Sequence record: MZ868638.1
Source: Escherichia phage vB_EcoM-pEK20
Length of the DNA stretch: 64,000 nt
Strand: one strand, 5' to 3'
Shown here one piece after another: positions 1 to 64,000 of the stretch. Below the pieces are notes generated by a model. The model did not search any database. It was not told the DNA's origin and saw nothing but the letters and a program-made list of their open reading frames with translations. The position numbers and the translations under genes are program-made. Positions within the stretch are counted from its first letter, which is position 1; each line of letters opens with the position of its first letter.

Positions 1-306
1 TTTTATTTTAACGAACGTGAAACAGTTATTTCCGATAGGTTAATTAATTCGCTGTATCAGCATGCTGATTATGTCTATTTTCAAAATGAATTCGGACATT
101 GGAAGTTTCTTAAAAACCGTTCCGGGTTAACTAGTTTTGAATACTTTGACCGTAAAGACCTTTTAAACGAAATTCCATTACAACATAGGTTCCAGAAACG
201 CGAATCACTATACTATTGTCGTCATATACCAAATGCTGAATGTGTTGATGAAGTAATTAATCTATGGCGTAGACGTAGAGAACAAATTGATGATATGTCA
301 AAATAA
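1..306 (+). CDS. hypothetical protein, 5' end outside window (C-terminal ~101 aa)
   Basis: Frame 1 open from nt 1 to TAA 304-306; no homolog recognised. Confidence 0.4.
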   Translation, partial: FYFNERETVISDRLINSLYQHADYVYFQNEFGHWKFLKNRSGLTSFEYFDRKDLLNEIPLQHRFQKRESLYYCRHIPNAECVDEVINLWRRRREQIDDMSK

Positions 307-475
307 GAAGCCGGGTCGCTACCGGCAAGTCGTCGGACTGATGTTCCCTGAGTAAGGACTGGTCTTAATAAATCTTTATGATTTGTTAATATCCCCTTAC
401 ATCACAGCAGAAACGGCGCAAAGAATTATCGATTCGAGGAAATATCTTTGCCGTAAGCCGAGTAGCGTTTTTGAC

Positions 476-567
476 GGAACGTTCGGATATGGTCGAGATA
501 TGGCCTTTTAAAAATATTGAGTAGCGTCAACTGCTTAATAACCGGGTTCGAATCCCGGCGTTTCGTA
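476..567 (+). ncRNA. tRNA-like remnant or small stable RNA (non-canonical cloverleaf)
   Basis: T-arm ccggg-TTCGAAT-cccgg at 543-559; 476-482 cggaacg can pair with 560-566 cgtttcg; D and anticodon arms do not fold canonically. Confidence 0.2.
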
Positions 568-610
568 CAAACACTTGCCTTAGTAGGTGGAAACCCCGAC
601 AAGGTATATA

Positions 611-639
611 GCCCCTTCCGAAAGGTTGGGGCTTTTTTG
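611..639 (+). terminator. rho-independent terminator
   Basis: stem gcccc 612-616 / ggggc 629-633 followed by T-run 634-639. Confidence 0.7.
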
Positions 640-640
640 T

Positions 641-648
641 ATAAATAT
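641..648 (+). promoter_or_regulatory. T4-type late promoter core TATAAATA
   Basis: exact TATAAATA 35 nt upstream of internal-protein-like gene at 683. Confidence 0.5.
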
Positions 649-682
649 AGTAAACAATAAACCTACTTTCTAAGGACCATCA

Positions 683-1309
683 ATGTATACTTTTAATGAA
701 TTTTTAGCCGAAACGGAAGTAATCACCGAAGCCGGTGTACGTATGACAAAAGAGAAATGGCAAGCTGCTTACGATGCTATTTCTGGTACAAAAACTAGTA
801 CAGAGTTTTTCAAAAACGTTCAAGCCATGTATGGTATCGACACTTCCAGCCAAAAAGAATATTACAGAGCTTCTAAAGCATTCAAAGATATTGTTAGTGG
901 CGGTGTTTCTGCTAAATCGGGTTCGCCTAAAGTAAAACCTGCTCCTACCGTTCCTAAACCTGCGACCCCTAAAGCAATAGCAAAACCTGAGCCTAAGCCG
1001 GAAGTAAAAGCAACTCCTAAAGCTCCTGCTCTTAAGTTTGATACTTCTAGCCTGGAAAAAAAATATAAACAACTATCTTCGCTTGTTCGTGATATTGAAT
1101 CCGATACATCTTCACTCGTTCGTGAATTCAACAGTCTTCGTAATGGCCAACATATCAACAACCTTGATACCCCAGACCTTTATCGTCTTTATTTGACTAT
1201 CGAAGGTTTGAAGTATACTCAACCACTTCACGATGCGATTAAAGAAAAACTTCGTCAGGCAGGTCGTTTGGCTGCTGACGCTGCTCAGTATGCAAAAACT
1301 CGTAAGTAA
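683..1309 (+). CDS. internal (head-packaged) protein-like, Pro/Lys-rich, with capsid-targeting-like N-terminus
   Basis: N-terminus MYTFNEFLAE resembles T4 IP leader MKTYQEFIAE; SD taagga upstream; PKP repeats. Confidence 0.5.
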   Translation: MYTFNEFLAETEVITEAGVRMTKEKWQAAYDAISGTKTSTEFFKNVQAMYGIDTSSQKEYYRASKAFKDIVSGGVSAKSGSPKVKPAPTVPKPATPKAIAKPEPKPEVKATPKAPALKFDTSSLEKKYKQLSSLVRDIESDTSSLVREFNSLRNGQHINNLDTPDLYRLYLTIEGLKYTQPLHDAIKEKLRQAGRLAADAAQYAKTRK

Positions 1310-1314
1310 AGAAT

Positions 1315-1333
1315 GGGGACTTCGGTCCCCATT
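1315..1333 (+). terminator. UUCG-tetraloop hairpin (terminator/RNA stabiliser), no strong U-run
   Basis: ggggac-ttcg-gtcccc directly after stop of 683..1309. Confidence 0.4.
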
Positions 1334-1361
1334 AGGGGGTCTATAACTTACTGAAAAAGTT

Positions 1362-1390
1362 GTTTACTTCTTCCCTAGATGTGTTACTAT
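1362..1390 (+). promoter_or_regulatory. early promoter (T4 early type)
   Basis: -35 gtttac 1362-1367, 17-nt spacer, -10 tactat 1385-1390 preceded by tg. Confidence 0.6.
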
Positions 1391-1418
1391 AGACCTATAA
1401 AAACATGAGGAAAATGTT

Positions 1419-1922
1419 ATGAGTCTTTATACCGAACTGAATAAAAAATCTGAAGAATCTGCTGAAACTATTTTTAAAAACGTGCAAAAGCGTATTTTAG
1501 AAAAGATGTATAACACTGCAGCTAAAGGTGAAAAATCTTGCCGGTTTCCGATGAGGTGTTCTTCTGATTTATGCGCAAATACTATTGAATGGCTGGAAAG
1601 TGAAGGTCTTACGGTAGAGAAAAACCCGGCGACTTCTATTGACAGCGAATCATATATTAGTATTTCTTGGGATAAATCAAGGGTAGAAGAGAAAGATGGT
1701 GATTGGGTTGTAGATGTTAAAACTTCTGATGGTGGACGTTCTGTTGAAGTTTCAGCTGTAGTTAAAGGTACCCACGAACAAAGGACTTGGGGTTGGGGTG
1801 GTGAAGAAAAAGAAATTGTTCTTAGTGTGATTGCCAGGTCAACCAGTAATAAAATTGCACAAAGCATCATTGACGCTGCAATTGCTGAAGCAGAAAAAAT
1901 TTGCAAAATTAAAAATAAATGA
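1419..1922 (+). CDS. hypothetical protein
   Basis: ATG ORF with gagg SD 9 nt upstream; no homolog recognised. Confidence 0.5.
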   Translation: MSLYTELNKKSEESAETIFKNVQKRILEKMYNTAAKGEKSCRFPMRCSSDLCANTIEWLESEGLTVEKNPATSIDSESYISISWDKSRVEEKDGDWVVDVKTSDGGRSVEVSAVVKGTHEQRTWGWGGEEKEIVLSVIARSTSNKIAQSIIDAAIAEAEKICKIKNK

Positions 1923-1951
1923 TGTACAAACGCCAAGGACGGTGTTACTAT
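1923..1951 (+). promoter_or_regulatory. early promoter
   Basis: -35 tgtaca, -10 tactat 1946-1951; the listed ORF start at 1919 lies inside this promoter. Confidence 0.45.
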
Positions 1952-1981
1952 AGACTTATCAACTACAGAGGAGTAAACAAA

Positions 1982-2146
1982 ATGACTACTTTAATTATTT
2001 GGTTTGACGAAAATGAAGAAACATACTGTGTGAACATTGGCGAAAGCCCAATGCCTGAATTTGAATCCTCAGATAAAAACTCTGTTGTATCTTGGGCTGA
2101 AGGTTATAAAGCAGCTAAAGGTGACGTTGAAATAATTTACATCTAA
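1982..2146 (+). CDS. hypothetical small protein
   Basis: internal ATG (M22 of ORF 1919..2146) preceded by SD gaggag; upstream part of listed ORF is promoter sequence. Confidence 0.45.
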   Translation: MTTLIIWFDENEETYCVNIGESPMPEFESSDKNSVVSWAEGYKAAKGDVEIIYI

Positions 2147-2164
2147 GTAAGTTTATGTTATAGT
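2135..2164 (+). promoter_or_regulatory. early promoter
   Basis: -35 atttac, -10 tatagt 2159-2164 within tgttatagtag motif shared by many promoters here. Confidence 0.5.
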
Positions 2165-2192
2165 AGTCCTATCAAATCAAGAGGAAAACAAA

Positions 2193-2420
2193 ATGGCTAA
2201 AGTTAGTATTGATGTCGTTGATTATGAATACACCGAAGAAGTTATTCGCAACCGACACCCTGAAGTTCGTATCGATTCAGTCCAAGATTCCAAGTTCTGG
2301 ACAACTGAGCTTAATCTGAGCGGTCCTTATGAAGTTGTTAAGAAGTTCATGGTTGAAGAATACTGCGAAGGCATGCACCCGGAAGACGCCGAGTTTTATG
2401 TCAATTTGATTAAAAAATAA
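2193..2420 (+). CDS. hypothetical protein
   Basis: ATG ORF, SD agagga upstream. Confidence 0.5.
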   Translation: MAKVSIDVVDYEYTEEVIRNRHPEVRIDSVQDSKFWTTELNLSGPYEVVKKFMVEEYCEGMHPEDAEFYVNLIKK

Positions 2421-2449
2421 TTTACAAACTCTTGAGAGCAGAGTATAAT
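2421..2449 (+). promoter_or_regulatory. early promoter inside repeated stem-loop cassette
   Basis: -35 tttaca 2421-2426, -10 tataat 2444-2449 flanked by inverted repeat gagagc/gctctc. Confidence 0.55.
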
Positions 2450-2468
2450 GCTCTCGTTGGATAATAAA
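2425..2468 (+). repeat. promoter cassette copy A (near-identical to 32539..32584)
   Basis: caaactcttgagagcagagtataatgctctc...ttggataataaa occurs twice in window. Confidence 0.8.
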
Positions 2469-2490
2469 CCACCAATTGAAAGGTAATAAT

Positions 2491-3084
2491 ATGAACACAC
2501 TGAAGAAACTTGTTGAATTCATCCGCACTAAACTGGGTACTGCTATGGCTAAAAATCTGACTGTCGAAGAACAGTATAACGCAGCTGCAGATAAGTTGAT
2601 TACCCAAATCAAAGAACTAAAAACGGCTTCTGTTAAATCTATTAATGAAGAAAAACGTATTCGCGAACTTGTTATTGAAAAGAATAAGCAAGCCGCTTCT
2701 AAGGAACGTGAAATTCGTAAGCTCCTGGCTGAAGGACAAGATGTTACCATGCATGCTAAGCTTGGTCTTCTGTATCGTCGAACTGCCGAACAACTTAATA
2801 CAAAAGCTGACGGGTATGCCGCTATGCGAATTGAAATTGCTCGTAAGGTTGTTGAACTTGACGATGCTCGTCAGAATCTGGCAATCAAACTCGAATACAT
2901 TCGTGAAACTCGAGCAGCTAATGCCCTTGGTATCTCTACGGCTGATGATGTAATTGAAATCGCTGCACTGACTAAGGTTGATATCGAAGACACTCTGACT
3001 CGTGTTGAAACGTTCAATGGTACTCCAGCTGGTGTCGAAACCACTTCTGCTGATGTACAAGAATATATTAACTCTTTGAAATAA
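2491..3084 (+). CDS. hypothetical protein (likely coiled-coil)
   Basis: ATG at M6 of listed TTG-start ORF; heptad-like charged sequence. Confidence 0.5.
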
Positions 3085-3092
3085 AATAATAC

Positions 3093-3114
3093 GGAGGACT
3101 CCGGTCCTCCTTTT
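3093..3114 (+). terminator. rho-independent terminator
   Basis: stem ggaggac 3093-3099 / gtcctcc 3104-3110, loop tccg, then tttt. Confidence 0.7.
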
Positions 3115-3133
3115 GGATAATAAAGGAGTTAAC

Positions 3134-3730
3134 ATGCGAAACCAAAATAATGATATTGACTCAATGTTCGAAGAGTTCCGAGATAAGGTAAATCCACCTA
3201 CGTCTTTAGTTGATTCATTACGATATGTTGCAACTGGACGTAAATGGTACTGGTCGTCTTCTTATGAGACAACTGAATATGCAAATAACCGAAAATCTTT
3301 ATTAGCCCCAGGTATTATGATTCATGATATCGGAGCTATTGCTAAACTAGTTGCAGACCATGATATTAGATTCACTGATTTCGTTGCTCCTACGTGGTCT
3401 GTTTGTTGTTTAAACACTGAATGGGACTATATCAGTGAACGTTCAGATGATTACATAGGCTTTAGAGACAAGCTTTTAAGGTCTAACATGTTTTATATTG
3501 ATACAGAAGTTCTGGTCAATAATAAAAAATACTACTTCACTTTAATCGTCGATTCTGAAACTATGTATGAAGGCAAGCCTTTGCTTAAAAGAGTTGATGC
3601 TTTAAGTGCTATTGATGCGCTTTATGAAACCATGGTTGTTAGTCCTAATTTCACTAACAATTTAATCCTTGAGCAATTTATTATGGAATGTAGAGAATAT
3701 GTCAAAGCCAACCCTATACATGCCAAGTAA
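3134..3730 (+). CDS. hypothetical protein
   Basis: ATG with SD aaagga; C-terminus carries EQFIMECR junction motif. Confidence 0.5.
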   Translation: MRNQNNDIDSMFEEFRDKVNPPTSLVDSLRYVATGRKWYWSSSYETTEYANNRKSLLAPGIMIHDIGAIAKLVADHDIRFTDFVAPTWSVCCLNTEWDYISERSDDYIGFRDKLLRSNMFYIDTEVLVNNKKYYFTLIVDSETMYEGKPLLKRVDALSAIDALYETMVVSPNFTNNLILEQFIMECREYVKANPIHAK

Positions 3731-4094
3731 GCCCTGGGCGTATGAATACAAGCGTAAATTAATCCCAAATGAAGTACTATTTGGCCCTATTTTAGCTTTA
3801 GCGTTTTTAATCTTTATGTTTATAGGAGCTGTTTTAGATTCCAATAAAGTTATATCGTCTGATGCAGCGTTTTCATTAATGTTCGTCGCACCACTTATTG
3901 TACCGTTTTTATTAATGCCTATTAATTGGGCAGGATATTGGCACCAAGGCCGTCATCACAGAGCCCGATTAAGAGAATGGAAAGTTCAGTGCGCAAAAGC
4001 CCAAGCTCAGTATGATGAAGCTGTTAAAAAGTATGAATATGAAGAAGCTATGGAATTCGTTAAGGAAATAAGATGCAAAAACCTCAACTCTTAA
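3699..4094 (+). CDS. small membrane protein (2 predicted TM segments)
   Basis: first in-frame ATG of listed TTG ORF; hydrophobic segments; C-terminal EFVKEIRC motif; start uncertain (3720 also possible). Confidence 0.4.
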   Translation: MSKPTLYMPSKPWAYEYKRKLIPNEVLFGPILALAFLIFMFIGAVLDSNKVISSDAAFSLMFVAPLIVPFLLMPINWAGYWHQGRHHRARLREWKVQCAKAQAQYDEAVKKYEYEEAMEFVKEIRCKNLNS

Positions 4095-4315
4095 CCGTAT
4101 GGCCTTCTCTTGGTGAGAACGTTCTAATTTTTATTATGAGTATTGGCATGGGATTTGCCTTTGGATTAGTTGGATTTCTTATTGACGGCGTTGTGTTAGG
4201 ATTTATAGGGAACACTGTTGGATTCACAGACCAATGGCAGGACTTACGGTATACACAAGCCTTTGCATCCATCGCATCATTTTGTACTGTAGTCTATTTT
4301 TACTACGATTTATAA
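4073..4315 (+). CDS. small membrane protein
   Basis: ATG ORF, strongly hydrophobic 80 aa. Confidence 0.45.
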   Translation: MQKPQLLTVWPSLGENVLIFIMSIGMGFAFGLVGFLIDGVVLGFIGNTVGFTDQWQDLRYTQAFASIASFCTVVYFYYDL

Positions 4316-4426
4316 ACCATAACAAGAAAAATAAAAAGGTTTACGCTTCTCAAATGATTAGTTATAATGAACTCCTAGCTAGACGTGAAAATGAAACAAT
4401 CGAAAACTTTATTAAGGAATGTAGAA

Positions 4427-4732
4427 ATGAGTAAGATTATTGAAATTAAAGTACCAGAGTTTAATGATGCCAAATCCGCTTCAGATGCAATTTATAAACT
4501 TCTGAATCAAGCTGAACGTATCGAAGAAGAAGCAACAAAGATCGCAGACCAATATGCCGTATCATTTTCTGTAGGTGATTATGGTAGTGGTCGTACTTAT
4601 TATCCTAAGGGTGAAATCGTATCCCAGTGGATGAAAGATGAAATTGAAAATAATGGTGGCGATGTTAAGCGTGAAGGTAATGGTTACATTATTACTGAAG
4701 GTGCTTGGGTTTCGTCTTCTGCGTTGTGCTAA
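4427..4732 (+). CDS. small protein, paralog family with C-terminal GxW[VI]SSSxxC (copy 1)
   Basis: ATG at M15 of listed GTG ORF; C-terminus GAWVSSSALC. Confidence 0.5.
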   Translation: MSKIIEIKVPEFNDAKSASDAIYKLLNQAERIEEEATKIADQYAVSFSVGDYGSGRTYYPKGEIVSQWMKDEIENNGGDVKREGNGYIITEGAWVSSSALC

Positions 4733-4741
4733 GGAATCATT

Positions 4742-5014
4742 ATGTCTAAAGAACAAACCGAACTGGCTGAAGCCGTAGCAAAAATCTATGCAGCTATTGA
4801 GGCTGCCAAAGAAATTGCTGATAAACAAAACACAACATTCGACTTGTATCCAGCTTATGGTATGGGTGGAACCTATCATTCACCGGGACAACTTAAAGCC
4901 GATCTTGAACGTTGTACAAAAAACGGCTATGCTGAATGGGCTGACGTTTACCAATACGACTACAATCTGAGCCTCGAAACTGGTGGTTGGATTGCGTCTT
5001 CTCACACTTGCTAA
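4742..5014 (+). CDS. small protein, paralog family (copy 2)
   Basis: ATG ORF; C-terminus GGWIASSHTC. Confidence 0.5.
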   Translation: MSKEQTELAEAVAKIYAAIEAAKEIADKQNTTFDLYPAYGMGGTYHSPGQLKADLERCTKNGYAEWADVYQYDYNLSLETGGWIASSHTC

Positions 5015-5023
5015 GGAAATCAT

Positions 5024-5221
5024 ATGTCTCGTGAATTAGATTGTGCTGTACGTACGGCAGTAGCTGCCCTAGAAAACCTGTTCCAAATTGCAACAGAAGA
5101 ACGCGAAGAAGTTACATTATGGATTGAAGATAACGCAGGTCTGAATCTCCAGAATGCAATCTCGGTATCAAATAATAGTATTACTGTTCAAGGCTGGGTA
5201 TCATCTAGTTATTCTTGCTAA
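5024..5221 (+). CDS. small protein, paralog family (copy 3)
   Basis: ATG ORF; C-terminus QGWVSSSYSC. Confidence 0.5.
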   Translation: MSRELDCAVRTAVAALENLFQIATEEREEVTLWIEDNAGLNLQNAISVSNNSITVQGWVSSSYSC

Positions 5222-5225
5222 AACA

Positions 5226-5255
5226 GTTTACAACAAGATAGGGCTATGTTATAGT
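5226..5255 (+). promoter_or_regulatory. early promoter in stem-loop
   Basis: -35 gtttac 5226-5231, -10 tatagt 5250-5255; inverted repeat gatagg 5237-5242 / cctatc 5259-5264. Confidence 0.6.
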
Positions 5256-5283
5256 AGTCCTATCAAATTAAACGGAGACCACA

Positions 5284-5523
5284 ATGATTTATTACGAAAG
5301 TGTTGGAACCAAAGTGGTTGGTAAAACCATTACTCGTGAAAAGTTTGCAAAGATATTCGATATGCGTTATAAAAAATCTGAACACAAAGGCATCCGATTC
5401 GAAGATGCACACTGTACAATTTGCCCTTATAATGAAGACATAAATGGTACAATCGTTCCATTAGTAGAGGCTTCACACGATGACCTCTGGGATGAATATA
5501 ATATCGCATGTCGTGAAATTTAA
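5284..5523 (+). CDS. hypothetical protein
   Basis: ATG ORF with SD ggagacc upstream. Confidence 0.45.
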   Translation: MIYYESVGTKVVGKTITREKFAKIFDMRYKKSEHKGIRFEDAHCTICPYNEDINGTIVPLVEASHDDLWDEYNIACREI

Positions 5524-5547
5524 GTTAATTAATCCGAGGAAAATATT

Positions 5548-6504
5548 ATGATGTTAGTTATTGGTTCTCGTGCACTTCACTATCATGGTCTTATTGATTC
5601 TAGCGCTATCAAAAATAGCGATTGGGACTTTATTGCGGACCAAGGTTCTTGGAATGCATTCAAAAATCAAATGATGGGTGTATATGTTCACCAAGACAAC
5701 CCTGATGTCCAAGTTTTCAAATGCTTCCATAATGGACGCGAAACTCATTTTGAAGCATATATTGTTCCGGCAATCACTAATGTTCGTGAACTAGTCGGTG
5801 AACTCACTCCTGAAGATTTCACGTCTTCTTATGACCTTTTAAAATACGCCAAGAAAAATTTGACTAAAGATCGTTTGACCGGGTTTTACTGGGCAACTCC
5901 TGAGATATGTCTTGCAATTAAAATGTCTCATCGTTTCAAGAAAAATAATCCATTCTTTTTAAAGACTATGAACCATATTCAGTATCTTCGTGGTAAAGGT
6001 GTTACACTGAACGATGAACTTACTGAAATTATGCTGAAACGCCAGAAAGAAACTTTGAACTATGCTCACCCAGTTCTTGACACTTCTAAAAGTGCGTTCT
6101 TTAAAGATGACATCTATACATATGACCATGATACTATTCACGAAGCCATTGCACTAACAGACCGTCCGGCTTATACGTTTTACATGAAAGACGGTTCTGA
6201 AGTCATGACCTCACGCGAGAAGTTCGAATCGTTACCAGAAATGGTCAAATTGGCCGGCGTATATGAAGAATCATGTGTACTAGCGTTAGAACGTTCTCAG
6301 ATTCCTAATAACTTTGAAATTAACCCTGAAGCCAGTTTCATGATGGCATTAGAAAAAGTCTGCACAAGCATCACCTCCGGTTGGTTCCGTGAGTATGCCT
6401 GGGAGAACTATGGCAAAGTAGTAAGTATGTATCAAAGCTTAGGACACGACGATTACGTCAAGCGTTTCAAACAAAATTTTCATATGGTAAAACCTTTCAA
6501 ATAA
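5548..6504 (+). CDS. hypothetical protein (possible minimal nucleotidyltransferase fold, weak)
   Basis: 318-aa ORF, SD gagga; N-terminal IGSRALHY...DWD loosely resembles GS...DxD motif. Confidence 0.5.
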   Translation: MMLVIGSRALHYHGLIDSSAIKNSDWDFIADQGSWNAFKNQMMGVYVHQDNPDVQVFKCFHNGRETHFEAYIVPAITNVRELVGELTPEDFTSSYDLLKYAKKNLTKDRLTGFYWATPEICLAIKMSHRFKKNNPFFLKTMNHIQYLRGKGVTLNDELTEIMLKRQKETLNYAHPVLDTSKSAFFKDDIYTYDHDTIHEAIALTDRPAYTFYMKDGSEVMTSREKFESLPEMVKLAGVYEESCVLALERSQIPNNFEINPEASFMMALEKVCTSITSGWFREYAWENYGKVVSMYQSLGHDDYVKRFKQNFHMVKPFK

Positions 6505-6516
6505 CTTCACAAAACT

Positions 6517-6546
6517 GTTTACAACAAGATAGGACTATGTTATAGT
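6517..6546 (+). promoter_or_regulatory. early promoter in stem-loop
   Basis: -35 gtttac 6517-6522, -10 tatagt 6541-6546; inverted repeat ataggact/agtcctat. Confidence 0.6.
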
Positions 6547-6574
6547 AGTCCTATTAAAACATGAGGAGAATATT

Positions 6575-6880
6575 ATGAAATTAGGCGAAACCAACCGAAT
6601 TGGTCTTTTAACAATATTTGCATCACCTTTTTACGCAGCTCTTTCTGTTGCAGTATTACAAAAGGCTTACGATATGGATGGTGTTCCTGGTTGTATATTC
6701 TTATCACCATTTTTATTATTCGTCGGGGCTTTGTTATTATATGCCACGACTAGTTTTGACCATAATGTCTGGGTTAATTATAAATGTAAATTGTCTGAAG
6801 AAGAACACGCAGAAGCTCGTAAAAAAGCTATTGAATCTACCAATCTAGAAAATTTCATTAAAGAATGTCGAGGAAAATAA
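6575..6880 (+). CDS. small membrane protein with C-terminal ENFIKECR motif
   Basis: ATG ORF, SD gaggag; two hydrophobic segments. Confidence 0.5.
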   Translation: MKLGETNRIGLLTIFASPFYAALSVAVLQKAYDMDGVPGCIFLSPFLLFVGALLLYATTSFDHNVWVNYKCKLSEEEHAEARKKAIESTNLENFIKECRGK

Positions 6881-6881
6881 T

Positions 6882-7568
6882 ATGAATAGTTCTAAAGTGT
6901 TTAATAGTCAAGCTCGTGCAGTAGGTGGTTTCGCTGGCCGTATCAGTAATGATAAAATTAAAAATGAGCCTATGTTCTTCAACTGCGACCTGAAGTTTGC
7001 TTTTGATAATGGCGGTCCTATCACTCGTTCTTTCATCATGAATCTGCCTGATGACTGGAACACTAATGAAGTAGTATTCGATTCACGTGTTCATATGCTT
7101 ATGCCTGGTTGGTACCCTGCTATTCCTGGATATCACCATGACGATGTTCCTCGCCCTGATATTCCAGTCGGCCAACACTTTATTACTGCAGGACAACCTG
7201 ACTATGATAACCCTCGTTACCATTCTGAACATATTCTTGGTCTTGTTAACGCTGACGTGTGTCCTACTCATTTTGCAACAGGAACTGCAGAGTTCAGTCA
7301 GATTCCTGATGGCGAACTTATCTATCGCCAGTGGCACAAAGAAGTCCTCGAAAAAATTGAAAAAGGTGAACTAGAGAAATGGGAAGCTCCGGACCGTACT
7401 CTTCTTCAGTTTGATTGGCAAACATGGCACACTGGTTCTCGTGCAATTAGTAATGGATGGCGTTGGTTCGGACGTGTATCTCGTAATACAGACCGAGTTA
7501 AAAAGATTACCAATGAAATTCGTGTCAACGCTCAAGTTTATCTAGAATTCCCTATGGAAGGCTGGTAA
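6882..7568 (+). CDS. hypothetical protein
   Basis: 228-aa ATG ORF, start 1 nt after upstream stop. Confidence 0.5.
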   Translation: MNSSKVFNSQARAVGGFAGRISNDKIKNEPMFFNCDLKFAFDNGGPITRSFIMNLPDDWNTNEVVFDSRVHMLMPGWYPAIPGYHHDDVPRPDIPVGQHFITAGQPDYDNPRYHSEHILGLVNADVCPTHFATGTAEFSQIPDGELIYRQWHKEVLEKIEKGELEKWEAPDRTLLQFDWQTWHTGSRAISNGWRWFGRVSRNTDRVKKITNEIRVNAQVYLEFPMEGW

Positions 7569-8059
7569 TGATTAACAAAACATATTGGTCTAATATTGAC
7601 GACGGCAATGAAGGTATTTCGTACTATTCGGTGGATTGGACAGGATGTCCATCCTACTTAGTGAAACATATTTGCCAAGAATTTAAAATCGACCAGCCAG
7701 CAGGTATTATTGTGAACAGATACATTAACGGATATCAACCTATCGATGAAGTAATACGAACAACTCAAGCTGATCTTGAAAAGTTTTTCAATAAGTGCCA
7801 ATGGATAACAGGATGGATTATATTTGTACCGTCGGTATGGTTTTTTAGTACTAAAGTAAGTGCCTTTGCCATACCAGATATTATCGCTATCTTATTAGCA
7901 TCTACTATCGTAAGTATTATTGGTGGTATTATTGGTGGAGGTACTATAGGCATCATTATTAATCTTGTTAAAAGTAGTTTACAGGAACGTAAAGACAAGA
8001 TAAAGGCCAAGAATAATGAAGTTGAACGTTTTATTACCGAATGCAGGAATTTGAGATGA
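7568..8059 (+). CDS. membrane protein with C-terminal ERFITECR motif
   Basis: ATG overlapping upstream stop (taATGa); Gly/Ile-rich TM segment. Confidence 0.5.
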   Translation: MINKTYWSNIDDGNEGISYYSVDWTGCPSYLVKHICQEFKIDQPAGIIVNRYINGYQPIDEVIRTTQADLEKFFNKCQWITGWIIFVPSVWFFSTKVSAFAIPDIIAILLASTIVSIIGGIIGGGTIGIIINLVKSSLQERKDKIKAKNNEVERFITECRNLR

Positions 8060-8292
8060 GTATAGCAATTTACATTAAATCAGAATCATGTGATAGTTAT
8101 CTGTACACATACGATAAAGATGTGTCAGAAGAAAAAATCAAAGACGATCTTAATATGGACCTTGATTTGTTCAGTCCTATTGCAGATTACAAACTTGCGG
8201 TCTCTAATAGTGAAAGTCCATCTAAAGAAACGCGCATTGAAGAATTTATGTCCGAATTAATGGCCAAATCATGGGACCGAGATGATGAGTAA
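8056..8292 (+). CDS. hypothetical small acidic protein
   Basis: ATG at M6 of listed ORF, agga 9 nt upstream. Confidence 0.4.
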   Translation: MSIAIYIKSESCDSYLYTYDKDVSEEKIKDDLNMDLDLFSPIADYKLAVSNSESPSKETRIEEFMSELMAKSWDRDDE

Positions 8293-8740
8293 GAAAAATA
8301 AAGTGAAAGAACTATCAGCCGGTATTATTTTCCTTACCGAAAATAAAGAATTATTCATGGGTCGTGTAACTGGTTCTCGTCCTAAAGGTGCATTAGCTCA
8401 TCGGTGGGATATTCCTAAAGGCCGTGTCGAACCTGGCGAATCTCCTATTGAAGCCGCTATTCGTGAATGCGAAGAAGAAACTGGGTTTACACAATATGAT
8501 CCTGCCTTCCTGAAAGACCTAGGTGAACATCATTACTCAGACAATAAGAATATTCATCTGTTCCTATATACCATCCCTGTAGAGCACGAGCAATTCAGAA
8601 ACAGTGTTTGCAATTCCTATCATACATTCCCAGACGGACGTCAGATTCCTGAATTTGATGCATTCGCTTTAATTAAACCTTCTCAATGGGAATATGTAAT
8701 GGGCAAATCATTATATAAGGTGCTCACTACCCTCCTATAA
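8282..8740 (+). CDS. nudE: Nudix hydrolase (T4 NudE/e.1-like)
   Basis: Nudix box GRVEPGESPIEAAIRECEEETG; position immediately upstream of lysozyme as in T4. Confidence 0.75.
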   Translation: MMSKKNKVKELSAGIIFLTENKELFMGRVTGSRPKGALAHRWDIPKGRVEPGESPIEAAIRECEEETGFTQYDPAFLKDLGEHHYSDNKNIHLFLYTIPVEHEQFRNSVCNSYHTFPDGRQIPEFDAFALIKPSQWEYVMGKSLYKVLTTLL

Positions 8741-8774
8741 GTAATAAATACCTCCTATAAACGTGGGAGGTATT

Positions 8775-9263
8775 ATGAATATATTTGAAATGCTTCGTAA
8801 TGACGAAGGTCTTAGACTGACTTTATACAAAGACACTGAAGGCTTTTGGACGATTGGCATAGGCCATTTAGTAACAAAGAACCCGTCTTTAGCCGTAGCT
8901 AAAGCTGAACTTGACAGAATGATCGGACGTAAATGCAACGGTACAATTACCCTTGATGAGGCTGAAAAGTTATTTAATGAAGACGTTGATAAAGCTGTTC
9001 GCGGAATCTTGGGTAATGCTAAACTTAAACCGGTATATGATTCTTTAGATGCAGTTCGTCGATGTGCATTGGTCAATATGGTCTTCCAAATGGGTGTAGC
9101 AGGCGTCGCTGGTTTTACTAATTCTCTTCGTATGCTTCAACAGAAACGTTGGGACGAAGCGGCAGTAAATCTAGCCCAATCTAAATGGTATCGTCAGACA
9201 CCTAATCGCGCGAAACGCGTAATCTCAACATTTAAAACAGGAACTTGGAAAGCGTATATATGA
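8775..9263 (+). CDS. e: endolysin, T4 lysozyme
   Basis: MNIFEMLR...GHLLTK...[27 protein letters not shown] closely matches T4 gpe; SD gggagg. Confidence 0.95.
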
Positions 9264-9541
9264 AAACATATAGTGAATTTTTATCAGAATCTATTCTTAA
9301 CGAAGCTACTGACACATTTGCAACTAAGCTAGGTGCAGCTTTGGTTGAAGCTGAAAGTTTATTAGCACGTATTTCTGAACTTGCTAGTAAGATAGATACT
9401 CGCAAATTTGAGCGCACCAGTGATATCGTTAAGCTTGAAGCCTTGTTGCGTATGTGCGATAAACCGGAAGAAATCGCTAAGAACGGCTCGCTGATGAAAC
9501 AACGTCTTGAAAAATATATTTCAGGCGCTTCAGAAAAATAG
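9260..9541 (+). CDS. internal protein (capsid-targeting sequence [10 protein letters not shown]), IPII/IPIII-like
   Basis: T4 IP leader consensus at N-terminus; ATGA overlap with e stop; position between e and denV. Confidence 0.6.
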
Positions 9542-9542
9542 T

Positions 9543-9572
9543 GTTTACTTCCTCCAAGGGTTTTGATACTAT
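9543..9572 (+). promoter_or_regulatory. early promoter upstream of denV
   Basis: -35 gtttac 9543-9548, -10 tactat 9567-9572. Confidence 0.55.
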
Positions 9573-9599
9573 ACATTCATCAACTACTTGGAGGAAATT

Positions 9600-10013
9600 A
9601 TGACTCGTATCAATTTAACACTTGTTTCTGAACTGGCCGACCAACATCTTATGGCTGAGTATCGTGAATTACCACGCGTATTTGGTGCAGTCCGTAAACA
9701 TGTTCAAAACGGTAAACGTGTAAAGGATTTTAAAATCTCTCCAACATTTATCTTAGGCACAGGTCACGTAACATTCTTTTACGACAAACTCGAATTTTTA
9801 CGTTTACGCCAAATCGAGCTAATCGCTGAATGCTTGAAACGTGGTTTCAAAATCAAGGACACGACTGTCCAGGATATTTCCGACATCCCTGCCGAATTTC
9901 GTAATAATTATGTCCCGTCCGAAGCGTCCATTGCGATAAGTCAAGCACGCTTAGATGAAAAAATTGCTCAACGTCCGACTTGGTACAAATACTATGGTAA
10001 ATCAATTTACTAA
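9600..10013 (+). CDS. denV: endonuclease V, pyrimidine-dimer DNA glycosylase
   Basis: [28 protein letters not shown]... matches T4 DenV. Confidence 0.95.
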
Positions 10014-10019
10014 GGAAAA

Positions 10020-10136
10020 ATGAAAATGTATCAAGAATTTATCATTGAAGCAGAGGCCAAAGGTCCTAAAGTAGATGTTGACGATATTGGATATGATTTT
10101 AACAACTTCGGAATTATTTCTGGCGGTAAAGCTTAA
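10020..10136 (+). CDS. mini internal-protein-like ORF (38 aa) with capsid-targeting leader MKMYQEFIIE
   Basis: SD aagga then ATG 10020; not in ORF track because <60 aa. Confidence 0.35.
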   Translation: MKMYQEFIIEAEAKGPKVDVDDIGYDFNNFGIISGGKA

Positions 10137-10139
10137 ACG

Positions 10140-10169
10140 GTTTACGCTTAAGTATTAATATGGTATAAT
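10140..10169 (+). promoter_or_regulatory. early promoter
   Basis: -35 gtttac 10140-10145, extended -10 tggtataat, tataat 10164-10169. Confidence 0.65.
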
Positions 10170-10199
10170 TGCTCTATCAAAACAAACAAGGAAACAAAA

Positions 10200-10514
10200 A
10201 TGAAAACCTATAAAGAATTTATTGCAGAATCCGCCAACCAACGCGTTGAAGGTGGTTATATTTGGATTGAACAAGTTGAGCCACCGAGCCGCACTTCTAC
10301 AGGTAAATGGAAAATTACTGTTGATGGTCCTGGTGGTAAACGTAGGACTCTTAAAGAAATTAATGGGTACTATGAAGAAGCTCTTTCGGATGCAGGAACT
10401 TACATGATGCAAATCATGATTAAAAACCCTGAAAACCGTTTTGCAGCTAAAGTCTTCCGCCGTATTGGTAATAAACTTTATGATGCATATTCTAAAAACT
10501 TCCCTAAAGAATAA
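10200..10514 (+). CDS. internal protein (leader MKTYKEFIAE)
   Basis: T4 IP leader consensus; ~100 aa basic protein. Confidence 0.6.
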   Translation: MKTYKEFIAESANQRVEGGYIWIEQVEPPSRTSTGKWKITVDGPGGKRRTLKEINGYYEEALSDAGTYMMQIMIKNPENRFAAKVFRRIGNKLYDAYSKNFPKE

Positions 10515-10540
10515 CATAAATTAAAACAATAGGAAAAAAA

Positions 10541-10843
10541 ATGAAAACATATCAAGAATTTATTACTGAAGCGCGAGTGAGTGCAGGTAAATTAGAAGCC
10601 GCTATAAATAAAAAGGCCCATTCATTTCATGATTTGTCCGATAAAGACCGTAAGAAACTTGTAAGCCTTTATATTGACAAAGAGCGTATTCTCGCTCTTC
10701 CTGGCGCTAATGAAGGTAAACAGGCCAAGCCTTTGAATGCCGTCGAAAAGAAAATTGATAACTTTGCTTCTAAATTCGGTATGTCTATGGATGACCTTCA
10801 GCAAGCGGCTATCGAAGCAGCTAAAGTAATTAAAGGTAAATAA
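10541..10843 (+). CDS. internal protein (leader MKTYQEFITE)
   Basis: T4 IP leader consensus; SD aggaaa. Confidence 0.6.
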   Translation: MKTYQEFITEARVSAGKLEAAINKKAHSFHDLSDKDRKKLVSLYIDKERILALPGANEGKQAKPLNAVEKKIDNFASKFGMSMDDLQQAAIEAAKVIKGK

Positions 10844-10845
10844 CA

Positions 10846-10874
10846 GTTTACTTTCTCCTAGAATTGTGATAGTA
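10846..10874 (+). promoter_or_regulatory. early promoter (diverged copy of the denV promoter)
   Basis: -35 gtttac 10846-10851, -10 tagtat 10869-10874. Confidence 0.5.
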
Positions 10875-10900
10875 TATTCATAATTACTTGGATGGGTAAA

Positions 10901-10999
10901 ATGACTTATATTAATTTGACTTTAGTATCTAAATTTGCTGATCAACATTTAATCGCCGAATACTGTGAATTGCCACGTGTTTTTTGGTATAATTCGTAA
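10901..10999 (+). pseudogene. denV 5' fragment (frameshifted, truncated second copy)
   Basis: [28 protein letters not shown] then stop; deleting one T restores GIIRKHV matching DenV GAVRKHV. Confidence 0.6.
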
Positions 11000-11172
11000 A
11001 CACGTGGCAAAAATATTTACATTCAAATAAAATGGGAACAACCTGGACCTCATGATTCTATGAGGGATTCCCGCCAACCTGTAATAAGGTCGAGCCCAAG
11101 TGCGGTAATGGGTAAATACAGAAATGGACAATTCATGCGCCACGGAACGGCCCCAACCTTAAGAGAAACTAA

Positions 11173-11712
11173 ATGAGAACATTTTTAACCGGACCTTATC
11201 TATCCCTGATGAATGCTTTTACACACCATTCTGATGCTAGAGTAGAAGAAATTTGTAAGAACGGTTATGCCCCACCATTTGAAGACGTACTCAAGCAGTA
11301 CTGTACACTTCGTTTAGACGGTGGCAGACAATCCGGTAAATCAATTGCTGTGACTAATTTTGCTGCTAATTGGTTGTATGATGGCGGAACGGTTATTGTT
11401 CTTTCTAATACTTCAGCTTATGCTAAAATTTCTGCTGGCAACATTGAAAAAGAATTTTCTCGTTATTCTAGCGACGATATTCGATTCCGTTTATTTACTG
11501 ATTCTGTTCGTAGTTTTATTGGTAATGAAGGACATAAATTCCGTGGATTAACACTTTCTCGTATTCTGTACATAATTGACGAGCCTATTAAAGCTCCTGA
11601 TATGGATAAGATTTACGACATCCATATTAAAACAGTCCAACACTGTTGCAAAAGCAAATATTGCATCGGCGGTAATGCTCGTCCTCAATTTTTTGTGATT
11701 GGAATGCAATGA
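11173..11712 (+). CDS. P-loop NTPase, function unknown
   Basis: Walker A DGGRQSGKS and Walker B-like LYIIDEP. Confidence 0.5.
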   Translation: MRTFLTGPYLSLMNAFTHHSDARVEEICKNGYAPPFEDVLKQYCTLRLDGGRQSGKSIAVTNFAANWLYDGGTVIVLSNTSAYAKISAGNIEKEFSRYSSDDIRFRLFTDSVRSFIGNEGHKFRGLTLSRILYIIDEPIKAPDMDKIYDIHIKTVQHCCKSKYCIGGNARPQFFVIGMQ

Positions 11713-12017
11713 TGACCGCTATTGAAGTTTTTGAGTACTGTTATAACAGCCCAGTATGCAATAAAAGGGCCCTTGTAGAAAATTATGAGATTTACCATTT
11801 TAAACCTAAACGATACCGTTTGACTAAAGGTCCGTTCGCAGGGCAGCAGGTTCTTTGTACTGCTCCTAATGCACGGTTGATGACTAGTATTCCACATTTC
11901 AAAATGGAATTTATTGATGGGCCATTTAAAGGATTAATCACTCAAAGTTTAATGGCGTTTAATTCCGACCCATTTTTGATTAAAGAAAAAACTTGGATAA
12001 ATTTATTTTCTAATTGA
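11709..12017 (+). CDS. hypothetical protein
   Basis: ATG overlapping upstream stop (ATGATGA). Confidence 0.45.
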   Translation: MMTAIEVFEYCYNSPVCNKRALVENYEIYHFKPKRYRLTKGPFAGQQVLCTAPNARLMTSIPHFKMEFIDGPFKGLITQSLMAFNSDPFLIKEKTWINLFSN

Positions 12018-12023
12018 GGTTAT

Positions 12024-12386
12024 ATGAAAGCATATCAAATTCTTGAAGGTGAACATAAAGGCACTATTTATTTTGAAGACGGTACTCAAGCCCGGATTAT
12101 TGTCTCTAAGACTTTTAAAGAAGACACTATTGTAGACCCGGAAATTTTCTACGGTTTGAATGCTCGTGAAATTGAAATTGAACATCAACCTAAAGTTAAA
12201 ATTGAAGGTGGTCAACACCTGAACGTTAACGTTCTGCGTCGCGAAACTCTGGAAGATGCAGTTAAGCATCCAGAAAAATATCCGCAGCTGACCATCCGTG
12301 TATCCGGTTATGCAGTTCGCTTTAACTCTCTGACTCCGGAACAGCAGCGCGACGTTATCGCTCGTACCTTTACCGAGAGTCTATAA
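12024..12386 (+). CDS. grcA: autonomous glycyl-radical cofactor GrcA/YfiD-like protein
   Basis: C-terminal ~60 aa ...[59 protein letters not shown] matches E. coli GrcA as I recall it; 3' half GC-rich. Confidence 0.8.
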
Positions 12387-12610
12387 TGGCTAAATTGATT
12401 ATAGAAGGGTCTGAAGATGTTTTAAAATGTTTTGCCGCCTGGTTTAGTTGCCCAGGCGAGCAATCATTCATTGAAGCATTTAGAACGGGTGATATTACTG
12501 GAAACTATCCGACAACTGATATCACTGTACGTGGATATGGTATTAATGAGCCTATCCAATTGGTCGAATATGACCTTGCCACCGATGAGGAAATTCCTTA
12601 TGTCGATTGA
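12386..12610 (+). CDS. hypothetical protein
   Basis: ATG overlapping grcA stop (TAATG). Confidence 0.4.
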   Translation: MAKLIIEGSEDVLKCFAAWFSCPGEQSFIEAFRTGDITGNYPTTDITVRGYGINEPIQLVEYDLATDEEIPYVD

Positions 12611-12845
12611 AGACATCAAAGGCTACAAGCCGCATACCGATGATAAAATCGGTAAAGTGAACGCTATTAAAGATGCCGAAGTTCGTTTAGGACTTATTCT
12701 AGACGCCCTGGCAGAAGAAGCATTATCAGCAAATACTCCTGAAGCTCTGACGGCTTTGTCCCAATTGAACTGTGCTAAAGAACGCCTAAAGGAAGCTAGT
12801 ATGTGGGCTTGTCGTGCGGTATTTCAACCAGAGGAAAAATACTAA
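12600..12845 (+). CDS. hypothetical protein
   Basis: ATG at M57 of listed ORF 12432; SD gagg; upstream part overlaps the previous gene in another frame. Confidence 0.4.
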
Positions 12846-13144
12846 TGGCTCAAATCCTATCAGGCTTTGGAACTCATTATGAAGCATCTCGACGCATAAC
12901 TGAAAGCAATCCTTTTGGCCTTGTTCCGAAGCACAAGAAAATTCAAAGCCTTGATGACTTTGAGAATCGCCTATGGGCCCTCTTTAATGAGTACAAGGCA
13001 TATCTGAAAGAAGACGCTGACGATTGTCTTGAAGAAGATGAGATTGCGTATTACGAACAACGCCTTGAACAGCTCAAGAACTTCCACCAGGTTCGTGACG
13101 AAGTATCTAAAGCAGTTAAAAAGTTAATTCCTTTCAAAGAGTAG
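12845..13144 (+). CDS. hypothetical protein
   Basis: ATG overlapping upstream stop (TAATGG). Confidence 0.45.
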
Positions 13145-13172
13145 TTTACTTCTCCTCTAGTTGTGTTACTAT
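13144..13172 (+). promoter_or_regulatory. early promoter in stem-loop, upstream of regB
   Basis: -35 gtttac 13144-13149, -10 tactat 13167-13172; inverted repeat tctcctctagttg / caactagaggaga. Confidence 0.65.
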
Positions 13173-13200
13173 AGACCTGTCAACTAGAGGAGAAATCAAA

Positions 13201-13659
13201 ATGACTATCAATTCAGACGTTTTTATCCGCCGCAATAAACTCCGTCGAATCTTTGAAACGGAGTTCCGCAAAATAAATGCCAGTATAAAAGATGCTGCAA
13301 AGTCTCTTGGACTACCGGGCTTTCATATCAAGTATTCTCAACATCTCTTAGATCGTGCCATCCAGAGAGAAATAGATGAGAATTACGTTTTTGAATTATT
13401 TCATAAAGTAAAAAATCATGTTAAAGAAGTTGCAGAATTTTTATCAATGCCGGCACGTCCAGATGTTGATGAAGATTTTGTCGAAGGTGTCGAATATCGC
13501 CCAGGCCGTTTAGAAATAACTGATGGAAATCTTTGGTTAGGACTTACAGTTTGTCGCGAAAATCCAGCATTCAAAATGAAGACTCTTCAATGCAGAATGG
13601 CTATTATTAACAATAAACGACTACCAGGAAAAGCTTCTAAAGCAGTGATTAAAATCTAG
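13201..13659 (+). CDS. regB: RegB site-specific endoribonuclease
   Basis: MTINSDVFIRRNKLRR...YSQHLLDRAIQREIDE...LQCRMAIINNKRLPGKASKAVIK matches T4 RegB. Confidence 0.9.
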   Translation: MTINSDVFIRRNKLRRIFETEFRKINASIKDAAKSLGLPGFHIKYSQHLLDRAIQREIDENYVFELFHKVKNHVKEVAEFLSMPARPDVDEDFVEGVEYRPGRLEITDGNLWLGLTVCRENPAFKMKTLQCRMAIINNKRLPGKASKAVIKI

Positions 13660-13667
13660 AGGTAAAC

Positions 13668-14210
13668 ATGAGAAAAGCACTACTCGCTGGTCTATTTGCT
13701 CTTTCATTATCAGCACATAGCTCCGAGCATACTTTTAGTAATGTCCAACTCGATAACTTGAATTATGCTTATCAGTTTGGGGAACAGTTTTCTAAGGATG
13801 GAAAATTTAAAACGCATGAAAATATGCATAAGAAAGGACTTGGATACATAATGGCCGCAATACTATGGCAGGAATCATCTGCCGGTATTAATCTTAAAGA
13901 TAAGAAAGGTCACCATGCGTATGGAATGTTCCAAAATTATCTACCAACAATGAGGGCAAGAATTAACCAACTTGGTTATAATATGACTGATGCCCAAATT
14001 AAGAAAATGCTATCTAAGCGGTCTAATTCAGCCAGATGGGCTTATATAGAATTTTCTTATTGGTTAAATATACATAACGGGGATATAAGGAAAGCCTTAT
14101 CCTCATATAATGCGGGATGGAAGACAAGTGCTGGAAGTAAATATGCTTCTGAAGTCCTAGAAAAGGCTAATTACCTTAAATCAAATAAACTACTGGAAAT
14201 AAAAGAATGA
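13668..14210 (+). CDS. secreted lytic-transglycosylase-like protein (signal peptide)
   Basis: N-terminal signal peptide; WQESSAG...GMFQ resembles Slt-domain catalytic motif. Confidence 0.45.
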   Translation: MRKALLAGLFALSLSAHSSEHTFSNVQLDNLNYAYQFGEQFSKDGKFKTHENMHKKGLGYIMAAILWQESSAGINLKDKKGHHAYGMFQNYLPTMRARINQLGYNMTDAQIKKMLSKRSNSARWAYIEFSYWLNIHNGDIRKALSSYNAGWKTSAGSKYASEVLEKANYLKSNKLLEIKE

Positions 14211-14554
14211 CCAAAATGTTGGCTTTAATAGTTGGCTTGGTTTCATTTAACGCTCTTGCTAATACTACATATACTGATGTAACGGAGTATACAAACAGAA
14301 CGGCGTCTGATTATTGTGGTAAAAGTCAAGAGTGTAAAGTAGATTTTTCACAAAAATTGTTATATGCGTATAAAGACGGAGAAAAAGACGGGGCGTCTAG
14401 TAGGTTCAAGGCGTCTACTTTAATTAAAAGATACTATAAAAAATGGCAAATATTAGAATGCTCGGTGGCGGAACCTAAAGATAAGGCGGCATGCAATTCT
14501 ATGGTGGACCGTCTAGTTGACTCTTATACTAGAGGACTTGTAGCAAGTGATTAA
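14207..14554 (+). CDS. small secreted/periplasmic protein
   Basis: signal-peptide-like N-terminus MTKMLALIVGLVSFNALA. Confidence 0.45.
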   Translation: MTKMLALIVGLVSFNALANTTYTDVTEYTNRTASDYCGKSQECKVDFSQKLLYAYKDGEKDGASSRFKASTLIKRYYKKWQILECSVAEPKDKAACNSMVDRLVDSYTRGLVASD

Positions 14555-15014
14555 AAACTATATCAAGGGCGATATTGTCGCCCTGTTTTCTAAAGGTAAT
14601 AATATTGCTCATGGGTGCAATTGTTTTCATACAATGGGCGCCGGTGTAGCAGGTCAATTGGCAAAGGCTTATCCAAAAATTTTAGAAGCCGATAAACTTC
14701 AAACCGAATTCGGAGATGAGTCTAAACTCGGGACTTATTCGGTTTATGAAAAATATTTTAAGACCCATAAAGCTTATTGCTTTAATCTTTATACACAGTT
14801 TGAGCCGGGACCTAATTTTGAGTACTATGCTTTAATGAATTGTATAATAGAATTAAATGAATTCGGAAAAAATAAGATAACAAAGCCTGTAATTTATATG
14901 CCAAGAATTGGTGCAGGTATAGGTGGTGGAAACTGGGATATCATTGAAGAAATTCTTGATACATATTCCACTAAACTAGAAATTGTGATTGTTGATTGGG
15001 AACCATTATTATGA
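14547..15014 (+). CDS. macro-domain protein (ADP-ribose binding/hydrolase family)
   Basis: HGCNCFHTMGAGVAGQL and PRIGAGIGGGNW resemble macro-domain glycine-rich motifs; GTG start, no in-frame ATG near N-terminus. Confidence 0.55.
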   Translation: MIKNYIKGDIVALFSKGNNIAHGCNCFHTMGAGVAGQLAKAYPKILEADKLQTEFGDESKLGTYSVYEKYFKTHKAYCFNLYTQFEPGPNFEYYALMNCIIELNEFGKNKITKPVIYMPRIGAGIGGGNWDIIEEILDTYSTKLEIVIVDWEPLL

Positions 15015-15223
15015 ATGTGCATTACCCACATCCGTTTGATCCTAAAAATAAAGCAGTAATTATTCGTCAATGGGAACGCATTTGTCGTACTAAATGTCCA
15101 ATTAATAGTCCACATGATGTAGATAAAGACTACATCGGAACATTCGTTGAATATACCTTTATTGATAAGAAAGGTCGTAAACAACATGTAGAAGAATATT
15201 GCTTAAAGGTTACATGGTTATGA
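15011..15223 (+). CDS. hypothetical small protein
   Basis: ATG at M6 of listed ORF. Confidence 0.4.
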   Translation: MNVHYPHPFDPKNKAVIIRQWERICRTKCPINSPHDVDKDYIGTFVEYTFIDKKGRKQHVEEYCLKVTWL

Positions 15224-15405
15224 GTTTAAGTAAAGAACAAAAAGACATACTATTTTCTCTTATTCACGAAGTTATGGATAAAAATAGTGAATTGGAAAAA
15301 GTTTGCGATGAATGCGGTCCTTTTAATACCGACGAATACGAAGAACTGTGTAAAGATTTCGACGATAAAGAACAAGAACTTATTGATTATATAAATTCCT
15401 TATGA
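15214..15405 (+). CDS. hypothetical small protein
   Basis: ATG with aaagg 6 nt upstream. Confidence 0.4.
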   Translation: MVMSLSKEQKDILFSLIHEVMDKNSELEKVCDECGPFNTDEYEELCKDFDDKEQELIDYINSL

Positions 15406-15599
15406 TTACTCGCGAACAAAAGAATGAAATACGATTTTTAATCAGCGAAATTATTAGTTTAGAACGAGATTTATCTTTTGAATTGGCTTCGGATTATGGA
15501 GATGCTGAAACATACTACGAATTAGTAAAATCTATCGATAAAGCTGAAAATGATTTAGAAACATATTTAGAAAATTTAACTAAGGACTCTTATGGCTAG
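15402..15599 (+). CDS. hypothetical small acidic protein
   Basis: ATG overlapping upstream stop. Confidence 0.4.
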   Translation: MITREQKNEIRFLISEIISLERDLSFELASDYGDAETYYELVKSIDKAENDLETYLENLTKDSYG

Positions 15600-16173
15600 T
15601 TTAATTTTTACATATGCCGCTATGAACGCTGGTAAGTCTGCTTCATTACTTACTGCCGCTCATAACTATAAAGAACGTGGCATGGGTGTATTAGTTCTTA
15701 AACCGGCTATTGATACTCGCGATTCAAAAGGTGAAATAGTCTCTCGTATTGGTATTCGTCAGGACGCCAATATAATTACAAAAGACATGGATATCTTTGA
15801 ATTCTATAAATGGGCTGCAGCACAAAAGGATATTCATTGTGTATTTGTTGACGAAGCTCAATTCTTAACTACTGAAAAGGTGTATCAACTTAGTCGTATT
15901 GTTGACGTATACAATGTGCCGGTAATGGCATATGGACTACGAACAGATTTTAAAGGTAATCTATTTGAAGGTTCTCAAGCATTAATGGCTATTGCCGATA
16001 AGCTTGTTGAACTTAAAGGTGTCTGTCATTGTGGTAAAAAGACCACAATGGTAGCTAGAGTCACGGAAGACGGACTTCCAATTATAGATGGCAGTCAAAT
16101 TGAAATTGGTGATACTGATAGATATGTGTCATTATGCCGGAAGCATTGGAATGATTTGACAGGGTTGTTATAA
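15592..16173 (+). CDS. tk: thymidine kinase
   Basis: P-loop AAMNAGKS, FVDEAQF, C-terminal CxCG zinc ribbon; matches T4 Tk. Confidence 0.95.
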   Translation: MASLIFTYAAMNAGKSASLLTAAHNYKERGMGVLVLKPAIDTRDSKGEIVSRIGIRQDANIITKDMDIFEFYKWAAAQKDIHCVFVDEAQFLTTEKVYQLSRIVDVYNVPVMAYGLRTDFKGNLFEGSQALMAIADKLVELKGVCHCGKKTTMVARVTEDGLPIIDGSQIEIGDTDRYVSLCRKHWNDLTGLL

Positions 16174-16176
16174 ATA
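16169..16176 (+). promoter_or_regulatory. late promoter core TATAAATA
   Basis: exact TATAAATA upstream of 16201 and rI. Confidence 0.45.
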
Positions 16177-16200
16177 CTAATATCTAACCAAGAGGTATAT

Positions 16201-16413
16201 ATGCAGCAATTAAACGAAAGACAACTTCGTAATCTTACTGTAACCCAATTGGATGAAATCCGAAGAGAATTAGGACATTCTATTTCTCATTTAAACGAGG
16301 ATATCCGTCAAACTGGTTCTAAAGCTGATTATACACGCAAGCGCAAGCTGGAAAAATACCTCACAGATGTTAAGGCCGTCCAAAGGCGAAAAATAAATAC
16401 TGGCCAAAATTAA
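16201..16413 (+). CDS. hypothetical protein
   Basis: ATG ORF, SD agagg. Confidence 0.45.
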
Positions 16414-16425
16414 CAGGAGGCCTAT

Positions 16426-16728
16426 ATGGCCTTAAGAGCGATAGCTGTCATAGCGATGCTGGGGTTTTTTGCAGCAACAACTCCTATCGTTGGTACTGCA
16501 CATATCGACCCATATTTTGATAACTTTATGGAATCAGGGATTAAAAACGTATATACTTTGTTTGAAATTCAAAATGTCGAGAATTCTGAAAAATTCTATA
16601 AGTATATGGCAAAGCATTACAAAAATAGCCCCTGTGATGATGCATTTGAATGTCATGAACAAGGCATAAAAACCGCCAGACAATTTGCCGAGTTCATGAA
16701 AATAAAATTAGAGCCTACATCTATCTAA
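16426..16728 (+). CDS. rI: lysis-inhibition regulator RI (antiholin)
   Basis: signal-anchor N-terminus and DPYFDNFMESGI...FECHEQG resemble T4 RI; adjacent to tk. Confidence 0.75.
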   Translation: MALRAIAVIAMLGFFAATTPIVGTAHIDPYFDNFMESGIKNVYTLFEIQNVENSEKFYKYMAKHYKNSPCDDAFECHEQGIKTARQFAEFMKIKLEPTSI

Positions 16729-16734
16729 TTTACT

Positions 16735-16762
16735 AGCCCCTTCCTTATGGTTGGGGCTTTTT
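16735..16762 (+). terminator. rho-independent terminator
   Basis: agcccc 16735-16740 / ggggct 16753-16758 then T-run. Confidence 0.7.
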
Positions 16763-16773
16763 GGCATTTAGCA

Positions 16774-16802
16774 GTTTACTTCTCCTCAGGTTGTGTTATA
16801 GT
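16774..16802 (+). promoter_or_regulatory. early promoter
   Basis: -35 gtttac 16774-16779, -10 tatagt 16797-16802. Confidence 0.6.
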
Positions 16803-16829
16803 AGTCCTTACTTACTAGAGGAGAACGTT

Positions 16830-17009
16830 ATGACACGTAAAGAAAAAATTTCTAAGTTAATGTTTTTGATTGAAGAGTACGCTAATGCGGTATCTGATTG
16901 GGAAAATGCTCATGGTTGCGAAGATGGAGACATCGACATTAACAGAGCTATGAAAAAGATGGCTGAAGCCCACACCGAATTGCAAATGTATGTTAACGAG
17001 ATTATGTGA
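16830..17009 (+). CDS. hypothetical small protein
   Basis: ATG after SD agaggag; upstream part of listed ORF 16761 is promoter. Confidence 0.35.
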   Translation: MTRKEKISKLMFLIEEYANAVSDWENAHGCEDGDIDINRAMKKMAEAHTELQMYVNEIM

Positions 17010-17016
17010 GGATATT

Positions 17017-17226
17017 ATGCTTTACGATTATACTGGAAAATCTGAAGACGGTGTACTTGAACTTTTACCTGAAAGCGCTGAAGATGACGATATGACGACG
17101 GTGATGTTTTGTAAAAATGGCCCTGGGGATAAGGGATGGATTTATCTTCGTCAAGAAAATGACTTAATTGTTTTGGACCCTAAACAAGTTGAAGAACTTT
17201 ATCAACATTTAAAACACAATCGGTAG
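17017..17226 (+). CDS. hypothetical small acidic protein
   Basis: ATG at M10 of listed ORF, SD gagga. Confidence 0.4.
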   Translation: MLYDYTGKSEDGVLELLPESAEDDDMTTVMFCKNGPGDKGWIYLRQENDLIVLDPKQVEELYQHLKHNR

Positions 17227-17255
17227 TTTACGTCTTGGTAGGACTATGATATAGT
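17226..17255 (+). promoter_or_regulatory. early promoter in stem-loop
   Basis: -35 gtttac 17226-17231, -10 tatagt 17250-17255; inverted repeat ttggtaggact / taatcctaccaa. Confidence 0.6.
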
Positions 17256-17390
17256 AATCCTACCAAAACAAATGGAGAACAAAATGAAACTTTTGCTTAT
17301 CGCTTATGTTGTAGTACAATACAATTATCCGATGTTTACTTATAACATGGTAAACGGCATAGTGAATCTTATTGAAACGAGTATGGTAAA

Positions 17391-17570
17391 ATGACCCGTG
17401 AACAAGCTAATAAATTGATGGACCTTATCCGTGACTTACGTGAAGCCGATTCAGATTTGAATGATGTAGCTTATCATGCGGTAAATGATAACGAAGACTT
17501 TTATGAAAATCAGGTTGATGCTTGCCAGAATGCTTTGGTGAATTTTGTTGAAACTTTAATTGGTGAATAA
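17391..17570 (+). CDS. hypothetical small protein (59 aa)
   Basis: ATG ORF not in track (<60 aa); stop overlaps next start. Confidence 0.3.
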   Translation: MTREQANKLMDLIRDLREADSDLNDVAYHAVNDNEDFYENQVDACQNALVNFVETLIGE

Positions 17571-17571
17571 T

Positions 17572-18105
17572 ATGAAAACTGTAATTGAAACAACCGAGTT
17601 GTTTGGTGATTTATGTATCGAAAAACGTGGTTATGTGTATGTTCTGACACAAGAAGATGATGCTGCTACTATTCTTCCTATGGAACTGGACAAGATTTTG
17701 AAACTCAATCCGTCTGGACGTCGTCGAGAGGTAATTAACATTGGTAAAGACCTCCAAGTTCGTTTTTATCCTGGTCTTTACAATGTGGCTAATATCGAAA
17801 CTGAAGACGAATGTTTTTCTATTAATAATTGGAAAACATTCGTCACTAAGGTGAAAGAATTAATGGAATCTGAAACAGCCAAAAAGGCCAAACTTCAATG
17901 GGCTAAATGCCGTAATGCTTTTATTACAAATCAGGACCGCCCTGACTATACAACAGTCCTAGGCGTTAATCCTTCTTATGAAGATGGTGATGTCGTAGTT
18001 ATTCGTCAAATTGATGACCTTCGTCAACATATCGTTACATTAGACAAAGATGAAGCAGTTGCTCTTAAAGCTTATCTTGATTCTATTATCCCGACTTTGA
18101 AATAA
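17572..18105 (+). CDS. hypothetical protein
   Basis: ATG at M5 of listed ORF. Confidence 0.5.
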   Translation: MKTVIETTELFGDLCIEKRGYVYVLTQEDDAATILPMELDKILKLNPSGRRREVINIGKDLQVRFYPGLYNVANIETEDECFSINNWKTFVTKVKELMESETAKKAKLQWAKCRNAFITNQDRPDYTTVLGVNPSYEDGDVVVIRQIDDLRQHIVTLDKDEAVALKAYLDSIIPTLK

Positions 18106-18114
18106 GGAATTATT

Positions 18115-18588
18115 ATGATTATCAATGAAAACTCTTGGCACTTTAAAATTTATGCCGCGTTCAATAGTACATGGAATCGCCCGAAAACGTTGTGTGCTTA
18201 TTTTTGGAAAACGTTAATCCCGGTATTGGCTGTTTCAATTATTGGATTTGCGATTTTAGCAGCAGTCGTAATCATTGGCCAGGAAATTTTAACTAAATTC
18301 TTTGTTTTTAGCAGTCTATGGACATTAGTTCCAGCCTCAATTGGCGTAGGCATTTTAATGGTAGCAGTCATGGCTTTTATTGCTACCGGGTTGGTAATTG
18401 GCCCGTCTTGGCTGTTAGACAAATATAACGACAGAAAATATTATAAAGAAATTGAGCTCATTGCGCAAAACCAAGAACGAATTAAAAATGGACTAGAGCC
18501 TATTGAACGTAAGAAATCATTAATAGGTGAATACCTTAAAGCTCGTAAAGAAAAAATCTGTCCTACTCTTGAATATAAGGCTAAATGA
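18115..18588 (+). CDS. membrane protein
   Basis: multiple hydrophobic segments. Confidence 0.5.
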   Translation: MIINENSWHFKIYAAFNSTWNRPKTLCAYFWKTLIPVLAVSIIGFAILAAVVIIGQEILTKFFVFSSLWTLVPASIGVGILMVAVMAFIATGLVIGPSWLLDKYNDRKYYKEIELIAQNQERIKNGLEPIERKKSLIGEYLKARKEKICPTLEYKAK

Positions 18589-19574
18589 TGAAAACGATTG
18601 TTAAGGCTTACTTTGGTAGCCATCTTTATGGAACGTCTACTCCTGAATCTGACATCGATTTTAAAGAAATTTATGTCCCTCATGCTCGTGATATCTTGAC
18701 CGGTAACGTTAAAGAACACATGAGCAAGAACACGAATAACACATCTTCTAAGAACACAAAAGACGACGTGGACCATGAGTTGTATAGTCTCAAATATTTC
18801 TTTAAACTAGCTGCAGATGGCGAAACCGTCGCATTAGATATGCTTCACACTCCACCAAGTTTAGTAGTTAAATCTGATTTGCCTGATGTATGGAAGTATA
18901 TTCAAGATAACAGGTCTCGTTTCTATACCACTAACATGAAATCTTATTTAGGGTATGTCCGTAAGCAAGCTTCTAAATACGGTGTCAAGGGTTCTCGACT
19001 GGCTGTTCTTCGTCAAGCCCTTAAACGTTCTAATGAATGGGGACAATACTTTGATAATGGTGCAGTAATTCGTTTATCACATATGAAGAATGTTCTGCCT
19101 GTAGGTGAATTTGCTTCGTGGATTGAAACTGAAAACGAGAAAACAGGTAAGCAAACATTCTATAATCTGTTAGACCGTAAATTCCAAGACACGTTAACCA
19201 ATAAAGAGTTCAATGCCATCCTGGTTAAACTGGAAGAGAACTATGGTGAACGTGCTCGTAAGGCAGAAGCTAACGAAGGTATTGATTGGAAAGCATTGAG
19301 TCATGCATGTCGTGGTGGACTTCAACTATTAGAAATTTATAAAACCGGCGACCTGGTTTACCCACTTCAGGATGCTCCATTTATTCTCGATGTTAAGCTC
19401 GGTAAACATACGTTTAAAACTGTACAAGAATTCCTAGAAGATATCGTCGACCAAGTTGAACATGCGTCAGAACAAGCTGCCAAGAACGGTATGCAACAAA
19501 AAGTAGATATGAGTTTCTGGGATGATTTCCTTGAACAAGTCTATCTCGAAAATCATAATTCTTACTATAAATAA
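18585..19574 (+). CDS. predicted nucleotidyltransferase (pol-beta-like fold)
   Basis: N-terminal FGSHLYGTSTPESDID fits hG[GS]-x(9-13)-DxD nucleotidyltransferase signature. Confidence 0.45.
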   Translation: MMKTIVKAYFGSHLYGTSTPESDIDFKEIYVPHARDILTGNVKEHMSKNTNNTSSKNTKDDVDHELYSLKYFFKLAADGETVALDMLHTPPSLVVKSDLPDVWKYIQDNRSRFYTTNMKSYLGYVRKQASKYGVKGSRLAVLRQALKRSNEWGQYFDNGAVIRLSHMKNVLPVGEFASWIETENEKTGKQTFYNLLDRKFQDTLTNKEFNAILVKLEENYGERARKAEANEGIDWKALSHACRGGLQLLEIYKTGDLVYPLQDAPFILDVKLGKHTFKTVQEFLEDIVDQVEHASEQAAKNGMQQKVDMSFWDDFLEQVYLENHNSYYK

Positions 19575-19605
19575 GTAGATAAATAACCATTAACTTGAGG
19601 TAAAT

Positions 19606-19872
19606 ATGAAAAAATTAGTAATTGGTTTATTCGCAGTAATGATGGCATTCTCTGTTGGTGCTACCACGGGTGCAGGAGCTGGTGGTAACCAGTCTTCTGG
19701 GCCTTCTAATGGTTCGGTAAATGCATCACATTCTCAGGGTATTGAGAACATTAGATCAAGCTATATTAATAGCACCGCCGGACAAGCAACTGAAGCATGG
19801 TCAAAGGGCCGAGTAGTTACTCGCTCCGTATTCTGTGATATGCCTAATTATGTTGCTAAGTGCGATAAGTAA
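19606..19872 (+). CDS. small secreted Gly/Ser-rich protein
   Basis: signal peptide MKKLVIGLFAVMMAFSVGA. Confidence 0.5.
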   Translation: MKKLVIGLFAVMMAFSVGATTGAGAGGNQSSGPSNGSVNASHSQGIENIRSSYINSTAGQATEAWSKGRVVTRSVFCDMPNYVAKCDK

Positions 19873-19877
19873 ATGTG

Positions 19878-19896
19878 GGGACCTTCGGGTCCCTTT
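19878..19896 (+). terminator. UUCG-tetraloop hairpin terminator
   Basis: gggacc-ttcg-ggtccc then ttt. Confidence 0.5.
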
Positions 19897-19968
19897 AGGG
19901 GGTTAAAATATTTAAAAAAGTGGTGTACATGCTTTTAGGATATGTTATTATAGACCTATCGAAACGAA

Positions 19969-20970
19969 ATGAGTAAATTGGAGAATAAAATGTTCAACGT
20001 TCAAATCAAAAAAGGTATCTATCGTAATAACGAAATCTCTGGTTCTTATGTTGCCACAAAGACCTGGTTCCCGGCAAAGCTTAATCCTGAATGTTCCCAC
20101 TTAGGTGATGGTAAAATTTTCGTTATGATTGATGGTTCTGAACGTGGAGTATGGGTCTTCAAATCAGACATCGTAATGGAAGGAGTTGAGACGTCACCAG
20201 TTGCAGTTGTTGAAAGCACTGAAGATATGAAAACTCGTATCAACAAACGCTTTAAAGTAATGAACATGATGACGAATGGCATTATCGATGGCAAAATTCG
20301 TTCACTCATTATTTCAGGTGCAGCCGGTATTGGTAAGACGTATTCTCTGGATAAAGCACTTAATAATGCTAATGATAACGGTTTCATCAAATACAAAAGC
20401 ATTAATGGTAAAATCTCCGGTATTGGCCTTTACGAACAACTTTGGCTCAACCGTGATGCGGACAGCGTTCTCTTAATCGACGACGTTGACGTATTCTCGG
20501 ATATGGACATCTTGAACCTTCTTAAAGCAGCATTAGATACCGGAGATAAACGCAAAGTTTGCTGGAGCACTGCGTCATCTTATCTCGATGATAAGGGTAT
20601 TGATAAAGAATTTGAGTTTGAAGGTACTATCGTTTTCATTACAAACGTTGATATCGATAAAGAGTTAGAACGCGGTTCGAAACTTGCCCCACACCTTCAA
20701 GCTTTAGTATCTCGTTCAGTGTATCTCGACCTTGGAGTACACTCTAATGAAGAGATTATGGTTCGAGTTGAAGATGTAATATTATCTACTGACATGATGC
20801 AGAAACGTGGTCTGACAGATGCAGAAACGTATAAAGCATTGTCCTGGATGAAGGCTAACGTATCTCGTCTTCGCAATGTATCATTACGTACGGCTCTTTA
20901 CGTAGCAGATTTTATTTCAACTGATAAAGATGGTTGGGAGGAAATCTCTGAAGTAACTTTACTGAAATAA
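19969..20970 (+). CDS. AAA+/P-loop ATPase
   Basis: Walker A SGAAGIGKT, Walker B LLIDDVD. Confidence 0.6.
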   Translation: MSKLENKMFNVQIKKGIYRNNEISGSYVATKTWFPAKLNPECSHLGDGKIFVMIDGSERGVWVFKSDIVMEGVETSPVAVVESTEDMKTRINKRFKVMNMMTNGIIDGKIRSLIISGAAGIGKTYSLDKALNNANDNGFIKYKSINGKISGIGLYEQLWLNRDADSVLLIDDVDVFSDMDILNLLKAALDTGDKRKVCWSTASSYLDDKGIDKEFEFEGTIVFITNVDIDKELERGSKLAPHLQALVSRSVYLDLGVHSNEEIMVRVEDVILSTDMMQKRGLTDAETYKALSWMKANVSRLRNVSLRTALYVADFISTDKDGWEEISEVTLLK

Positions 20971-21108
20971 GCTTATAGGAAGTTCTGAGGTAACAAAAGC
21001 CATAAAGATGAATAATCATATGGCTTACCTCAAAGAAGGACACCAGGAACCTACTGAGGGCATAGAAATATTTAAAAATAATGATGTACAAATCAAAGAG
21101 GATATGTT

Positions 21109-21396
21109 ATGGATTTTATGCAAAAAATTAAAGCCGCAGTAGAACTCTATGCTCATCGTATGGTTAGTTCTACAATGCAATATAGCGAGGAGGTTCGCCA
21201 GGACTCTTCCTTGAAAGGAAAAACTAAAGCCTTAATTACCTTAGATCGTTTGCAAAAGAATGCCATAGAGATGCTCCAGTACGACAAGGCTGTATATAAG
21301 AAAGAACAGGAAGAGAAACTTAAATCTGAAAAATTACAGAAAATTCCGAAATCGGTTTGGTTCAGTGGAAAAAATACCGAAAAAAGTTTCTTTTAG
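21109..21396 (+). CDS. hypothetical protein
   Basis: ATG ORF. Confidence 0.4.
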   Translation: MDFMQKIKAAVELYAHRMVSSTMQYSEEVRQDSSLKGKTKALITLDRLQKNAIEMLQYDKAVYKKEQEEKLKSEKLQKIPKSVWFSGKNTEKSFF

Positions 21397-21398
21397 TT

Positions 21399-21427
21399 GT
21401 TTACAAGGTCTATAGTTATGTTATTAT
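21399..21427 (+). promoter_or_regulatory. early promoter in stem-loop
   Basis: -35 gtttac 21399-21404, -10 tattat 21422-21427; inverted repeat ggtctatag / tatagacc. Confidence 0.6.
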
Positions 21428-21454
21428 AGACCTATCAACTACTGGAGGTAAAAC

Positions 21455-21982
21455 ATGAACGCTAAAGATATTTTCAACCTGGTAAATTATAACGACGGTA
21501 AATTTAAATCTGAAGCACAAAGCAAGTTCTTTAATGACGTTGCTTATGGTAACGAGATTACCGTGGACGGAGGTCAGATTTTCAAATCTCGCTGGAATTG
21601 GATTGCTATCATCGATTCAGTTGGAATTGTGGAAGTCTACAAAAACACTAACAAAAAACGTACATTATTCTGGTCTCGTGAAACTAACGAGCAGTACAAA
21701 AAGGATAAAGCATCTCGTTTATCCAAAGTAACCCAGGAAGATATCGAGTTTATCAAGAAAGATATCGAGATGTACGAAAATTTAATCGCTGAAGACCAGG
21801 CAGTACTCGACAAGTTTGACGAAATTAAAGCTTCTCGTGAAATCCCTGACTTCATGAAAGAAACAGTAAATGAACGATACGCTCTCACTTCAGAACGTAT
21901 TGCAAACTATACAAAACAGAAAGCAGAACGTATTAGTACTCTTCGGAAATTTGAAGAACGTTTAAAGACGGTTCACGCATAA
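21455..21982 (+). CDS. hypothetical protein
   Basis: ATG ORF, SD ggaggt. Confidence 0.5.
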   Translation: MNAKDIFNLVNYNDGKFKSEAQSKFFNDVAYGNEITVDGGQIFKSRWNWIAIIDSVGIVEVYKNTNKKRTLFWSRETNEQYKKDKASRLSKVTQEDIEFIKKDIEMYENLIAEDQAVLDKFDEIKASREIPDFMKETVNERYALTSERIANYTKQKAERISTLRKFEERLKTVHA

Positions 21983-22009
21983 ACGCTTTACCCAAGGACG
22001 GGTTATAAT
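21983..22009 (+). promoter_or_regulatory. middle promoter (MotA-box type)
   Basis: acGCTTTA 21983-21990, 13-nt spacer, tataat 22004-22009. Confidence 0.5.
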
Positions 22010-22044
22010 GGTTTTGAGTTCCAATTCAATCTGAGGAAATAGTT

Positions 22045-23040
22045 ATGAGCATTACATCTGATGCGGTAAAACATGAAATTAACGGTTTATGTGCTTCACA
22101 GATTAAAGTGTGGTTTAAAGACCATAATGATCGCAGAGCACTTAATTATGAGCAAATTGCTATCCAAGTTCATCAATTACTGACTAGTAAATTTGATTTT
22201 CATATGCCGTCTGAAATTTATACTAATCTACCACGAGCGCTTATTAAAGCGTGTAAAGGTTACGGAAAATCAATGGCCGATGGAATCTTCAGCGCGCTGA
22301 ATAAACTTAACGTTCTGTCGATGATTAACTCTAACAACATCCTGCGTAATCTAGGACGTACTGATTTGTTCGGCCGTGAACAGTGTAAAATGCCTTTGAA
22401 ATGGATTGTTGCTCATCTTAACGAGAACCAAACACGTTTTATGGCCGTATCAGCACGCTTACAAATGGGTCTAGATCGTCAGATGAACTTTAAAACTCAT
22501 CCACGTTATTCAGGTTCAACAGACTTTTATAAATGTGAGCTTCAAAAGGTTGCAGGTAAAACTGTCTTAGTAGTTCGTGTAACGTTTGAAGGACGACGTC
22601 AAGGATATTTTGACCTAATCGGCTCTGGACTTAAACATTGTGGATTTATTGACGAAGTTGATATCAAGCGAGACAGCATTGGATACCGTATTGGATATGT
22701 TTGTACTCTTAAAGAAGAGATTTCAGGACCAGCACCAGGACTAAAAGACGTTAGATATAAAGACGAACTCGTTGAAGAAATAAAAGAAGTTGAATATGAT
22801 ATCAACCAAGAAGATGCTCTTAAAGACCTTATTGATGAACTAAACCAAGACGTTATTCCGGTTCAGAAATTTGAATCAAAACATGCTGAGCAAATCAAAT
22901 ACTTTGAAGCTTTGATTAACGAACTTAATGTAACTATTCAACAGACTGATGATGAAATCTCACGATTAGCAGGCTTAAACGGTAAAAATAAAACAGAACG
23001 AGCTAATCTTATCCAGGTAGTAAAACTTCTTAAGGAATGA
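22045..23040 (+). CDS. hypothetical protein with C-terminal coiled coil
   Basis: 331-aa ATG ORF. Confidence 0.5.
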   Translation: MSITSDAVKHEINGLCASQIKVWFKDHNDRRALNYEQIAIQVHQLLTSKFDFHMPSEIYTNLPRALIKACKGYGKSMADGIFSALNKLNVLSMINSNNILRNLGRTDLFGREQCKMPLKWIVAHLNENQTRFMAVSARLQMGLDRQMNFKTHPRYSGSTDFYKCELQKVAGKTVLVVRVTFEGRRQGYFDLIGSGLKHCGFIDEVDIKRDSIGYRIGYVCTLKEEISGPAPGLKDVRYKDELVEEIKEVEYDINQEDALKDLIDELNQDVIPVQKFESKHAEQIKYFEALINELNVTIQQTDDEISRLAGLNGKNKTERANLIQVVKLLKE

Positions 23041-23069
23041 TGTACAACCAAGGATGGTTGGAGTATAAT
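23041..23069 (+). promoter_or_regulatory. early promoter in stem-loop
   Basis: -35 tgtaca, -10 tataat 23064-23069; inverted repeat caacca/tggttg; same cassette as 24036..24065. Confidence 0.5.
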
Positions 23070-23095
23070 AAATTTTTCAACATGAGGAATATAAA

Positions 23096-24031
23096 ATGGC
23101 TTCTATTACACGTAGAGAACTTATCAAAGAATTTACCTCGAACGCATATACCCCAGGACCTAATCCTATCCGTATGCCTGTAAAGACTCCTGAAGAGATT
23201 GAGGAAATCTGTTCATATTATGGGATTAATTCTCGTAAGTTTACTCAATTTGAATGCGTTACTAACACACCCGTTAAAGAGTTCATTAAAAATGGTGAGT
23301 TCAGCCGTTTATTAGCCAAACAGAAACTTCGTAATTTTTGTATTGGCGGTGAAGGACAATATTTCGCTAAGCAGTTCAGGAATAACCTTAACAATCTGAT
23401 GGCCATTGCTTCTCGTATTCGTCCTCAAGCAATTAACATGAAACATTTGAAATATACTTACGATAAGTTAGAAATCATGGTTATCAGTGAGAACGAGTTC
23501 ACTCTTACGTATAAACCTAAGAATGATAACGTTGCTCGTGTATTCCACCAAGCGTTGGAAGTTTTAGGTGATAATATCCACCAGATTAAAGCAATTTATT
23601 CTCGTGAGCTTAATATTATCAACCCTATCAAGAATAAGGGCCATATCGCTATCCAGGCTCGTGTATCTGTTGGTAAAAAGGTTCCTGCGCCATGGTGGCA
23701 CAAAGACTCTGAATACTATCAAAATCTTAAAAAGGAAAATGCAACGTTCGAAGCGTCAATTACTACAACCCCAATTGGCAATGCTGAAGTTCAAGGTGCA
23801 TATTTTACTGCTCCATCTATATACACTTCACCGTCGACTAAACTGGAAATCTCTAACGGTCTTCTTCCTGCCGAAGATTACTATTATAATCAAATCAAAG
23901 CCACTGTGGACCAACTGTCTGTTGAACTTGACAAAGCACAAGCTAAGCTTCGTGATGCTCAACAAGTAGTTACCAAGCTCCAGTTGCAGTACTCTAAACT
24001 TTTTAACGCAATGAATGCATTAAAATCATAA
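23096..24031 (+). CDS. hypothetical protein with C-terminal coiled coil
   Basis: 311-aa ATG ORF. Confidence 0.5.
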   Translation: MASITRRELIKEFTSNAYTPGPNPIRMPVKTPEEIEEICSYYGINSRKFTQFECVTNTPVKEFIKNGEFSRLLAKQKLRNFCIGGEGQYFAKQFRNNLNNLMAIASRIRPQAINMKHLKYTYDKLEIMVISENEFTLTYKPKNDNVARVFHQALEVLGDNIHQIKAIYSRELNIINPIKNKGHIAIQARVSVGKKVPAPWWHKDSEYYQNLKKENATFEASITTTPIGNAEVQGAYFTAPSIYTSPSTKLEISNGLLPAEDYYYNQIKATVDQLSVELDKAQAKLRDAQQVVTKLQLQYSKLFNAMNALKS

Positions 24032-24035
24032 ATCA

Positions 24036-24065
24036 GTTTACAACCAAGGATGGTTGGAGTATAAT
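24036..24065 (+). promoter_or_regulatory. early promoter in stem-loop
   Basis: -35 gtttac 24036-24041, -10 tataat 24060-24065. Confidence 0.6.
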
Positions 24066-24093
24066 CTTTCTATCTTAACGAGAGGAAAATATT

Positions 24094-25038
24094 ATGACAC
24101 GTTCACATTACATTGATTATTTTGCAGGTCTTATCGCTAACGTTCATGCCCAACGTGCTTCTGGTTCATTAGGATTTGATGTTCCACACCGAGTTGTAGT
24201 AAGTGGTATTCTTCGCGATTTTGGTACATACACAGGCCAAGAAAATCATATCTGTAAAGATACTCAGAATGCATATTCTCATTCATTAGGGACACTGCTT
24301 CAATGGTTCAAACGTTCTCGTTTATTATCTTCTACTGTAGCTCGCGATAACATTAAAAACTTTATGAAGCCGAGCTTTATTAAATCTGTGACATCTAAAA
24401 CCGATTTGGTTGAATTCACTATTGTTAATGATGTTAAAAAGACTCATTTGGCTGATTGGTTATCTACCATTCCTGAAACTAAATTTGCTGATAAATTTGC
24501 TTGTGAATTCAATAACCAAGTGAATATGCTTTTTAAACATTCTCGTAAATTATTCACAGGCGGCGATGATCGTACAAATAAAGTTCATGTTAAAGATTGG
24601 GTTACTGCAGTATTCAAACCAACCGGTAATGGTAACGCATCATTATCAATTGATATCCAGGTTCCTTATTACTACTCACGTAATCTCGGTACCATGAAAG
24701 CCGAAGAAATTAATAAGCACAACAAAACCATTCGTTCGCTGTCTTATAAACTTCGCATGATGTTAAGAATCATGGACGTGGTAGAAATGTATGATGAAAC
24801 CGAAGATAATGGTTCAATGTTATACAGTTCTCGCATTCAAATTAAGTTGAAGAACCCTAACGAGTATAAGCCTATTAAAGAGCCTAAAGCAGAAAAAGTT
24901 GATAACTTAAGAGAAGAACGCGAATATCTCAAATCTCGTCTGAAAGAAGTCGAAGCCCAGATTGCAGAACAAACTAAATCGTTAAAAGCTCTGAATGCGA
25001 AAGCGGATGGCTTACGAAATGCCATTGAGGTGTTATAA
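24094..25038 (+). CDS. hypothetical protein with C-terminal coiled coil
   Basis: 314-aa ATG ORF. Confidence 0.5.
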   Translation: MTRSHYIDYFAGLIANVHAQRASGSLGFDVPHRVVVSGILRDFGTYTGQENHICKDTQNAYSHSLGTLLQWFKRSRLLSSTVARDNIKNFMKPSFIKSVTSKTDLVEFTIVNDVKKTHLADWLSTIPETKFADKFACEFNNQVNMLFKHSRKLFTGGDDRTNKVHVKDWVTAVFKPTGNGNASLSIDIQVPYYYSRNLGTMKAEEINKHNKTIRSLSYKLRMMLRIMDVVEMYDETEDNGSMLYSSRIQIKLKNPNEYKPIKEPKAEKVDNLREEREYLKSRLKEVEAQIAEQTKSLKALNAKADGLRNAIEVL

Positions 25039-25343
25039 TGAAACTACGTCTTTTAGAGGATATTGATATGAGCACTAATCATGGCTTGGTTAAGTTTATT
25101 GACGATAGTTCAAAGATTGAATTTGTTCAGCGAGATAAAATCCACGGTGAAGAAGAGTTCGTTCCTCCGGCATGGAACGAAATCATGAAAATGGTTGAAC
25201 GACGTGAAAATGCTGCCAAATCGGCAGCAAAACATCCATGTCCGGAATGTGGAACTATCCAAGTCCAACTGGTTAACTGGACCACTGATAACTTGAAATT
25301 GAAATGCCGTAAATGCTTCCACAAATTTGAGAGAACATTATAA
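25038..25343 (+). CDS. hypothetical protein with C-terminal zinc ribbon
   Basis: CPECG...CRKC motif. Confidence 0.45.
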   Translation: MKLRLLEDIDMSTNHGLVKFIDDSSKIEFVQRDKIHGEEEFVPPAWNEIMKMVERRENAAKSAAKHPCPECGTIQVQLVNWTTDNLKLKCRKCFHKFERTL

Positions 25344-25756
25344 TGAGATATAGCTTTCGTTGTTTTATCGCAGCTTTAGTTTTTGCTATTATTCCATTCA
25401 TTTGGAACAGCCAGAATACTTACATGGAAACTAAAGTAATTCCTGTGGAGGTAGTGGAATTAATCTCAGGCCAATCTACAGGAAAATATTCTAAATTAGA
25501 ATTTATTGCAGTCTATAAAGATGAGCAAGGACGAGTTTTTGACAGGCGTGTATCGCCGTCGTTTTATACGCTTCTGAATAAAGGTGATACGATAGCTATA
25601 GAAATTCGTGAGATGGATATAAAACAAACTACTAAAGATAACTTGATTTGGTTCTTTGGTACAGTGTTGTTGGTTTCTATCTGTATCACAGGTTTTATTA
25701 CATGTATTGTATTTGGCATTGCATATTTAATCGATGAAAGGAAAAATAATGTTTAA
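25343..25756 (+). CDS. membrane protein
   Basis: N- and C-terminal hydrophobic segments. Confidence 0.45.
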   Translation: MRYSFRCFIAALVFAIIPFIWNSQNTYMETKVIPVEVVELISGQSTGKYSKLEFIAVYKDEQGRVFDRRVSPSFYTLLNKGDTIAIEIREMDIKQTTKDNLIWFFGTVLLVSICITGFITCIVFGIAYLIDERKNNV

Positions 25757-26012
25757 AGTGTACGGGTATGACTCTACTATTCATAAATGCATTTATTGCG
25801 ATAATGCGAAACGATTGCTGACTGTTAAGAAACAACCATTCGAATTCATTAATGTTATGCCAGAAAAAGGTGTGTTCGATGATGAGAAAATTGCTGAGCT
25901 TCTGGTTAAGCTTGGTCGTGAATCACAAGTTGGATTGACTATGCCTCAAGTGTTTGCTCCTGATGGAACTTCGATCGGTGGCTTTGACCAACTACGAGAA
26001 TATTTTAAATGA
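25749..26012 (+). CDS. nrdC: glutaredoxin/thioredoxin NrdC
   Basis: MFKVYGYD...CIYCDNAKRLL...MPQVFAPDG matches T4 NrdC. Confidence 0.9.
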   Translation: MFKVYGYDSTIHKCIYCDNAKRLLTVKKQPFEFINVMPEKGVFDDEKIAELLVKLGRESQVGLTMPQVFAPDGTSIGGFDQLREYFK

Positions 26013-26365
26013 CATATTCATTAAATCTTAAAGATTTCCAAGATGTATACGAAGTTTGTGCCAATGAACTTGGTCCTGATGCTCCAACTATTATTGAAGT
26101 TTTAAATGTGCTCCCTTCATCATTAGCTTACGAAGCCAAATCATGGGGTTGGAACGACACTGTCGTTCGTGATGACCTTTACGTCCTGATGAACGATATG
26201 ATGGTTAAAAAGGCAGAACCGGTTGCACCAATGGTTACCATTACCGTTGAAGAATATAATCGCCTGCAAGCCATTGAAGAGCTTCTGTGGAACATTGAAT
26301 GTGACCTGCCATCCGGACTAGAATCCTGGATTGATTATGAAGAGCTCAATAAACTCCGGGGTTAA
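26009..26365 (+). CDS. hypothetical protein
   Basis: ATG overlapping nrdC stop. Confidence 0.45.
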   Translation: MTYSLNLKDFQDVYEVCANELGPDAPTIIEVLNVLPSSLAYEAKSWGWNDTVVRDDLYVLMNDMMVKKAEPVAPMVTITVEEYNRLQAIEELLWNIECDLPSGLESWIDYEELNKLRG

Positions 26366-26493
26366 ACCGTGGTATTCGGCTCGATGGGAGACAGTCGAGC
26401 CAGACGTCGAAACAGTTTACAATGACGAAGAAACGTGTTATGATGAACCTTCAATAAATGAATTAATTGATATGGAAATGGGAAGAGATTATT

Positions 26494-26664
26494 ATGCAAG
26501 TTAAATTATTGTACCGTTTATTAAAAAATGGCAAGCATGATTGGTATTTGCTTATTAAAACCGATCCGAATTTTTTCTCTGGACAACCATTTACAGTTCG
26601 TCCTACTAAACGTCAGCTTCGCAAAGCTAAACGTTCTCATCGTAACTTTTATAGAGAATATTGA
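26494..26664 (+). CDS. small basic protein, RPTKRQ-motif family (copy 1)
   Basis: C-terminus VRPTKRQLRKAKRSHRNFY. Confidence 0.4.
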   Translation: MQVKLLYRLLKNGKHDWYLLIKTDPNFFSGQPFTVRPTKRQLRKAKRSHRNFYREY

Positions 26665-26665
26665 T

Positions 26666-27079
26666 ATGAATATTTCTGAAACTCGCGGTAAATGGTTCAA
26701 GATTGTTAAAGAAGACGAAGAACTCCAAGATAAGTTTCCTGAATTAAAGAAAGATACGATCATCAAGGTAATTGGTACTACTACCGAAGATGGTTATGGC
26801 GACCATGGCATTATCGAAGTGATGTTGAACACAGGTGAGAAACTTTGCATCTATGACCGTGATACTTCTCTTTGGTGCTTCTGGGAATCCCATTCAATAG
26901 ATGAACTCGAAGAAATTGACCAAGTAGTTTGTGATGGTGGACTTGGCGAATTCAAAGGTGAACGTATTTCTTATGCTTTAGCTAAATTAGCCGCCCAAGA
27001 AAATAATGACGGTTATGAAGGTAATCTGATGCAAGCCGCAGCGGAATACATTGAATATTTAGAAAGACGTTTAAGTTAA
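26666..27079 (+). CDS. hypothetical acidic protein
   Basis: ATG at M47 of listed ORF 26528. Confidence 0.45.
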   Translation: MNISETRGKWFKIVKEDEELQDKFPELKKDTIIKVIGTTTEDGYGDHGIIEVMLNTGEKLCIYDRDTSLWCFWESHSIDELEEIDQVVCDGGLGEFKGERISYALAKLAAQENNDGYEGNLMQAAAEYIEYLERRLS

Positions 27080-27088
27080 GGGCTTATT

Positions 27089-27268
27089 ATGAAAACTGCA
27101 TTATTTTTTGGCGAAAGAACAAACGGTCAAAAATCTTGGAAATTTGTTATAATTGGTGCTCCAAACAATCCGAACATGAGGACTTCAATCATTTCGGTAA
27201 CACGTCCTACTAAAAGAATGATTCGCCAATACAAACGTTTTCATCGAGACTTTTATAACGTTTACTAA
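27089..27268 (+). CDS. small basic protein, RPTKRQ-motif family (copy 2)
   Basis: 59-aa ORF not in track; C-terminus TRPTKRMIRQYKRFHRDFY. Confidence 0.35.
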   Translation: MKTALFFGERTNGQKSWKFVIIGAPNNPNMRTSIISVTRPTKRMIRQYKRFHRDFYNVY

Positions 27269-27270
27269 AT

Positions 27271-27278
27271 TATAAATA
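27271..27278 (+). promoter_or_regulatory. late promoter core TATAAATA upstream of gene 49
   Basis: exact TATAAATA 30 nt upstream of 49. Confidence 0.5.
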
Positions 27279-27307
27279 CCCTTATCTATTTAAGGTAAGG
27301 GTTTATC

Positions 27308-27781
27308 ATGTTATTATCAGGCGCAAAATATAAAGAAGAAAAACAAAAATTTTATGATGCACAGAACGGTAAGTGTCCTATTTGCCACCGTGAATTAGAC
27401 CCTGATGTTCAAGGTAACCATCTTGACCACGACCACGAATTAAACGGGCCAAAAGCCGGTAGAGTTCGTGGATTACTCTGTAATCTGTGCAACGCAGCAG
27501 AAGGTCAAATGAAGCATAAGTTCAACCGTTCCGGTCTTAAAGGACGTGATGTCGACTACCTCGAATGGCTTGAAGCTCTTCTTGCTTATTTGAAACAAGA
27601 TTATTCTGATAATAATATCCATCCTAATTTTGTTCCAGACAAAACTAAAGAGTTCTCAAGACTAGGTAAAGAGGAAATGATGGCTGAGATGCTTCAAAGA
27701 GGATTTGAATATAATGAATCTGATACCAAAACACAATTAATAGCTTCATTCAAAAAGCAGCTTAGAAAGAGTTTAAAATGA
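27308..27781 (+). CDS. 49: endonuclease VII (Holliday junction resolvase)
   Basis: near-identical to T4 gp49 over whole length (CPICHREL...GLLCNLCNAAEGQ). Confidence 0.95.
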   Translation: MLLSGAKYKEEKQKFYDAQNGKCPICHRELDPDVQGNHLDHDHELNGPKAGRVRGLLCNLCNAAEGQMKHKFNRSGLKGRDVDYLEWLEALLAYLKQDYSDNNIHPNFVPDKTKEFSRLGKEEMMAEMLQRGFEYNESDTKTQLIASFKKQLRKSLK

Positions 27782-29595
27782 AAATTGAAAAAGAAATTGA
27801 AGGATTAATTCATAAAACTAATAAAGATCTTTTGAACGAGAATGCTAATAAAGATTCTCGTGTTTTTCCAACTCAACGGGACCTTATGGCTGGTATTGTG
27901 TCTAAGCACATTGCCAAAAATATGGTCCCGTCTTTTATTATGAAAGCACATGAAAGCGGAATTGTCCATTTCCATGATATTGATTATTCCCCTGCTCTTC
28001 CATTTACTAATTGCTGTTTAGTAGATTTAAAAGGAATGCTTGAAAACGGGTTTAAGCTAGGTAATGCTCAAATTGAAACGCCTAAATCGATTGGTGTTGC
28101 TACTGCAATTATGGCACAAATTACCGCACAGGTTGCTTCACATCAGTACGGCGGAACGACTTTTGCTAATGTAGATAAAGTACTTTCTCCTTATGTTAAA
28201 CGCACCTATGCAAAACATATTGAGGATGCAGAAAAATGGCAAATCGCTGATGCGTTGAATTATGCCCAATCTAAAACAGAAAAAGACGTATACGATGCAT
28301 TTCAAGCTTATGAGTATGAAGTAAATACTCTTTTTAGCTCAAACGGTCAAACGCCTTTTGTAACAATTACATTTGGTACTGGAACTGACTGGACTGAACG
28401 AATTATTCAGAAAGCAATTCTTAAAAACCGCATTAAAGGCCTTGGTCGTGATGGAATAACTCCTATTTTCCCTAAACTTGTTATGTTCATTGAAGAGGGT
28501 GTCAATCTTTATAAAGACGACCCGAACTATGATATTAAGCAGCTTGCTCTAGAGTGTGCAAGCAAAAGAATGTATCCTGATATTATTTCAGCTAAGAACA
28601 ATAAAGCTATCACTGGTTCATCTATTCCTGTTTCTCCAATGGGTTGTCGTAGTTTCTTGAGTGTATGGAAAGATTCGACTGGAAATGAAATTCTTGATGG
28701 ACGTAATAATCTTGGTGTTGTAACACTGAATCTTCCTCGTATTGCGTTAGATTCTTATATTGGAACACAATTCAATGAACAGAAATTTGTTGAGCTATTT
28801 AATGAACGAATGGATCTGTGTTTTGAAGCCTTGATGTGTAGAATTAGTTCTTTAAAGGGTGTTAAAGCAACAGTTGCTCCTATTCTTTACCAAGAAGGTG
28901 CATTTGGGGTTCGTCTTAAACCTGATGATGATATAATTGAGCTATTTAAAAACGGTAGAAGTTCAGTGTCTTTAGGATACATTGGTATTCACGAATTGAA
29001 TATTCTTGTCGGTCGTGATATTGGACAGGAAATTTTGACTAAAATGAATGCTCGTCTTAAGCAGTGGACTGAAAGAACCGGTTTTGCTTTTAGCTTGTAT
29101 TCTACTCCTGCTGAAAACCTGTGCTATCGCTTCTGTAAACTTGATACTGAAAAATATGGAAGTGTAAAAGATGTTACTGATAAAGGCTGGTACACTAATA
29201 GTTTCCATGTTTCAGTAGAAGAAAATATCACTCCGTTTGAAAAGATTTCTCGCGAAGCCCCATATCATTTCATTGCGACTGGCGGACACATTTCTTATGT
29301 TGAACTTCCTGATATGAAAAATAACCTAAAAGGTCTTGAGGCTGTCTGGGATTATGCTGCGCAACATTTAGATTATTTTGGTGTTAATATGCCAGTAGAT
29401 AAATGTTTTACGTGTGGAAGTACCCATGAAATGACTCCTACCGAAAACGGATTTGTTTGTTCTATTTGTGGAGAAACTGATCCTAAAAAGATGAACACAA
29501 TAAGAAGAACTTGTGGTTATCTTGGAAATCCTAACGAACGTGGATTTAATCTCGGCAAAAATAAAGAAATCATGCATAGGGTTAAACACCAATGA
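27778..29595 (+). CDS. nrdD: anaerobic ribonucleoside-triphosphate reductase
   Basis: 605 aa, glycyl-radical motif RTCGYLG and zinc-site cysteines at C-terminus; uninterrupted (no intron). Confidence 0.95.
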   Translation: MKIEKEIEGLIHKTNKDLLNENANKDSRVFPTQRDLMAGIVSKHIAKNMVPSFIMKAHESGIVHFHDIDYSPALPFTNCCLVDLKGMLENGFKLGNAQIETPKSIGVATAIMAQITAQVASHQYGGTTFANVDKVLSPYVKRTYAKHIEDAEKWQIADALNYAQSKTEKDVYDAFQAYEYEVNTLFSSNGQTPFVTITFGTGTDWTERIIQKAILKNRIKGLGRDGITPIFPKLVMFIEEGVNLYKDDPNYDIKQLALECASKRMYPDIISAKNNKAITGSSIPVSPMGCRSFLSVWKDSTGNEILDGRNNLGVVTLNLPRIALDSYIGTQFNEQKFVELFNERMDLCFEALMCRISSLKGVKATVAPILYQEGAFGVRLKPDDDIIELFKNGRSSVSLGYIGIHELNILVGRDIGQEILTKMNARLKQWTERTGFAFSLYSTPAENLCYRFCKLDTEKYGSVKDVTDKGWYTNSFHVSVEENITPFEKISREAPYHFIATGGHISYVELPDMKNNLKGLEAVWDYAAQHLDYFGVNMPVDKCFTCGSTHEMTPTENGFVCSICGETDPKKMNTIRRTCGYLGNPNERGFNLGKNKEIMHRVKHQ

Positions 29596-30062
29596 ATTAT
29601 GATAGATTTTATCCTTGCGATTTTGTGAATGGCCCTGGTTGCAGGGTCGTTCTTTTCGTTACAGGTTGTTTGCATAAATGCGAAGGGTGTTATAATAAAT
29701 CAACATGGAATGCTAGAAATGGTATTCCATTCACAGGTGAAACACTAGAGCAATTAATTGAATGTTTGAATAATGATTATATAGAAGGATTAACTATAAC
29801 TGGAGGAGACCCTCTCTATCCCGATAACAGAGATGTTGTTCATTGCATTGCTCAAACAGTAAAAAATCTTTATCCCAATAAAAGCATTTGGTTGTGGACA
29901 GGATATAAGTTTGAAGATATTAAACAACTAGAAATGCTTAAATATGTTGATGTTATTATTGATGGGAAGTATGAGAAAAATCTTCCGACCAAAAAACTGT
30001 GGCGAGGATCAGATAATCAGCGACTTTGGTCAAATACCGATGGGGTGTGGAAACATGATTAA
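29592..30062 (+). CDS. nrdG: anaerobic RNR activating enzyme (radical SAM)
   Basis: CxxxCxxC-type cluster CLHKCEGCYN; immediately downstream of nrdD. Confidence 0.9.
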   Translation: MNYDRFYPCDFVNGPGCRVVLFVTGCLHKCEGCYNKSTWNARNGIPFTGETLEQLIECLNNDYIEGLTITGGDPLYPDNRDVVHCIAQTVKNLYPNKSIWLWTGYKFEDIKQLEMLKYVDVIIDGKYEKNLPTKKLWRGSDNQRLWSNTDGVWKHD

Positions 30063-30172
30063 ATTGAATTACATTATGGATACTATAAATGATATGATTT
30101 TTCGTTTTGGTCCAGAATTTTATTCGCAGTATAGTTTGGTGTTTATCAATGCTTAGTTAATTAAGGGTAAAT

Positions 30173-30388
30173 ATGTATAAATTTCGTAAAGGTTTAGCTG
30201 ATTTTCTTACAACTGTAACGTTCTTTTTGTTTATGGCAGTTGGAGCTATTTTTCTTATTCCTTTTACTGTTGTATTTTTCTTGATTAGTTTAATTTCTCC
30301 GGAAAAGGGTTTATCCTCCAGCGAATTCAATGAACGTTTGGACAAAATTACTAATAAACTGAATTCTGTTCTTGATAAAAAGGCTTAA
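30173..30388 (+). CDS. small membrane protein
   Basis: hydrophobic 71-aa ORF. Confidence 0.4.
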   Translation: MYKFRKGLADFLTTVTFFLFMAVGAIFLIPFTVVFFLISLISPEKGLSSSEFNERLDKITNKLNSVLDKKA

Positions 30389-30390
30389 TT

Positions 30391-30708
30391 ATGATTAGTT
30401 TTGAGCGGTATGTGGTAGAGAGTTGGAAAGGTTTTGATATGTTCGGTAATGACTATTATTTTTACGAATGTAATCTAAATCCTAGTTTTTGGGCTGGACG
30501 TGAACGAGATCTCGAAGAAATTAATGCTCGTGCCGAATTGTTAGGTGAACTGCCTACAGTTTATTTTACCTTTGATGAATCTGGATTTGTTATCCAGGTT
30601 TATTTTCCTGAAGAAAACTCTGGCGAGGATTCTGTTAATCCTCCTTATTGGGCTTACCAAGGAATTATTTCTCGTGGAACAAAACTCGAACTTAAAGAAC
30701 AAGATTGA
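30391..30708 (+). CDS. hypothetical protein
   Basis: ATG ORF. Confidence 0.45.
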   Translation: MISFERYVVESWKGFDMFGNDYYFYECNLNPSFWAGRERDLEEINARAELLGELPTVYFTFDESGFVIQVYFPEENSGEDSVNPPYWAYQGIISRGTKLELKEQD

Positions 30709-30997
30709 AATTTATGGCATCCCTGAAGAAGTAGGACGTTGTCCGGGATGTTATACTGTTACAAAACTTTTAAAGGAGCTCAATGCTCCTTATACGTTTT
30801 ATAAAGTCCTCACTAATAATGGTAAGATTGAATATGACCGTCCTTTAATCGTATCTCTTGCTAAACGTGCAGGATTCACTTCACTTAATATTCGTTATCC
30901 TGTCATATTTTTAAATGATAAGAAACAAAAGAATATTGCAGAGTTTAAAAAGTCCTTGATTTCATTAGGATATGACTCCGATATCATAGAAGATTGA
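30674..30997 (+). CDS. nrdH: glutaredoxin-like protein NrdH
   Basis: CPGCY redox motif; no in-frame ATG near N-terminus, start assigned to GTG 30674 (ATT 30704 also possible). Confidence 0.55.
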   Translation: MEQNSNLKNKIEIYGIPEEVGRCPGCYTVTKLLKELNAPYTFYKVLTNNGKIEYDRPLIVSLAKRAGFTSLNIRYPVIFLNDKKQKNIAEFKKSLISLGYDSDIIED

Positions 30998-31020
30998 CCA
31001 GGTGCCGCCTGGTCTTCTTT
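30996..31020 (+). terminator. rho-independent terminator
   Basis: gaccagg 30996-31002 / cctggtc 31008-31014 then ttcttt. Confidence 0.6.
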
Positions 31021-31106
31021 ATCTCATTTCTAATATAATCCATTGGAATCTTCACTTCACTATCTCCTTGTGCCCCTCTCAAATCAAAAAATATTTTCAT
31101 AAAACA

Positions 31107-31135
31107 GTTTACATCCTCAATAGATGTGTTAAGAT
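31107..31135 (+). promoter_or_regulatory. early promoter
   Basis: -35 gtttac 31107-31112, -10 taagat 31130-31135. Confidence 0.5.
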
Positions 31136-31163
31136 TAAACCATCTACTATAGAGGAAAATAAA

Positions 31164-31346
31164 ATGACAATTGAAGATAAAGAAATTAAGGTCGACCAGT
31201 ACTATTCTGTCAACGGTAGTGCAGTACAGATAACCAGAGTTTCAAGCCTGGATGTTTGGTACCGTTCGATCAAATATCCAGAAATTGGTGAAATGCTTTG
31301 TGACCGTGGTATCTTCTGTTCAATTGCGAAGGAAATTAAGCCATGA
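31164..31346 (+). CDS. hypothetical small protein
   Basis: ATG at M55 of listed ORF, SD agagga. Confidence 0.35.
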   Translation: MTIEDKEIKVDQYYSVNGSAVQITRVSSLDVWYRSIKYPEIGEMLCDRGIFCSIAKEIKP

Positions 31347-31591
31347 TTAGTTTAGATTCAAAGAAAGTTGTTCTAACCCTTAAAGTTAATGATGAGCGTC
31401 TAGTATTCGTTACCATTTCAGATTTGCATGTTGAAATTGCTAATGGCGTCCGTACTTATCAAACGTCTAAAACACAATGGGACTATATCCCAATGTTGAC
31501 GCTTACTCAGCGTTTAGAATCAATCGGTCTTAAAGACCTTTCAGTAAGTGAAGTGAATTTTATCAAACGCGTTGTATCAATCAACCTCTGA
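31343..31591 (+). CDS. hypothetical protein
   Basis: ATG overlapping upstream stop. Confidence 0.4.
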   Translation: MISLDSKKVVLTLKVNDERLVFVTISDLHVEIANGVRTYQTSKTQWDYIPMLTLTQRLESIGLKDLSVSEVNFIKRVVSINL

Positions 31592-31598
31592 GGTACTT

Positions 31599-31892
31599 AT
31601 GGGTAAAACGTATCGTCGTAAAGATTTGAAAGTTCGTGATTACGACTATTTTGGTAAACGTAAAGCTCCTGACGGTGTTAGCCACAAAGACATGGTTGAA
31701 AACATTTTCCGCTCAGATAAATGGAAACGTATGAAAGGCGTTGATTCTGAAGTCAAGAACGAAATGAATCGACAACTCCGCAAAGAAGTTCGTAAGTTGA
31801 AAAAAGATGTTTACAGTAAAGAAGATTATGATTATAATACTTCTCATACTGAAGCCAAACGTAAAGCTAATGAATGTTATCGTTACAGTTGA
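31599..31892 (+). CDS. hypothetical basic protein
   Basis: ATG at M10 of listed ORF. Confidence 0.4.
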   Translation: MGKTYRRKDLKVRDYDYFGKRKAPDGVSHKDMVENIFRSDKWKRMKGVDSEVKNEMNRQLRKEVRKLKKDVYSKEDYDYNTSHTEAKRKANECYRYS

Positions 31893-32030
31893 GGAAATTA
31901 TGAATATCAAACGAATGCTTTTTAAGCAGGGATTATATACTTTAAATGTTAATCCAAAGGGTGATACAACTAAATGGTCTGTAAATGACTGGATTAAGTT
32001 CATCGATGAAAATGGGGCGTGGAACACAAA

Positions 32031-32231
32031 ATGAATCCTGAAAATATTGTGTCATGGCAACTTCGTGAAGAACGTGCCGAATTCTTTGCCAATATGAAAC
32101 TCAACGGCGTTGAGGACGAAGACTTTTTACGTTGGTTCTGGATTTACAAATACAAAGAATGCCAGCACGCTGTACTACTGACTTGTGCAGCTATGTATGA
32201 AGGCTGGAAAGGCGCTAAAAAGTTCGGTTAA
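32031..32231 (+). CDS. hypothetical small protein
   Basis: ATG at M5 of listed ORF. Confidence 0.4.
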   Translation: MNPENIVSWQLREERAEFFANMKLNGVEDEDFLRWFWIYKYKECQHAVLLTCAAMYEGWKGAKKFG

Positions 32232-32294
32232 TAATGTACAACGATAGGAAGACGTGTTATTATCTTCCTATCGTCTTAAAATGAGGAAAATATC

Positions 32295-32534
32295 ATGGAA
32301 CAAGAATTAGACGTTATTACATCGAAAAAACGTCTTGAAGTCGTAGTGAATGGCTCAACTATTAAGTTTGTATATGACACTTTAACTGATGCTATTACCG
32401 TTAGTTGTGGTGGAAAGGCTTTTAGTCTAGATTCTACTGAAAACAAATACCCGTTCTATAAAGGTATCTTTGATATGGGTGTTGATATCAGTGTTCGTCA
32501 AGCAAACTATTTACATTATCTTATCACGGAATAA
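32295..32534 (+). CDS. hypothetical protein
   Basis: ATG ORF, SD gagga; upstream inverted repeat gacgataggaaga/tcttcctatcgtc. Confidence 0.45.
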   Translation: MEQELDVITSKKRLEVVVNGSTIKFVYDTLTDAITVSCGGKAFSLDSTENKYPFYKGIFDMGVDISVRQANYLHYLITE

Positions 32535-32563
32535 TGCACAAACTCTTGAGAGCAGAGTATAAT
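32535..32563 (+). promoter_or_regulatory. early promoter inside repeated stem-loop cassette
   Basis: -35 tgcaca, -10 tataat 32558-32563. Confidence 0.5.
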
Positions 32564-32584
32564 GCTCTCTCATTGGATAATAAA
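32539..32584 (+). repeat. promoter cassette copy B (near-identical to 2425..2468)
   Basis: caaactcttgagagcagagtataatgctctc shared with 2425-2455. Confidence 0.8.
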
Positions 32585-32602
32585 ATAACCGAGGAAAATA
32601 AT

Positions 32603-32935
32603 ATGTCTACTAAAATCAAAAACGTAGTTAATTCTTTCGCTTTCGATAAAGTTGTTGCTCTTCTGGAATCCGGCAATATTGTTACTCCTCAAGTCCTTGA
32701 CGCGTGGGAATTCCGTCTTTATGAAATCATGCAAAAACACGACCAGAAAATTGGACGTAATTCTATTCGTGAAATTCTAGTACAATATATTCTTTCTGAA
32801 TTTGACGTTGCTGCATTTGGTGTTGAATCTAAAGCTTATCAGAAACATGAAATCTCTGAAAAGACTATCCGTCGTATGAAAAATCAACGTAAGAAAAAAT
32901 TCGTTGACCTGAAAATTGTTAAGGCGGTAAAATGA
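32603..32935 (+). CDS. hypothetical protein
   Basis: ATG at M24 of listed ORF, SD gagga. Confidence 0.45.
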   Translation: MSTKIKNVVNSFAFDKVVALLESGNIVTPQVLDAWEFRLYEIMQKHDQKIGRNSIREILVQYILSEFDVAAFGVESKAYQKHEISEKTIRRMKNQRKKKFVDLKIVKAVK

Positions 32936-33159
32936 GTGTATTAACAGAATCTTTGATTAATGACCTGCGTCTAGCTGGTTACGAAGTTGGTACAAATAGC
33001 CTAGGTCTTTCTCAGATTGAAGGGCTTGGATTTATCCTAGAATATGAATTCAAACAATGGTGGCTATATGCTACGGCTGACGATGCGTTGAATATCGATT
33101 TCGTTGACCAATTTGATTCGTTGGATGATGCTCTTGAAGCAGCAAAGGAACTAGAATGA
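32932..33159 (+). CDS. hypothetical acidic protein
   Basis: ATG overlapping upstream stop. Confidence 0.4.
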   Translation: MSVLTESLINDLRLAGYEVGTNSLGLSQIEGLGFILEYEFKQWWLYATADDALNIDFVDQFDSLDDALEAAKELE

Positions 33160-33425
33160 AATTAACTCGAATCAGTATAACTGAAGAAAAGCTGGGCGAA
33201 TTTTATGTTGACGAATACATGAAAGTCACGTATTTTCCATTCGTTAAAGGTGTTGGTTTTTGGGAAACTCATGTATCTCAATTAAACGAAGGCGACTATA
33301 ACGAAACACATGAGAACTTTTTAGATTTTCTTTATAATGCCGGTCTTACTGAGCTTTATATCGATATCCATGAGTTCAAACGTTTAATGGAAAAAGTGTT
33401 TCAGGCTTATTGTTTGCTCCGATAG
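33156..33425 (+). CDS. hypothetical protein
   Basis: ATG overlapping upstream stop. Confidence 0.4.
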   Translation: MKLTRISITEEKLGEFYVDEYMKVTYFPFVKGVGFWETHVSQLNEGDYNETHENFLDFLYNAGLTELYIDIHEFKRLMEKVFQAYCLLR

Positions 33426-33432
33426 TATCTCG

Positions 33433-33477
33433 TGCTTTAAGATAGGTCTCTAAATATTATGATATAATAGACCTATG
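33433..33477 (+). promoter_or_regulatory. promoter-containing stem-loop upstream of gene 55 (MotA-box-like tgcttta)
   Basis: tgcttta 33433-33439; inverted repeat ataggtct 33442-33449 / agacctat 33470-33477 enclosing tattat and tataat. Confidence 0.4.
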
Positions 33478-33497
33478 AATTGAGCTAAGAGGTACTT

Positions 33498-34055
33498 ATG
33501 ACCGAACAAAAACCTAAAAATAACTATGTGAATAATAAAGAGCTTCTCGCCGCTATAATCGAGTGGAAAAAGGAGCTCTTAAATAATAAAGACCCAAACA
33601 AAATTATTCGTCAGAATGATACCATCGGTTTAGCAATTATGCTTATCGCCGAAGGCCTGTCCAAACGTTTCAACTTTTCAGGATATACCCAGTCTTGGAA
33701 GCAGGAGATGATTGCAGATGGGATTGAAGCCTCTATTAAGGGACTTCATAATTTCGACGAAACTAAGTACAATAACCCACATGCATACATAACTCGAGCT
33801 TGTTTTAATGCTTTTGTCCAACGTATCAAAAAAGAACGTAAGGAAGTTGCAAAGAAATATAGTTACTTCGTTCATAACGTCTACGACAGTCATGACGATG
33901 ATATGGTAGCGTTGGTAGATGAAACGTTTATTCAAGACATCTACGATAAAATGACGCATTATGAAGAATCCGCTTATAAAGCTCCTGGGGCTGAAAAGAA
34001 GGAAGTTGTTAGCGATTCGCCTAGTTTGGATTTTTTATATGAGGATGACAATTGA
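33498..34055 (+). CDS. 55: late-transcription sigma factor gp55
   Basis: near-identical to T4 gp55 (YVNNKELL...[39 protein letters not shown]). Confidence 0.95.
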
Positions 34056-34254
34056 CATCTCTAACTACTTAGAAGAACCTTTTGACGAAGCAATCCCTTA
34101 TTTGGTAAAACTGTTGGGTCGTGAATTTAAAATTAATTTTGACATCGACCCTTTGAACCCACATGACGTGTCATTTTCGATAAATGGGACTCCGGTTGAG
34201 TATGAGTTCTGTATTGAAGAGGATGGACGTTTTTATTTTAATTTAATGAGATAA
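34039..34254 (+). CDS. hypothetical small protein
   Basis: ATG at M27 of listed ORF 33961, overlapping 55 stop. Confidence 0.35.
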
Positions 34255-34255
34255 T

Positions 34256-34579
34256 ATGACTACCGAGATTATTGAAAATAAAGAAGCAGAAGATGCAGTA
34301 GCTAAAATGCTACAAGAAATCCAAAAGAAAAATGAAGCTGAAGCACGTAAAAAATCCGAAAAGATTCTTAAAAAGAATCGTTTTGAACTAAACCGTCTTT
34401 ATGCTCATGCTCAAGAAGCAGCAATTCAAAACAACTTCGAAGCTTACGAATATGCTATTAAGAAATCTCGGGATATTCTACGACAACCATATAATGACAA
34501 GTTAATTAAAATCCAGTGGATTACTACTCGTCAGGCTATTGAGGACATCATTAATGGCGCTAGTTCAAACAAAGTTTAA
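34256..34579 (+). CDS. hypothetical protein
   Basis: ATG ORF. Confidence 0.45.
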   Translation: MTTEIIENKEAEDAVAKMLQEIQKKNEAEARKKSEKILKKNRFELNRLYAHAQEAAIQNNFEAYEYAIKKSRDILRQPYNDKLIKIQWITTRQAIEDIINGASSNKV

Positions 34580-34760
34580 ACGTCTGAAGCTGAACGCAGG
34601 GTTCACCCTTAAATTGGGAGGTCCTCTTTGTGTTAAAATTTCTGAAAAGGAATATCACGACGGTTCTATTACAGAAATTTGTCCGCCTATTGTAAAGGCA
34701 GACCCAAAACAACTCGTGTGGGTTGATTCATTTCAAGTTAAGAAATGGTGGAAACGATGA
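34554..34760 (+). CDS. hypothetical small protein
   Basis: ATG at M6 of listed ORF. Confidence 0.35.
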   Translation: MALVQTKFKRLKLNAGFTLKLGGPLCVKISEKEYHDGSITEICPPIVKADPKQLVWVDSFQVKKWWKR

Positions 34761-34799
34761 GAGAAATCGATTTAGGCATTTTCTGAGAGGTGCTTATGC

Positions 34800-34973
34800 A
34801 TGACGAACATCCCGACTTCTGAAAATTTCGATAAAATCCGTAAAGGCAAAGCAGAAAGAATGAGACGTTTTAAAGAGTCTTATGATAAAGCTAAAGCCGA
34901 AGGAACTATTACATACAAGCCCATTCGATTTAAAAGTTCAAATGAGCCTCTGTACGGTGTACTATGTGGATAG
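34800..34973 (+). CDS. hypothetical small basic protein (57 aa)
   Basis: ATG ORF not in track; followed directly by terminator. Confidence 0.3.
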   Translation: MTNIPTSENFDKIRKGKAERMRRFKESYDKAKAEGTITYKPIRFKSSNEPLYGVLCG

Positions 34974-34996
34974 GAACTCTTCGGAGTTCCTTTTTT
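34972..34996 (+). terminator. rho-independent terminator
   Basis: aggaactc-ttcg-gagttcct then T6 34991-34996. Confidence 0.7.
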
Positions 34997-35042
34997 GCTT
35001 TATAAACGGATGATAGAATGAATTAACTAATGAGGAAATAAT

Positions 35043-36062
35043 ATGAAAATTTTAAATTTAGGTGATTGGCATTTAGGTGTTAAAGCCGATGATGAGTGGG
35101 TTCAATCCATTCAGTTGGATGGAATTAAGCAGGCGATAGAATATTCTAAGAAAAATGGAATTACTACATGGATTCAATACGGCGATATTTTTGATGTGCG
35201 AAAAGCAATCACGCATAAAACTATGGAGTTCGCACGTGAAATAGTTCAAATGCTTGATGATGCTGGTATTACCCTACATACTGTTGTAGGAAACCATGAT
35301 ATGCACTTTAAAAATACTTTAACTCCAAACGCTTCTACTGAGCTTTTAGCTAAATATCCTAATGTTAAAGTATATGATAAGCCTACTACAGTAGATTTTG
35401 ACGGATGTTTGATTGATTTAATTCCTTGGATGTGCGAAGAAAATACTGGTGAAATTCTTGAACATATCAAAACTTCATCTGCTTCTTTTTGTGTTGGGCA
35501 CTGGGAACTGAATGGTTTTTATTTCTATAAAGGAATGAAGTCTCATGGGCTTGAACCTGATTTTTTAAAGACCTATAAACAAGTCTGGTCCGGCCACTTC
35601 CACACAATCTCTGAAGCTGCTAACGTCAAATATATTGGGACACCATGGACCCTTACTGCAGGTGATGAAAACGACCCTCGAGGATTCTGGGTATTTGACA
35701 CCGATGTTGAACGTATGGAATTTATTCCTAATGAAACAACATGGCATCGACGAATCACTTATCCGTTTAAAGGCAAAATCAATTATTCTGATTATACTAA
35801 TCTAGCCGTACGTGTTATAGTATCAGAAATTGATTCAGAGTTGACTAAGTTTGAATCTGAACTTGAAAAAGTAGTTCACTCTCTTCGTATGGTTTCTAAA
35901 GTTGATAACAGTGTTGAATCTGATGACGACCAGGAAATCGAGATTAAATCACTTCAAGATATCATTAAAGAATATATTGACGCGATTCCAGATATCTCAG
36001 ACGAAGACAGAGAAGCGCTGGTCAAATATTCCAACGAACTTTATATTGAGGCAACACAATGA
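35043..36062 (+). CDS. 47: recombination endonuclease subunit gp47 (Mre11-like)
   Basis: 339 aa; phosphoesterase motifs DWHLG, GDIFD, GNHD; matches T4 gp47. Confidence 0.95.
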   Translation: MKILNLGDWHLGVKADDEWVQSIQLDGIKQAIEYSKKNGITTWIQYGDIFDVRKAITHKTMEFAREIVQMLDDAGITLHTVVGNHDMHFKNTLTPNASTELLAKYPNVKVYDKPTTVDFDGCLIDLIPWMCEENTGEILEHIKTSSASFCVGHWELNGFYFYKGMKSHGLEPDFLKTYKQVWSGHFHTISEAANVKYIGTPWTLTAGDENDPRGFWVFDTDVERMEFIPNETTWHRRITYPFKGKINYSDYTNLAVRVIVSEIDSELTKFESELEKVVHSLRMVSKVDNSVESDDDQEIEIKSLQDIIKEYIDAIPDISDEDREALVKYSNELYIEATQ

Positions 36063-36316
36063 CTTTAGATGAATTTAACAATGCTGGACTCAGGCTTGAA
36101 GTTGAAATGGACGTTAAAGATGATGATGGATTCGAGAACACTATCAAGTATTGGATTGAGCCATTACGTGTTGAAGGCAATGAAGTTAAAGCAGTTCATG
36201 TCTGCACCGACTGGGCTATTGAATTTAGCTTTAATATAATGGACAACGATACTCCTGGCTCTATTCTTAAAATGGCTGAAGCGTGTATTGAGGACGCGTA
36301 TAATGACGAAGACTGA
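36059..36316 (+). CDS. hypothetical acidic protein
   Basis: ATG overlapping 47 stop. Confidence 0.45.
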   Translation: MTLDEFNNAGLRLEVEMDVKDDDGFENTIKYWIEPLRVEGNEVKAVHVCTDWAIEFSFNIMDNDTPGSILKMAEACIEDAYNDED

Positions 36317-37163
36317 CTATGAAACTCAAATTTATAAAATTCTTAAAACCTCCTTCCCTTCGTGGGAAGGACTTGATGAGTATTTAAACTTTATAAAAAC
36401 TAATTCCACTAATAAAGTAAAAGGACTGACTCAGGTTCACCATATACTACCAAAATCTATTTTTCCAGATTTTAAAACATGTAAATGGAACTTGTGTCAT
36501 TTAAGTCATTATAACCATTTTATTGCACATAGCATTTTGGCAAAAACTGGCAACCACAAGATGATTAACGCGCTTCAAAGAATGTATACCGGGCGATTTA
36601 ATTTAAATTGTACAACGCATGAACTAAATAATATAGCCGAGGCGTATTCTTTAGAATTCGAAAATGTTTGTAAAGTTAATTCTATAAAAATGACATTATA
36701 CTATTCCAATCAGGATAATAGAATTAAGATTAGTCAAGCTTTAAAAGCATGGTTTAAAAATCCGGAAAATTTAAAGAAACATAGAATTATGACAAGTTCA
36801 AAGGAATTTAAAGAAACCGTCTCTATTATGACCCAAAAGTGGTTTAGTGACCCTATTAATAAACAAAAACATTTGGATGCTTGTCGTAAAATATCTAAAA
36901 CAACCGAATATAGAGAATCATTATCGGCTGGAGTTTCACGCAGTTGGAAAAATCCTAAAGTTAGAGACACTCATTTGAAATCTAGAAGAAAAGGATATCA
37001 TTGGGAAAATTTTGATATGCTTTACGTTGAATGGGTTAAAATGAACAAACCTAAATATGTAACTTTTTCTAAAAATTTAGTCAATTTAGGATATCCTATA
37101 CAAAGTTCTTTACAGGCTTTAGTTTCTGAATTCATGAGGAAAAATTTAAGTGAAAACATTTAA
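36303..37163 (+). CDS. HNH homing endonuclease with NUMOD-like repeats
   Basis: HNH core VHHILPKS...NLCHLSHYNHFIAH; three KxWxNPxxxKxH-type repeats; ATG at M6 of listed TTG ORF. Confidence 0.6.
   Translation: MTKTDYETQIYKILKTSFPSWEGLDEYLNFIKTNSTNKVKGLTQVHHILPKSIFPDFKTCKWNLCHLSHYNHFIAHSILAKTGNHKMINALQRMYTGRFNLNCTTHELNNIAEAYSLEFENVCKVNSIKMTLYYSNQDNRIKISQALKAWFKNPENLKKHRIMTSSKEFKETVSIMTQKWFSDPINKQKHLDACRKISKTTEYRESLSAGVSRSWKNPKVRDTHLKSRRKGYHWENFDMLYVEWVKMNKPKYVTFSKNLVNLGYPIQSSLQALVSEFMRKNLSENI
36303..37163 (+). mobile_element. free-standing homing endonuclease gene between genes 47 and 46
   Basis: HNH endonuclease ORF in a slot that holds only small ORFs in T4. Confidence 0.5.
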
Positions 37164-38838
37164 ATTAAATCGTGTTCGTTATAAAAATATAATGTCTGTT
37201 GGGCAAAATTTTATCGATATCCAATTAGATAAAGTCCAAAAGACCTTAATCACAGGTAAAAATGGTGGTGGTAAATCTACGATGTTAGAAGCCATTACTT
37301 TCGGACTTTTCGGTAAACCATTTCGTGATGTTAAGAAAGGGCAAATCATTAATAGCACGAACAAGAAAGAGCTCTTAGTTGAGCTTTGGATGGAATTCGA
37401 TGGTAAAAAATACTTCATTAAACGTGGCCAAAAACCCAATATTTTCGAAATCTCCGTTGACGGTGTTCGTCTTGATGAATCTGCCAGCAGTCGTGACTTC
37501 CAAGAAGAATTTGAACGCAGCATCGGAATGTCATACGCGTCTTTTAAACAAATCGTTGTGCTTGGGACGGCAGGGTATACCCCTTTCATGGCTCTTAGCA
37601 CCCCTGCTCGCAGAAAACTTGTCGAAGACCTTTTAGAAGTCGGCACACTCGCTGAAATGGATAAAATCAATAAGTCTCAAGTTCGAGAACTTAATTCCCA
37701 GGGACAAGTTCTCGATGCCAAGAAAGATGGTATTATCCAACAAATTAAGATTTATAACGAGAATATCGAACGTCAAAAGAAATTATCTGGTGATAATGTA
37801 GCGCGTCTACAGAATATGTATGACGACCTAGCCAAAGAAGCTCGTTCATTAAAAGCAGAAATCGAAGAAGCTAATGAGCGACTACTTAATATCGTTCTTG
37901 ATGAAGACCCTACTGAGGCATTCAACAAGATAGGACAAGAAGCATTCTTGATTAAATCTAAAATCGACTCATATAACAAAGTTATTAAGATGTATCATGA
38001 CGGTGGCACATGTCCTACTTGTGCATCACAGTTGCACCAGGGTGATCCTATTGTCTCTAAGATTACCGATAAGCTTCACGAATGTAATCACTCATTCGAA
38101 CAACTTACATGTCACAGAGATAATCTGAGTGTCTTAGTGGACGAATATAGAGCTAATGTTAAGACTAAACAGGACCTTGCATCTGATATTCGTACCAAGA
38201 AACAAGCAATGATTGCCACTATTGATAAAGCTAAGAAAGTTAAAGCTGCAATAGAACAAGCCTCAGCGGAATTTATCGACCATGCCGATGAGATAGCTTT
38301 GCTTCAAAAAGAACTTGATAAAATCATTAAAACAAAATCGGATATCGTTCTTGAAAAATACCATCGTGGTATTATCACAGATATGTTAAAAGATTCTGGT
38401 ATTAAAGGTGCTATCATTAAAAAATATGTGCCTCTGTTCAACAAACAGATTAACCATTATCTTAAAATCATGGAAGCTGATTACGTGTTTTCTATTGACG
38501 AAGAATTCAATGAATCTATAAAATCACGTGGTCGTGAAGAGTTCAGTTATGCTTCATTTAGTCAAGGTGAAAAGGCACGTATCGATATCGCATTGTTGTT
38601 TACATGGCGAGATATTGCTGAAAAGGTCTCTGGTGTTAGAATCAATACATTAATTATGGACGAAGTCATGGATTCCGCGACTGATTCTGAAGGTATTAAA
38701 GCTATTTCAACAATTCTTAACTCTCTAACCGATGCAAACGTGTTTATAATTAGTCACAGAGACCATGACCCACAAGCTTATGGACAACATCTTCAAATGA
38801 GCAAAGTTGGACGATTTACTGTAATGACTGTTTCATAA
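37150..38838 (+). CDS. 46: recombination endonuclease subunit gp46 (Rad50/SbcC-like)
   Basis: Walker A GKNGGGKST, coiled-coil middle, CPTC zinc hook, signature FSQGEKARI; GTG start overlapping HEG end. Confidence 0.95.
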   Translation: MKTFKLNRVRYKNIMSVGQNFIDIQLDKVQKTLITGKNGGGKSTMLEAITFGLFGKPFRDVKKGQIINSTNKKELLVELWMEFDGKKYFIKRGQKPNIFEISVDGVRLDESASSRDFQEEFERSIGMSYASFKQIVVLGTAGYTPFMALSTPARRKLVEDLLEVGTLAEMDKINKSQVRELNSQGQVLDAKKDGIIQQIKIYNENIERQKKLSGDNVARLQNMYDDLAKEARSLKAEIEEANERLLNIVLDEDPTEAFNKIGQEAFLIKSKIDSYNKVIKMYHDGGTCPTCASQLHQGDPIVSKITDKLHECNHSFEQLTCHRDNLSVLVDEYRANVKTKQDLASDIRTKKQAMIATIDKAKKVKAAIEQASAEFIDHADEIALLQKELDKIIKTKSDIVLEKYHRGIITDMLKDSGIKGAIIKKYVPLFNKQINHYLKIMEADYVFSIDEEFNESIKSRGREEFSYASFSQGEKARIDIALLFTWRDIAEKVSGVRINTLIMDEVMDSATDSEGIKAISTILNSLTDANVFIISHRDHDPQAYGQHLQMSKVGRFTVMTVS

Positions 38839-38839
38839 A

Positions 38840-38864
38840 CGCTTTAACACGATGTGGTTATAAT
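38840..38864 (+). promoter_or_regulatory. middle promoter (MotA-box type)
   Basis: cGCTTTA 38840-38846, 12-nt spacer, tataat 38859-38864; inverted repeat gatgtggt/accacatc. Confidence 0.55.
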
Positions 38865-38892
38865 GACCACATCAAATTAAATGGAGAACAAC

Positions 38893-39081
38893 ATGGAGTA
38901 TTCAACTGGCCAACATCTTCTCGTTGTCCCTGAAATTAAAAAATATGTTTTGACCAATACGTTTTCAGGTGAAGAACATATTGTTACTGAACAAATGCTC
39001 AAATCTGCTTTTAAAGATGAGTATAATAAAATAATGTCTAATCGCAATTCCGCATGGACAGTTACCGACTTCTACGAATAA
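38893..39081 (+). CDS. 45.2: small protein 45.2-like
   Basis: ATG at M5 of listed ORF; position upstream of rpbA/45. Confidence 0.5.
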   Translation: MEYSTGQHLLVVPEIKKYVLTNTFSGEEHIVTEQMLKSAFKDEYNKIMSNRNSAWTVTDFYE

Positions 39082-39093
39082 GAGAGAAATAAT

Positions 39094-39510
39094 ATGTTTA
39101 CTACTGCTAAAGGTTTCACTGCTGCTGATCTGAAAGTTACTTCTATCCGTACTGACGCTAACCCACATAACCATAATCGTGTTCGTAAAGCATGGGTCCT
39201 GCATTGTGATGACGCAAGTGCTAAAAAGCTTCAATCTCTTCCACAAGAAACTCGTTTTATGATTTATGGTTTTATTGATAACGATGTATCTGATATGTGG
39301 ATTCATCTGATGCGTAAGCACTATAAAGATTCTATTGAAGCCGGCGGAAAAATCGTTCTTGATAAAGATGGTTCTGAGCGTCTGGAAGATTTCTACTGTG
39401 TTGATGCCGACGAACAACTAATTGCAGCTGGCGAAATTGTTGCTTCTAAAATTCCAGAATATATTGAATCACTGCCTGAAGCTATTAAAAAGCAAATGGT
39501 TGCTGCATAA
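39094..39510 (+). CDS. rpbA: RNA polymerase-binding protein RpbA
   Basis: position immediately upstream of gene 45 and size as in T4. Confidence 0.65.
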   Translation: MFTTAKGFTAADLKVTSIRTDANPHNHNRVRKAWVLHCDDASAKKLQSLPQETRFMIYGFIDNDVSDMWIHLMRKHYKDSIEAGGKIVLDKDGSERLEDFYCVDADEQLIAAGEIVASKIPEYIESLPEAIKKQMVAA

Positions 39511-39550
39511 TAAATTTGTTAAACTTTGAATTGTCTTGAAAGGAAATAAA

Positions 39551-40237
39551 ATGAAACTGTCTAAAGATACTATCGCTATTCTGAAAAACTTTGCCTCTAT
39601 TAACTCCGGCATTCTGCTGAGTCAAGGTAAATTTATTATGACTCGTGCAGTTAATGGCACAACTTATGCGGAAGCAAATATCTCTGATGAAATTGATTTT
39701 GACGTAGCACTTTATGATTTGAATAGCTTCTTAAGCATTTTGAGTCTAGTGTCTGATGATGCTGAAATTTCAATGCACACCGATGGCAATATTAAAATTG
39801 CAGATACACGTTCCACGGTTTATTGGCCTGCCGCTGACAAGAGCACCATTGTTTTTCCTAATAAGCCAATTCAATTTCCAGTGGCTTCTGTGATTACTGA
39901 AATTAAAGCTGAAGACCTTCAACAATTGCTTCGAGTTTCACGTGGTCTTCAGATTGATACAATTGCTATTACAAATAAAGATGGTAAAATTGTTATCAAT
40001 GGCTATAATAAAGTTGAAGATTCTGGACTAACTCGTCCTAAGTATTCTTTGACTCTTACCGATTATGATGGTTCTAACAACTTTAACTTCGTAATCAATA
40101 TGGCTAATATGAAAATCCAGCCAGGTAACTATAAAGTAATGTTGTGGGGAGCTGGTGATAAAGTTGCAGCCAAGTTTGAAAGCTCTCAAGTAAGTTATGT
40201 TATTGCGATGGAAGCCGATTCTACTCACGACTTCTAA
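39551..40237 (+). CDS. 45: sliding clamp gp45
   Basis: MKLSKDT..LKNFASINSGILL matches T4 gp45 N-terminus; 228 aa. Confidence 0.95.
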   Translation: MKLSKDTIAILKNFASINSGILLSQGKFIMTRAVNGTTYAEANISDEIDFDVALYDLNSFLSILSLVSDDAEISMHTDGNIKIADTRSTVYWPAADKSTIVFPNKPIQFPVASVITEIKAEDLQQLLRVSRGLQIDTIAITNKDGKIVINGYNKVEDSGLTRPKYSLTLTDYDGSNNFNFVINMANMKIQPGNYKVMLWGAGDKVAAKFESSQVSYVIAMEADSTHDF

Positions 40238-40312
40238 GTCAAAGCTTTACGTTTAATGTAGTACTATTATGGAGGAGAAATCCTCCAGTTTAATGATAAT
40301 GAGGAAAATTAC

Positions 40313-41275
40313 ATGATTACTATCAATTCCAAAGAACACATTCTAGAACAGAAATATCGTCCTTCTTCCATTGACGAATGTATTCTGCCTGCGTATGACC
40401 ATGAAACATTCAAGTCTTTAGTATCTAAAGGAAAACTTCCTCATATTATTTTGCACTCTCCTTCTCCTGGTACAGGTAAAACAACCGTAGCAAAAGCATT
40501 ATGTAATGATATCAATGCCGAAATGATGTTCGTCAACGGTTCTGATTGTAAGATTGATTTTGTGCGTGGTCCGTTAACCGCATTCGCTCGTTCAGTCTCA
40601 ATGGAAGGCAAGCCTAAAGTTATTGTTATTGATGAATTTGACCGTAGTGGCCTCGCCGAATCACAACGTCACCTTCGTACATTCATGGAAGAATTCTCTA
40701 GTAACTGCTCTATTATTATTACTGCTAACAACATCGATGGAATTATTGAACCATTACGTAGTCGTTGTCGAGTTATCGAATTCGGACGTCCAACCGAAGA
40801 AGATAAAATCTCGATGATGAAGAAAATGATTCATCGTATGGTTGAAATCTGTAAGAACGAAAATATCGAAATCGCTGATATGAAAGTTGTTGCAGCTCTG
40901 GTTAAAAAGAACTTCCCGGACTTTCGTCGCACAATTGGACAATTAGACCAGTACTCGTCTAAAGGTGTTCTTGATGCGGGTATTTTGTCTATCGTAACTA
41001 ATGACCGTGGCACGGTCTCTGATGTTATCGAAGCAATGAAGAACAAAGATATCAAACAGCTTCGTGCATTAGCTCCAAAATATGCCGCAGATTATTCATG
41101 GTTCATCGATAAATTAGTTTCAGAATGTTATGACCAAGTTGCACCTGGTAAAAGTATTATTTCGCTTTATGAAATTGCAGGCGAAAACAATAAGTTTCAT
41201 GGATTAGCAAGTAATATTGAATTACATGTTATGTATATGCTTCTTCAACTGACCTGCGAACTGACTTGGAAATAA
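40313..41275 (+). CDS. 44: clamp loader large subunit gp44 (AAA+)
   Basis: Walker A SPGTGKTT, Walker [12 protein letters not shown] motif. Confidence 0.95.
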
Positions 41276-41276
41276 T

Positions 41277-41840
41277 ATGAACTTATTCGATGATGACGTC
41301 CAGCTTAACGAGCACCAAATTGCATGGAAGTCTAATGACGCTGATGCGATTCAAAAATGTGCTGATATGTTTAAAGAAAAACCTGAGAATGAATTCTTTA
41401 AAATCATTAATGCTATTAATGAAAAGAAATCTATGTCAATTGCTCAGGTCGACTACTCAAAATTTATGGTTGAGAACTCATTATCCCAGTTCCCAGAATG
41501 TATGCCAGCTGTTTACATGATGAACTTAGTCGGTTCTGAATTAAGTGATGAAGCGCACTTCAACTATATGATGGCGGCAATTCCGCGTGGTCGTCGATTC
41601 TCTAAATGGGCTAAACTAGTCGAAGACACTTCAGAGTTACTAGTTATCAAACTGTTGATGAAACATTACACAATCAACATGAATGATGCTACTGAGTATA
41701 AGCGGCTCCTTGAAAAAAATAACAAGTTGCCAATAGTCCTTAAAGAACTGAAGGCCATGGTCACTGATGAGTTTCTCAAAGAAGTTACAAAAAATGTGAA
41801 AGAACAAAAACAATTTAAAAAATTAGCATTGGAATGGTAA
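41277..41840 (+). CDS. 62: clamp loader small subunit gp62
   Basis: 187 aa, directly follows 44 as in T4. Confidence 0.9.
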
Positions 41841-41842
41841 AA

Positions 41843-42211
41843 ATGATTGAAATTAAATTGAAGAACCCTGAAGATTTTCTGAAAGTCAAAGAGACTTTGA
41901 CCCGTATGGGCATCGCTAATAACAAGGATAAAGTCCTTTACCAGTCTTGTCATATCCTCCAAAAGCAAGGTAAATACTATATCGTCCACTTTAAAGAAAT
42001 GCTGCGTATGGACGGACGTCAGGTTGATATTGATGGTGAAGACTATCAGCGACGTGATTCGATTGCTCAGTTGCTTGAAGACTGGGGATTGATTGTTATT
42101 GAAGACTCTGCTCGTGAAGATCTGTTTGGTCTGACTAATAACTTCCGCGTTATCTCTTTTAAACAGAAAGATGACTGGACTTTGAAAGCAAAATATACAA
42201 TTGGTAATTAA
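41843..42211 (+). CDS. regA: translational repressor RegA
   Basis: MIEIKLKNPEDFLKVKETLTRMGIANNKDKVLYQSCHILQK matches T4 RegA. Confidence 0.95.
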   Translation: MIEIKLKNPEDFLKVKETLTRMGIANNKDKVLYQSCHILQKQGKYYIVHFKEMLRMDGRQVDIDGEDYQRRDSIAQLLEDWGLIVIEDSAREDLFGLTNNFRVISFKQKDDWTLKAKYTIGN

Positions 42212-42216
42212 AGCAA

Positions 42217-42235
42217 TGGGACTTCGGTCCCATTT
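42217..42235 (+). terminator. UUCG-tetraloop hairpin between regA and 43
   Basis: tgggac-ttcg-gtccca then ttt; followed by tataat 42240-42245. Confidence 0.45.
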
Positions 42236-42292
42236 GGAGTATAATAAGTTCATCAACAAACAAAAGACAATAACTCGTCTAAAGGAAATTAA

Positions 42293-45004
42293 ATGAAAGA
42301 ATTTTACTTAACGGTTGAACAGATTGGTGATTCAATTTTTGAACGTTACATCGATTCTAACGGTCGTGAACGTACTCGTGAAGTAGAATATAAACCATCA
42401 CTGTTTGCTCATTGTCCAGAAAGTCAGGCTACGAAATATTTCGATATCTACGGTAAGCCGTGTACTCGTAAGTTGTTCGCCAATATGCGTGATGCCTCCC
42501 AATGGATTAAACGCATGGAAGATATCGGACTTGAAGCACTTGGCATGGACGATTTCAAATTGGCGTATTTGTCCGACACTTATAACTATGAAATAAAATA
42601 CGACCATACAAAAATTCGTGTGGCTAACTTCGACATCGAAGTAACATCTCCAGATGGGTTCCCTGAGCCATCACAAGCAAAACATCCGATTGATGCTATC
42701 ACTCATTATGACTCAATTGACGACAGGTTCTACGTATTTGACCTTTTGAATTCTCCATACGGTAATGTAGAAGAATGGTCTATCGAAATTGCGGCTAAGC
42801 TTCAAGAACAAGGTGGTGATGAAGTTCCATCCGAAATTATCGATAAAATCATTTATATGCCGTTTGATAACGAAAAAGAATTGTTGATGGAATATCTCAA
42901 CTTCTGGCAACAGAAAACTCCTGTCATTTTGACTGGATGGAACGTTGAGTCATTTGATATTCCATATGTGTATAACCGAATCAAGAATATTTTTGGCGAA
43001 TCTACTGCGAAACGTTTATCACCACATCGTAAAACTCGTGTTAAAGTTATCGAAAACATGTATGGTTCTCGTGAAATCATTACATTGTTCGGTATCTCTG
43101 TTCTTGATTACATTGACCTTTACAAAAAATTCTCTTTTACCAATCAACCATCATATTCTCTGGATTACATTTCAGAATTTGAATTGAACGTTGGTAAACT
43201 GAAATATGACGGCCCTATTTCTAAGCTTCGTGAAAGCAATCACCAACGATATATTTCTTATAACATTATCGACGTATATCGTGTATTGCAAATTGACGCT
43301 AAGCGTCAGTTCATCAACTTGAGTTTGGACATGGGTTATTATGCTAAGATACAGATTCAATCTGTGTTTAGCCCAATTAAAACATGGGATGCTATTATTT
43401 TTAATAGCCTTAAAGAGCAGAACAAGGTGATTCCACAAGGTCGTTCTCACCCGGTTCAACCTTATCCAGGCGCTTTTGTTAAGGAACCTATTCCAAATCG
43501 GTACAAATATGTAATGAGTTTCGACCTTACATCTCTGTATCCAAGTATTATTCGCCAAGTGAATATTAGCCCAGAAACAATAGCAGGAACGTTTAAAGTA
43601 GCTCCATTGCATGATTATATTAACGCTGTTGCTGAACGTCCTTCTGATGTGTACAGTTGTTCTCCTAACGGCATGATGTATTATAAAGACCGTGACGGTG
43701 TTGTTCCAACTGAAATCACTAAGGTCTTTAATCAACGTAAAGAACATAAAGGTTACATGCTTGCAGCTCAACGTAATGGTGAAATAATTAAAGAGGCATT
43801 GCATAATCCTAATCTTTCTGTTGACGAACCATTAGATGTTGATTATCGTTTCGACTTCAGTGATGAGATTAAAGAAAAGATTAAAAAGTTGTCTGCTAAA
43901 TCTCTTAACGAAATGTTGTTTAGAGCTCAACGTACTGAAGTTGCAGGTATGACTGCCCAAATTAACCGTAAATTGCTTATCAACTCACTTTATGGTGCAC
44001 TTGGCAACGTTTGGTTCCGTTATTATGATTTGCGTAATGCTACTGCAATCACAACATTCGGGCAAATGGCTTTACAGTGGATTGAACGTAAAGTTAATGA
44101 ATATTTGAATGAAGTTTGTGGCACAGAAGGTGAAGCTTTCGTTCTTTATGGTGATACAGACTCTATTTACGTATCTGCTGATAAAATTATCGATAAGGTT
44201 GGTGAATCTAAATTCCGTGATACCAACCATTGGGTAGACTTCTTAGATAAGTTTGCACGTGAACGTATGGAACCAGCTATTGATAGAGGTTTCCGTGAAA
44301 TGTGTGAATACATGAACAATAAACAACACTTAATGTTCATGGACCGAGAAGCTATCGCTGGGCCTCCACTCGGTTCTAAAGGTATTGGTGGATTCTGGAC
44401 TGGTAAGAAACGTTATGCATTAAACGTGTGGGATATGGAAGGTACTCGTTACGCTGAGCCTAAACTCAAAATCATGGGTCTAGAGACTCAGAAATCTTCG
44501 ACTCCTAAAGCAGTACAGAAAGCTCTTAAAGAATGTATTCGTCGTATGCTTCAAGAAGGTGAAGAATCATTACAAGAATATTTTAAAGAGTTTGAAAAAG
44601 AATTCCGTCAATTGAATTATATTAGCATCGCGTCGGTATCTTCTGCGAATAACATTGCTAAATATGATGTAGGTGGATTCCCTGGTCCCAAATGCCCGTT
44701 CCATATTCGTGGAATTCTGACGTATAACCGGGCTATCAAAGGTAATATCGATGCACCACAAGTTGTAGAAGGTGAAAAAGTATATGTTCTGCCTTTACGT
44801 GAAGGAAACCCATTCGGTGATAAATGTATCGCATGGCCTTCTGGTACTGAAATCACAGATTTAATTAAAGACGATGTACTTCATTGGATGGACTACACTG
44901 TTCTCCTTGAGAAGACATTTATTAAACCACTTGAAGGATTCACATCAGCAGCGAAACTCGATTACGAGAAGAAAGCATCTCTGTTCGATATGTTCGATTT
45001 TTGA
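42293..45004 (+). CDS. 43: DNA polymerase gp43 (family B)
   Basis: 903 aa; exo motif FDIEV, pol motifs SFDLTSLYPSII, KILINSLYGALG, YGDTDS; N-terminus as I recall for RB69 gp43. Confidence 0.98.
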   Translation: MKEFYLTVEQIGDSIFERYIDSNGRERTREVEYKPSLFAHCPESQATKYFDIYGKPCTRKLFANMRDASQWIKRMEDIGLEALGMDDFKLAYLSDTYNYEIKYDHTKIRVANFDIEVTSPDGFPEPSQAKHPIDAITHYDSIDDRFYVFDLLNSPYGNVEEWSIEIAAKLQEQGGDEVPSEIIDKIIYMPFDNEKELLMEYLNFWQQKTPVILTGWNVESFDIPYVYNRIKNIFGESTAKRLSPHRKTRVKVIENMYGSREIITLFGISVLDYIDLYKKFSFTNQPSYSLDYISEFELNVGKLKYDGPISKLRESNHQRYISYNIIDVYRVLQIDAKRQFINLSLDMGYYAKIQIQSVFSPIKTWDAIIFNSLKEQNKVIPQGRSHPVQPYPGAFVKEPIPNRYKYVMSFDLTSLYPSIIRQVNISPETIAGTFKVAPLHDYINAVAERPSDVYSCSPNGMMYYKDRDGVVPTEITKVFNQRKEHKGYMLAAQRNGEIIKEALHNPNLSVDEPLDVDYRFDFSDEIKEKIKKLSAKSLNEMLFRAQRTEVAGMTAQINRKLLINSLYGALGNVWFRYYDLRNATAITTFGQMALQWIERKVNEYLNEVCGTEGEAFVLYGDTDSIYVSADKIIDKVGESKFRDTNHWVDFLDKFARERMEPAIDRGFREMCEYMNNKQHLMFMDREAIAGPPLGSKGIGGFWTGKKRYALNVWDMEGTRYAEPKLKIMGLETQKSSTPKAVQKALKECIRRMLQEGEESLQEYFKEFEKEFRQLNYISIASVSSANNIAKYDVGGFPGPKCPFHIRGILTYNRAIKGNIDAPQVVEGEKVYVLPLREGNPFGDKCIAWPSGTEITDLIKDDVLHWMDYTVLLEKTFIKPLEGFTSAAKLDYEKKASLFDMFDF

Positions 45005-45044
45005 TATAATGTCATGGACGGTAAACTAATTAAATGAGAGAAAT

Positions 45045-45680
45045 ATGAAAACTACTCCTATTACTATCGCTATTGACGCAATCATAAAACAAGCTTCTTC
45101 TTTGGCCGCTATGGCCAAAGTAATTAGTCAAAACCCTGCTCGTTATAATGCTATTCTAGAAACTCTTCGACGCCCGGGACTTAGTAATTATGAAAGTCGT
45201 GTAATTATTACAGGTGTGGGTAAGAATGCTAATATTGCAACTAAAGCTTCTGAGACATTTGCTTCACTTGGTATCCCGAGTATGTACTTGAACACCGGGC
45301 ATTATTCTCACGGTGATGCAGGATTCATTGCGCCTAATGATGTGTTGATTCATATTAGTCGTTCTGGTAAAACTGAAGAAATGATAGGCGTGGCTAAGCA
45401 TCTTAAAATGATTCGTCCGAACGTCAAACAGATTCTGTTGCATTGTAACCCAGACATTCCACAAGAAAATGAAGCCCTTTTTGATTACTCTTTCTGTACA
45501 GGCATCGCAGTAGAGGTTGATGAGAATTCTCTGGCTCCGACTATGTCCACTACATTGTTGTTAGCGCTTATCGATACGTTTGCTATCAACCTTTCGTCTG
45601 AACGTGGATTTACCTCTAATGACTTCCTTAAGTTCCACCCTGGCGGTGCACTAGGTGCCATGTTACGAGGCGAACAATGA
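45045..45680 (+). CDS. SIS-domain sugar-phosphate isomerase (arabinose-5-phosphate isomerase-like, no CBS domains)
   Basis: SIS motifs VIITGVGKNANIATKA, LIHISRSGKTEE and KpsF/KdsD-type FHPGGALG. Confidence 0.75.
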   Translation: MKTTPITIAIDAIIKQASSLAAMAKVISQNPARYNAILETLRRPGLSNYESRVIITGVGKNANIATKASETFASLGIPSMYLNTGHYSHGDAGFIAPNDVLIHISRSGKTEEMIGVAKHLKMIRPNVKQILLHCNPDIPQENEALFDYSFCTGIAVEVDENSLAPTMSTTLLLALIDTFAINLSSERGFTSNDFLKFHPGGALGAMLRGEQ

Positions 45681-45820
45681 AAGCAATAACAATAGGACTT
45701 TTACTATTGATGCTTGTCATGACTATCTACTGGAGCTTAACGGCTCCAGTAATGATTCCGACTCTTATAATCGGATGGATTATGATTGGACTACAAGCAA
45801 AGTATGAATGCTTTAACTAG
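45677..45820 (+). CDS. tiny hydrophobic protein (47 aa)
   Basis: ATGA overlap with SIS stop; single TM segment; not in track. Confidence 0.3.
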   Translation: MKAITIGLLLLMLVMTIYWSLTAPVMIPTLIIGWIMIGLQAKYECFN

Positions 45821-45833
45821 AATAGTGTACAAT
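45809..45833 (+). promoter_or_regulatory. middle promoter (MotA box) upstream of nucleotidyltransferase-kinase gene
   Basis: TGCTTTA 45809-45815, 12-nt spacer, tacaat 45828-45833. Confidence 0.55.
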
Positions 45834-45861
45834 ACTCCTACTTACCAATGAGGACCACAAC

Positions 45862-47550
45862 ATGAAAAAAGCTGTTATTCTTGGTGCTGGACTGGCAACT
45901 CGTTTGTATCCAATAACGCATCATATTCCTAAGGTGCTTGTTAACTATAAACAAGACACTATTCTGAGCAATTTGTATACAATTTATTCTGACCTTGGCG
46001 CAGATGAAATTATTGTAGTAGTTCATTCAAAATTTGCTGAAACTGTTCGAGCTTATTGTGAGCAAGAAGGGTTCAATGTGACTATTCGTACAGTTGATGA
46101 AGCGTATGGTTCCGCTTATGCTCTTGCTAAATTACACAAAGATTTAGACGGCCATAATGTAATTGTTAACTGGTGTGATATTATTCCCGATTTTGGTTCA
46201 TGGTCTTGGAATGTTAACGCAATCTATGTTAAGGGCGACGAATGTCGTTATAATTTCGACGGTGAAAATATCACTAACGTAGGTTCAACAGGTGGTAATG
46301 TTGTAGGAATTTATCAGTTCAAAGACTGGGAATTCTATATGGGTTCTACTGATGAGGAAATTCATGAATACTGCAAAGGACGTGATTTCGTAGAATTCCT
46401 TTACGGCAGCGCATTCAATAAATCAGAGCTTATGAATATCATCGACCTTGGTGATATGCCTAAACTTGAAAAAGCTCATGAAGTTCGTGAACTTAATCGT
46501 AGTTTTAATGCAGTTGAAATTGGCGAAGAAACGGTAACAAAGATTGCTTTAACAGAACAGGGCGTTGCACTTCAAAAAGATGAAGTCAATTGGTATAAGA
46601 AAGTTAAATCAGATTCAGTTCCACGGATTGTAAGTTATCATCCTGGCGGCCACTTTATTATGGAACGCATTAAAGGTAAGCCAGCATTTGAATATATTAA
46701 ATCCAAATCGAGTCTTGCTCGTCCACAAATTGTTGATGCAATTTTAGACGCACTGAAATTCAGCACAGACACTTATTTTGTAAGTCCTGAAACTGTTCGT
46801 CGTGATTTCACTAAAGAATTCTATACGAAAGTTATTGATCGTTGTGAAAGTATTCAACCATTGATTGATTCATTTGGTAAAATCACACATGTGAACTACA
46901 CTAAGATTGGGCGTCTGAAGCCAATGCTGAAACAAGCTTTAGAACACCTTATTCGTTATCATAACCGTTCTCAGGGACAGTACTCTGTTATTCATGGTGA
47001 CCCGAACTTCAGTAATACTATGATTACTGATAATGGTGAAGTCAAGTTTATCGACCCTCGTGGATATTTTGGTGAAACCAAGATTTATGGGCCAAAATTG
47101 TATGATGAAGCTAAAGTGCTTTATGCTGTTTCAGGTTATGATGAATTCAACGCTAATCCGACCTGGGGTCAGTTTACTATTGATGAAACAACTTGTAATG
47201 TGACTATTAACATCAATCCATTAGTTTACAAATATGGAAAGATGAGTTCGTTTAATGAGTATCATCATTTGGCTGTAGCAATTATCTGGATTGCATTAGG
47301 TGGTTATTTCAAGAATAATCCACTTAAAGCGGTAGCCGCATATTATAAAGGTATGGAACTTCTGACTAAGCAATTACGTAACATGGGCCGTGTACTTCAG
47401 GACGGCACTATTAGTTATGATGTAGCAGAACCTGTAACGGCTACTCTGATTACAAAAAATCCTGGTAAATGGGTACTAACTGATAAAGAAACTGGTGTTT
47501 CTTATCGTCCAATCGGTGGCGATATCACTCATCAATGGGAACGAATCTAA
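45862..47550 (+). CDS. bifunctional sugar-1-phosphate nucleotidyltransferase / anomeric sugar kinase
   Basis: N-terminal GAGLATRLYPIT (RmlA/GlmU-type NT); C-terminal HGDPNFSNTMI...IDPRG (APH/choline-kinase-type kinase). Confidence 0.7.
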   Translation: MKKAVILGAGLATRLYPITHHIPKVLVNYKQDTILSNLYTIYSDLGADEIIVVVHSKFAETVRAYCEQEGFNVTIRTVDEAYGSAYALAKLHKDLDGHNVIVNWCDIIPDFGSWSWNVNAIYVKGDECRYNFDGENITNVGSTGGNVVGIYQFKDWEFYMGSTDEEIHEYCKGRDFVEFLYGSAFNKSELMNIIDLGDMPKLEKAHEVRELNRSFNAVEIGEETVTKIALTEQGVALQKDEVNWYKKVKSDSVPRIVSYHPGGHFIMERIKGKPAFEYIKSKSSLARPQIVDAILDALKFSTDTYFVSPETVRRDFTKEFYTKVIDRCESIQPLIDSFGKITHVNYTKIGRLKPMLKQALEHLIRYHNRSQGQYSVIHGDPNFSNTMITDNGEVKFIDPRGYFGETKIYGPKLYDEAKVLYAVSGYDEFNANPTWGQFTIDETTCNVTININPLVYKYGKMSSFNEYHHLAVAIIWIALGGYFKNNPLKAVAAYYKGMELLTKQLRNMGRVLQDGTISYDVAEPVTATLITKNPGKWVLTDKETGVSYRPIGGDITHQWERI

Positions 47551-47936
47551 TGCACCGTGTAGAAAACATGCTTAATCTTTGTTTTGATGTCGATGATTGT
47601 ATAACAGAGTGGAATAACAACCGTGATTACGTGAACTTCAAACCAGACGTCGAAATGGTGACTGCCATTAATGCCCTGTACGATGCAGGGCATACCATAA
47701 CGCTTTACACTGCTCGCGGTATGAAGTCAGTCGGTCCTGGTCGTATAGCAATTGACATTCTCCCAAGTCTGATTCAGAACTTGGCAAACATTGGATTGAA
47801 GTACCATAATTTGCTAACACATAAACCAGTATATGATTGGATTATCGACGACAAAGCTATGCGTCCTGACGAATTCAAAGCTCTTATGAATAAAGGCGAA
47901 TTCGAAACATTTAAATCGTATAAACCGAATCTATAA
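47550..47936 (+). CDS. HAD-superfamily phosphatase
   Basis: motif I LCFDVDDCIT at N-terminus; ATG overlapping upstream stop. Confidence 0.6.
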   Translation: MHRVENMLNLCFDVDDCITEWNNNRDYVNFKPDVEMVTAINALYDAGHTITLYTARGMKSVGPGRIAIDILPSLIQNLANIGLKYHNLLTHKPVYDWIIDDKAMRPDEFKALMNKGEFETFKSYKPNL

Positions 47937-47992
47937 TAATTTAAGTAAGACCTGCAAAAACCATCGCGTCAATTAACGTGAGATGCAAAAAA

Positions 47993-49153
47993 ATGAATAC
48001 TTTTAAAATCGGAACGAATTTTGATTTAGCTCTTCTTGATAAAATCGTAGAGCTCAATAAAACTTATCCTAATAGCTTGATAAACGAAGTATACGGCTCT
48101 ACAAGAGAAATGGCTTTTGTAGCAGCCAGACCTGATTTTAGGCTTCCTGACGTTGACAAAAAGATGTTAGAAGATTACGTTAAACGTTGTAACGAATTAG
48201 GTATTTGCTTTAACTATACACTCAACACGATAAATCCTGGTTCAAAAAGAGAACTAGTTGAGTGGAAGAAGAAAGCTATTCAGGATTATGTTCAGTATCT
48301 TTGGTCAATAGGCGTATGGCGTATTACTATCGCTAACCCTGTTGTTATGGAAATTGTTCGTGAAGTCAATAAAGACATTGAGATTGAAGTTTCAACAATT
48401 CTACATGTCGATGCTGTAACTCAAATCAAATACTTGCATGACCAGTATAATATCAAAAAGGTCTGCTGTGGAATTCATAAGAACCGTTCGGTTTCTTTCC
48501 TGAAGCGTGCAGCAGAGTTTTGCAATAAGAACAATATAATATTTGAAGTTCTTGTAAATGAGTTCTGTTCTAATGCTGGTAAAGGGTATACAACACATTG
48601 TAGCTATCGTGACTCTTGCTATATTTTCCATAGTACTGATGTTACCGCTGATGATGCTAAATCCTTAAATGGATATCCAATGCAACACTGCATTAAAGCT
48701 CGTGATACAGATCCATTTAACTGGTTGAGAACTCGTTTTGTTCGTCCTCAAGATTTGAAACTTTATAATGATATTGGTATCACTCAATTCAAAGTTTCAG
48801 GACGTACAGGTAGCACAGACTACATTTTGAAAGTTCTTGAAGCTTATGCTTCCGAAAAATTTGAAGGTAATTTGTTGGAATTGTGGAAGCCTTTAGAGAC
48901 CATTTTCACTCTTGAAAATGAGACCGAGTTTTCACATACGGTAAATATTGAAACCTCTTTGTTAGATGGCTTTTTAGAAAAAAGGTGGTTCAGACATCCA
49001 GATTTCGATTGTGCTAATGAAATCTGTGGGACGACGTGTACATATTGTGAAAGATATTATAAACGTCAATTATCTAAAAATGGGTTATCAGAAAACTCTA
49101 TATCTATTATTGATATAACTAACTCTGACGACGCTTTGAGGTACCCAGAATGA
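47993..49153 (+). CDS. peptidase-U32-family-like protein (putative Fe-S/radical enzyme), function unknown
   Basis: LGICFNYTLNT, NEFCSNAGKGYTTHC and FKVSGRTGSTDYILKVLEAY resemble U32 family motifs; C-terminal Cys cluster CGTTCTYC. Confidence 0.4.
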   Translation: MNTFKIGTNFDLALLDKIVELNKTYPNSLINEVYGSTREMAFVAARPDFRLPDVDKKMLEDYVKRCNELGICFNYTLNTINPGSKRELVEWKKKAIQDYVQYLWSIGVWRITIANPVVMEIVREVNKDIEIEVSTILHVDAVTQIKYLHDQYNIKKVCCGIHKNRSVSFLKRAAEFCNKNNIIFEVLVNEFCSNAGKGYTTHCSYRDSCYIFHSTDVTADDAKSLNGYPMQHCIKARDTDPFNWLRTRFVRPQDLKLYNDIGITQFKVSGRTGSTDYILKVLEAYASEKFEGNLLELWKPLETIFTLENETEFSHTVNIETSLLDGFLEKRWFRHPDFDCANEICGTTCTYCERYYKRQLSKNGLSENSISIIDITNSDDALRYPE

Positions 49154-49388
49154 TTTCTAGAAAAACTTTTAACCACCAACTTAATGAAGAGATTTTGACT
49201 ATGAAAATTAACAGCAACGAACAAATTCTTAAAAAGGCCCTTATGGGCCTGTTTGAAACCAAAGCGGCTTAAAGTGATTAAAGAACCTGTTCAATTGTAA
49301 TACTACGCTGATGCATTTCTTCATAGTGTCCTTGGAAGTATCGATGCCGAAGCTCTACGTTATATCAACATCGCTAAGAAATTCAAAT

Positions 49389-49413
49389 AAGCTTTATGAA
49401 TTGAGTATATAAT
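49389..49413 (+). promoter_or_regulatory. middle-type promoter upstream of gene 42
   Basis: aGCTTTA 49390-49396, 11-nt spacer, tataat 49408-49413. Confidence 0.45.
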
Positions 49414-49432
49414 AAATTGTATTGAGGTAAAC

Positions 49433-50149
49433 ATGGGAAAACATAACACAATGAAATATATTAAAGCCGCAGATTTTCAATCCGCATTTAAAGCTGTCAA
49501 TCGTGAAATTTTAGAAAACCCGGAATTCGTAACTGATTCTCGTATTGGACGTTGTAATGAAATTGGGTCTATGACAGTAGTTGTTGACACTCCATCATCA
49601 TTCAAAATGACCGACCCACGTATTAACCGCATCTCTTATGAATATGCTGAAGACTTCTGGAAGTTTATGGTTTCTGGTGGTACTGATGCAGAAGAAGCAT
49701 TTAAGGCATATCCTAACGTTGCTAAATTTATTTCTAAACCTAAATCAGACGCTTTGCCTGCAAACTTCAACACTTTCTACGGTCCACGAATTGCGGCCCA
49801 ATTACCAGCTCTTTTAAAAGAACTTAAAGAGAAGCCTAACTCTCGAAGAGTTGTGTTTCAAATTCTTGAAAGTTCTGATCAGGCTTTGCTTGATTCGGAC
49901 GAAACGCTTGAATATCCATGTACTGACTCAGTGACTTATTATATTCGTGATGGTAAGCTTTATACCCACTGCCATATGCGTTCTCAGAACTGTGCTGTTG
50001 TTATGCAGTTGGATTTTTATCTCCAAGGAAAATTACTTCATTATATCGCTAACGAATGTGGTGTAGAAGTTGGTGATTATACTCATACCATGGTAAGTGC
50101 CCATGTGTTTGAACGTGATTTTGATTATGTTAAAGGATTCCTTGACTAA
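49433..50149 (+). CDS. 42: dCMP hydroxymethylase
   Basis: thymidylate-synthase-like motifs PNSRRVVFQI and TDSVTYYIRDGKLYTHCHMRSQN parallel T4 gp42. Confidence 0.9.
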   Translation: MGKHNTMKYIKAADFQSAFKAVNREILENPEFVTDSRIGRCNEIGSMTVVVDTPSSFKMTDPRINRISYEYAEDFWKFMVSGGTDAEEAFKAYPNVAKFISKPKSDALPANFNTFYGPRIAAQLPALLKELKEKPNSRRVVFQILESSDQALLDSDETLEYPCTDSVTYYIRDGKLYTHCHMRSQNCAVVMQLDFYLQGKLLHYIANECGVEVGDYTHTMVSAHVFERDFDYVKGFLD

Positions 50150-51048
50150 TGGCTATTTTCCGCGTACCTATCTTGAGTATGCGGTCTTATGAAACTGGAC
50201 AGTATGCTATCCTTAAGGATGGCAACTTCCAACTTCATTTGCACCGTGCTAATCCAGGTGATGTGATTACATATCCACGTAATGCATCTGATATTAAAGA
50301 ATGTGAACGTCTTTTCCCAGAATTTAAGTTTGTTCCATTATGGTATAAAGATAACGCGTATAACACTCGTAAATATTTCTGGTCTGAAAATGAATTTGTG
50401 GTTGATTCATTAATTGCTTATTATGATTGTGATTTTCTAATAACAGATATCACTGGATATGATGGTGCTTTTGATGTAGAATTCAATTTCAATATCACCG
50501 CAGACCCTAATAAACCGCGTTTTTATATTGACGAATTCTTAAAAACCGACATGTTGTCGGTTAATCGTTCACTTCAAACTACTGTGTTGAATGAACGTCA
50601 AAAGGAAGTGCTGGTTAACGCTGGTGCGGATGGTAATAAGATTATCGTAACGCAGAAAGTTATACGTCCTTCCATCATGCAGCGTCTTGTAGGTGATTTG
50701 GCTCCTATTCATCTAGATGGTATTTTTCATCCATTTCGAATTAGTGACCCGTGCTATCGTTTTGAACAAGTGGTTGAATGTGCAATTCAATTAGGCCAAC
50801 CGCTTTATATAACCGATCCAAATAATAGCTTCGACAGAAATAAGTATCCTGAAGAAGCGCTGATTCGAATTTTTAAACCAACTAAAACCGAGTACTATCA
50901 AATTCTTAAAGGACGTCCAAAGATTCAATATTTCGAAAATCCTGAAGAAGTATTCCATCCAGGTCTTGGTGAGTTCATCTACTTTAATGCTTTAATTTCT
51001 TCGCCGTATAATATACCTAAATACGAAGATGTCGTAATCGAGGAATAA
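50149..51048 (+). CDS. hypothetical protein in the beta-glucosyltransferase slot (candidate hmC glycosyltransferase)
   Basis: 299-aa ORF between 42 and uvsX; no similarity to T4 Bgt noted; assignment by synteny only. Confidence 0.3.
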   Translation: MAIFRVPILSMRSYETGQYAILKDGNFQLHLHRANPGDVITYPRNASDIKECERLFPEFKFVPLWYKDNAYNTRKYFWSENEFVVDSLIAYYDCDFLITDITGYDGAFDVEFNFNITADPNKPRFYIDEFLKTDMLSVNRSLQTTVLNERQKEVLVNAGADGNKIIVTQKVIRPSIMQRLVGDLAPIHLDGIFHPFRISDPCYRFEQVVECAIQLGQPLYITDPNNSFDRNKYPEEALIRIFKPTKTEYYQILKGRPKIQYFENPEEVFHPGLGEFIYFNALISSPYNIPKYEDVVIEE

Positions 51049-51049
51049 A

Positions 51050-51598
51050 ATGGCTAAAATTATTTTAGTAGATGGCCCGGATAATGCTGGTAAAACAACT
51101 TTCATTAATGACATAATGGAAATTAGTGAAAGATATGTAAAGATTGATTTCCCTAAACGAACGGTTGATGGACGTTTCGATGTTAAGTCTCGAAATGAAG
51201 TTGGCTGTTTCGAAACGATGCTGAATTATTTAGACCCTACTAAGATTTATCTGTTAGATCGTGGATATATTAGTAACTGGGTTTACGGACGTATTCGACA
51301 AGATGCGGACTCGGTTCTTGACGTTTATGAACAGGATTATGTTCGTCTTTGCCAAAACCATGATGTGTTCACAATTATTTTAACACGTAACGAAATGACT
51401 GAAAGTTTTGAAGACGACCTTATTACTTTGTCTTCATTCGGTTTTAATACAGTAATTTCATATTTTGAAGAGTTTGCAATCCATAACGAAATCCAAACGT
51501 ATCAATTACTTAATCATGATGGTGCTAACAAAGTTATAGGATTTAATGCAAGCGAACGTAATAATTTGATTACAGAAATTATCAAATGGGCTCGTTAA
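51050..51598 (+). CDS. P-loop kinase-like protein
   Basis: Walker A VDGPDNAGKTT; LLDRGY resembles nucleotide-kinase DRx motif. Confidence 0.5.
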   Translation: MAKIILVDGPDNAGKTTFINDIMEISERYVKIDFPKRTVDGRFDVKSRNEVGCFETMLNYLDPTKIYLLDRGYISNWVYGRIRQDADSVLDVYEQDYVRLCQNHDVFTIILTRNEMTESFEDDLITLSSFGFNTVISYFEEFAIHNEIQTYQLLNHDGANKVIGFNASERNNLITEIIKWAR

Positions 51599-51619
51599 GA
51601 GCCTGTTTAAAGTTTTAAA

Positions 51620-51644
51620 TGCTGTATAACCCTTAGTATATAAT
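51620..51644 (+). promoter_or_regulatory. middle promoter upstream of uvsX
   Basis: TGCTGTA 51620-51626, 12-nt spacer, tataat 51639-51644. Confidence 0.5.
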
Positions 51645-51697
51645 CGTCTTATCTTTTAAACATGAGTAAAATATAATGATGCCTATGGAAAAATACA

Positions 51698-52870
51698 ATG
51701 TCTGATTTAAAATCTCGTCTGATTAAAGCTTCTACTTCTAAAATGACTGCAGACTTGACTAAGTCTAAGTTGTTTAATAATCGCGATGAAGTCCCTACTC
51801 GTATTCCGATGTTGAATATTGCATTAGGTGGTGCACTGAATGCTGGGTTGCAATCAGGCTTAACTATTTTTGCTGCTCCTTCTAAACACTTTAAAACGTT
51901 GTTTGGACTGACCATGGTTGCAGCATATATGAAGAAATATAAAGATGCAATTTGTTTGTTCTATGATTCAGAATTTGGTGCTTCAGAATCTTATTTTCGT
52001 TCGATGGGTGTTGATTTAGACCGTGTAGTTCATACTCCGATTCAATCTGTCGAACAACTTAAAGTTGATATGACTAATCAGCTTGACGCGATTGAACGCG
52101 GTGATAAAGTTATTATCTTTATCGATTCAATTGGTAATACTGCATCTAAGAAAGAAACCGAAGATGCGTTGAACGAGAAAGTTGTAGGTGATATGTCTCG
52201 TGCTAAGGCACTTAAATCTCTGTTCCGCATTGTGACTCCTTATCTGACTATTAAAGATATTCCGTGTGTTGCAATCAACCATACAGCAATGGAAATTGGC
52301 GGACTATATCCTAAAGAGATTATGGGTGGTGGTACAGGTATTCTTTACTCTGCTAACACTGTATTCTTTATCTCTAAACGTCAGGTTAAAGAAGGTACAG
52401 AATTGACCGGTTATGACTTCACGTTGAAAGCAGAAAAATCTCGTACAGTTAAAGAGAAATCTACTTTCCCAATCACAGTCAATTTCGATGGCGGTATCGA
52501 CCCATTCAGTGGCTTGTTAGAAATGGCAACTGAAATTGGTTTTGTAGTTAAGCCTAAAGCCGGGTGGTATGCTCGAGAATTCCTTGACGAAGAAACAGGC
52601 GAAATGATTCGTGAAGAGAAATCATGGCGTGCTAAAGCTACTGATTGTGTAGAATTCTGGGGACCGTTGTTTAAACACAAACCTTTCCGAGATGCAATTG
52701 AAACTAAATATAAACTAGGTGCTATCTCTTCTATTAAAGAAGTCGATGACGCTGTTAACGACCTTATTAATTGCAAAGCAACAACTAAAGTTCCGGTTAA
52801 AACTTCTGATGCTCCGTCTGCAGCAGATATAGAAAACGACCTTGACGAAATGGAAGATTTCGATGAATAA
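51698..52870 (+). CDS. uvsX: recombinase UvsX (RecA-like)
   Basis: 390 aa; RecA-fold motifs; matches T4 UvsX. Confidence 0.95.
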   Translation: MSDLKSRLIKASTSKMTADLTKSKLFNNRDEVPTRIPMLNIALGGALNAGLQSGLTIFAAPSKHFKTLFGLTMVAAYMKKYKDAICLFYDSEFGASESYFRSMGVDLDRVVHTPIQSVEQLKVDMTNQLDAIERGDKVIIFIDSIGNTASKKETEDALNEKVVGDMSRAKALKSLFRIVTPYLTIKDIPCVAINHTAMEIGGLYPKEIMGGGTGILYSANTVFFISKRQVKEGTELTGYDFTLKAEKSRTVKEKSTFPITVNFDGGIDPFSGLLEMATEIGFVVKPKAGWYAREFLDEETGEMIREEKSWRAKATDCVEFWGPLFKHKPFRDAIETKYKLGAISSIKEVDDAVNDLINCKATTKVPVKTSDAPSAADIENDLDEMEDFDE

Positions 52871-53204
52871 TCTCGATGATTTAAATCTAGAAATCGTTGA
52901 TGAATCCCCTTCTTCGGAAGGGGAAGACATTCGCAAAGAACGAGTGTTTAATGAATCTCTTAAAATTGTCCGTTCAGCAATGGAAAATGTCATTCAAGAG
53001 ATTCTGATTACGCTTGAAGATGGTTCTCATCATATAGTCTATATTACAAAACTAGACTGGGTTGATGGTAAAATCGTAATGGACTTTGCAGTTCTTGACC
53101 AGGACAGAAAAGCAGAACTTGCACCACATGTTGAAAAATGTGTTACAATGCAAGTACAACAAGCTTTTAATGAACGGGCCAAGAAAAAATTTAGATTCTT
53201 TTAA
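52863..53204 (+). CDS. 40: gp40-like protein (head vertex assembly chaperone)
   Basis: position between uvsX and 41 as in T4; ATG overlapping uvsX stop. Confidence 0.5.
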   Translation: MNNLDDLNLEIVDESPSSEGEDIRKERVFNESLKIVRSAMENVIQEILITLEDGSHHIVYITKLDWVDGKIVMDFAVLDQDRKAELAPHVEKCVTMQVQQAFNERAKKKFRFF

Positions 53205-53213
53205 GGAGTTATC

Positions 53214-54656
53214 GTGGTAGAAATTATTTTGTCTCATCTAGTATACGACCAGGCTTATTTTTCTAAGGTCTGGCCTTATATGGATTCTGAGTATTTTGAG
53301 CGTGGACCGGCAAAAAATGTCTTTAAAATTATAAAGAGCCACGTTAACGAATATAATGCAATGCCGTCTATCAATGCATTAAAGGTGGCTTTAGATAACA
53401 GTTCTTTAACTGAAGCCGAATATAAAGGAACTTCAGACCTAATTGAAAAATTGGCTGATACTCCTGAAGACCACGAATGGTTGGTTAAAGAAACTGAGAA
53501 ATATGTCCAGCAAAAAGCGATGTATAATGCTACATCCAAAATCATTGAGATTCAGTCTAATGCTGAACTACCTCCAGAACAACGTAACAAGAAAATGCCT
53601 GACGTAGGAGCTATTCCTGATATTATGCGTCAAGCACTTTCAATTTCGTTTGATAGTTATGTTGGACATGACTGGATGGAAGACTATGAAGCACGCTGGC
53701 TTTCTTATCTGAACAAAGCACGTAAGGTCCCGTTCAAATTAAACATTCTGAATAAAATCACTAAAGGTGGTGCTGAAACCGGTACACTGAATGTTTTAAT
53801 GGCTGGTGTTAACGTTGGTAAATCTTTAGGCCTTTGTTCACTTGCTGCAGATTATCTTCAAACAGGTCATAATGTTCTTTATATTTCCATGGAAATGGCT
53901 GAAGAAGTTTGTGCTAAGCGTATAGATGCAAACATGCTTGACGTATCACTCGATGATATCGATGATGGTAACGTATCTTATGCTGAATATAAAGCCAAGA
54001 TGGAAAAATGGCGTTCAAAATCCACATTAGGACGTTTAGTGGTTAAACAGTATCCTACTGGCGGAGCTAATGCTAATACATTCCGTGCATTGCTTAATGA
54101 ATTGAAACTCAAGAAGAACTTTGTGCCATCTGTAATCATGGTTGATTACTTAGGTATTTGTGGGTCTTGTCGTATCAGAGTTTACACTGAAAATAGCTAC
54201 ACATTAGTTAAAGCTATCGCAGAAGAACTTCGTGCATTAGCAGTAGAATCTGAAACAGTTCTATGGACTGCAGCTCAAGTAGGACGTGCAGCATGGGATG
54301 CTTCGGATATGAACATGAGCGATATTGCAGAATCAGCAGGTTTACCAGCAACGGCAGATTTCATGTTGGCCGTAATTGAAACCGAAGAACTTGCACAAGC
54401 TGAACAACAACTTATCAAACAAATCAAATCACGATATGGTGATAAGAATAAGTGGAATAAATTCCTGATGGGTGTACGTAAAGGCAACCAGAAATGGATT
54501 GAGATTGAGCAAGAAGGCATGAACACATCTAACACAGTAAATGAAAACGCAGGTGCTCAGATGCGTCAGGCAGAGGTGAATCGTACGGAACGCGTAGGTA
54601 AAGCCAAAGCAACACGTGCTGACCTAGATAGCTTAGCCAATGAGTTAAAATTTTAA
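53214..54656 (+). CDS. 41: replicative DNA helicase gp41 (DnaB-like)
   Basis: MVEIILSHL..., Walker A GVNVGKS; matches T4 gp41; GTG start. Confidence 0.95.
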   Translation: MVEIILSHLVYDQAYFSKVWPYMDSEYFERGPAKNVFKIIKSHVNEYNAMPSINALKVALDNSSLTEAEYKGTSDLIEKLADTPEDHEWLVKETEKYVQQKAMYNATSKIIEIQSNAELPPEQRNKKMPDVGAIPDIMRQALSISFDSYVGHDWMEDYEARWLSYLNKARKVPFKLNILNKITKGGAETGTLNVLMAGVNVGKSLGLCSLAADYLQTGHNVLYISMEMAEEVCAKRIDANMLDVSLDDIDDGNVSYAEYKAKMEKWRSKSTLGRLVVKQYPTGGANANTFRALLNELKLKKNFVPSVIMVDYLGICGSCRIRVYTENSYTLVKAIAEELRALAVESETVLWTAAQVGRAAWDASDMNMSDIAESAGLPATADFMLAVIETEELAQAEQQLIKQIKSRYGDKNKWNKFLMGVRKGNQKWIEIEQEGMNTSNTVNENAGAQMRQAEVNRTERVGKAKATRADLDSLANELKF

Positions 54657-54662
54657 TAAAAA

Positions 54663-54681
54663 GGAGACTTCGGTCTCCTTT
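54663..54681 (+). terminator. UUCG-tetraloop hairpin terminator
   Basis: ggagac-ttcg-gtctcc then ttt. Confidence 0.55.
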
Positions 54682-54685
54682 CGGG

Positions 54686-54715
54686 GTTTACATCTTCCTC
54701 TAGGCATGATATGAT
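54686..54715 (+). promoter_or_regulatory. early promoter
   Basis: -35 gtttac 54686-54691, -10 tatgat 54710-54715. Confidence 0.5.
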
Positions 54716-54744
54716 GTACTTACACAAACCAAGAGGAAAACATT

Positions 54745-55119
54745 ATGAATATGTCTCAAGCAATTTTTACTGCAATCACCGAAAACACAACTGTTGAAGT
54801 AGTTTCTCCGCTGGCAACCTACGTTATTCTTGCTCCTAAAACTATTGTATCTCGTATGGAAAACATGGGCAAACGTATCGTACAAATTGTTGGAGCCGGA
54901 AATCAAAAACTTGATTATCTGCGAACCATCAAAGCTTATGAACATTTCCAACTCGAAAAAGGTTCTCCTATCCAGGTAGAACTCGTAAATGGTGATATTG
55001 TTCGAGCAATGTTCCATCATTTCTATGCATTGAATGACCCATCTAAAGCGGTTCGTTTAATTGCATACGACGCAAACCAAAACGAAATCAACGCAGATGT
55101 ATCTAAATTACGTTTTTAA
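54745..55119 (+). CDS. hypothetical protein
   Basis: ATG ORF, SD agagga. Confidence 0.5.
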   Translation: MNMSQAIFTAITENTTVEVVSPLATYVILAPKTIVSRMENMGKRIVQIVGAGNQKLDYLRTIKAYEHFQLEKGSPIQVELVNGDIVRAMFHHFYALNDPSKAVRLIAYDANQNEINADVSKLRF

Positions 55120-55148
55120 GTTTACTTCTCCAGTAGTTGTGTTATTAT
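55120..55148 (+). promoter_or_regulatory. early promoter in stem-loop
   Basis: -35 gtttac 55120-55125, -10 tattat 55143-55148; inverted repeat ctccagtagttg / caactactggag. Confidence 0.65.
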
Positions 55149-55174
55149 AGACCTATCAACTACTGGAGAACAAA

Positions 55175-55492
55175 ATGAAAACCATCGATTGTAAAGCAGA
55201 ATTTAAGATTTTTTATCACGGTTCAAGTAGTTCAGCTAACATCGAAAACATGCTTTGTCCTCCTGAGGAAACAGGAGTTCTGTCTGAAACCGGACGTAAG
55301 AAAAACTTGGATCGTGTATTCTTTACTGAAGATATCGGTTTAGCAAAGATTTATGCAGGACGAGCAGCACGCTCTTATGGAGGTGAACCACGTCTCTATC
55401 GAGTAATTTCTCCGGTAGACGTAGTTCAAATGAATAATACTAAAGGTGCTACAGTTTATCACGCTGAATGGGCATTTTGCGAGGAAATATGA
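55175..55492 (+). CDS. hypothetical protein
   Basis: ATG ORF. Confidence 0.5.
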   Translation: MKTIDCKAEFKIFYHGSSSSANIENMLCPPEETGVLSETGRKKNLDRVFFTEDIGLAKIYAGRAARSYGGEPRLYRVISPVDVVQMNNTKGATVYHAEWAFCEEI

Positions 55493-55680
55493 GCAAATTA
55501 ACTAAAGTTACTTTTATTGGTTGGTTTAAAAGTGGTGAGATGTTCACTAAAGATATCATGTTATCAGGTGACCGTGAAGAAATCGAGTGGGTTGCTGTAC
55601 AACTCGCTGAAGTGAACAGTGCACTTGTTAAAGCATTTGTTAATGACGAGAAAGTTTTTGAAGCTGATTTCAGAGGATAA
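55489..55680 (+). CDS. hypothetical small protein
   Basis: ATG at M8 of listed ORF. Confidence 0.4.
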   Translation: MSKLTKVTFIGWFKSGEMFTKDIMLSGDREEIEWVAVQLAEVNSALVKAFVNDEKVFEADFRG

Positions 55681-55681
55681 T

Positions 55682-55894
55682 ATGTATTCAACTGTGTTTA
55701 AACCATCAACATACGAATTTGCATCAACTACACAATGGAAAGCTCTTATTCTGGAAGGATGGGAACTAATGATGGACTGTGAAGCATCTGAAAAGTTTCC
55801 ACACGGCAAAGTGGACTTCGTTAAATTTGCTGTACGTCCGACTAAACGACAGATTCGTCAAGAAAAACGCAAATTTCGCAAAAGTTTAAAATAA
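55682..55894 (+). CDS. small basic protein, RPTKRQ-motif family (copy 3)
   Basis: C-terminus VRPTKRQIRQEKRKFRKSLK. Confidence 0.4.
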   Translation: MYSTVFKPSTYEFASTTQWKALILEGWELMMDCEASEKFPHGKVDFVKFAVRPTKRQIRQEKRKFRKSLK

Positions 55895-55896
55895 CT

Positions 55897-55926
55897 GTTT
55901 ACAAGCACCACATACTGTGTTACTAT
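55897..55926 (+). promoter_or_regulatory. early promoter
   Basis: -35 gtttac 55897-55902, -10 tactat 55921-55926. Confidence 0.6.
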
Positions 55927-55954
55927 CTTTTTATCAACTACAGAGGAAATTGAA

Positions 55955-56323
55955 ATGAAAAAATTAATCGCTTTAGCAATGGTATTTGGATTAACCGGAT
56001 GTGGTGCCCATGGCTTTATCCCTAATAACGTTGGCCAACTGATTTACAATCCGAATGTTAAACAGTATGACCAACCTAAAGTTGAAGTGGAAGACCCGGT
56101 TACTGTAGGTAATCGAATGATTCAAGCTGATGCCCATGCTCAACGTTATCGTGACTCTGATACTGTAGCATTGTCAAAAGAACAACGCGTTAAAGAACAT
56201 TGTCTACAATCTACTGAAATCGCATTCATTCGCTATGTTGAAACAACTGGTAAAGAGCCTACCCAGAAACAAATCGCAAATAACTACGTCCAGTGTATTG
56301 AACGTTTAAACAAATTTAACTAA
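55955..56323 (+). CDS. lipoprotein
   Basis: signal peptide with lipobox LTGC. Confidence 0.55.
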   Translation: MKKLIALAMVFGLTGCGAHGFIPNNVGQLIYNPNVKQYDQPKVEVEDPVTVGNRMIQADAHAQRYRDSDTVALSKEQRVKEHCLQSTEIAFIRYVETTGKEPTQKQIANNYVQCIERLNKFN

Positions 56324-56326
56324 TTG

Positions 56327-56356
56327 GTTTACACCAAAGTTAAAATAAGATACTAT
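56327..56356 (+). promoter_or_regulatory. early promoter
   Basis: -35 gtttac 56327-56332, -10 tactat 56351-56356. Confidence 0.55.
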
Positions 56357-56384
56357 AAACATAACAAATCAAGAGGAAATTAAC

Positions 56385-56633
56385 ATGGAATTATTCGTAG
56401 CTAGTTCAGTAGCAGTTTTAATCGCAGGTATTGGTTCAATCATCATTTACATGTTGCCTTGGGTAATCGCACTTATTCGTGGCACAAAAAGCACAACAGC
56501 AATCTTCTTTGTATCTTTACTCTTTAACTGGACGATGATTGGTTGGATTGGAACTTTAATTTGGTCTATCGTTGCCGAAAAGAAATCTGCTCAGCAGCCT
56601 CAACAAGTAATTATTATTCGCGAAAAAGAATAA
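56385..56633 (+). CDS. small membrane protein
   Basis: two hydrophobic segments. Confidence 0.5.
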   Translation: MELFVASSVAVLIAGIGSIIIYMLPWVIALIRGTKSTTAIFFVSLLFNWTMIGWIGTLIWSIVAEKKSAQQPQQVIIIREKE

Positions 56634-56637
56634 ACTT

Positions 56638-56667
56638 GTTTACATTATAGATGGACTATAGTATAGT
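56638..56667 (+). promoter_or_regulatory. early promoter in stem-loop
   Basis: -35 gtttac 56638-56643, -10 tatagt 56662-56667; inverted repeat ggactat/atagtcc. Confidence 0.6.
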
Positions 56668-56696
56668 AGTCCTATCAAATCAACTAAGGAGTTAAA

Positions 56697-56990
56697 ATGA
56701 AAAAGTTATCATTGGCAGCAATCTTACTTGCAGTATCATGTGCACCAGCTCCAGTTACGGCAGGTTATGATAAAGACCTCTGTGAGTGGTCAATGACTGC
56801 AAATCAAGAAGATGTTGAACAACAAATCTTCTCTGATATCATGAACATCACTAAACGAGACCGTCCTAATATGGTTAATAAAGTTGTTGAACAACTTAAG
56901 TCTGGCGGTATCATGCAGTACAACTATGTTTTGTATTGTGACCCTAATTTCGATAACAAAGATATCGTAACCGAAATCACAGGTGAATAA
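56697..56990 (+). CDS. sp: periplasmic protein, spackle (Sp)-like
   Basis: signal peptide; 97 aa; GYDKDLCEWSMTA resembles my recollection of T4 Sp; lies between 41 and 61. Confidence 0.45.
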   Translation: MKKLSLAAILLAVSCAPAPVTAGYDKDLCEWSMTANQEDVEQQIFSDIMNITKRDRPNMVNKVVEQLKSGGIMQYNYVLYCDPNFDNKDIVTEITGE

Positions 56991-56991
56991 C

Positions 56992-57642
56992 ATGATTTAT
57001 TACATGCACAAAAATGCGCCATTTAAATATGGTAAATTTCCTAATGCGCAATGTTATAATATAACGCCGAATGAAAATAATAACGGATATCATATTGGTG
57101 TAATTTTTGTAATTGTTAAAGATAACGAAATCGTTGCCTGGGCAGATTTTAAAGGTACAACATATGATGTTAATCCTGTGCCTTTCACATATTACAATAT
57201 AATGGATTTGGCATATGATTATAATTGGTTTAATCACGACGCGTTGGCTCATATTGAAGGTGTAGGATTTGACATCTCTTATTCTAGCTATTCATTATGT
57301 CCTATGAGCCGAGCTCACGGTAAAGATGCATCATATCTTTCATTTCGGAAACGTGTAAACTTCAAACGTAGTACAGAGTATGTCGGTGGACTCTTTGTTA
57401 AAGATAATAAAATAACCCGTATTAGTTATCCTCTAAGTGTAGGTCAAAAAGATGTTGATGTTGATTTAGACTTAACTGAAAATAACATTAATCATATTGC
57501 TTCTGTATATTTTGATATCGATGAAAAAATTGTAGTGTGTGGATACGAATTACCACCCGAAGAAAAGGCTGAAGCAATTGAAGTCGAATTAGAAATTTCT
57601 GTCGATGACCAAATATTTAATGCATTTATGAATCGAGGTTAA
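56992..57642 (+). CDS. hypothetical protein
   Basis: ATG at M4 of listed GTG ORF. Confidence 0.5.
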   Translation: MIYYMHKNAPFKYGKFPNAQCYNITPNENNNGYHIGVIFVIVKDNEIVAWADFKGTTYDVNPVPFTYYNIMDLAYDYNWFNHDALAHIEGVGFDISYSSYSLCPMSRAHGKDASYLSFRKRVNFKRSTEYVGGLFVKDNKITRISYPLSVGQKDVDVDLDLTENNINHIASVYFDIDEKIVVCGYELPPEEKAEAIEVELEISVDDQIFNAFMNRG

Positions 57643-57643
57643 A

Positions 57644-57841
57644 ATGACTACTGCAATTTGCACTGGTTCTAAAATTAGTGTTTTTACAAGTTTTGAAGAT
57701 TATGAAGTTATTTCAAAACACCAATGCCATATTAGCGTAAAAGCTAATGACGGTGTAATTTGGAATATTCCACAGTATGAAGGCACTACATATGAAGTCA
57801 CAGATATAAATGGTGACAAAGCAATCTTTGTAATTGATTAA
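57644..57841 (+). CDS. hypothetical small protein
   Basis: ATG ORF. Confidence 0.4.
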   Translation: MTTAICTGSKISVFTSFEDYEVISKHQCHISVKANDGVIWNIPQYEGTTYEVTDINGDKAIFVID

Positions 57842-57860
57842 ATATACTCAGGAGGTACCT

Positions 57861-58328
57861 ATGGGTATTATTAACACTGCAATAGATTCTGTTTACGCAT
57901 ATAAGTTTATTCGACTAATGCAAAAACCTTTTACTGAATGGAAAGCATACGAAGCCAAAATCATCGATGAACGTGGAAGTGTTCTTAAACGTCCTTCCAC
58001 TCCTGAAGAGAAAGCGGCTTATACACCTTTTCATGCTTCAGTTCGTTCAATGAAGCGAATGATGAGCACTGTTCCAGGTCTTAATGGAATGGCCTCAATG
58101 ATGTCTGCCTGGAGTGCTGTAGCTTCACGCTATAACATTACGGAAGAACAGCAGAAAGAAATATTTAAAGAACTCCCTTTATTTGAGGATATGGTTGCTG
58201 GTGATTCAGGTGGCAGCCCTCAAGCTATTGCATCAGGAACAACTACAGGTGCAGTAGTAAATAAAGGTCCAGAACAAATTCCTTCCAAGAAAAGAAAGCG
58301 AATTAAAGTAAATATTAATAAGTTGTGA
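57861..58328 (+). CDS. hypothetical protein
   Basis: ATG at M10 of listed ORF, SD ggaggt. Confidence 0.45.
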   Translation: MGIINTAIDSVYAYKFIRLMQKPFTEWKAYEAKIIDERGSVLKRPSTPEEKAAYTPFHASVRSMKRMMSTVPGLNGMASMMSAWSAVASRYNITEEQQKEIFKELPLFEDMVAGDSGGSPQAIASGTTTGAVVNKGPEQIPSKKRKRIKVNINKL

Positions 58329-58367
58329 TAAGATGGCCTTATTAATTTAAGGCCTCTGGAGAATACT

Positions 58368-59390
58368 ATGGCTGAATGGATAGATAATGAATTTGCTTAT
58401 CGCGCGTTTTCTCACCTACCTCGTTTTAGACAAATCAATAATTCAAGCACATTTAAATTAACATTTCGATGTCCAGTTTGTGGCGACTCCCAGACAGATG
58501 CAATGAAAGCTCGCGGATGGTATTATGGCGGTACTCCTGGTAATGTACATTGTTATAATTGCCAATACCACAATACAATTTCCGGATACTTAAAAGAGTA
58601 TGATGAAGAGCTTTATCGCGAATATCTAATGGAAGTTCGTAAAGAAAAAGCTAGAATGGAACCAAAGATTGAAAAGGTTCCTGAACATAAACCAGAACCG
58701 GAGAAAAAGACTATAAATTCTTTGCCGTCTTGTTCTCGTCTGGACAAGCTGCCCGAAGAGCATCCTATTGTGAAATATGTTAAGTCTCGGTGTATTCCTA
58801 AAGAATCGTGGAACAGATTATGGTTCACATTAGAATGGCCTAAATTGGTCAACAAGATTCAACCTGGTACGTATAAGAAAGAGATTCCCGAACCACGTTT
58901 AGTGATTCCTATTTTTAATAAAGATGGGAAGGCCGAGTCATTCCAAGGACGTGCACTTCGTAAAGATGCTCCTCAGAAATATATCACTATTAAAGCGTTT
59001 GAGTCTGCAACAAAAATTTATGGTGTTGAACGTGTTAAGGAAGGGGACGTCTGGGTAATGGAAGGCCCTATTGATAGTTTATTCATACCCAATGCAATCG
59101 CTATTACAGGCGGCTCAATAGATTTAGATGTGGTACCATTTAAAGAACGTCGGGTATGGGTAATGGATAATGAACCTAGGCATCCGGATACTATAGCTCG
59201 CATGAAGCGATTAGTTGATGCAGGCGAACGTGTCATGTTCTGGGACCGAGCTCCGTGGAGATCAAAGGATGTGAATGATATGGTAATGAAAGAAAATGCA
59301 ACACCACAAGAAATTTTAGAATATATGAAACAGAATATTTCAAGTGGGTTGCATGCTAAAATGAGATTATCTCGTTATTCGAAGATTTAA
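58368..59390 (+). CDS. 61: DNA primase gp61
   Basis: N-terminal zinc ribbon CPVCGDS...CYNC, TOPRIM-like motifs; matches T4 gp61. Confidence 0.95.
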   Translation: MAEWIDNEFAYRAFSHLPRFRQINNSSTFKLTFRCPVCGDSQTDAMKARGWYYGGTPGNVHCYNCQYHNTISGYLKEYDEELYREYLMEVRKEKARMEPKIEKVPEHKPEPEKKTINSLPSCSRLDKLPEEHPIVKYVKSRCIPKESWNRLWFTLEWPKLVNKIQPGTYKKEIPEPRLVIPIFNKDGKAESFQGRALRKDAPQKYITIKAFESATKIYGVERVKEGDVWVMEGPIDSLFIPNAIAITGGSIDLDVVPFKERRVWVMDNEPRHPDTIARMKRLVDAGERVMFWDRAPWRSKDVNDMVMKENATPQEILEYMKQNISSGLHAKMRLSRYSKI

Positions 59391-59584
59391 ACAAGCCCTA
59401 TAATAGCAAAGGCCAAATCAACTACAGTATCCAATGGAACAGAAGGAACCATAACACCATGGGCAACTAACAATGGTGCAATCCCGAAGTTCCATGAAAT
59501 AATGCCACCTACAACTATTGCAGCGATAGCAGTTTTCTTTTTATTGCCTTTAATAGCGTTGATTAACGATGGAAGTTTAAACAT
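59387..59584 (-). CDS. small hydrophobic membrane protein (minus strand)
   Basis: only minus-strand ORF in an intergenic gap; strong SD aaggag 5 nt upstream of ATG (complement of 59590-59595). Confidence 0.45.
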   Translation of the reverse strand: MFKLPSLINAIKGNKKKTAIAAIVVGGIISWNFGIAPLLVAHGVMVPSVPLDTVVDLAFAIIGLV

Positions 59585-59614
59585 AATATCTCCTTAGTTA
59601 CCTATTATTTATTA

Positions 59615-59639
59615 CGCTTTATAAAATTAATGTTAGAAT
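59615..59639 (+). promoter_or_regulatory. middle promoter (MotA box) upstream of gene 56
   Basis: cGCTTTA 59615-59621, 12-nt spacer, tagaat 59634-59639. Confidence 0.5.
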
Positions 59640-59673
59640 TAACTTCTCTTATACTGAATTGAAAGGAAAAATA

Positions 59674-60195
59674 ATGGCACACTTTAACGAATGTTCACAA
59701 CTTATTTCTGGTGTTGATAAAGCAGAAGAAGCTTATTTTAATGCTCTGATTCACGAAGATAAAGACCCTCTGCAGGTAATGCTTGATATGCAGAAATCTT
59801 TACAGGTTCGTCTGGCAAATGACAAGCCTGAACATAACAAACATCCTGATGAATTGGCCACTGCTGGTGATGTTGTTGATTGGCTGCGTAATCAGAAAGA
59901 TTATATTGATGATGAATTCCGTGAACTGTTGACTTCACTTGGTGGTATGAGCAATGGTGAAAAAGCCGCTAGCTCTGTATGGAAGCCGTGGAAAGCACAA
60001 CATGCTGAATATCGAAATCGTCGTATCGATGAACTGTCTCCTGAAGACCAGCTTGAAATTAAATTTGAAATGATTGATATTCTGCATTTCGTTCTAAATA
60101 TGTTCCAAGGTCTAGGACTTTCTGCTGAAGAAATCTTCAAACTGTATTACCTGAAAAACCAACACAACTTTGAACGCCAGGATAATGGTTACTAA
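59674..60195 (+). CDS. 56: dCTPase/dUTPase gp56 (MazG-like)
   Basis: MAHFNEC...DPLQVMLDMQ...ELATAGDVVDWLR...IDDEFRELLTSLGG matches T4 gp56. Confidence 0.95.
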   Translation: MAHFNECSQLISGVDKAEEAYFNALIHEDKDPLQVMLDMQKSLQVRLANDKPEHNKHPDELATAGDVVDWLRNQKDYIDDEFRELLTSLGGMSNGEKAASSVWKPWKAQHAEYRNRRIDELSPEDQLEIKFEMIDILHFVLNMFQGLGLSAEEIFKLYYLKNQHNFERQDNGY

Positions 60196-60201
60196 TTAAG
60201 T

Positions 60202-60209
60202 TATAAATA
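60202..60209 (+). promoter_or_regulatory. late promoter core TATAAATA upstream of soc
   Basis: exact TATAAATA 31 nt upstream of soc ATG. Confidence 0.6.
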
Positions 60210-60240
60210 CACCTGTAATTAAACAACAAAGGAGTTAATT

Positions 60241-60477
60241 ATGGGTGGTTACGTTAATATCAAAACCTTTACGCATCCTGCAGGTGAAGGCAAAGAAGTT
60301 AAAGGTATGGAAGTTTCTGTACCGTTTGAGATTTATTCAAACGAACATCGGATTGCGGATTCTCATTACCAAATCTTTCCGTCAGAAAAGGCAGCTTATT
60401 CTGATGTCGTTTCTGATGCAGCAACTTGGAAAACTAAGAACGCTGCAATGTTTACCCCTACACCAGTAAGTGGTTAA
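60241..60477 (+). CDS. soc: small outer capsid protein Soc
   Basis: GYVNIKTF...HYQIFPSEKAAYS matches T4 Soc; downstream of 56 as in T4. Confidence 0.85.
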   Translation: MGGYVNIKTFTHPAGEGKEVKGMEVSVPFEIYSNEHRIADSHYQIFPSEKAAYSDVVSDAATWKTKNAAMFTPTPVSG

Positions 60478-60486
60478 ATAATTTAA

Positions 60487-60511
60487 GGAATCCTTCGGGA
60501 TTCCTTTTTTT
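60487..60511 (+). terminator. rho-independent terminator
   Basis: ggaatcc-ttcg-ggattcc then T7 60505-60511. Confidence 0.8.
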
Positions 60512-60520
60512 GTTTCTACA

Positions 60521-60550
60521 GTTTACAACCACTAAAAACTGTGTTAAGAT
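60521..60550 (+). promoter_or_regulatory. early promoter
   Basis: -35 gtttac 60521-60526, -10 taagat 60545-60550. Confidence 0.5.
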
Positions 60551-60578
60551 ATTATTACTTACTCAAGAGGAGAACAAT

Positions 60579-60806
60579 ATGTTAAATCGTTGGATTAAAC
60601 CTAATAACACATTAGGTGCTTTGATTGCTCAAGAAGTTTCGTTGAAATATGGTCTTGGATATTATGACGACGTAGTCGTACACTCATTCATGATGGATGG
60701 TGAAGACGTCAAATTTAATGCCGAAATCCGTTGGGATGATGGTGGTGTTCGTTTTGTTCGAGGAACAATTAATGCTTACGATGCTGAAGAAGTTGTTTGC
60801 TGTTAA
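60579..60806 (+). CDS. hypothetical small protein
   Basis: ATG at M24 of listed ORF, SD agaggag. Confidence 0.4.
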   Translation: MLNRWIKPNNTLGALIAQEVSLKYGLGYYDDVVVHSFMMDGEDVKFNAEIRWDDGGVRFVRGTINAYDAEEVVCC

Positions 60807-60819
60807 ACCAGGCGAAGGT

Positions 60820-61008
60820 ATGATGCCTATTCCTGATACACGTGAAAAGGCTTGGGAATACATTGGTGACGGCATGATGGAAGAAGTTATTCGTCCAAAG
60901 TCTGCTTCAAGCTCTTCAAGTTATAATCATTCATACGTATCGTCTTGGTCTGGTGATTCTGGGTCAAGTTATTCTGATTGTGATTCAAGCTCAGGGAGCT
61001 GCGAATGA
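60820..61008 (+). CDS. small protein with Ser-rich low-complexity C-terminus
   Basis: ATG with SD gaagg; C-terminus SASSSSSYNHSYVSSWSGDSGSSYSDCDSSSGSCE. Confidence 0.35.
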   Translation: MMPIPDTREKAWEYIGDGMMEEVIRPKSASSSSSYNHSYVSSWSGDSGSSYSDCDSSSGSCE

Positions 61009-61184
61009 ACAAGATAGTTAAATGGTTTAAAAGCTGGGACGATGGTGTCGGTCCAGAAGATTGGCTGGATGTTCTTGAAGAGAATATGGCTAAAGAATTC
61101 CAGAAACATGAAGAAAAGCTCGTCGAAGATGAAGGCGAACGTATTGTAAAACTTTATATGGGTGAACCATCGAGGAAATTATAA
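61005..61184 (+). CDS. hypothetical small acidic protein (59 aa)
   Basis: ATG overlapping upstream stop; not in track. Confidence 0.3.
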   Translation: MNKIVKWFKSWDDGVGPEDWLDVLEENMAKEFQKHEEKLVEDEGERIVKLYMGEPSRKL

Positions 61185-61543
61185 TGGATGCTATGCTATT
61201 TAAAATGTATTTGCTTGAAGCCAAGTCATTTAAACATATACCAGTGGAAGATAAGACTCCACTAGAAATAGCTATTCTAATTAACAAAAGTCTAAATAAT
61301 CCGCAATATATCGTAGAAGAATTCTGCAAATTGCAGATTCCTAAAGGTTACAAAATTCGTGTAGAGCGAGTTGGAGCTATTACTCGTTCTAAAAATTCTC
61401 CGTTTAGTCTTGAAGAAGGCATAAAGGACTTAGGTTATGAATCTACGGAAAATGCAGTTTATGTGAATCCTGAAAAGCGTTTAGACTTGTTTGAAAAGCG
61501 AGACCATAAGTATTTTGCCAAAAATACTTTATTACATCATTAG
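61184..61543 (+). CDS. hypothetical protein
   Basis: ATG overlapping upstream stop. Confidence 0.45.
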   Translation: MDAMLFKMYLLEAKSFKHIPVEDKTPLEIAILINKSLNNPQYIVEEFCKLQIPKGYKIRVERVGAITRSKNSPFSLEEGIKDLGYESTENAVYVNPEKRLDLFEKRDHKYFAKNTLLHH

Positions 61544-61639
61544 CAGATTTAGTCCATTTGCAACGAGCTATTTGGAAATTTTTTAAGACAAAAGGTGTAG
61601 CGCTAGAAACATTCTCTGAACCTGCTAGTTTTTATCTAG

Positions 61640-61828
61640 GTGAATAATATGGACCTTATGAGTATGTTTGACGAGCCTGAAGTTGAGGCTCCTAAAGTGC
61701 ATCGTAGTGAACTTATTGATGAACTAGATAGTATTATACAACGACACGGCTTTAGTTTACCTGTTGAAGCCCTGAAAGACCTTGCATCTTATTATGACGA
61801 CCCTCCACCATGGAGTCCTTGGAAATGA
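61640..61828 (+). CDS. hypothetical small acidic protein
   Basis: ATG ORF. Confidence 0.4.
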   Translation: MNNMDLMSMFDEPEVEAPKVHRSELIDELDSIIQRHGFSLPVEALKDLASYYDDPPPWSPWK

Positions 61829-61989
61829 AAGAGAAATTGAAAGAGAAATTCTTACTAGAAATCAAGGAAAAAGACTTTGAGACATGGTATCGAATGGTGA
61901 AAGGGCTGACATTGCTTTTTAAAGCATCGTTATTCATGTTAGAACAACCTGGTCCTGATGGGCCTTTAGTAGGAAAGCTTAAAAAGTAG
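61825..61989 (+). CDS. hypothetical small protein (54 aa)
   Basis: ATGA overlap with upstream stop; not in track. Confidence 0.3.
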   Translation: MKEKLKEKFLLEIKEKDFETWYRMVKGLTLLFKASLFMLEQPGPDGPLVGKLKK

Positions 61990-62017
61990 TTTACATTCCC
62001 TCCTCTCGTGTTATGAT
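61989..62017 (+). promoter_or_regulatory. early promoter
   Basis: -35 gtttac 61989-61994, -10 tatgat 62012-62017. Confidence 0.5.
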
Positions 62018-62044
62018 AGGCTTATCTTTAAATGGAGGTCTATC

Positions 62045-62626
62045 ATGACATGTCAATCTGAACTTCAAGAACGCGAATACCTAACAAATCTGATTGATAG
62101 CAAATTCACCCGCCAAGAACAAAACATTCTCTGGGCCTGCACCGATTCTAAGGAAGACCCGGATTTCCACTATGAATTAGACCATCTTGTTCGTAAGCAT
62201 ATGACTTCTACAGTGCCAGTAGAACTCTACCGTGGTGTAACTCCAGAAGAAGTAGAACGTCTTTCCCTTCTTTCTGTGGGATGCCATTGGTCTCCTGGAC
62301 GAGTAACATCGTTCACAACTGATTTCAGTACAGCTCGTCAATTCTCCGGGAGATGGGAATATCAGACGTACACTATTCTTAGTCTCAGGAATGCTCCATT
62401 CATTTTTGATTACTACCAAAACATGGTTAACATTGTACTTGCCGGAAAGAACCCTAAGCATGTTATGGAAGAAACGCGTGTTGACGTCCTAGATATGATT
62501 GAATCTGAACAAGAATACATGGTCTCAGGTATCTCTAGATTTGAGATTGTGGAAATTGAAGAGTTAGAGTATGACCCTTTGTCTCGAGTATACAAAATCA
62601 TTCACTTAAAGATGTTGAATTTTTAG
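62045..62626 (+). CDS. ADP-ribosyltransferase, ModA/ModB-like
   Basis: R-S-E ART motifs: YRG, SFTTDF, EQEYMVSG; paralog of next gene; position downstream of soc as for T4 modA/modB. Confidence 0.55.
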   Translation: MTCQSELQEREYLTNLIDSKFTRQEQNILWACTDSKEDPDFHYELDHLVRKHMTSTVPVELYRGVTPEEVERLSLLSVGCHWSPGRVTSFTTDFSTARQFSGRWEYQTYTILSLRNAPFIFDYYQNMVNIVLAGKNPKHVMEETRVDVLDMIESEQEYMVSGISRFEIVEIEELEYDPLSRVYKIIHLKMLNF

Positions 62627-62655
62627 TGTACAAACTCTACCTACGATGATACTAT
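62626..62655 (+). promoter_or_regulatory. early promoter
   Basis: -35 gtgtac 62626-62631, -10 tactat 62650-62655. Confidence 0.5.
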
Positions 62656-62683
62656 ACTTTTATCAACCACAGGAGAAACCTAA

Positions 62684-63292
62684 ATGTTTATGCCGTATAA
62701 CGAGTGTGAAATTGAAGAAATGGTTCGTCGTGCTCAAAACCCCGAATATCAAGATGTATTGCAGTACGAAATTGATAGTCAATTCAGCGACATTGAACAA
62801 AGTGTACTGTGGCAGTGTATGGAAAACAAGCCAGACTGTATTCAACAGGAGTTAAGTTCAATCGTTCGTAGAAATTGGACGTCTTCTGTTCCTGAGACAA
62901 TGTATCGTGGAATCTCTAAGAAAACTATAGCCACACTCGATGATAAAGGTATTGGTAGTATTATTAAATTTGACAGAGTAATGAGCTTCAGCCCAGTGTT
63001 CGGTGTAGCACGTAACTTTGCTTCGTATAATTTTTACGGAACATTTAATATGTTCTGCATCAAAGATGCACCATTTGCTTTCAACTTCCGTGAACATATG
63101 CTTAATATGATTCTGGCTGCACCATCTTGTGAGTTCAATGGAGCTTTCCCTGAAGCGACAAGACGGTCTAATGCTAGACTTATATCTGACGAATGTGAAT
63201 TTATGCTCCCTATAGGGACTACACTGCGTGTAGATTCTATTATTCAAGATGGACGTTATACAATCTGGAATCTGTCTATTGTCAGTTACTGA
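62684..63292 (+). CDS. ADP-ribosyltransferase, ModA/ModB-like
   Basis: R-S-E ART motifs: YRG, SFSPVF, ECEFMLPIG. Confidence 0.55.
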   Translation: MFMPYNECEIEEMVRRAQNPEYQDVLQYEIDSQFSDIEQSVLWQCMENKPDCIQQELSSIVRRNWTSSVPETMYRGISKKTIATLDDKGIGSIIKFDRVMSFSPVFGVARNFASYNFYGTFNMFCIKDAPFAFNFREHMLNMILAAPSCEFNGAFPEATRRSNARLISDECEFMLPIGTTLRVDSIIQDGRYTIWNLSIVSY

Positions 63293-63444
63293 CTGAATTG
63301 GAATAACCGGATGGAACTCAGAACCATTATAACACATAAAAAATTAAAGCATTTTATGAAAAAAGAGTGTACACTACCTGAGGGCATGATATTATAAGCT
63401 TATCAGCTAAATGACCTAACGTCCGTAAGACAGAGGAAAATATT

Positions 63445-64000
63445 ATGTTGTCAAATAATAAAATTAACAAAATCAATCGTCGTCTTGACCACACCAGAGC
63501 TTCTGCGAAGAGACGCTCTAAGGATTTTAACTTAGACTTTAATTACCTTAAAAACATTCTTGATCAAAAGGTCTGCGCTTACTCAGGTGAATCTTTTAAT
63601 AACTCTGTTGAAGGTGAGAAATTATCCTTAGAACGTTTTAATAATGATATCGGCTACATTAAAGGTAATGTTATCCCAGTTAAGAAAAAATATAACACGG
63701 CTCGTTCTGATTTAACATTAGAAGAACTTATTGAGAAACGTGATGCCATTGCAAGACGTATCGCTAATCCTTCTGCCCGTAAAGTAGAGAAACTTAATCT
63801 CGACGAGAAGAAATGGGCCCAAATTAAAAAGGTTTATGGTACTATTTTAAAAATCCGAGCAAAACGTGAAAATCGTGTTAAGCATATGGCGAACATGATG
63901 AAAAATCAACCTTTATCTAACGAATCTAAACTTAGAATTGTTGCTTTGAAAGCACGCATTAATGGCTCACATCAAGCAGAAGGCCATGAACTTACTAAAC
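63445..64000 (+). CDS. hypothetical basic protein, 3' end outside window
   Basis: ATG 63445 after SD agaggaaaa; open to window end. Confidence 0.4.
   Translation, partial: MLSNNKINKINRRLDHTRASAKRRSKDFNLDFNYLKNILDQKVCAYSGESFNNSVEGEKLSLERFNNDIGYIKGNVIPVKKKYNTARSDLTLEELIEKRDAIARRIANPSARKVEKLNLDEKKWAQIKKVYGTILKIRAKRENRVKHMANMMKNQPLSNESKLRIVALKARINGSHQAEGHELTK

What the first reader, a model, noticed from the sequence alone, without database searches (positions are those of the whole stretch)
13144..13193. Early promoters are embedded in inverted repeats (PeSL-like stem-loops)
Most early promoters here (for example 5226, 6517, 13144, 17226, 21399, 24036, 55120, 56638) have the GTTTAC / extended -10 pair flanked or overlapped by 8-13-bp inverted repeats such as ctcctctagttg...caactagaggag. 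This resembles the promoter-early stem-loop cassettes proposed for T4-type phages as mobile regulatory modules, as I recall.
Basis: partly seen in the sequence, partly recalled or inferred. Interest (0 to 1): 0.5.

Follow-up and report, generated by a model that had tools for sequence, protein, structure and literature searches.

The report
Early-promoter cassettes with built-in hairpins
In this T4-like phage, many early promoters sit in ~60-bp repeated cassettes with a built-in inverted repeat (a known "PeSL-like" design), and in the flagged copy upstream of the RNase gene regB one arm is the ribosome-binding site, so probably only RNA started at this promoter can be translated.

Summary
The window comes from a Mosigvirus-type T4-like coliphage. 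Position 13144 is the regB early promoter. A perfect 14-bp inverted repeat (13150-13163 and 13181-13194) puts its 5' arm in the -35/-10 spacer and its 3' arm on the regB Shine-Dalgarno sequence. The predicted start site (~13179) lies in the loop.

About 27-30 such cassettes occur, all on the + strand. Roughly half (14 of 27) hold a significant hairpin, so "most" is slightly generous. Each spacer pairs with its own downstream sequence far better than with the downstream sequence of other promoters (z about -6). The same holds in phage T2.

Two geometries recur:
- **Class A:** the 3' arm ends at the start site.
- **Class B:** the 3' arm is the ribosome-binding site.

The regB hairpin is kept in 14 of 16 lineages, with different, compensating stem sequences.

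The PeSL comparison is supported. The cassettes are the largest repeat families in the window and coincide with ORF-plus-cassette indels between close relatives.

My best reading of 13144 is fold-back inhibition. Read-through RNA masks the regB ribosome-binding site, and promoter-proximal RNA does not. This is inferred and was not tested. The accessible PeSL papers do not describe this geometry.

The parts
13110..13141 (+). A/T-rich region upstream of -35 (UP-element-like). It is also the 3' end of the upstream vs.3-like ORF (12845-13144).
   Evidence: Sequence read. The ORF was mapped from the PNJ-6 annotation.
13142..13144 (+). TAG stop codon of the upstream ORF. It overlaps the G of GTTTAC and lies 5 nt before the 5' arm.
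13144..13150 (+). -35 element GTTTACT (hexamer TTTACT at 13145-13150), of T4 early-promoter type.
   Evidence: nhmmer cassette hit 13133-13203, E = 1.8e-15.
13150..13163 (+). 5' arm TTCTCCTCTAGTTG. It lies in the -35/-10 spacer and contains the anti-SD sequence CTCC. It lies upstream of the predicted start site, so it is absent from promoter-proximal RNA.
13164..13172 (+). Extended -10 element TGtTACTAT (hexamer TACTAT at 13167-13172, 16-nt spacer). It lies in the hairpin loop.
13179..13179 (+). Predicted transcription start (a G, 7 nt after the -10; +/-1 nt). It lies in the loop, 2 nt before the 3' arm.
   Evidence: Inferred from standard sigma-70 geometry; not measured. 25 of 27 cassettes place the ATG 19-25 nt after this point.
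13181..13194 (+). 3' arm CAACTAGAGGAGAA. It contains the regB Shine-Dalgarno sequence GGAG (13189-13192), which in T4 is also the site where RegB cleaves its own mRNA.
   Evidence: RegB self-cleavage in the SD is described in PMC3014915.
13201..13659 (+). regB, the sequence-specific endoribonuclease (152 aa).
   Evidence: Annotations of near-identical phages. RegB relatives were found.
55120..55177 (+). Paralogous class B cassette. Arms are 55126-55139 and 55157-55170 (CTCCAGTAGTTG / CAACTACTGGAG). It differs from the 13144 copy by a compensating TC>AG / GA>CT change.
   Evidence: ddG 15.6 kcal/mol.
9543..9602 (+). Class B cassette upstream of denV. Arms are 9549-9558 and 9587-9596 (TTCCTCCAAG / CTTGGAGGAA).
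   Evidence: ddG 11.0. The CLB_P2 denV cassette has a different stem in the same place.
16774..16832 (+). Weaker class B cassette. Arms are 16780-16787 and 16818-16825 (TTCTCCTC / GAGGAGAA).
   Evidence: ddG 5.5.
31107..31166 (+). Class B cassette with an interrupted stem. Arms are 31114-31123 and 31147-31156.
   Evidence: ddG 8.3.
54686..54747 (+). Weak class B cassette. Arms are 54695-54704 and 54729-54738. A canonical terminator lies directly upstream.
   Evidence: ddG 4.3.
5226..5286 (+). Class A cassette. Arms are 5237-5246 and 5255-5264 (GATAGGGCTA / TAGTCCTATC, one G-T pair). The 3' arm overlaps the -10 and ends at the predicted start site.
6517..6577 (+). Class A cassette. Arms are 6529-6537 and 6546-6554 (ATAGGACTA / TAGTCCTAT).
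17226..17286 (+). Class A cassette. Arms are 17235-17243 and 17258-17266 (TTGGTAGGA / TCCTACCAA).
21399..21457 (+). Class A cassette. Arms are 21406-21414 and 21425-21433 (AGGTCTATA / TATAGACCT).
32234..32297 (+). Arms are 32241-32252 and 32263-32274 (ACGATAGGAAGA / TCTTCCTATCGT).
38835..38895 (+). Class A cassette with a degenerate -35. Arms are 38852-38858 and 38866-38872 (ATGTGGT / ACCACAT).
56638..56699 (+). Class A cassette. Core arms are 56653-56658 and 56667-56672 (GGACTA / TAGTCC), longer if a bulge is allowed.
61989..62047 (+). Third geometry. The -10 region (TGTTATGATAG) pairs with the start-codon region (CTATCATGACA).
   Evidence: ddG 11.1. The regB cassette of phage P896 has the same geometry.

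Best explanation
Positions 13144-13203 are a fixed-format regB immediate-early promoter cassette: -35, a 16-nt spacer, an extended -10, the start site, a 22-nt leader with the SD, and the ATG. It belongs to the T-even-type PeSL-like cassette family.

**What the sequence shows.** The 14-bp inverted repeat is built so that the 5' arm (the anti-SD sequence CTCC plus 8 more bases) lies inside the promoter spacer, upstream of the start site. The 3' arm is the regB Shine-Dalgarno region.

**Proposed mechanism (inferred).**
- RNA started at this promoter begins in the loop and lacks the 5' arm. Its SD is therefore open. It is translated, and RegB can later cleave it at GGAG, which is the known autoregulation.
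- RNA reading through from upstream promoters carries both arms. It folds into a hairpin of about -22 kcal/mol that buries the SD. regB is then not translated from those transcripts, or only weakly, and the GGAG is also hidden from RegB.
- The net effect is that RegB synthesis is tied to the few minutes when its own early promoter fires.

**Status of the steps.** The repeat, its geometry, its conservation with compensating changes, and the computed masking of the SD are shown. The start-site position, the existence of read-through RNA, and the effect on translation are inferred.

**The other geometry.** Class A has its 3' arm on the -10/discriminator and ends at the start site. It is also present only in read-through RNA but does not touch the SD. 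Its role is open: attenuator, 3'-end stabiliser or insulator.
For: **Geometry.** establish the positions of the arms, the promoter elements and the SD.

**Strength of the fold.** The fold energy is -23.2 kcal/mol, z = -3.6, with 0 of 200 shuffles as stable.

**SD accessibility.** The cost of opening the SD-AUG region is 17.4 kcal/mol in the read-through context and 4.9 in the proximal transcript, so ddG = 12.4. That is larger than the value for the lysozyme e hairpin in this same window (10.1), whose T4 counterpart is experimentally validated (PMC3014915). 6 of 27 cassette genes have ddG >= 5, against 5 of 95 other genes (Fisher p = 0.014). Two of those five 'other' genes are e and gene 55.

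**Conservation of the regB cassette.**
- 14 of 16 distinct regB cassettes, spanning at least six named genera (Mosigvirus, Tequatrovirus, Gelderlandvirus, Dhakavirus, Gaprivervirus, Marfavirus) plus unassigned metagenome lineages, fold at -14.5 to -22.4 kcal/mol.
- 10 of them pair the spacer with the SD using different inner stem sequences.
- 2 more nest an SD helix around a GC hairpin.
- 1 pairs the -10 with the AUG.
- Own-arm pairing averages -17.1 kcal/mol, against -10.65 +/- 0.79 for swapped arms, z = -8.2.

**Covariation.** Across 19 class B cassettes, 11 of 14 pairs change on both sides. There are 50 doubly changed cells, against 17.8 +/- 3.2 in shuffles (0 of 500 shuffles reach the observed value). 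The covariation score is 0.48, against 0.04-0.11 for slid registers.

**Same bimodal placement in other phages.** In T2 and CLB_P2 the 3' arm also ends either at about -2 to +7 or at about +13 to +17 relative to the start site.

**Hint of RNA-level selection.** Non-Watson-Crick positions inside stems are G-U on the sense strand 13 times and A-C 5 times.

**Not a terminator by sequence.** No T run follows the hairpin.

**Biological rationale.** The literature says RegB production must be tightly limited and that its promoter is off after 2-3 min (PMC3014915). RegB needs single-stranded GGAG (PMC1702504).
Against: - No start site, read-through transcript or translation measurement is available for this phage, and I found none in the searchable literature.
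- Only about a quarter of the cassettes mask the SD. This mechanism therefore cannot explain the whole family.
- Two regB lineages (KpNIH6, L037) have only a class A hairpin and one (L023) has none. SD masking is not obligatory for regB.
- The sense-versus-antisense folding energies within the window are mixed.
- The 13-versus-5 wobble bias is only marginal (one-sided p about 0.05).
- The covariation alignment (A3) was built in the register of each sequence's own best helix, which inflates the pair counts.
- The upstream stop codon is 5 nt from the 5' arm. A terminating ribosome could open the outer stem, so the block may be leaky or act as a coupling device.
Confidence: 0.55

Rival explanations
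1. Canonical PeSL reading. The stem-loop is a transcription terminator or attenuator that stops RNA polymerase arriving from upstream, so that each cassette gene is transcriptionally insulated. The overlap with the SD would be incidental.
For: - Arbiol et al. showed that one RB49/phi1 PeSL stem-loop lowered lacZ expression as much as rrnB T1 (PMC2839356).
- The hairpins sit directly after upstream stop codons.
- Class A hairpins, and the two regB lineages with only class A hairpins, do not touch the SD.
Against: - None of the promoter-embedded hairpins on the + strand is followed by a T run.
- The terminator scan finds only the separate UUCG-loop, GC-rich hairpins with T runs at 3093 and 60485; a similar hairpin at about 54661 was seen by eye.
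- In class B the outer base pairs are always CTCC/GGAG at the SD, in at least 10 regB lineages with otherwise different stems. A pure terminator would not need that.
- The lacZ assay in the PeSL paper cannot separate termination from a translational or stability effect.
Confidence: 0.15
2. Translational coupling device. On read-through RNA the hairpin keeps the regB SD closed unless a ribosome finishing the upstream ORF (stop codon 13142-13144) melts the outer stem. regB would then be made in a fixed low ratio to the upstream protein rather than being silenced.
For: - The stop codon lies 5 nt from the 5' arm. A terminating ribosome's footprint (about 12-13 nt beyond the stop codon's first base; general knowledge) would cover 13150-13154. 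Those bases pair with G90-A94 of the SD region.
- Upstream stop codons lie 1-8 nt before the -35 in most cassettes.
Against: - Nine base pairs would remain closed, including G13189 of the SD.
- Some class B cassettes (16775, 54687) follow a terminator and an untranslated gap rather than a stop codon.
- No data bear on this directly.
Confidence: 0.12
3. Protection of polycistronic RNA from RegB. Pairing the internal GGAG hides it from RegB/S1, so that read-through transcripts carrying downstream genes (vs.1, vs and others) survive after RegB appears.
For: - RegB/S1 needs an 11-nt single-stranded GGAG-plus-A-rich site.
- T4 GGAG motifs in stable structures are resistant to cleavage (PMC1702504).
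- The SDs in these cassettes match the RegB consensus; GGAGAACAAAA at 55121 is one example.
Against: - This is not exclusive of the main explanation. It is a consequence of the same fold.
- It does not explain the third geometry, in which the AUG rather than the GGAG is paired.
Confidence: 0.08
4. DNA-level element. The palindrome would be a binding site for a dimeric protein, a cruciform that modulates promoter activity, or a recombination signal for cassette shuffling.
For: - The PeSL authors speculate about a DNA-binding protein that targets the stem-loop (PMC2839356).
- Indel junctions fall inside cassettes.
Against: - Stem sequences differ completely between cassettes and between regB lineages, while pairing is kept. 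That argues against a sequence-specific protein site.
- Loops of 8-30 nt are poor for cruciform extrusion.
- G-T positions outnumber A-C positions, and T2 regB folds at -22.4 on the sense strand against -12.2 on the antisense strand. Both favour an RNA of the sense strand.
- Homologous recombination needs only the ~40-60 nt of cassette identity, not a hairpin.
Confidence: 0.05
5. No function. The repeats would be by-products of cassette duplication and of sequence constraints within the promoter.
For: - Several cassettes share arms by descent: 5227, 6518 and 56639, and 13145 and 55121.
- 8 of 27 cassettes lack any hairpin.
Against: - Own-versus-swapped pairing tests give z about -6 in the window and in T2, and z = -8 for the regB orthologues.
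- Compensating double changes are seen between paralogues and between orthologues.
Confidence: 0.05

Closest known systems
PeSLs (promoter-early stem-loops) of T4-type phages: RB49/phi1 (Arbiol et al. 2010, PMC2839356); PST/T4 and nt-1/KVP40 (Comeau et al. 2014, PMC4122927); and the earlier T-even IP-locus promoter/stem-loop elements (Repoila et al. 1994, as cited in PMC2839356)
   Same: - A repeated intergenic cassette made of an upstream stop codon, an AT-rich region, a strong early promoter, a stem-loop, an SD and an ATG.
- It mostly precedes small ORFs of unknown function.
- It is associated with ORF-plus-cassette indels between close relatives.
- Class A (stem between -35 and -10, or overlapping the -10) matches the commonest RB49/phi1 positions.
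   Different: - The promoter is of the T4 early type (GTTTAC...TGnTAnnnT) rather than near-consensus TTGACA.
- The stems are AT-rich and varied rather than G-run/C-run stems.
- No T run follows them.
- For PST/T4 the published stem-loops lie just upstream of the promoter (AGNA-loop-TCNT, terminator-like), not inside it.
- Class B, with the 3' arm on the SD beyond the start site, is not among the five published positions.
- Neither paper mentions SD masking.
T4 translation-initiation-region hairpins of genes e, soc, 49 and I-TevI (reviewed in PMC3014915)
   Same: - The SD/AUG is buried in a helix in long upstream-initiated transcripts.
- A promoter sits so that its transcripts start inside the structure, lack the 5' strand and are translated.
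- The e example is present in this window at 8746-8773. It scores like the regB element in the same calculation.
   Different: - In those genes the internal promoter is a late promoter, and the effect is to delay expression until late.
- Here it is an immediate-early sigma-70-type promoter, the 5' strand is the promoter's own -35/-10 spacer, and the predicted effect is to restrict expression to the first minutes.
Fold-back inhibition of IS10/IS50-type transposase genes (protection from outside transcription). This comparison rests on my own knowledge and was not checked here.
   Same: - An inverted repeat whose 5' arm lies upstream of the gene's own start site and whose 3' arm covers the ribosome-binding site.
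- Only read-through transcripts fold, and those are untranslatable.
   Different: It is a transposon context with no cassette family. It is an analogy of mechanism only, not of ancestry.
Canonical T4-type intrinsic terminators (GC-rich stem, UUCG-type loop, T run)
   Same: They are intergenic hairpins that often contain GGAG/CTCC. Some lie directly upstream of early promoters in this window (about 54661, 60485, about 16743).
   Different: The promoter-embedded hairpins have long loops (8-30 nt) that contain the -10, have AT-rich stems, and have no T run.

Membership tests
PeSL (Arbiol 2010 / Comeau 2014) | A repeated motif containing a strong sigma-70-type early promoter (-35, about 17-nt spacer, -10) with an AT-rich upstream region. 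| tested here: met
   - 23 strong GTTTAC-N16/17-TAnnnT sites on the + strand and none on the - strand.
- 30 nhmmer cassette hits at E <= 1, 27 of them at E <= 0.01, all on the + strand.
- The cassettes form the largest direct-repeat families, D1-D7.
- The -35 is the T4 type, matching the TTTACW...TAYWAT form reported for PST/T4.
PeSL (Arbiol 2010 / Comeau 2014) | A stem-loop in one of the described positions: upstream AT-rich region, overlapping the -35, between -35 and -10, overlapping the -10, or between the -10 and the start site. | tested here: inconclusive
   - Met for the class A cassettes (2421, 5227, 6518, 17227, 21400, 32235, 38836, 56639) and for the spacer-internal hairpins at 23041 and 24037.
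- Not met literally for 13144, 55120, 9543 and the other class B copies. Their 5' arm is between -35 and -10, but their 3' arm lies beyond the start site, on the SD.
PeSL (Arbiol 2010 / Comeau 2014) | Intergenic position, bounded by the upstream stop codon and the downstream SD plus start codon. | tested here: met
   - The stop codon TAG at 13142-13144 abuts the -35, and the ATG is at 13201.
- 25 of 27 cassettes have the ATG 19-25 nt after the predicted start site.
PeSL (Arbiol 2010 / Comeau 2014) | The stem-loop acts as a transcription terminator or attenuator. | not testable with these tools
   Sequence proxy only. No T run follows any promoter-embedded hairpin on the + strand, unlike the canonical terminators in the same window.
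PeSL (Arbiol 2010 / Comeau 2014) | Association with ORF insertions, deletions and replacements between closely related phages (modular shuffling), preferentially next to small ORFs of unknown function. | tested here: met
   - The window has an extra ORF-plus-cassette module at 1985-2155 relative to PNJ-6, with 40 nt of shared cassette sequence at the junction.
- PNJ-6 has an extra cassette-plus-ORF inserted inside the 6518 cassette.
- 6 of 19 breakpoint ends lie within about 60 nt of a cassette, against about 1 expected (p = 4e-4).
- APCEc01 replaces the ORF upstream of regB, and homology resumes at 13140.
- The downstream genes are mostly PHROGs of unknown function.
PeSL (Arbiol 2010 / Comeau 2014) | Formation of excised mini-circles by recombination between neighbouring PeSLs. 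| not testable with these tools
   This needs PCR or sequencing of infected-cell or virion DNA.
T4-type promoter-gated TIR hairpin (e / soc / 49 / I-TevI class) | The SD and/or AUG is base-paired in transcripts that start upstream. | tested here: met
   This is a predicted result.
- All 14 pairs form in the minimum-free-energy and centroid structures.
- The opening cost is 17.4 kcal/mol, against 4.9 for the proximal RNA.
- The pairing is conserved with compensating changes.
T4-type promoter-gated TIR hairpin (e / soc / 49 / I-TevI class) | A promoter placed so that its transcripts start within the structure and lack the 5' strand. | tested here: met
   By geometry only. The 5' arm (13150-13163) is the promoter's own spacer, and the predicted start site at about 13179 is in the loop. 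The promoter class differs (early rather than late). The start site was not measured.
T4-type promoter-gated TIR hairpin (e / soc / 49 / I-TevI class) | A demonstrated difference in translation between long and short transcripts. | not testable with these tools
   This needs reporter fusions, toeprinting or ribosome profiling.
Rfam-curated RNA families | A match to any covariance model at its gathering score. | tested here: not met
   No matches in the whole window.

The most novel reading that the evidence does not exclude
T-even-type phages would carry a widespread, so far undescribed sub-class of early-promoter cassette. In it, the promoter's own -35/-10 spacer encodes an anti-Shine-Dalgarno arm, so the downstream gene is translatable only from RNA started at that promoter.

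This is fold-back inhibition built into a mobile promoter module. It would give immediate-early proteins such as RegB and DenV a translation window set by promoter shut-off, independent of continuing read-through or middle transcription. It would also make each shuffled cassette gene translationally, not just transcriptionally, insulated from its new neighbours.
Probability: 0.3. Interest if true: 0.6.

Novelty: new variant of a known kind. Interest (0 to 1): 0.42.

Why it matters
Promoter/stem-loop cassettes in T4-type phages are already in the literature, so the general observation is a new member of a known kind, now seen in a Mosigvirus.

The added value is in three results:
- The hairpins are under selection for pairing, in this phage and also in T2.
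- They fall into discrete geometries relative to the start site.
- One geometry places an anti-SD inside the promoter spacer.

If that geometry works as predicted, it explains how RegB, a nuclease whose dose is said to need tight control, is confined to the first minutes of infection. It extends the classic e/soc/49 [quoted passage not shown] logic from late genes to immediate-early genes. It also suggests that shuffled PeSL-type modules carry their own translational insulation.

It is directly testable with a handful of reporter constructs and 5'-end mapping.

Tried and rejected
- **MAFFT alignment of whole cassettes.** The stems came out in different registers, so it was unusable for pair counting. 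I replaced it with own-versus-swapped duplex tests and with a register-anchored mini-alignment. The mini-alignment carries a caveat: it is fitted to the structure.
- **Sense-versus-antisense folding energies.** These were meant to decide between RNA-level and DNA-level selection. They were mixed in the window and so inconclusive. A count of G-T versus A-C positions in stems gave 13 versus 5, which is only suggestive.
- **Per-base unpaired probability of the SD in a short proximal transcript.** A weak -3.7 kcal/mol alternative pairing distorted it. I replaced it with opening energies.
- **My first promoter list.** It missed cassettes with GTGTAC or ATGTAC at the -35 and included three probably intragenic sites (26416, 29669, 31810). 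It was corrected using nhmmer and the repeat finder.
- **The PNJ-6 start codon for the gene after cassette 17227.** The annotated start (17272) is probably wrong, and 17284 fits the cassette format. With 17284 the apparent SD masking at that site disappears.
- **Literature.** The T4 genome review (PMC150520) and Piesiniene et al. 2004 on regB in 35 phages could not be opened. Searches for T4 start-site maps, or for any description of SD masking at early promoters, found nothing relevant. One search failed on a term that was too short.
- **Rfam.** No matches.
- **Terminator reading for 13144.** I considered it and put it second, because no T run follows the hairpin.
Full report
**What the window is.** The window is 98-100% identical over the tested stretches to Mosigvirus-type T4-like coliphages such as PNJ-6, UGJNEcP1 and HX01. 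The + strand is the early-gene strand. Position 13144 lies between a vs.3-like ORF (12845-13144) and regB, the sequence-specific endoribonuclease (13201-13659).

- GTTTAC lies at 13144-13149.
- The extended -10, TGtTACTAT, lies at 13164-13172.
- A perfect 14-bp inverted repeat lies at 13150-13163 (TTCTCCTCTAGTTG) and 13181-13194 (CAACTAGAGGAGAA).
- As RNA, 13130-13215 folds at -23.2 kcal/mol (z = -3.6; 0 of 200 shuffles are as stable).
The repeats range from 14 perfect bp (13144, 55120) to a 6-bp hairpin inside the spacer (24036).

**How general it is.**
- A simple scan found 23 strong GTTTAC-N16/17-TAnnnT sites on the + strand and none on the - strand.
- A profile built from them found 30 hits at E <= 1 (27 at E <= 0.01), all on the + strand.
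- The repeat finder independently reported these cassettes as the largest direct-repeat families in the window, in register from the -35 to the ATG.
- In 25 of 27 tabulated cassettes the ATG lies 19-25 nt after the predicted start site, and 13 of them lie at exactly 22 nt. These are fixed-format modules.
- 14 of 27 fold with z <= -2, about five are borderline and eight have no hairpin. "About half to two-thirds" is more accurate than "most".

**More than chance.**
- A perfect repeat of 9 bp or more occurs in 6 of 23 promoter windows, against 33 of 1598 background windows.
- A control that keeps composition and shared motifs asks whether each spacer pairs with its own downstream sequence better than with those of other promoters. 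The result was -11.4 kcal/mol, against -7.9 +/- 0.6 (p < 5e-5).
- The same test on 50 kb of the phage T2 early region gave -10.65, against -7.18 +/- 0.58 (z = -5.9). The phenomenon is therefore not peculiar to this phage.

**Anatomy.** The 5' arm is always in the spacer, or reaches into the -10, so it lies upstream of the start site. The 3' arm ends in one of two places. This bimodality recurs in T2 and in the Dhakavirus CLB_P2.
- **Class A.** The 3' arm covers the end of the -10 and the discriminator and stops at about -2 to +7 relative to the start site. Sites: 2421, 5227, 6518, 17227, 21400, 32235, 38836, 56639.
- **Class B.** The 3' arm stops at +13 to +17 and is the Shine-Dalgarno sequence. 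The 5' arm begins right after the -35 with an anti-SD (CTCC or TCCTC). Sites: 9544 (denV), 10847, 13145 (regB), 16775, 31108, 54687, 55121.
- **A third, rarer geometry.** The -10 pairs with the start-codon region (61990, and regB of phage P896).
- In every case the hairpin can form only in RNA that starts upstream of the cassette.

**The regB element is conserved with compensating changes.** I collected 16 distinct regB cassettes from annotated phages, viral contigs and metagenome contigs.
- All are 59-63 nt from the -35 to the ATG.
- 14 fold at -14.5 to -22.4 kcal/mol.
- 10 pair the spacer with the SD using different inner stems. Examples: TAGTTG/CAACTA here, TTGACTG/CAGTTAA with two G-U pairs in T2/T4-type phages, TTTATG/CATAAA in L017, GTAG/CTAC in Dhakavirus, TTTTAGT/ACTAAAA in L034, and CTCTCTG/CAGAGAG in L038.
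- 2 nest an SD helix around a GC-rich hairpin, 2 have only a class A hairpin, 1 pairs the -10 with the AUG, and 1 has none.
- Own-arm pairing averages -17.1 kcal/mol, against -10.65 +/- 0.79 for swapped arms (z = -8.2).
- On a register-anchored alignment of 19 class B cassettes, 11 of 14 pairs change on both sides. There are 50 doubly changed cells, against 17.8 +/- 3.2 in shuffles (0 of 500). Slid registers collapse to a covariation score of 0.04-0.11, against 0.48. That alignment is fitted to the structure, which inflates the numbers. The swap test does not have this weakness.
- The paralogues 13145 and 55121 differ by TC>AG in one arm and GA>CT in the other.
- denV has class B stems of different sequence here and in CLB_P2.

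**Effect on the ribosome-binding site (computed).**
- Opening the SD-AUG region costs 17.4 kcal/mol in a read-through context and 4.9 kcal/mol in RNA starting at 13179 (ddG 12.4).
- 55175 gives 15.6, 62045 gives 11.1, denV gives 11.0 and 31164 gives 8.3.
- The same calculation picks out lysozyme gene e in this window (ddG 10.1; hairpin ATACCTCC/GGAGGTAT with a late-promoter-like TATAAATA on its 5' side). Its T4 counterpart is the textbook validated case of an SD masked in long transcripts and freed in transcripts from an internal promoter (PMC3014915).
- 6 of 27 cassette genes reach ddG >= 5, against 5 of 95 other genes (Fisher p = 0.014). SD masking is therefore a property of a subset of cassettes, not of the whole family.

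**Not ordinary terminators, and not a curated RNA family.**
- No promoter-embedded hairpin on the + strand is followed by a T run.
- The terminator scan finds only separate GC-rich hairpins with UUCG-type loops and T runs (3093, 60485). Similar ones are seen by eye at about 54661 and about 16743. Several of these lie just upstream of a cassette.
- Rfam gave no match.

**The PeSL comparison.** I read both PeSL papers.
- The promoter-plus-stem-loop-plus-SD format, the intergenic position, and the preference for small ORFs of unknown function all fit.
- The link to modular shuffling is directly visible. Relative to PNJ-6, the window carries an extra ORF-plus-cassette module (1985-2155) whose junction is 40 nt of shared cassette sequence. 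PNJ-6 carries an extra cassette-plus-ORF inserted inside the 6518 cassette. 6 of 19 homology-breakpoint ends fall within about 60 nt of a cassette, against about 1 expected (p = 4e-4).
- In APCEc01 and three other Mosigviruses the ORF upstream of regB is replaced, and homology resumes at 13140, the left edge of the cassette.
- Differences: these are the T-even type, which Arbiol et al. call analogues of the RB49/phi1 PeSLs. The stems are AT-rich. For PST/T4 the published stem-loops lie upstream of the promoter. Neither paper mentions a stem that closes on the SD or any translational role.

**Mechanism.**
- For 13144 I favour fold-back inhibition. RNA from the regB promoter starts in the loop and has a free SD. 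RNA reading in from upstream folds and hides it.
- This fits what is known of RegB. [quoted passage not shown] RegB/S1 needs single-stranded GGAG, so the fold would also hide this site on long RNAs (PMC1702504).
- The logic is that of T4 e/soc/49/I-TevI with an early promoter in place of a late one. From my own knowledge, it is also the logic by which IS10/IS50 are protected from outside transcription.
- What is shown: the structure, its placement, its conservation and the computed masking.
- What is inferred: the start site, the existence of read-through RNA and the translational effect.
- Rivals are attenuation or termination (the published PeSL role), translational coupling through the upstream stop codon 5 nt from the 5' arm, protection from RegB, a DNA-level role, and no function.
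- A weak excess of G-U over A-C positions in stems (13 against 5), and the much better sense-strand fold of the T2 element (-22.4 against -12.2), favour an RNA of the sense strand. Within the window the strand comparison is mixed.
- The role of class A hairpins remains open.

**Novelty and limits.**
- I did not find the spacer-encoded anti-SD geometry, or its conservation for regB and denV, described in the papers I could read. The T4 genome review and the 35-phage regB survey could not be opened, so prior description cannot be excluded.
- No experimental data were available for any step of the mechanism.

Noticed in passing
window 8737-8777: The lysozyme e start (8775) is preceded by an ATACCTCC/GGAGGTAT hairpin that buries the SD. 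Late-promoter-like TATAAATA/CTATAAAC motifs lie on its 5' side. This is the known T4 e-type arrangement, and I used it as a positive control (ddG 10.1 kcal/mol).
   Followed up: partly
window 33433-33500: Upstream of gene 55 (start 33498) there is an 8-bp hairpin, ATAGGTCT/AGACCTAT, with TATAAT in its loop but no GTTTAC -35. A TGCTTTA motif lies further upstream. It may be a middle-promoter counterpart of the cassettes ('PmSL'-like). The computed ddG of SD opening is 11.8 kcal/mol.
   Followed up: partly
window 3093-3110, ~16743-16764, ~54661-54676, 60485-60506: Canonical intrinsic terminators (GC-rich stems, UUCG-type loops, T run). Three of the four lie directly upstream of an early-promoter cassette. 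That is the arrangement published for PST/T4 PeSLs.
   Followed up: partly
window, e.g. 13173-13187, 21428-21442, 55151-55165; also T2 (L024) and CLB_P2 (L045): The initial transcribed region (A)GACCTATCAACTAC is conserved among many cassettes and across genera, whether or not a hairpin is present. Its function is unknown; candidates are a promoter discriminator, a leader element, or S1/RegB recognition.
   Followed up: no
window 683, 9260, 10026, 10200, 10541: A repeated 5' coding leader, ATGAAAACATATCAAGAATTTAT (families D10/D12), occurs at the starts of several small genes around the ipII-like locus. It looks like the shared N-terminal targeting leader of internal head proteins. The 10070-10520 segment is replaced in PNJ-6.
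   Followed up: no
window 26599-26653, 27203-27257, 55835-55889: Three copies (65-78% identical) of a 55-nt coding repeat, CGTCCTACTAAACGTCAGCTTCGCAAAGCTAAACG..., lie near the 3' ends of three small ORFs. This is a shared basic C-terminal peptide of unknown meaning.
   Followed up: no
window 36325-37150 and 28315/28316: About 0.8 kb at 36325-37150 is present here but replaced by about 0.2 kb in PNJ-6. PNJ-6 has about 1 kb extra at 28315, annotated as a homing endonuclease inside the anaerobic ribonucleotide reductase gene. These indels are not at cassettes.
   Followed up: no
window 17272 vs 17284: The start codon carried over from the PNJ-6 annotation (17272) is probably 12 nt too early. ATG 17284 has the GGAGAACAAAATG spacing typical of the cassettes.
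   Followed up: partly

Follow-up and report, generated by a model that had tools for sequence, protein, structure and literature searches.

The 64,000 nucleotides of DNA from Escherichia phage vB_EcoM-pEK20 analyzed here (MZ868638.1; hereafter, the window) encode a macrodomain protein together with ADP-ribosyltransferase-like proteins. The locus raises the question of whose ADP-ribose the macrodomain acts on, that placed by a host defense system or that placed on host proteins by the phage itself; a preliminary description of the DNA had offered both possibilities. The gene is already known: its macro domain has been annotated for years, near-identical copies (97–98%) are present in GenBank, some of them named 'macro domain protein', and the role of the T4 ortholog was published in 2025.

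The gene and a putative translation signal were located as follows:

14547..15014, + strand: tk.4/adfM ortholog, single-domain macrodomain protein of 155 aa, with a GTG start and a TGA stop
14532..14536, + strand: Shine-Dalgarno-like GAGGA, 10 nt upstream of the GTG and inside the vs 3' end, read from the sequence

The ORF was listed exactly as it had been described, with no ATG start and beginning at GTG. An in-frame TAG is located at 14541–14543, two codons 5' of the GTG; thus, GTG 14547 is the earliest possible start, and other start codons were excluded on the same ground. The first downstream ATG is codon 30, within the conserved HGCNCFHTMGAG motif, and initiation there was rejected because it would cost the protein its first strand and some of the HGCN motif. 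The RefSeq annotation of phage HX01 uses the same GTG start, and the homologous codon is GTG in HX01 and the window and ATG in T4, ECO07P1, EcS1, and CC31. The GAGGA run is also kept in T4 and HX01. The start overlaps the vs stop by 8 nt, and the TGA stop shares ATGA with the ATG of tk.3; such overlaps are expected of translationally coupled T-even early genes. Two minus-strand ORFs (14529–14657 and 14894–15187) were dismissed as shadows of the strongly conserved plus-strand gene. A sigma-70 promoter scan of positions 12800–16400 returned 10 sites compared with 13.3 expected from shuffled sequence, i.e., no excess.

The DNA of positions 13000–17000 is 97–98% identical to that of phages HY126, ZQ3, HX01, and SHSML-52-1, which assigns the window to a Mosigvirus, i.e., a T-even phage like RB69 and HX01. 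The gene order (regB, vs.1, vs, the ORF at 14547–15014, tk.3, tk.2, tk.1, and tk) is the same in T4 and HX01, and the T4 gene at the corresponding place is tk.4. The encoded protein is 85% identical to T4 Tk.4 (NP_049723) over 155 of 155 residues without a gap, and the flanking genes are 52–97% identical to their T4 counterparts. Judged by sequence and gene order, the ORF is the Mosigvirus (RB69-group) ortholog of T4 tk.4, i.e., of adfM. Of the two genes immediately upstream, vs.1 (13668–14210, +) showed a sub-threshold match to an SLT lytic transglycosylase and a signal-peptide-like N-terminus, and vs (14207–14554, +) is the valyl-tRNA synthetase modifier, whose end is in a different frame from that of T4 vs owing to an indel of 1 nt immediately preceding the tk.4 start. 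In the HIDEN-SEQ preprint, vs was the gene with the strongest depletion in minimal medium.

The 5' end of the tk.4 ortholog also contains an 8-bp GC-rich hairpin (AGGGCGAT-ATT-GTCGCCCT) followed by GUUUUCU, located at 14566–14584 (+), 20 nt past the start codon; it was flagged as terminator-like, and its folding z-score was −2.4. The hairpin is identical in T4 and ECO07P1 and is lost in CC31. In EcS1, two synonymous substitutions (AAG to AAA and CTG to TTG) compensate each other and keep the hairpin intact, and another synonymous one (GAT to GAC) replaces the T-G wobble that closes it with a C-G pair. The hairpin could act in the mRNA, on the stability, attenuation, or translation of tk.4.

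The designation of the product as a macro-domain protein was borne out by profile searches and modeling. The Pfam Macro profile (PF01661) matched at 28.0 bits (gathering score of 22; E 2.3e-6) over profile positions 2–117 of 118, and PHROG 335 matched at 2e-66. Structure prediction, in which the lack of a macro fold would have refuted the preliminary description, gave an AlphaFold2 model (67 homologs; pLDDT 95.2, pTM 0.90) with the three-layer alpha/beta/alpha macro fold and two glycine-rich ADP-ribose-binding loops. In the Foldseek search against the PDB, the top matches were TARG1, Poa1p, DarG, and BT1257, and the structural matches were all macrodomains. The nearest structural neighbors belong to the ALC1-like/TARG1–DarG–Poa1p class and not to MacroD, viral Mac1, PARG, or macroH2A, and on this model the tk.4 ortholog is a macrodomain of the former class. 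The nearest solved relatives by sequence are BT1257 (E 1e-10) and Poa1p, with BT1257 being the nearest by structure as well.

The putative active-site elements were assigned from alignments, in which conservation was scored over 67 phage/metagenome homologs:

14610..14621, + strand: HGCN motif H22-G23-C24-N25, with G23 and N25 invariant and H22 and C24 conserved in at least 90% of the 67 homologs
14637..14654, + strand: first glycine-rich ADP-ribose/phosphate-binding loop G31-A-G-V-A-G36, assigned from the macro fold and loop alignment
14796..14798, + strand: Q84 (CAG), aligned with the catalytic lysine K80 of DarG and K84 of TARG1
14907..14930, + strand: second glycine-rich loop I121-G-A-G-I-G-G-G128, MPRIGAGIGGGNW aligned with TARG1 MPRIGCGLDRLQW

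In the first loop, which aligns with MGAG/MGKG of TARG1 and DarG, G33 and A35 are invariant and G31 is nearly so. In the second loop, I121, G122, and G124 are invariant, and G126 takes the place of the catalytic D125 of TARG1. Q84 was placed by hhalign of the family profile against Thermus aquaticus DarG and human TARG1 (the sequence used being identical to PDB 2LGR) and by MAFFT alignment; in the profile alignments, LYTQ84 of the window protein corresponds to FPTK80 of T. aquaticus DarG and LITK84 of human TARG1. A pairwise HMMER alignment with BT1257 was rejected, as it was ungapped near Q84 and misplaced the motif, while MAFFT and the family profile pair ANMIGQ with FNLYTQ. The equivalence of Q84 and Gln85 of Streptomyces coelicolor SCO6735 was drawn by transitivity through DarG and TARG1 and from the BT1257 alignment. 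Q84 is invariant in the 67 homologs and in 80 of 80 bacterial relatives, the latter having been retrieved with patterns that did not contain it. The glutamine at this position is not mentioned in the accessible part of the T4 screen preprint.

The loop after Q84 (FEPGPNFE) is short and acidic and has no lysine. The corresponding gap, from Q84 to Y93 in the window protein, is 8 residues here and in TARG1, approximately 14 in BT1257, and 11 in most bacterial relatives. With a pI of 5.6 and a net charge of −3, the protein is mildly acidic; the pI is 8.5–9.0 for the macrodomain fragment of T. aquaticus DarG, the fragment of BT1257, and TARG1 in full length. However, PhiKZ AdfM, an active enzyme, is likewise acidic (pI 5.05). 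Tk.4-type macrodomains in bacterial genomes and MAGs (loci L007–L086) are widespread stand-alone genes with 35–46% identity to the phage protein; they occur in Ruegeria and other Rhodobacterales, Desulfobacter, Verrucomicrobia, Hyphomicrobiaceae, and further taxa, and their post-glutamine loop is in most cases 3 residues longer than that of the phage protein. The neighborhood of one bacterial/MAG homolog (P0107) was an uninformative short phage-like contig.

The function of the protein can be approached through its T4 ortholog. DarT2 puts ADP-ribose on thymidine of single-stranded DNA, and the DarG macrodomain undoes this modification (PMC13309987). According to the T4 transposon-sequencing preprint (bioRxiv 10.1101/2025.11.20.689424), tk.4 was the sole significant hit on a DarTG2-expressing host, a clean tk.4 knockout sensitized T4 to DarTG2, and the gene was renamed adfM (anti-DarT factor Macrodomain); enzymatic removal of ADP-ribose from DNA, which its authors drew from genetics, 'seems likely' in their words. 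The PhiKZ gp104 macrodomain (AdfM) strips DarT2-made ADP-ribose from an oligonucleotide in vitro (PMC13309987; Cell Rep 2026). T5, the DarTG2-sensitive control phage, has no Tk.4-like macrodomain in the first 100 of its 121.7 kb, the rest of which consists of late structural genes and a terminal repeat duplicating the first 10 kb.

Given the 85% identity and synteny with T4 Tk.4, DarTG2 counter-defense is the best explanation for the window gene, and we consider it probable that the ORF encodes an early-expressed stand-alone macrodomain ADP-ribosyl glycohydrolase countering DarTG2-type systems. The earlier proposal of an ADP-ribose eraser that may reverse a host ADP-ribosylation defense is thus supported, as the T4 ortholog was genetically required for DarTG2 resistance (bioRxiv 10.1101/2025.11.20.689424). 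For the window allele, we infer the same DarTG2 phenotype, protection by enzymatic de-ADP-ribosylation of DNA, and the catalysis described below.

SCO6735, which has Gln85 at the position of DarG K80 and TARG1 K84, efficiently cleaves DarT-made dT-ADPr and rescues E. coli from DarT, and its Q85A variant is inactive; the study proposed a mechanism mediated by water and placed BT1257 in the same group (PMC9411070). As the invariant Q84 matches the glutamine of SCO6735, a glutamine-positioned, water-mediated mechanism is likely for the tk.4 ortholog, and its catalysis is probably not based on a lysine as it is in DarG and TARG1. In the proposed sequence of events, host DarT2 would modify the thymidine of TNTC motifs in single-stranded phage DNA with ADP-ribose, blocking replication; the tk.4 ortholog would bind the ADP-ribose in its glycine-rich cleft (G31–G36 and I121–G128) and cleave the ribose–N3(thymine) bond, restoring the template. 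Q84 would position the water, and N25 and H22 may help hold the distal ribose. N25 aligns with N23 of PhiKZ AdfM, the N23A variant of which shows reduced or lost activity (PMC13309987), and H22 aligns with H23 of Poa1p. Several features count against reading the protein as a DarTG2 eraser: neither the catalytic lysine found in DarG and TARG1, the pair of dT-ADPr hydrolases studied in most depth, nor D125 of TARG1 is present, the FEPGPNFE loop is short and acidic, the pI is acidic, and the nearest solved relatives are BT1257, whose function is unknown, and the phosphatase Poa1p.

RB69-group phages thus carry the anti-DarTG2 gene defined in T4, which in the window stands alongside adfA; this can help in foreseeing whether a therapeutic or model phage will plate on E. 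coli strains with DarTG2. AdfA (anti-DarT factor A; T4 61.2 ortholog; 56992–57642, +) matched Pfam PF23813 at 4.5e-121 and is 67% identical to T4 61.2, bringing the anti-DarT genes in the window to two (adfM and adfA). It has a histidine where 'INHIAS' of T4 has its histidine. If this is the R164H position described for RB69, the window carries the T4-like active-type allele and not the inactive RB69 Arg allele.

Two further explanations concern what the macrodomain does with ADP-ribose. The tk.4 ortholog might be a non-catalytic protector, binding ADP-ribosylated DNA or DarT2 and blocking the toxin by sequestration, or a reader. In vitro, each of the catalytically dead variants SCO6735 Q85A, DarG K80A, and TARG1 K84A inhibits DarT through interaction, with the SCO6735 variant having the strongest effect (PMC9411070), and the canonical catalytic lysine and aspartate are missing from the tk.4 ortholog. 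However, the equivalents of Q84 and N25, which are needed for catalysis in SCO6735 and PhiKZ AdfM, are invariant across approximately 150 relatives, which argues for a conserved enzyme, and the protein has no counterpart of the C-terminal DarT-binding domain of DarG; protection by binding alone is therefore very unlikely. We judged it quite unlikely, too, that the protein is a small-molecule ADP-ribose hydrolase (a Poa1p-like Appr1p phosphatase or an O-acetyl-ADP-ribose deacetylase) clearing by-products of RNA repair or NAD consumption. The resemblance to Poa1p lends this weak support, and the Appr1p role is the source of the 'phosphatase' label in T4 and PHROGs (the historical 'A1pp phosphatase'). 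Against it, weak in vitro Appr1p phosphatase activity is common among macrodomains and often non-physiological; Poa1p has a serine at the place of the invariant glutamine; and Phe152 of Poa1p (PDB mutant F152A, 6LFU) aligns with G126, the phenylalanine being missing from the window protein. Nor would a small-molecule role explain why loss of tk.4 sensitizes T4 specifically to DarTG2.

The remaining explanation links the macrodomain to the ADP-ribosyl writers of the phage, for which the following genes were considered:

62045..62626, + strand: Mod-family ADP-ribosyltransferase paralog 1, 193 aa (PHROG 832 at 2.7e-38; 38% identity to T4 ModB)
62684..63292, + strand: Mod-family ADP-ribosyltransferase paralog 2, 202 aa (PHROG 832 at 2.2e-37; 31% identity to ModB and 30% to ModA)

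These had been described as two ModA/ModB-like writers. Their membership in the Mod family stood, with matches to PHROG 832 ('RNA polymerase ADP-ribosylase') on the order of 1e-38 and an R / S / ExE motif found by inspection in both (YRGV..SFTT..EQEYM at 62045–62626 and YRGI..SFSP..ECEFM at 62684–63292), while the ModA and ModB labels are right only at the family level. The two proteins are 33% identical to each other and both nearer to ModB, the first having no ModA match; by these identities, one-to-one orthology with T4 modA and modB is thus unclear. Their HX01 counterparts are gp174 (62045–62626), annotated as 'RNA polymerase ADP-ribosylase', and gp175 (62684–63292).

A 105-aa ORF at 55175–55492 (+), between the gene 41 helicase and dmd and missing from T4 at that spot, may be a third, uncharacterized ADP-ribosyl writer of the window genome. 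It was found in 609 phage records and is unusually well conserved, its identity still being 63–70% in T4-like phages of Aeromonas and Acinetobacter; it gave no sequence match in Pfam, NCBIfam, PADLOC, or the PDB. The best Foldseek match of its AF2 model (pLDDT 83.5) was the minimal rifampin ADP-ribosyltransferase Arr (E 0.02, prob 1.0), and the ARTs PltA and ParT came next. Invariant residues include H15-G16 and Y60, and the pattern FYHGS...VFFTED..KIYA resembles an H-Y-type ART. In RefSeq, the corresponding HX01 gp153 is already named 'ADP-ribosyl transferase'.

Under this explanation, the macrodomain would erase Alt, ModA, and ModB marks from RNA polymerase, S1, EF-Tu, and other host proteins, or trim ModB RNAylation. 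Writers and macrodomain co-occur in the window genome, and a protein substrate is conceivable since the Gln-type SCO6735 also hydrolyzes protein-linked ADP-ribose (PMC9411070). However, the macro gene and the Mod genes are located 47 kb apart in different transcription units, and Tk.4-like macrodomains occur in 2790 phage records compared with 1078 records with Mod-family enzymes (approximately 2.6-fold); most carriers thus have no detectable Mod enzyme. The records with Tk.4-like macrodomains include Felixounavirus, Pseudomonas, Vibrio, Campylobacter, and Kuttervirus-like phages. Among the phage domains that process ADP-ribose, the macrodomain is the most frequent, occurring in approximately 41% of myoviruses. 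The linkage between arginine and ADP-ribose is removed by ARH-type hydrolases, and we know of no macrodomain that cleaves it. Arginine is the residue modified by Alt, ModA, and ModB (PMC8120803), and the T4 screen, in its accessible part, tied tk.4 to DarTG2 only (bioRxiv 10.1101/2025.11.20.689424). A functional partnership with ModA/ModB was rejected on the distribution of phage records, and with the distance, the arginine linkage, and the DarTG2-only screen also speaking against it, the erasure of the phage's own marks is highly improbable; the earlier suggestions that the macro protein tunes these marks and that its presence in the same genome matters found no support.

DarTG2 counter-defense being the preferred reading, the tk.4 ortholog can be compared with the characterized members of its class. 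It shares with SCO6735 (PDB 5E3B) and Bacteroides BT1257 (2FG1/2AFC) the glutamine at the catalytic-lysine position, which places it with this Gln-type subclass, but lacks their long mobile loop. The mobile loop of SCO6735, proposed as a DNA clamp, is approximately 5 residues longer than that of DarG and TARG1 and bears Lys89 and Lys93/94 (PMC9411070), whereas the loop of the window protein is approximately 5 residues shorter, of TARG1 length, and without lysine. SCO6735 and BT1257 are basic, unlike the acidic window protein, and SCO6735 is a bacterial protein induced by DNA damage rather than a counter-defense of a phage. The macrodomain of DarG (T. aquaticus 5M31/5M3E, M. tuberculosis 5M3I, and T. 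africanus 7OMU) is only approximately 20% identical to the window protein. DarG combines an N-terminal macrodomain with a C-terminal DarT-binding domain, while the window protein has no C-terminal domain; it scored 29.3 bits against the DarG equivalog NCBIfam NF048014 (cut-off of 250; model positions 4–146 of 338) and 31 bits against the PADLOC DarG model PDLC02990 (positions 4–145 of 329). The FPTK catalytic lysine (K80 of T. aquaticus and M. tuberculosis DarG) is missing, LYTQ84 standing in its place. No darT adjoins the tk.4 ortholog, whose neighbors are vs and tk.3, and no DarT2 homolog was found within 4 kb of the 80 best bacterial relatives (tblastn, best E 0.78) with the DarT2 of P. aeruginosa 505 as the one query, which distant DarTs could escape. 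A captured DarG antitoxin was therefore excluded on the score far under the cut-off, the lack of the C-terminal domain and the catalytic lysine, and relatives without DarT2.

Human TARG1/OARD1 has a K84/D125 dyad where the window protein has Q84/G126. Yeast Poa1p is an Appr1p phosphatase linked to tRNA splicing; its HSCNC, which contains the residue of the PDB mutant H23A (6LFS), aligns with HGCNC (residues 22–26). T4 Tk.4/AdfM is alike in length (155 aa), in its place between vs and tk.3, and in its overlap-coupled gene arrangement, and H22, N25, D49, N80, Y82, T83, Q84, the IGAG loop, and W130 are common to both proteins. The T4 gene differs in having an ATG start and a 4-nt overlap with vs, compared with GTG and 8 nt in the window, and the proteins differ by 24 substitutions, including K127 in T4 and G127 in the window in the second glycine loop; T4 is a Tequatrovirus and the window phage a Mosigvirus.

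PhiKZ gp104 is likewise a stand-alone phage macrodomain with the same name, the same proposed role, and the conserved asparagine (N23, corresponding to N25). However, gp104 is DarG-type (E 9e-25 to M. tuberculosis DarG) with the FPTK lysine motif, whereas the window protein is Gln-type, and BLASTP aligns only 23 residues of the two (E 6e-4). From these alignments, the AdfM proteins of PhiKZ and the T-even phages appear to have been recruited independently, each from its own branch of the class. A broader claim, which we regard as unlikely, is that T-even AdfM is an independently recruited stand-alone Gln-type macrodomain representing a third ALC1-like active-site flavor, with the glutamine of SCO6735 and the short acidic loop of TARG1; it would be lysine-independent, might have dual DNA and protein substrates, and would perhaps act on other host ADP-ribosylating defenses or on non-arginine products of phage transferases. 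What these results add to the accessible literature concerns the name AdfM, which spans two marginally related proteins, one DarG-type with a lysine (PhiKZ gp104) and one Gln-type (T4 Tk.4 and the window gene); conclusions on mechanism and designs of inhibitors or mutants should thus not be transferred from one to the other.

Follow-up and report, generated by a model that had tools for sequence, protein, structure and literature searches.

Three small open reading frames in the phage DNA analysed here (the window, a stretch of 64,000 nucleotides from Escherichia phage vB_EcoM-pEK20, record MZ868638.1) are confirmed as members of one small, phage-restricted protein family, DUF7279 or the TifA family. 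By its sequence, ORF C is TifA, and the other two, ORF A and ORF B, are real genes under purifying selection. With moderate confidence, we regard all three as early genes of the TifA family, and A and B as shortened paralogues in which the RNA anchor has been kept and the target face has been changed. The family and its member C were already known, and what is new is the placing of A and B as uncharacterised DUF7279 members. The features on which the text relies are the following:

26415..26444, plus strand: T4-early-promoter-like site (GTTTACA ... TG-TATGAT), about 50 nt 5' of ORF A and inside the 49.1 homologue; a match to the consensus
26494..26664, plus strand: ORF A, 56 aa, pI 10.8; short TifA-like paralogue directly 5' of pin, at the position of RB69ORF089c
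26645..26653 (3' end of A) and 27249-27257 (in B), plus strand: 9-nt microhomology ACTTTTATA, in identical copies
26666..27079, plus strand: pin (PinA, inhibitor of the host Lon protease), between A and B; PF10465, phrog_2167
27089..27268, plus strand: ORF B, 59 aa, pI 11.4; short TifA-like paralogue in the interval between pin and gene 49, equal to RB69ORF087c
55489..55680, plus strand: dmd (inhibitor of the RnlA/LsoA toxins), directly 5' of tifA; phrog_2102 Dmd, E = 5e-33, with which the RB69 annotation agrees
55682..55894, plus strand: ORF C = tifA (gp61.4) by sequence, 70 aa from its ATG; inhibits the type III toxin ToxN and binds RNA

The window belongs to a T-even phage of the RB69 type (Mosigvirus, Straboviridae), and the DNA around the ORFs is 97-99% identical to such phages. 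At about 26-28 kb the gene order is nrdC, a 118-aa ORF, a gp49.1 homologue, ORF A, pin, ORF B, gene 49 (endonuclease VII) and nrdD, and at about 55.5 kb it is an RB69ORF040c-like gene, dmd, ORF C, imm.1 and imm. A sequence-only reading of this DNA had reported three ORFs of 56-70 aa at 26494, 27089 and 55682, two of them flanking the gene upstream of endonuclease VII. The ORFs are indeed present (56, 59 and 70 aa), and the gene between A and B is pin, as identified by Pfam PF10465 (E = 3.1e-47) and phrog_2167; the RB69 annotation is also pin. The family described there is real and corresponds to DUF7279 and to PHROGs 3272 and 2375. A and B are about 29 kb away from dmd and C, and only C is located directly 3' of dmd. 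In T4, 49.1 overlaps pin and the gap between pin and gene 49 is 41 nt, and neither A nor B is found there. By its position ORF A could be taken for gp49.1, an identification that was rejected because gp49.1 of T4 and RB69 is acidic and homologous to the neighbouring ORF at 26337-26504 (phrog_2382). As A is not gp49.1, the negative result of T6 Gp49.1 against OLD (PMC13096335) says nothing about A. The 118-aa ORF at 26009-26365, in the position of 49.2/49.3, was likewise rejected as T4 49.2 (anti-OLD) or 49.3, since it has no homology to either.

Family membership is indicated by several searches. Against a curated gathering threshold of 24.5 bits, the Pfam profile DUF7279 (PF23945) scores A at 54.5, B at 53.8 and C at 72.1 bits (E = 1.1e-14, 1.8e-14 and 3.5e-20), and the matches extend to the end of the profile or to one position short of it. 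In PHROGs the short forms (A, 5.8e-27; B, 2e-30; both phrog_3272) and the long, TifA form (C, phrog_2375) are placed in separate families, which cross-match weakly (E = 6e-7 to 2e-3). An alignment, which had been suggested earlier as a check, speaks for the relationship: in BLASTP, A and B match over their full length with 36% identity (E = 3e-11), and C is matched by A (8e-7) and by B (5e-5) over the C-terminal block. When the 1669 six-frame ORFs of the window were scanned with a family profile, exactly three copies were found, namely A, B and C. A profile built from the long proteins, with the A/B-type rows left out, detected A (E = 6.7e-10) and B (3.6e-8) among the same 1669 ORFs, the next best having E = 0.47. 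A profile of the N-terminal part of TifA found neither A nor B (E <= 10), and the sequence signal that links A/B to C therefore consists of the conserved Trp strand and the C-terminal Pro-Thr-capped basic block. The homology of A/B and C over the whole domain rests on Pfam and our own profiles, the conserved Trp and the predicted structure.

Near the C-terminus, A, B and C have the motif R-P-T-K-R-x-[IL]-R-x-x-K-R-x-x-R in common. The earlier description of a common VRPTKRQ block is correct for A and C, whereas B reads TRPTKRM, and the consensus was thus slightly idealised. Similarity confined to low-complexity basic residues had been raised as the observation that would speak against a family. 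However, in 35 family members the P is invariant, the T and K are at least 90% conserved, and the Pro-Thr cap and the spacing of the basic residues (i, i+1, i+4, i+7, i+8, i+11) are fixed, because of which the C-terminal block is not merely of low complexity or compositional. With the DUF7279 scores of 54-72 bits, the BLASTP matches and the profile of the long proteins, chance or low complexity is rejected as the source of the similarity.

Outside the window, all of the homologues obtained from the word index (17/17) carry PF23945, and when 1.84 billion representative proteins were searched exhaustively with HMMER, only 28 clusters were obtained at E <= 1e-3. Nearly all of these clusters are of 57-129 aa and have the conserved Trp strand and the pattern [RK]-P-T-K-[RK]-Q-[ILV]-R-x-x-[KR]-[KR]-x-[FH]-R. 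Further copies of the family were found neither elsewhere in the window nor in RB69 1-50 kb, T4 45.5-51.5 kb or the complete genome of EP02SG, a close relative. The Pfam and PHROGs entries of the family carry no function, an NCBIfam search gave no model for it, and a literature search on DUF7279 gave no paper.

ORF C is identical to RB69 gp61.4 at 70 of 70 residues and is located directly after dmd, as in RB69. The name tifA (ToxN inhibitory factor A) was given to gene 61.4 by Srikant, Guegler & Laub (2022, eLife, PMC9391042). As judged from the sequence, ORF C is TifA, with the function published for the identical RB69 protein, and as the two do not differ in sequence the transfer of that function is not weakened. 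TifA is a protein that inhibits the endoribonuclease ToxN, and of the homologues tested that of RB69 was the most potent (PMC9391042). [quoted passage not shown]

The binding of nucleic acid that the sequence-only reading expected from the basic tail has been published for the protein identical to member C: RNA co-purifies with TifA-RB69, and in vitro the protein binds RNA as well as ssDNA and dsDNA (Guegler et al. 2023, NAR, PMC10853763). The tail in question corresponds to V51 R52 P53 T54 K55 R56 Q57 of TifA-RB69. In vitro, several RNA fragments, ssDNA and dsDNA were bound with little specificity, and the affinity for short ssDNA and dsDNA was similar to that for RNA (PMC10853763). TifA, with which the family was founded, is a known anti-defence protein, and the nucleic acid relevant for it in vivo is RNA, not DNA. 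RNA co-purification and ToxN neutralisation were both lost with the substitutions P53A T54A or K55A R56A R59A, and ToxN-TifA is a large ribonucleoprotein enriched in 16S rRNA, for which trapping of ToxN on abundant RNA has been proposed as the mechanism (PMC10853763). The published AlphaFold model of TifA is L-shaped, with an N-terminal beta-sheet, a loop of about 20 residues and a Pro-Thr-capped basic C-terminal helix; position 41 tunes ToxN inhibition, and the loop holding it and the loop of about 20 residues are at the predicted ToxN interface (PMC10853763). ORF C, being identical to RB69 in sequence, has both H41 and the loop of about 20 residues. Six further phages have also provided homologues of TifA; all are long forms (73-98 aa), and not one of them neutralised any of the ToxN/TenpN toxins tested (PMC10853763). 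As these six full-length homologues are inactive on the toxins tested, specificity in the family is set outside the helix, by the N-terminal part.

A and B are predicted to share the strand-strand-strand-helix fold of TifA. B and C were modelled with AF2 on a shallow, helix-dominated alignment of 35 family sequences. The model of B has strands at 2-9, 15-22 and 31-36 and a helix at 42-58 (mean pLDDT 90.4), and that of C a strand at 2-6, the 20-residue loop, strands at 27-33 and 43-49 and a helix at 55-69 (pLDDT 77.9), in agreement with the published description of TifA. Foldseek connects the models of B and C only weakly (E = 0.03-0.6), though with probabilities of 0.98-1.0. The two models have matches in BFVD in common (Merlin A0A0K1LNJ9, Myduc A0A5J6T8B6 and KP-Rio A0A1D8ES62), and the best matches among predicted viral structures include small uncharacterised proteins of S16, Merlin, CBH8, EcS1 and PM2. 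Against the PDB, the B model gave nothing significant (best E = 0.73; matches to Pur-alpha, dsRBD and PAS are noise) and a sequence search with the family profile found nothing, and thus there is no solved structure by sequence or fold.

R52 P53 T54 K55 R56 R59 of TifA-RB69 are R36 P37 T38 K39 R40 R43 in A and R39 P40 T41 K42 R43 R46 in B. Every TifA residue tested by mutation is kept in A and B, and the basic side chains are on one face of the helix. From this correspondence it seems quite likely that A and B bind RNA through the same helix.

The differences between A/B and TifA are located in the parts that are predicted to contact ToxN. The connection between beta1 and beta2 is 5 residues in B and 20 in C, and the loop of about 20 residues is absent from A and B. 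The beta2-beta3 loops are unrelated, being GAPNNPNM in B and KTDPNF in A versus CEASEKFPHG in C, in which it holds position 41. The net charge of the N-terminal part is +3/+4 in A/B and -2 in C, and whole A and B have net charges of +10/+11.

In the mechanism that we propose, the domain would be a sheet of three beta-strands and, after it, an amphipathic basic alpha-helix with a Pro-Thr cap; the helix would anchor the protein on RNA and the N-terminal sheet and loops would recognise a host protein. For the RB69 protein identical to C, the published mechanism is that the helix is on RNA, ToxN is engaged and it is sequestered in an inactive ribonucleoprotein (PMC9391042, PMC10853763). In the present phage, C would bind ToxN via the face formed by the sheet and loops and trap it on abundant RNA, for example 16S rRNA, by which abortive infection by toxIN would be blocked. 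A and B may be RNA-tethered inhibitors of a host RNA-targeting defence effector other than the ToxN variants handled by TifA, a role to which we give somewhat less than an even chance and which is argued from paralogy, neighbourhood and patchy distribution. The role fits the neighbourhood, as pin blocks Lon and as T6 gp49.2, at the corresponding locus, inhibits OLD (PMC13096335). If A and B are such inhibitors, the neighbourhood of pin would be a second anti-toxin or anti-defence cluster besides the dmd-tifA-adfA island. However, the conserved adjacency of B and pin may be plain synteny, and proteins of 56-59 aa that are as basic as A and B could bind RNA or DNA non-specifically for an unrelated purpose.

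That A and B are real genes is indicated by their setting, by selection and by their conservation. The sequence GGAAGAG, which resembles a Shine-Dalgarno sequence, is found 6-7 nt 5' of the ATG of A, and B also has a Shine-Dalgarno-like sequence. The packing is operon-like: the ATG of A overlaps the end of the 49.1 homologue, the stop of A is 1 nt before the ATG of pin, and B starts 10 nt past the stop of pin. The early-promoter-like site upstream of A scores 10/12 in a consensus scan and has an extended -10 TG, and its equivalent in phage SA79RD is annotated as a T4-early-type promoter. Between diverged Mosigvirus alleles, synonymous changes far exceed non-synonymous ones, and dN/dS between pairs ranges from 0.06 to 0.33 in A and from 0.03 to 0.23 in B (about 0.1). 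Conservation in related phages, proposed earlier as a further check, was observed for both genes. The A-type gene is intact in about 145 records of Mosigvirus phages at >=80% identity, and in tblastn the B-type gene is present in 359 phage records, including RB32 and, at 50-53% identity, JS10, Bp7, VR7 and VR5.

Presence of the genes varies from phage to phage. Both A and B are missing from T4, RB32 carries just B, and just A is present in RPN187, NicPhage and mar005P1. EP02SG has both and lacks TifA. In the RB69 reference, A (RB69ORF089c) is frameshifted by one extra A in an A-run, which leaves 38 aa. This patchy distribution fits accessory, arms-race-like genes. A literature search for experiments on A or B found none, and there is no A/B-type protein among the homologues reported as tested in PMC10853763.

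A and B are also in-register direct repeats. Besides the 9-nt ACTTTTATA, there is a 12-nt identity, CGTCCTACTAAA, at 26599 in A and 27203 in B, and the copies of both pairs are exactly 604 nt apart. In phage phiE142 there is a 56-aa DUF7279 gene that corresponds to A up to ...AACTTTTATA and then to B (ACGTTTACTAA), followed by the downstream late promoter of B and gene 49, and pin is absent. The crossover of this chimera maps to the 9-nt ACTTTTATA. The same A::B junction was found as a single BLAST piece with at least 98.8% identity in at least 25 phage records, which include ST0, PHB12, PTK, AV115, JM10, CCU7, Shf125875, CEV1, OLB35 and SHSML-52-1. The chimera without pin and with its junction in ACTTTTATA indicates that recombination between the paralogues has removed pin in a substantial group of Mosigviruses and has kept a TifA-like gene intact. 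In principle, the same recombination could also amplify pin, and it is of the same kind as the short-homology recombination that gives the dmd-tifA amplifications of T4 (PMC9391042). An extra 315 nt in phiC120-type phages was considered as a further family member and rejected, as it is a 98-aa gene located where phiE142 has a gene of the Y04L family.

Other explanations for A and B have to be weighed against these data. It is hardly credible that they are non-functional, i.e. decaying duplicates or recombination scars of tifA that are open by chance. The frameshift of A in the RB69 reference, the existence of A::B chimeras and the lack of B in some relatives would suit dead genes, but this is contradicted by the selection data (dN/dS about 0.1 with many synonymous changes), and the frames are intact in hundreds of genomes of several genera, with conserved ribosome-binding sites and tight coupling of the genes; the chimera itself is an intact, in-frame gene of 56 aa. 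DNA-binding proteins, for example nucleoid- or replication-associated ones, which would be the wider sense of the nucleic-acid binding suggested by the sequence-only reading, are a very unlikely alternative. The locus adjoins the endonuclease VII and nucleotide-reductase genes and the affinity of TifA-RB69 for short ssDNA and dsDNA in vitro is about that for RNA (PMC10853763), but no DNA-binding fold or family was detected with the B model or the family profile.

Distinctly unlikely, though less so, is that A and B are extra ToxN inhibitors, giving in hard-wired form the dosage that T4 obtains under toxIN by segmental amplification of tifA. Both have the same RNA-binding helix with all of its functional residues, and both are absent at the pin locus of T4. 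A higher dosage of TifA improves escape from plasmid-borne toxIN, and toxIN naturally affects RB69 less than T2, T4 and T6 (PMC9391042). However, the greater potency of RB69 was reproduced by the plasmid-expressed tifA gene alone (PMC9391042). In A and B, moreover, the 20-residue loop is absent, the position-41 loop is different (both being at the predicted ToxN interface) and the N-terminal charge is reversed, and the six full-length homologues that were inactive on the ToxN/TenpN toxins tested are closer to the architecture of TifA than A and B are. We also consider it unlikely that A and B serve phage gene expression (e.g. mRNA stability or translation of early transcripts) as small RNA-binding proteins or RNA chaperones of a general kind, with no specific target in host defence. 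Such a function would suit proteins that are encoded in an early operon and are very basic overall (+10/+11), including in the N-terminal part, unlike TifA, and TifA itself has little specificity among RNA fragments, ssDNA and dsDNA in vitro (PMC10853763). On the other hand, the patchiness among close relatives (none in T4, B missing in some Mosigviruses, A frameshifted in RB69) is that of accessory genes, and the sole characterised member of the family is an anti-defence factor.

The reading of A and B as paralogues with a kept anchor and a changed target face can be extended, in a form that is tentative and as a whole rather unlikely. DUF7279 may be a modular anti-defence scaffold with a constant RNA-anchor helix and a fast-evolving N-terminal "bait", of which RB69-like phages would have up to three. 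A and B would then trap other RNA-targeting effectors on bulk RNA, and their repeats would provide a built-in microhomology switch that deletes or amplifies pin. Candidates for such effectors are TenpN or CptN type III toxins, abortive-infection RNases and anticodon nucleases.

Few phage counter-defence proteins have a mechanism that has been worked out, and TifA is among them; its mechanism, RNA-dependent trapping of a toxin, is an unusual one. If it is true that A and B keep the anchor and change the target face, they would be two candidates for new anti-defence specificities, and A, B and TifA would offer a clean natural test of "constant anchor, variable bait". The A::B chimeras mean that the paralogues also shape genome content, as the Lon inhibitor pin has been lost in a sizeable group of phages. 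Entries of "hypothetical protein" at the positions of A and B in hundreds of T-even genomes could be relabelled as TifA-like (DUF7279). Current understanding is not overturned by the findings on A and B.

Among known systems, TifA itself is the closest to A and B. All three belong to the Pfam family DUF7279 and have the same predicted topology (strand-strand-strand-helix), the same Pro-Thr cap and the same basic residues in the RNA-binding helix. TifA is, however, longer (70 aa in RB69 and 85 aa in T4, compared to 56-59 aa) and has the 20-residue beta1-beta2 loop and an acidic N-terminal part, whereas A and B have no such loop, another beta2-beta3 loop and a basic N-terminal part; the gene for TifA is next to dmd and those for A and B are at the pin locus. 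Dmd (T4 gp61.5) and AdfA (gp61.2) are small early anti-toxin proteins clustered with tifA in the proposed "anti-TA island" of T4. Like them, A and B are encoded in a cluster of small early accessory genes, PinA among them, but Dmd and AdfA have no sequence or fold relationship to A and B. Dmd is also reported to inhibit RnlA directly (PMC9391042), in contrast to TifA, which needs RNA as a third partner. In this respect Guegler et al. (2023, PMC10853763) drew an analogy to the "molecular glue" of HIV-1 Vif, APOBEC3 and RNA, in which a host antiviral enzyme is held and inactivated by a viral antagonist that depends on RNA for this. The analogy is mechanistic and involves no homology, and it serves as a working model for TifA and, by inference, possibly for A and B.

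The arrangement of A and B, the short TifA-like DUF7279 paralogues that flank the Lon-protease inhibitor gene pin, varies among related phages. In phage phiE142 (KU255730.1; L015 2501-2715), compared with 26494-27268 of the window, pin is deleted and the two paralogues form a natural A::B chimera, with the crossover falling within ACTTTTATA, a stretch common to A (26645) and B (27249). The identical junction is carried by at least 25 phage records. In the Mosigviruses RPN187, NicPhage and mar005P1 (L006-L008), A and pin are present and B is absent; their pin product has 141 aa versus 137 aa here, and the gene lies 35 nt from gene 49, which encodes endonuclease VII.

Variation was also found at tifA, the gene for the RNA-binding ToxN inhibitor. 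Phage EP02SG is a close relative (98.6% identity across window 25700-27800), and its whole genome (L011-L014; PQ301181.1, a record flagged UNVERIFIED) contains A and B, with neither TifA nor a further DUF7279 copy detectable. Thus, the tifA locus varies among RB69-like phages. In the protein P0015, from a 512-nt ENA contig, a C-terminal half like that of RB69 TifA (with FAVRPTKRQIRQEKRKFRK) is joined in the same reading frame to about 58 residues of unrelated sequence; it may come from a metagenomic relative whose tifA was rearranged at its 3' end. In the RB69 reference, an additional A in a homopolymer run (AAAAAAA vs AAAAAA) shifts the frame of ORF A itself, and the annotation holds only the 38-aa RB69ORF089c. 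The frameshift may mark a genuine pseudogene, or it may be an error of sequencing.

L003 1915-2076 (AY303349, about 48375-48536): frameshifted ORF A of RB69, compared with window 26520-26535

Features were also found in three further stretches of the window:

26009-26365: 118-aa ORF after nrdC, at the position of T4 49.3/49.2
27271-27278: T4 late-promoter box TATAAATA, within region 27271-27302
27278-27302: 10-bp hairpin ACCCUUAUCU...AAGGUAAGGG, directly after the box
55175-55492: 105-aa ORF, RB69ORF040c (phrog_2110, function unknown), overlapping the annotated start of dmd by 4 nt

The 118-aa ORF was rejected as T4 49.3 or 49.2, being homologous to neither. Over its C-terminal half it hits phrog_3402 with E = 1e-32, a family labelled 'antitoxin from a toxin-antitoxin system', and a weak match to T7 gp5.9-like RecBCD-inhibitor profiles was obtained (Pfam E = 0.015). 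RB69 has two short ORFs instead in the corresponding stretch, ORF092c (54 aa) and ORF091c (58 aa). Judging from its overlap with dmd, the 105-aa ORF probably shares translational coupling with dmd-tifA. In this region, an 'ADP-ribosyl transferase' appears in the feature list of at least one record (HX01).

The hairpin has a folding energy of -12.9 kcal/mol (z = -3.0) and encloses the Shine-Dalgarno sequence of gene 49. For T4 gene 49, it has been described that early read-through mRNA masks its ribosome-binding site and that late transcription begins within the hairpin. The layout of promoter box and hairpin in the window resembles this T4 arrangement.
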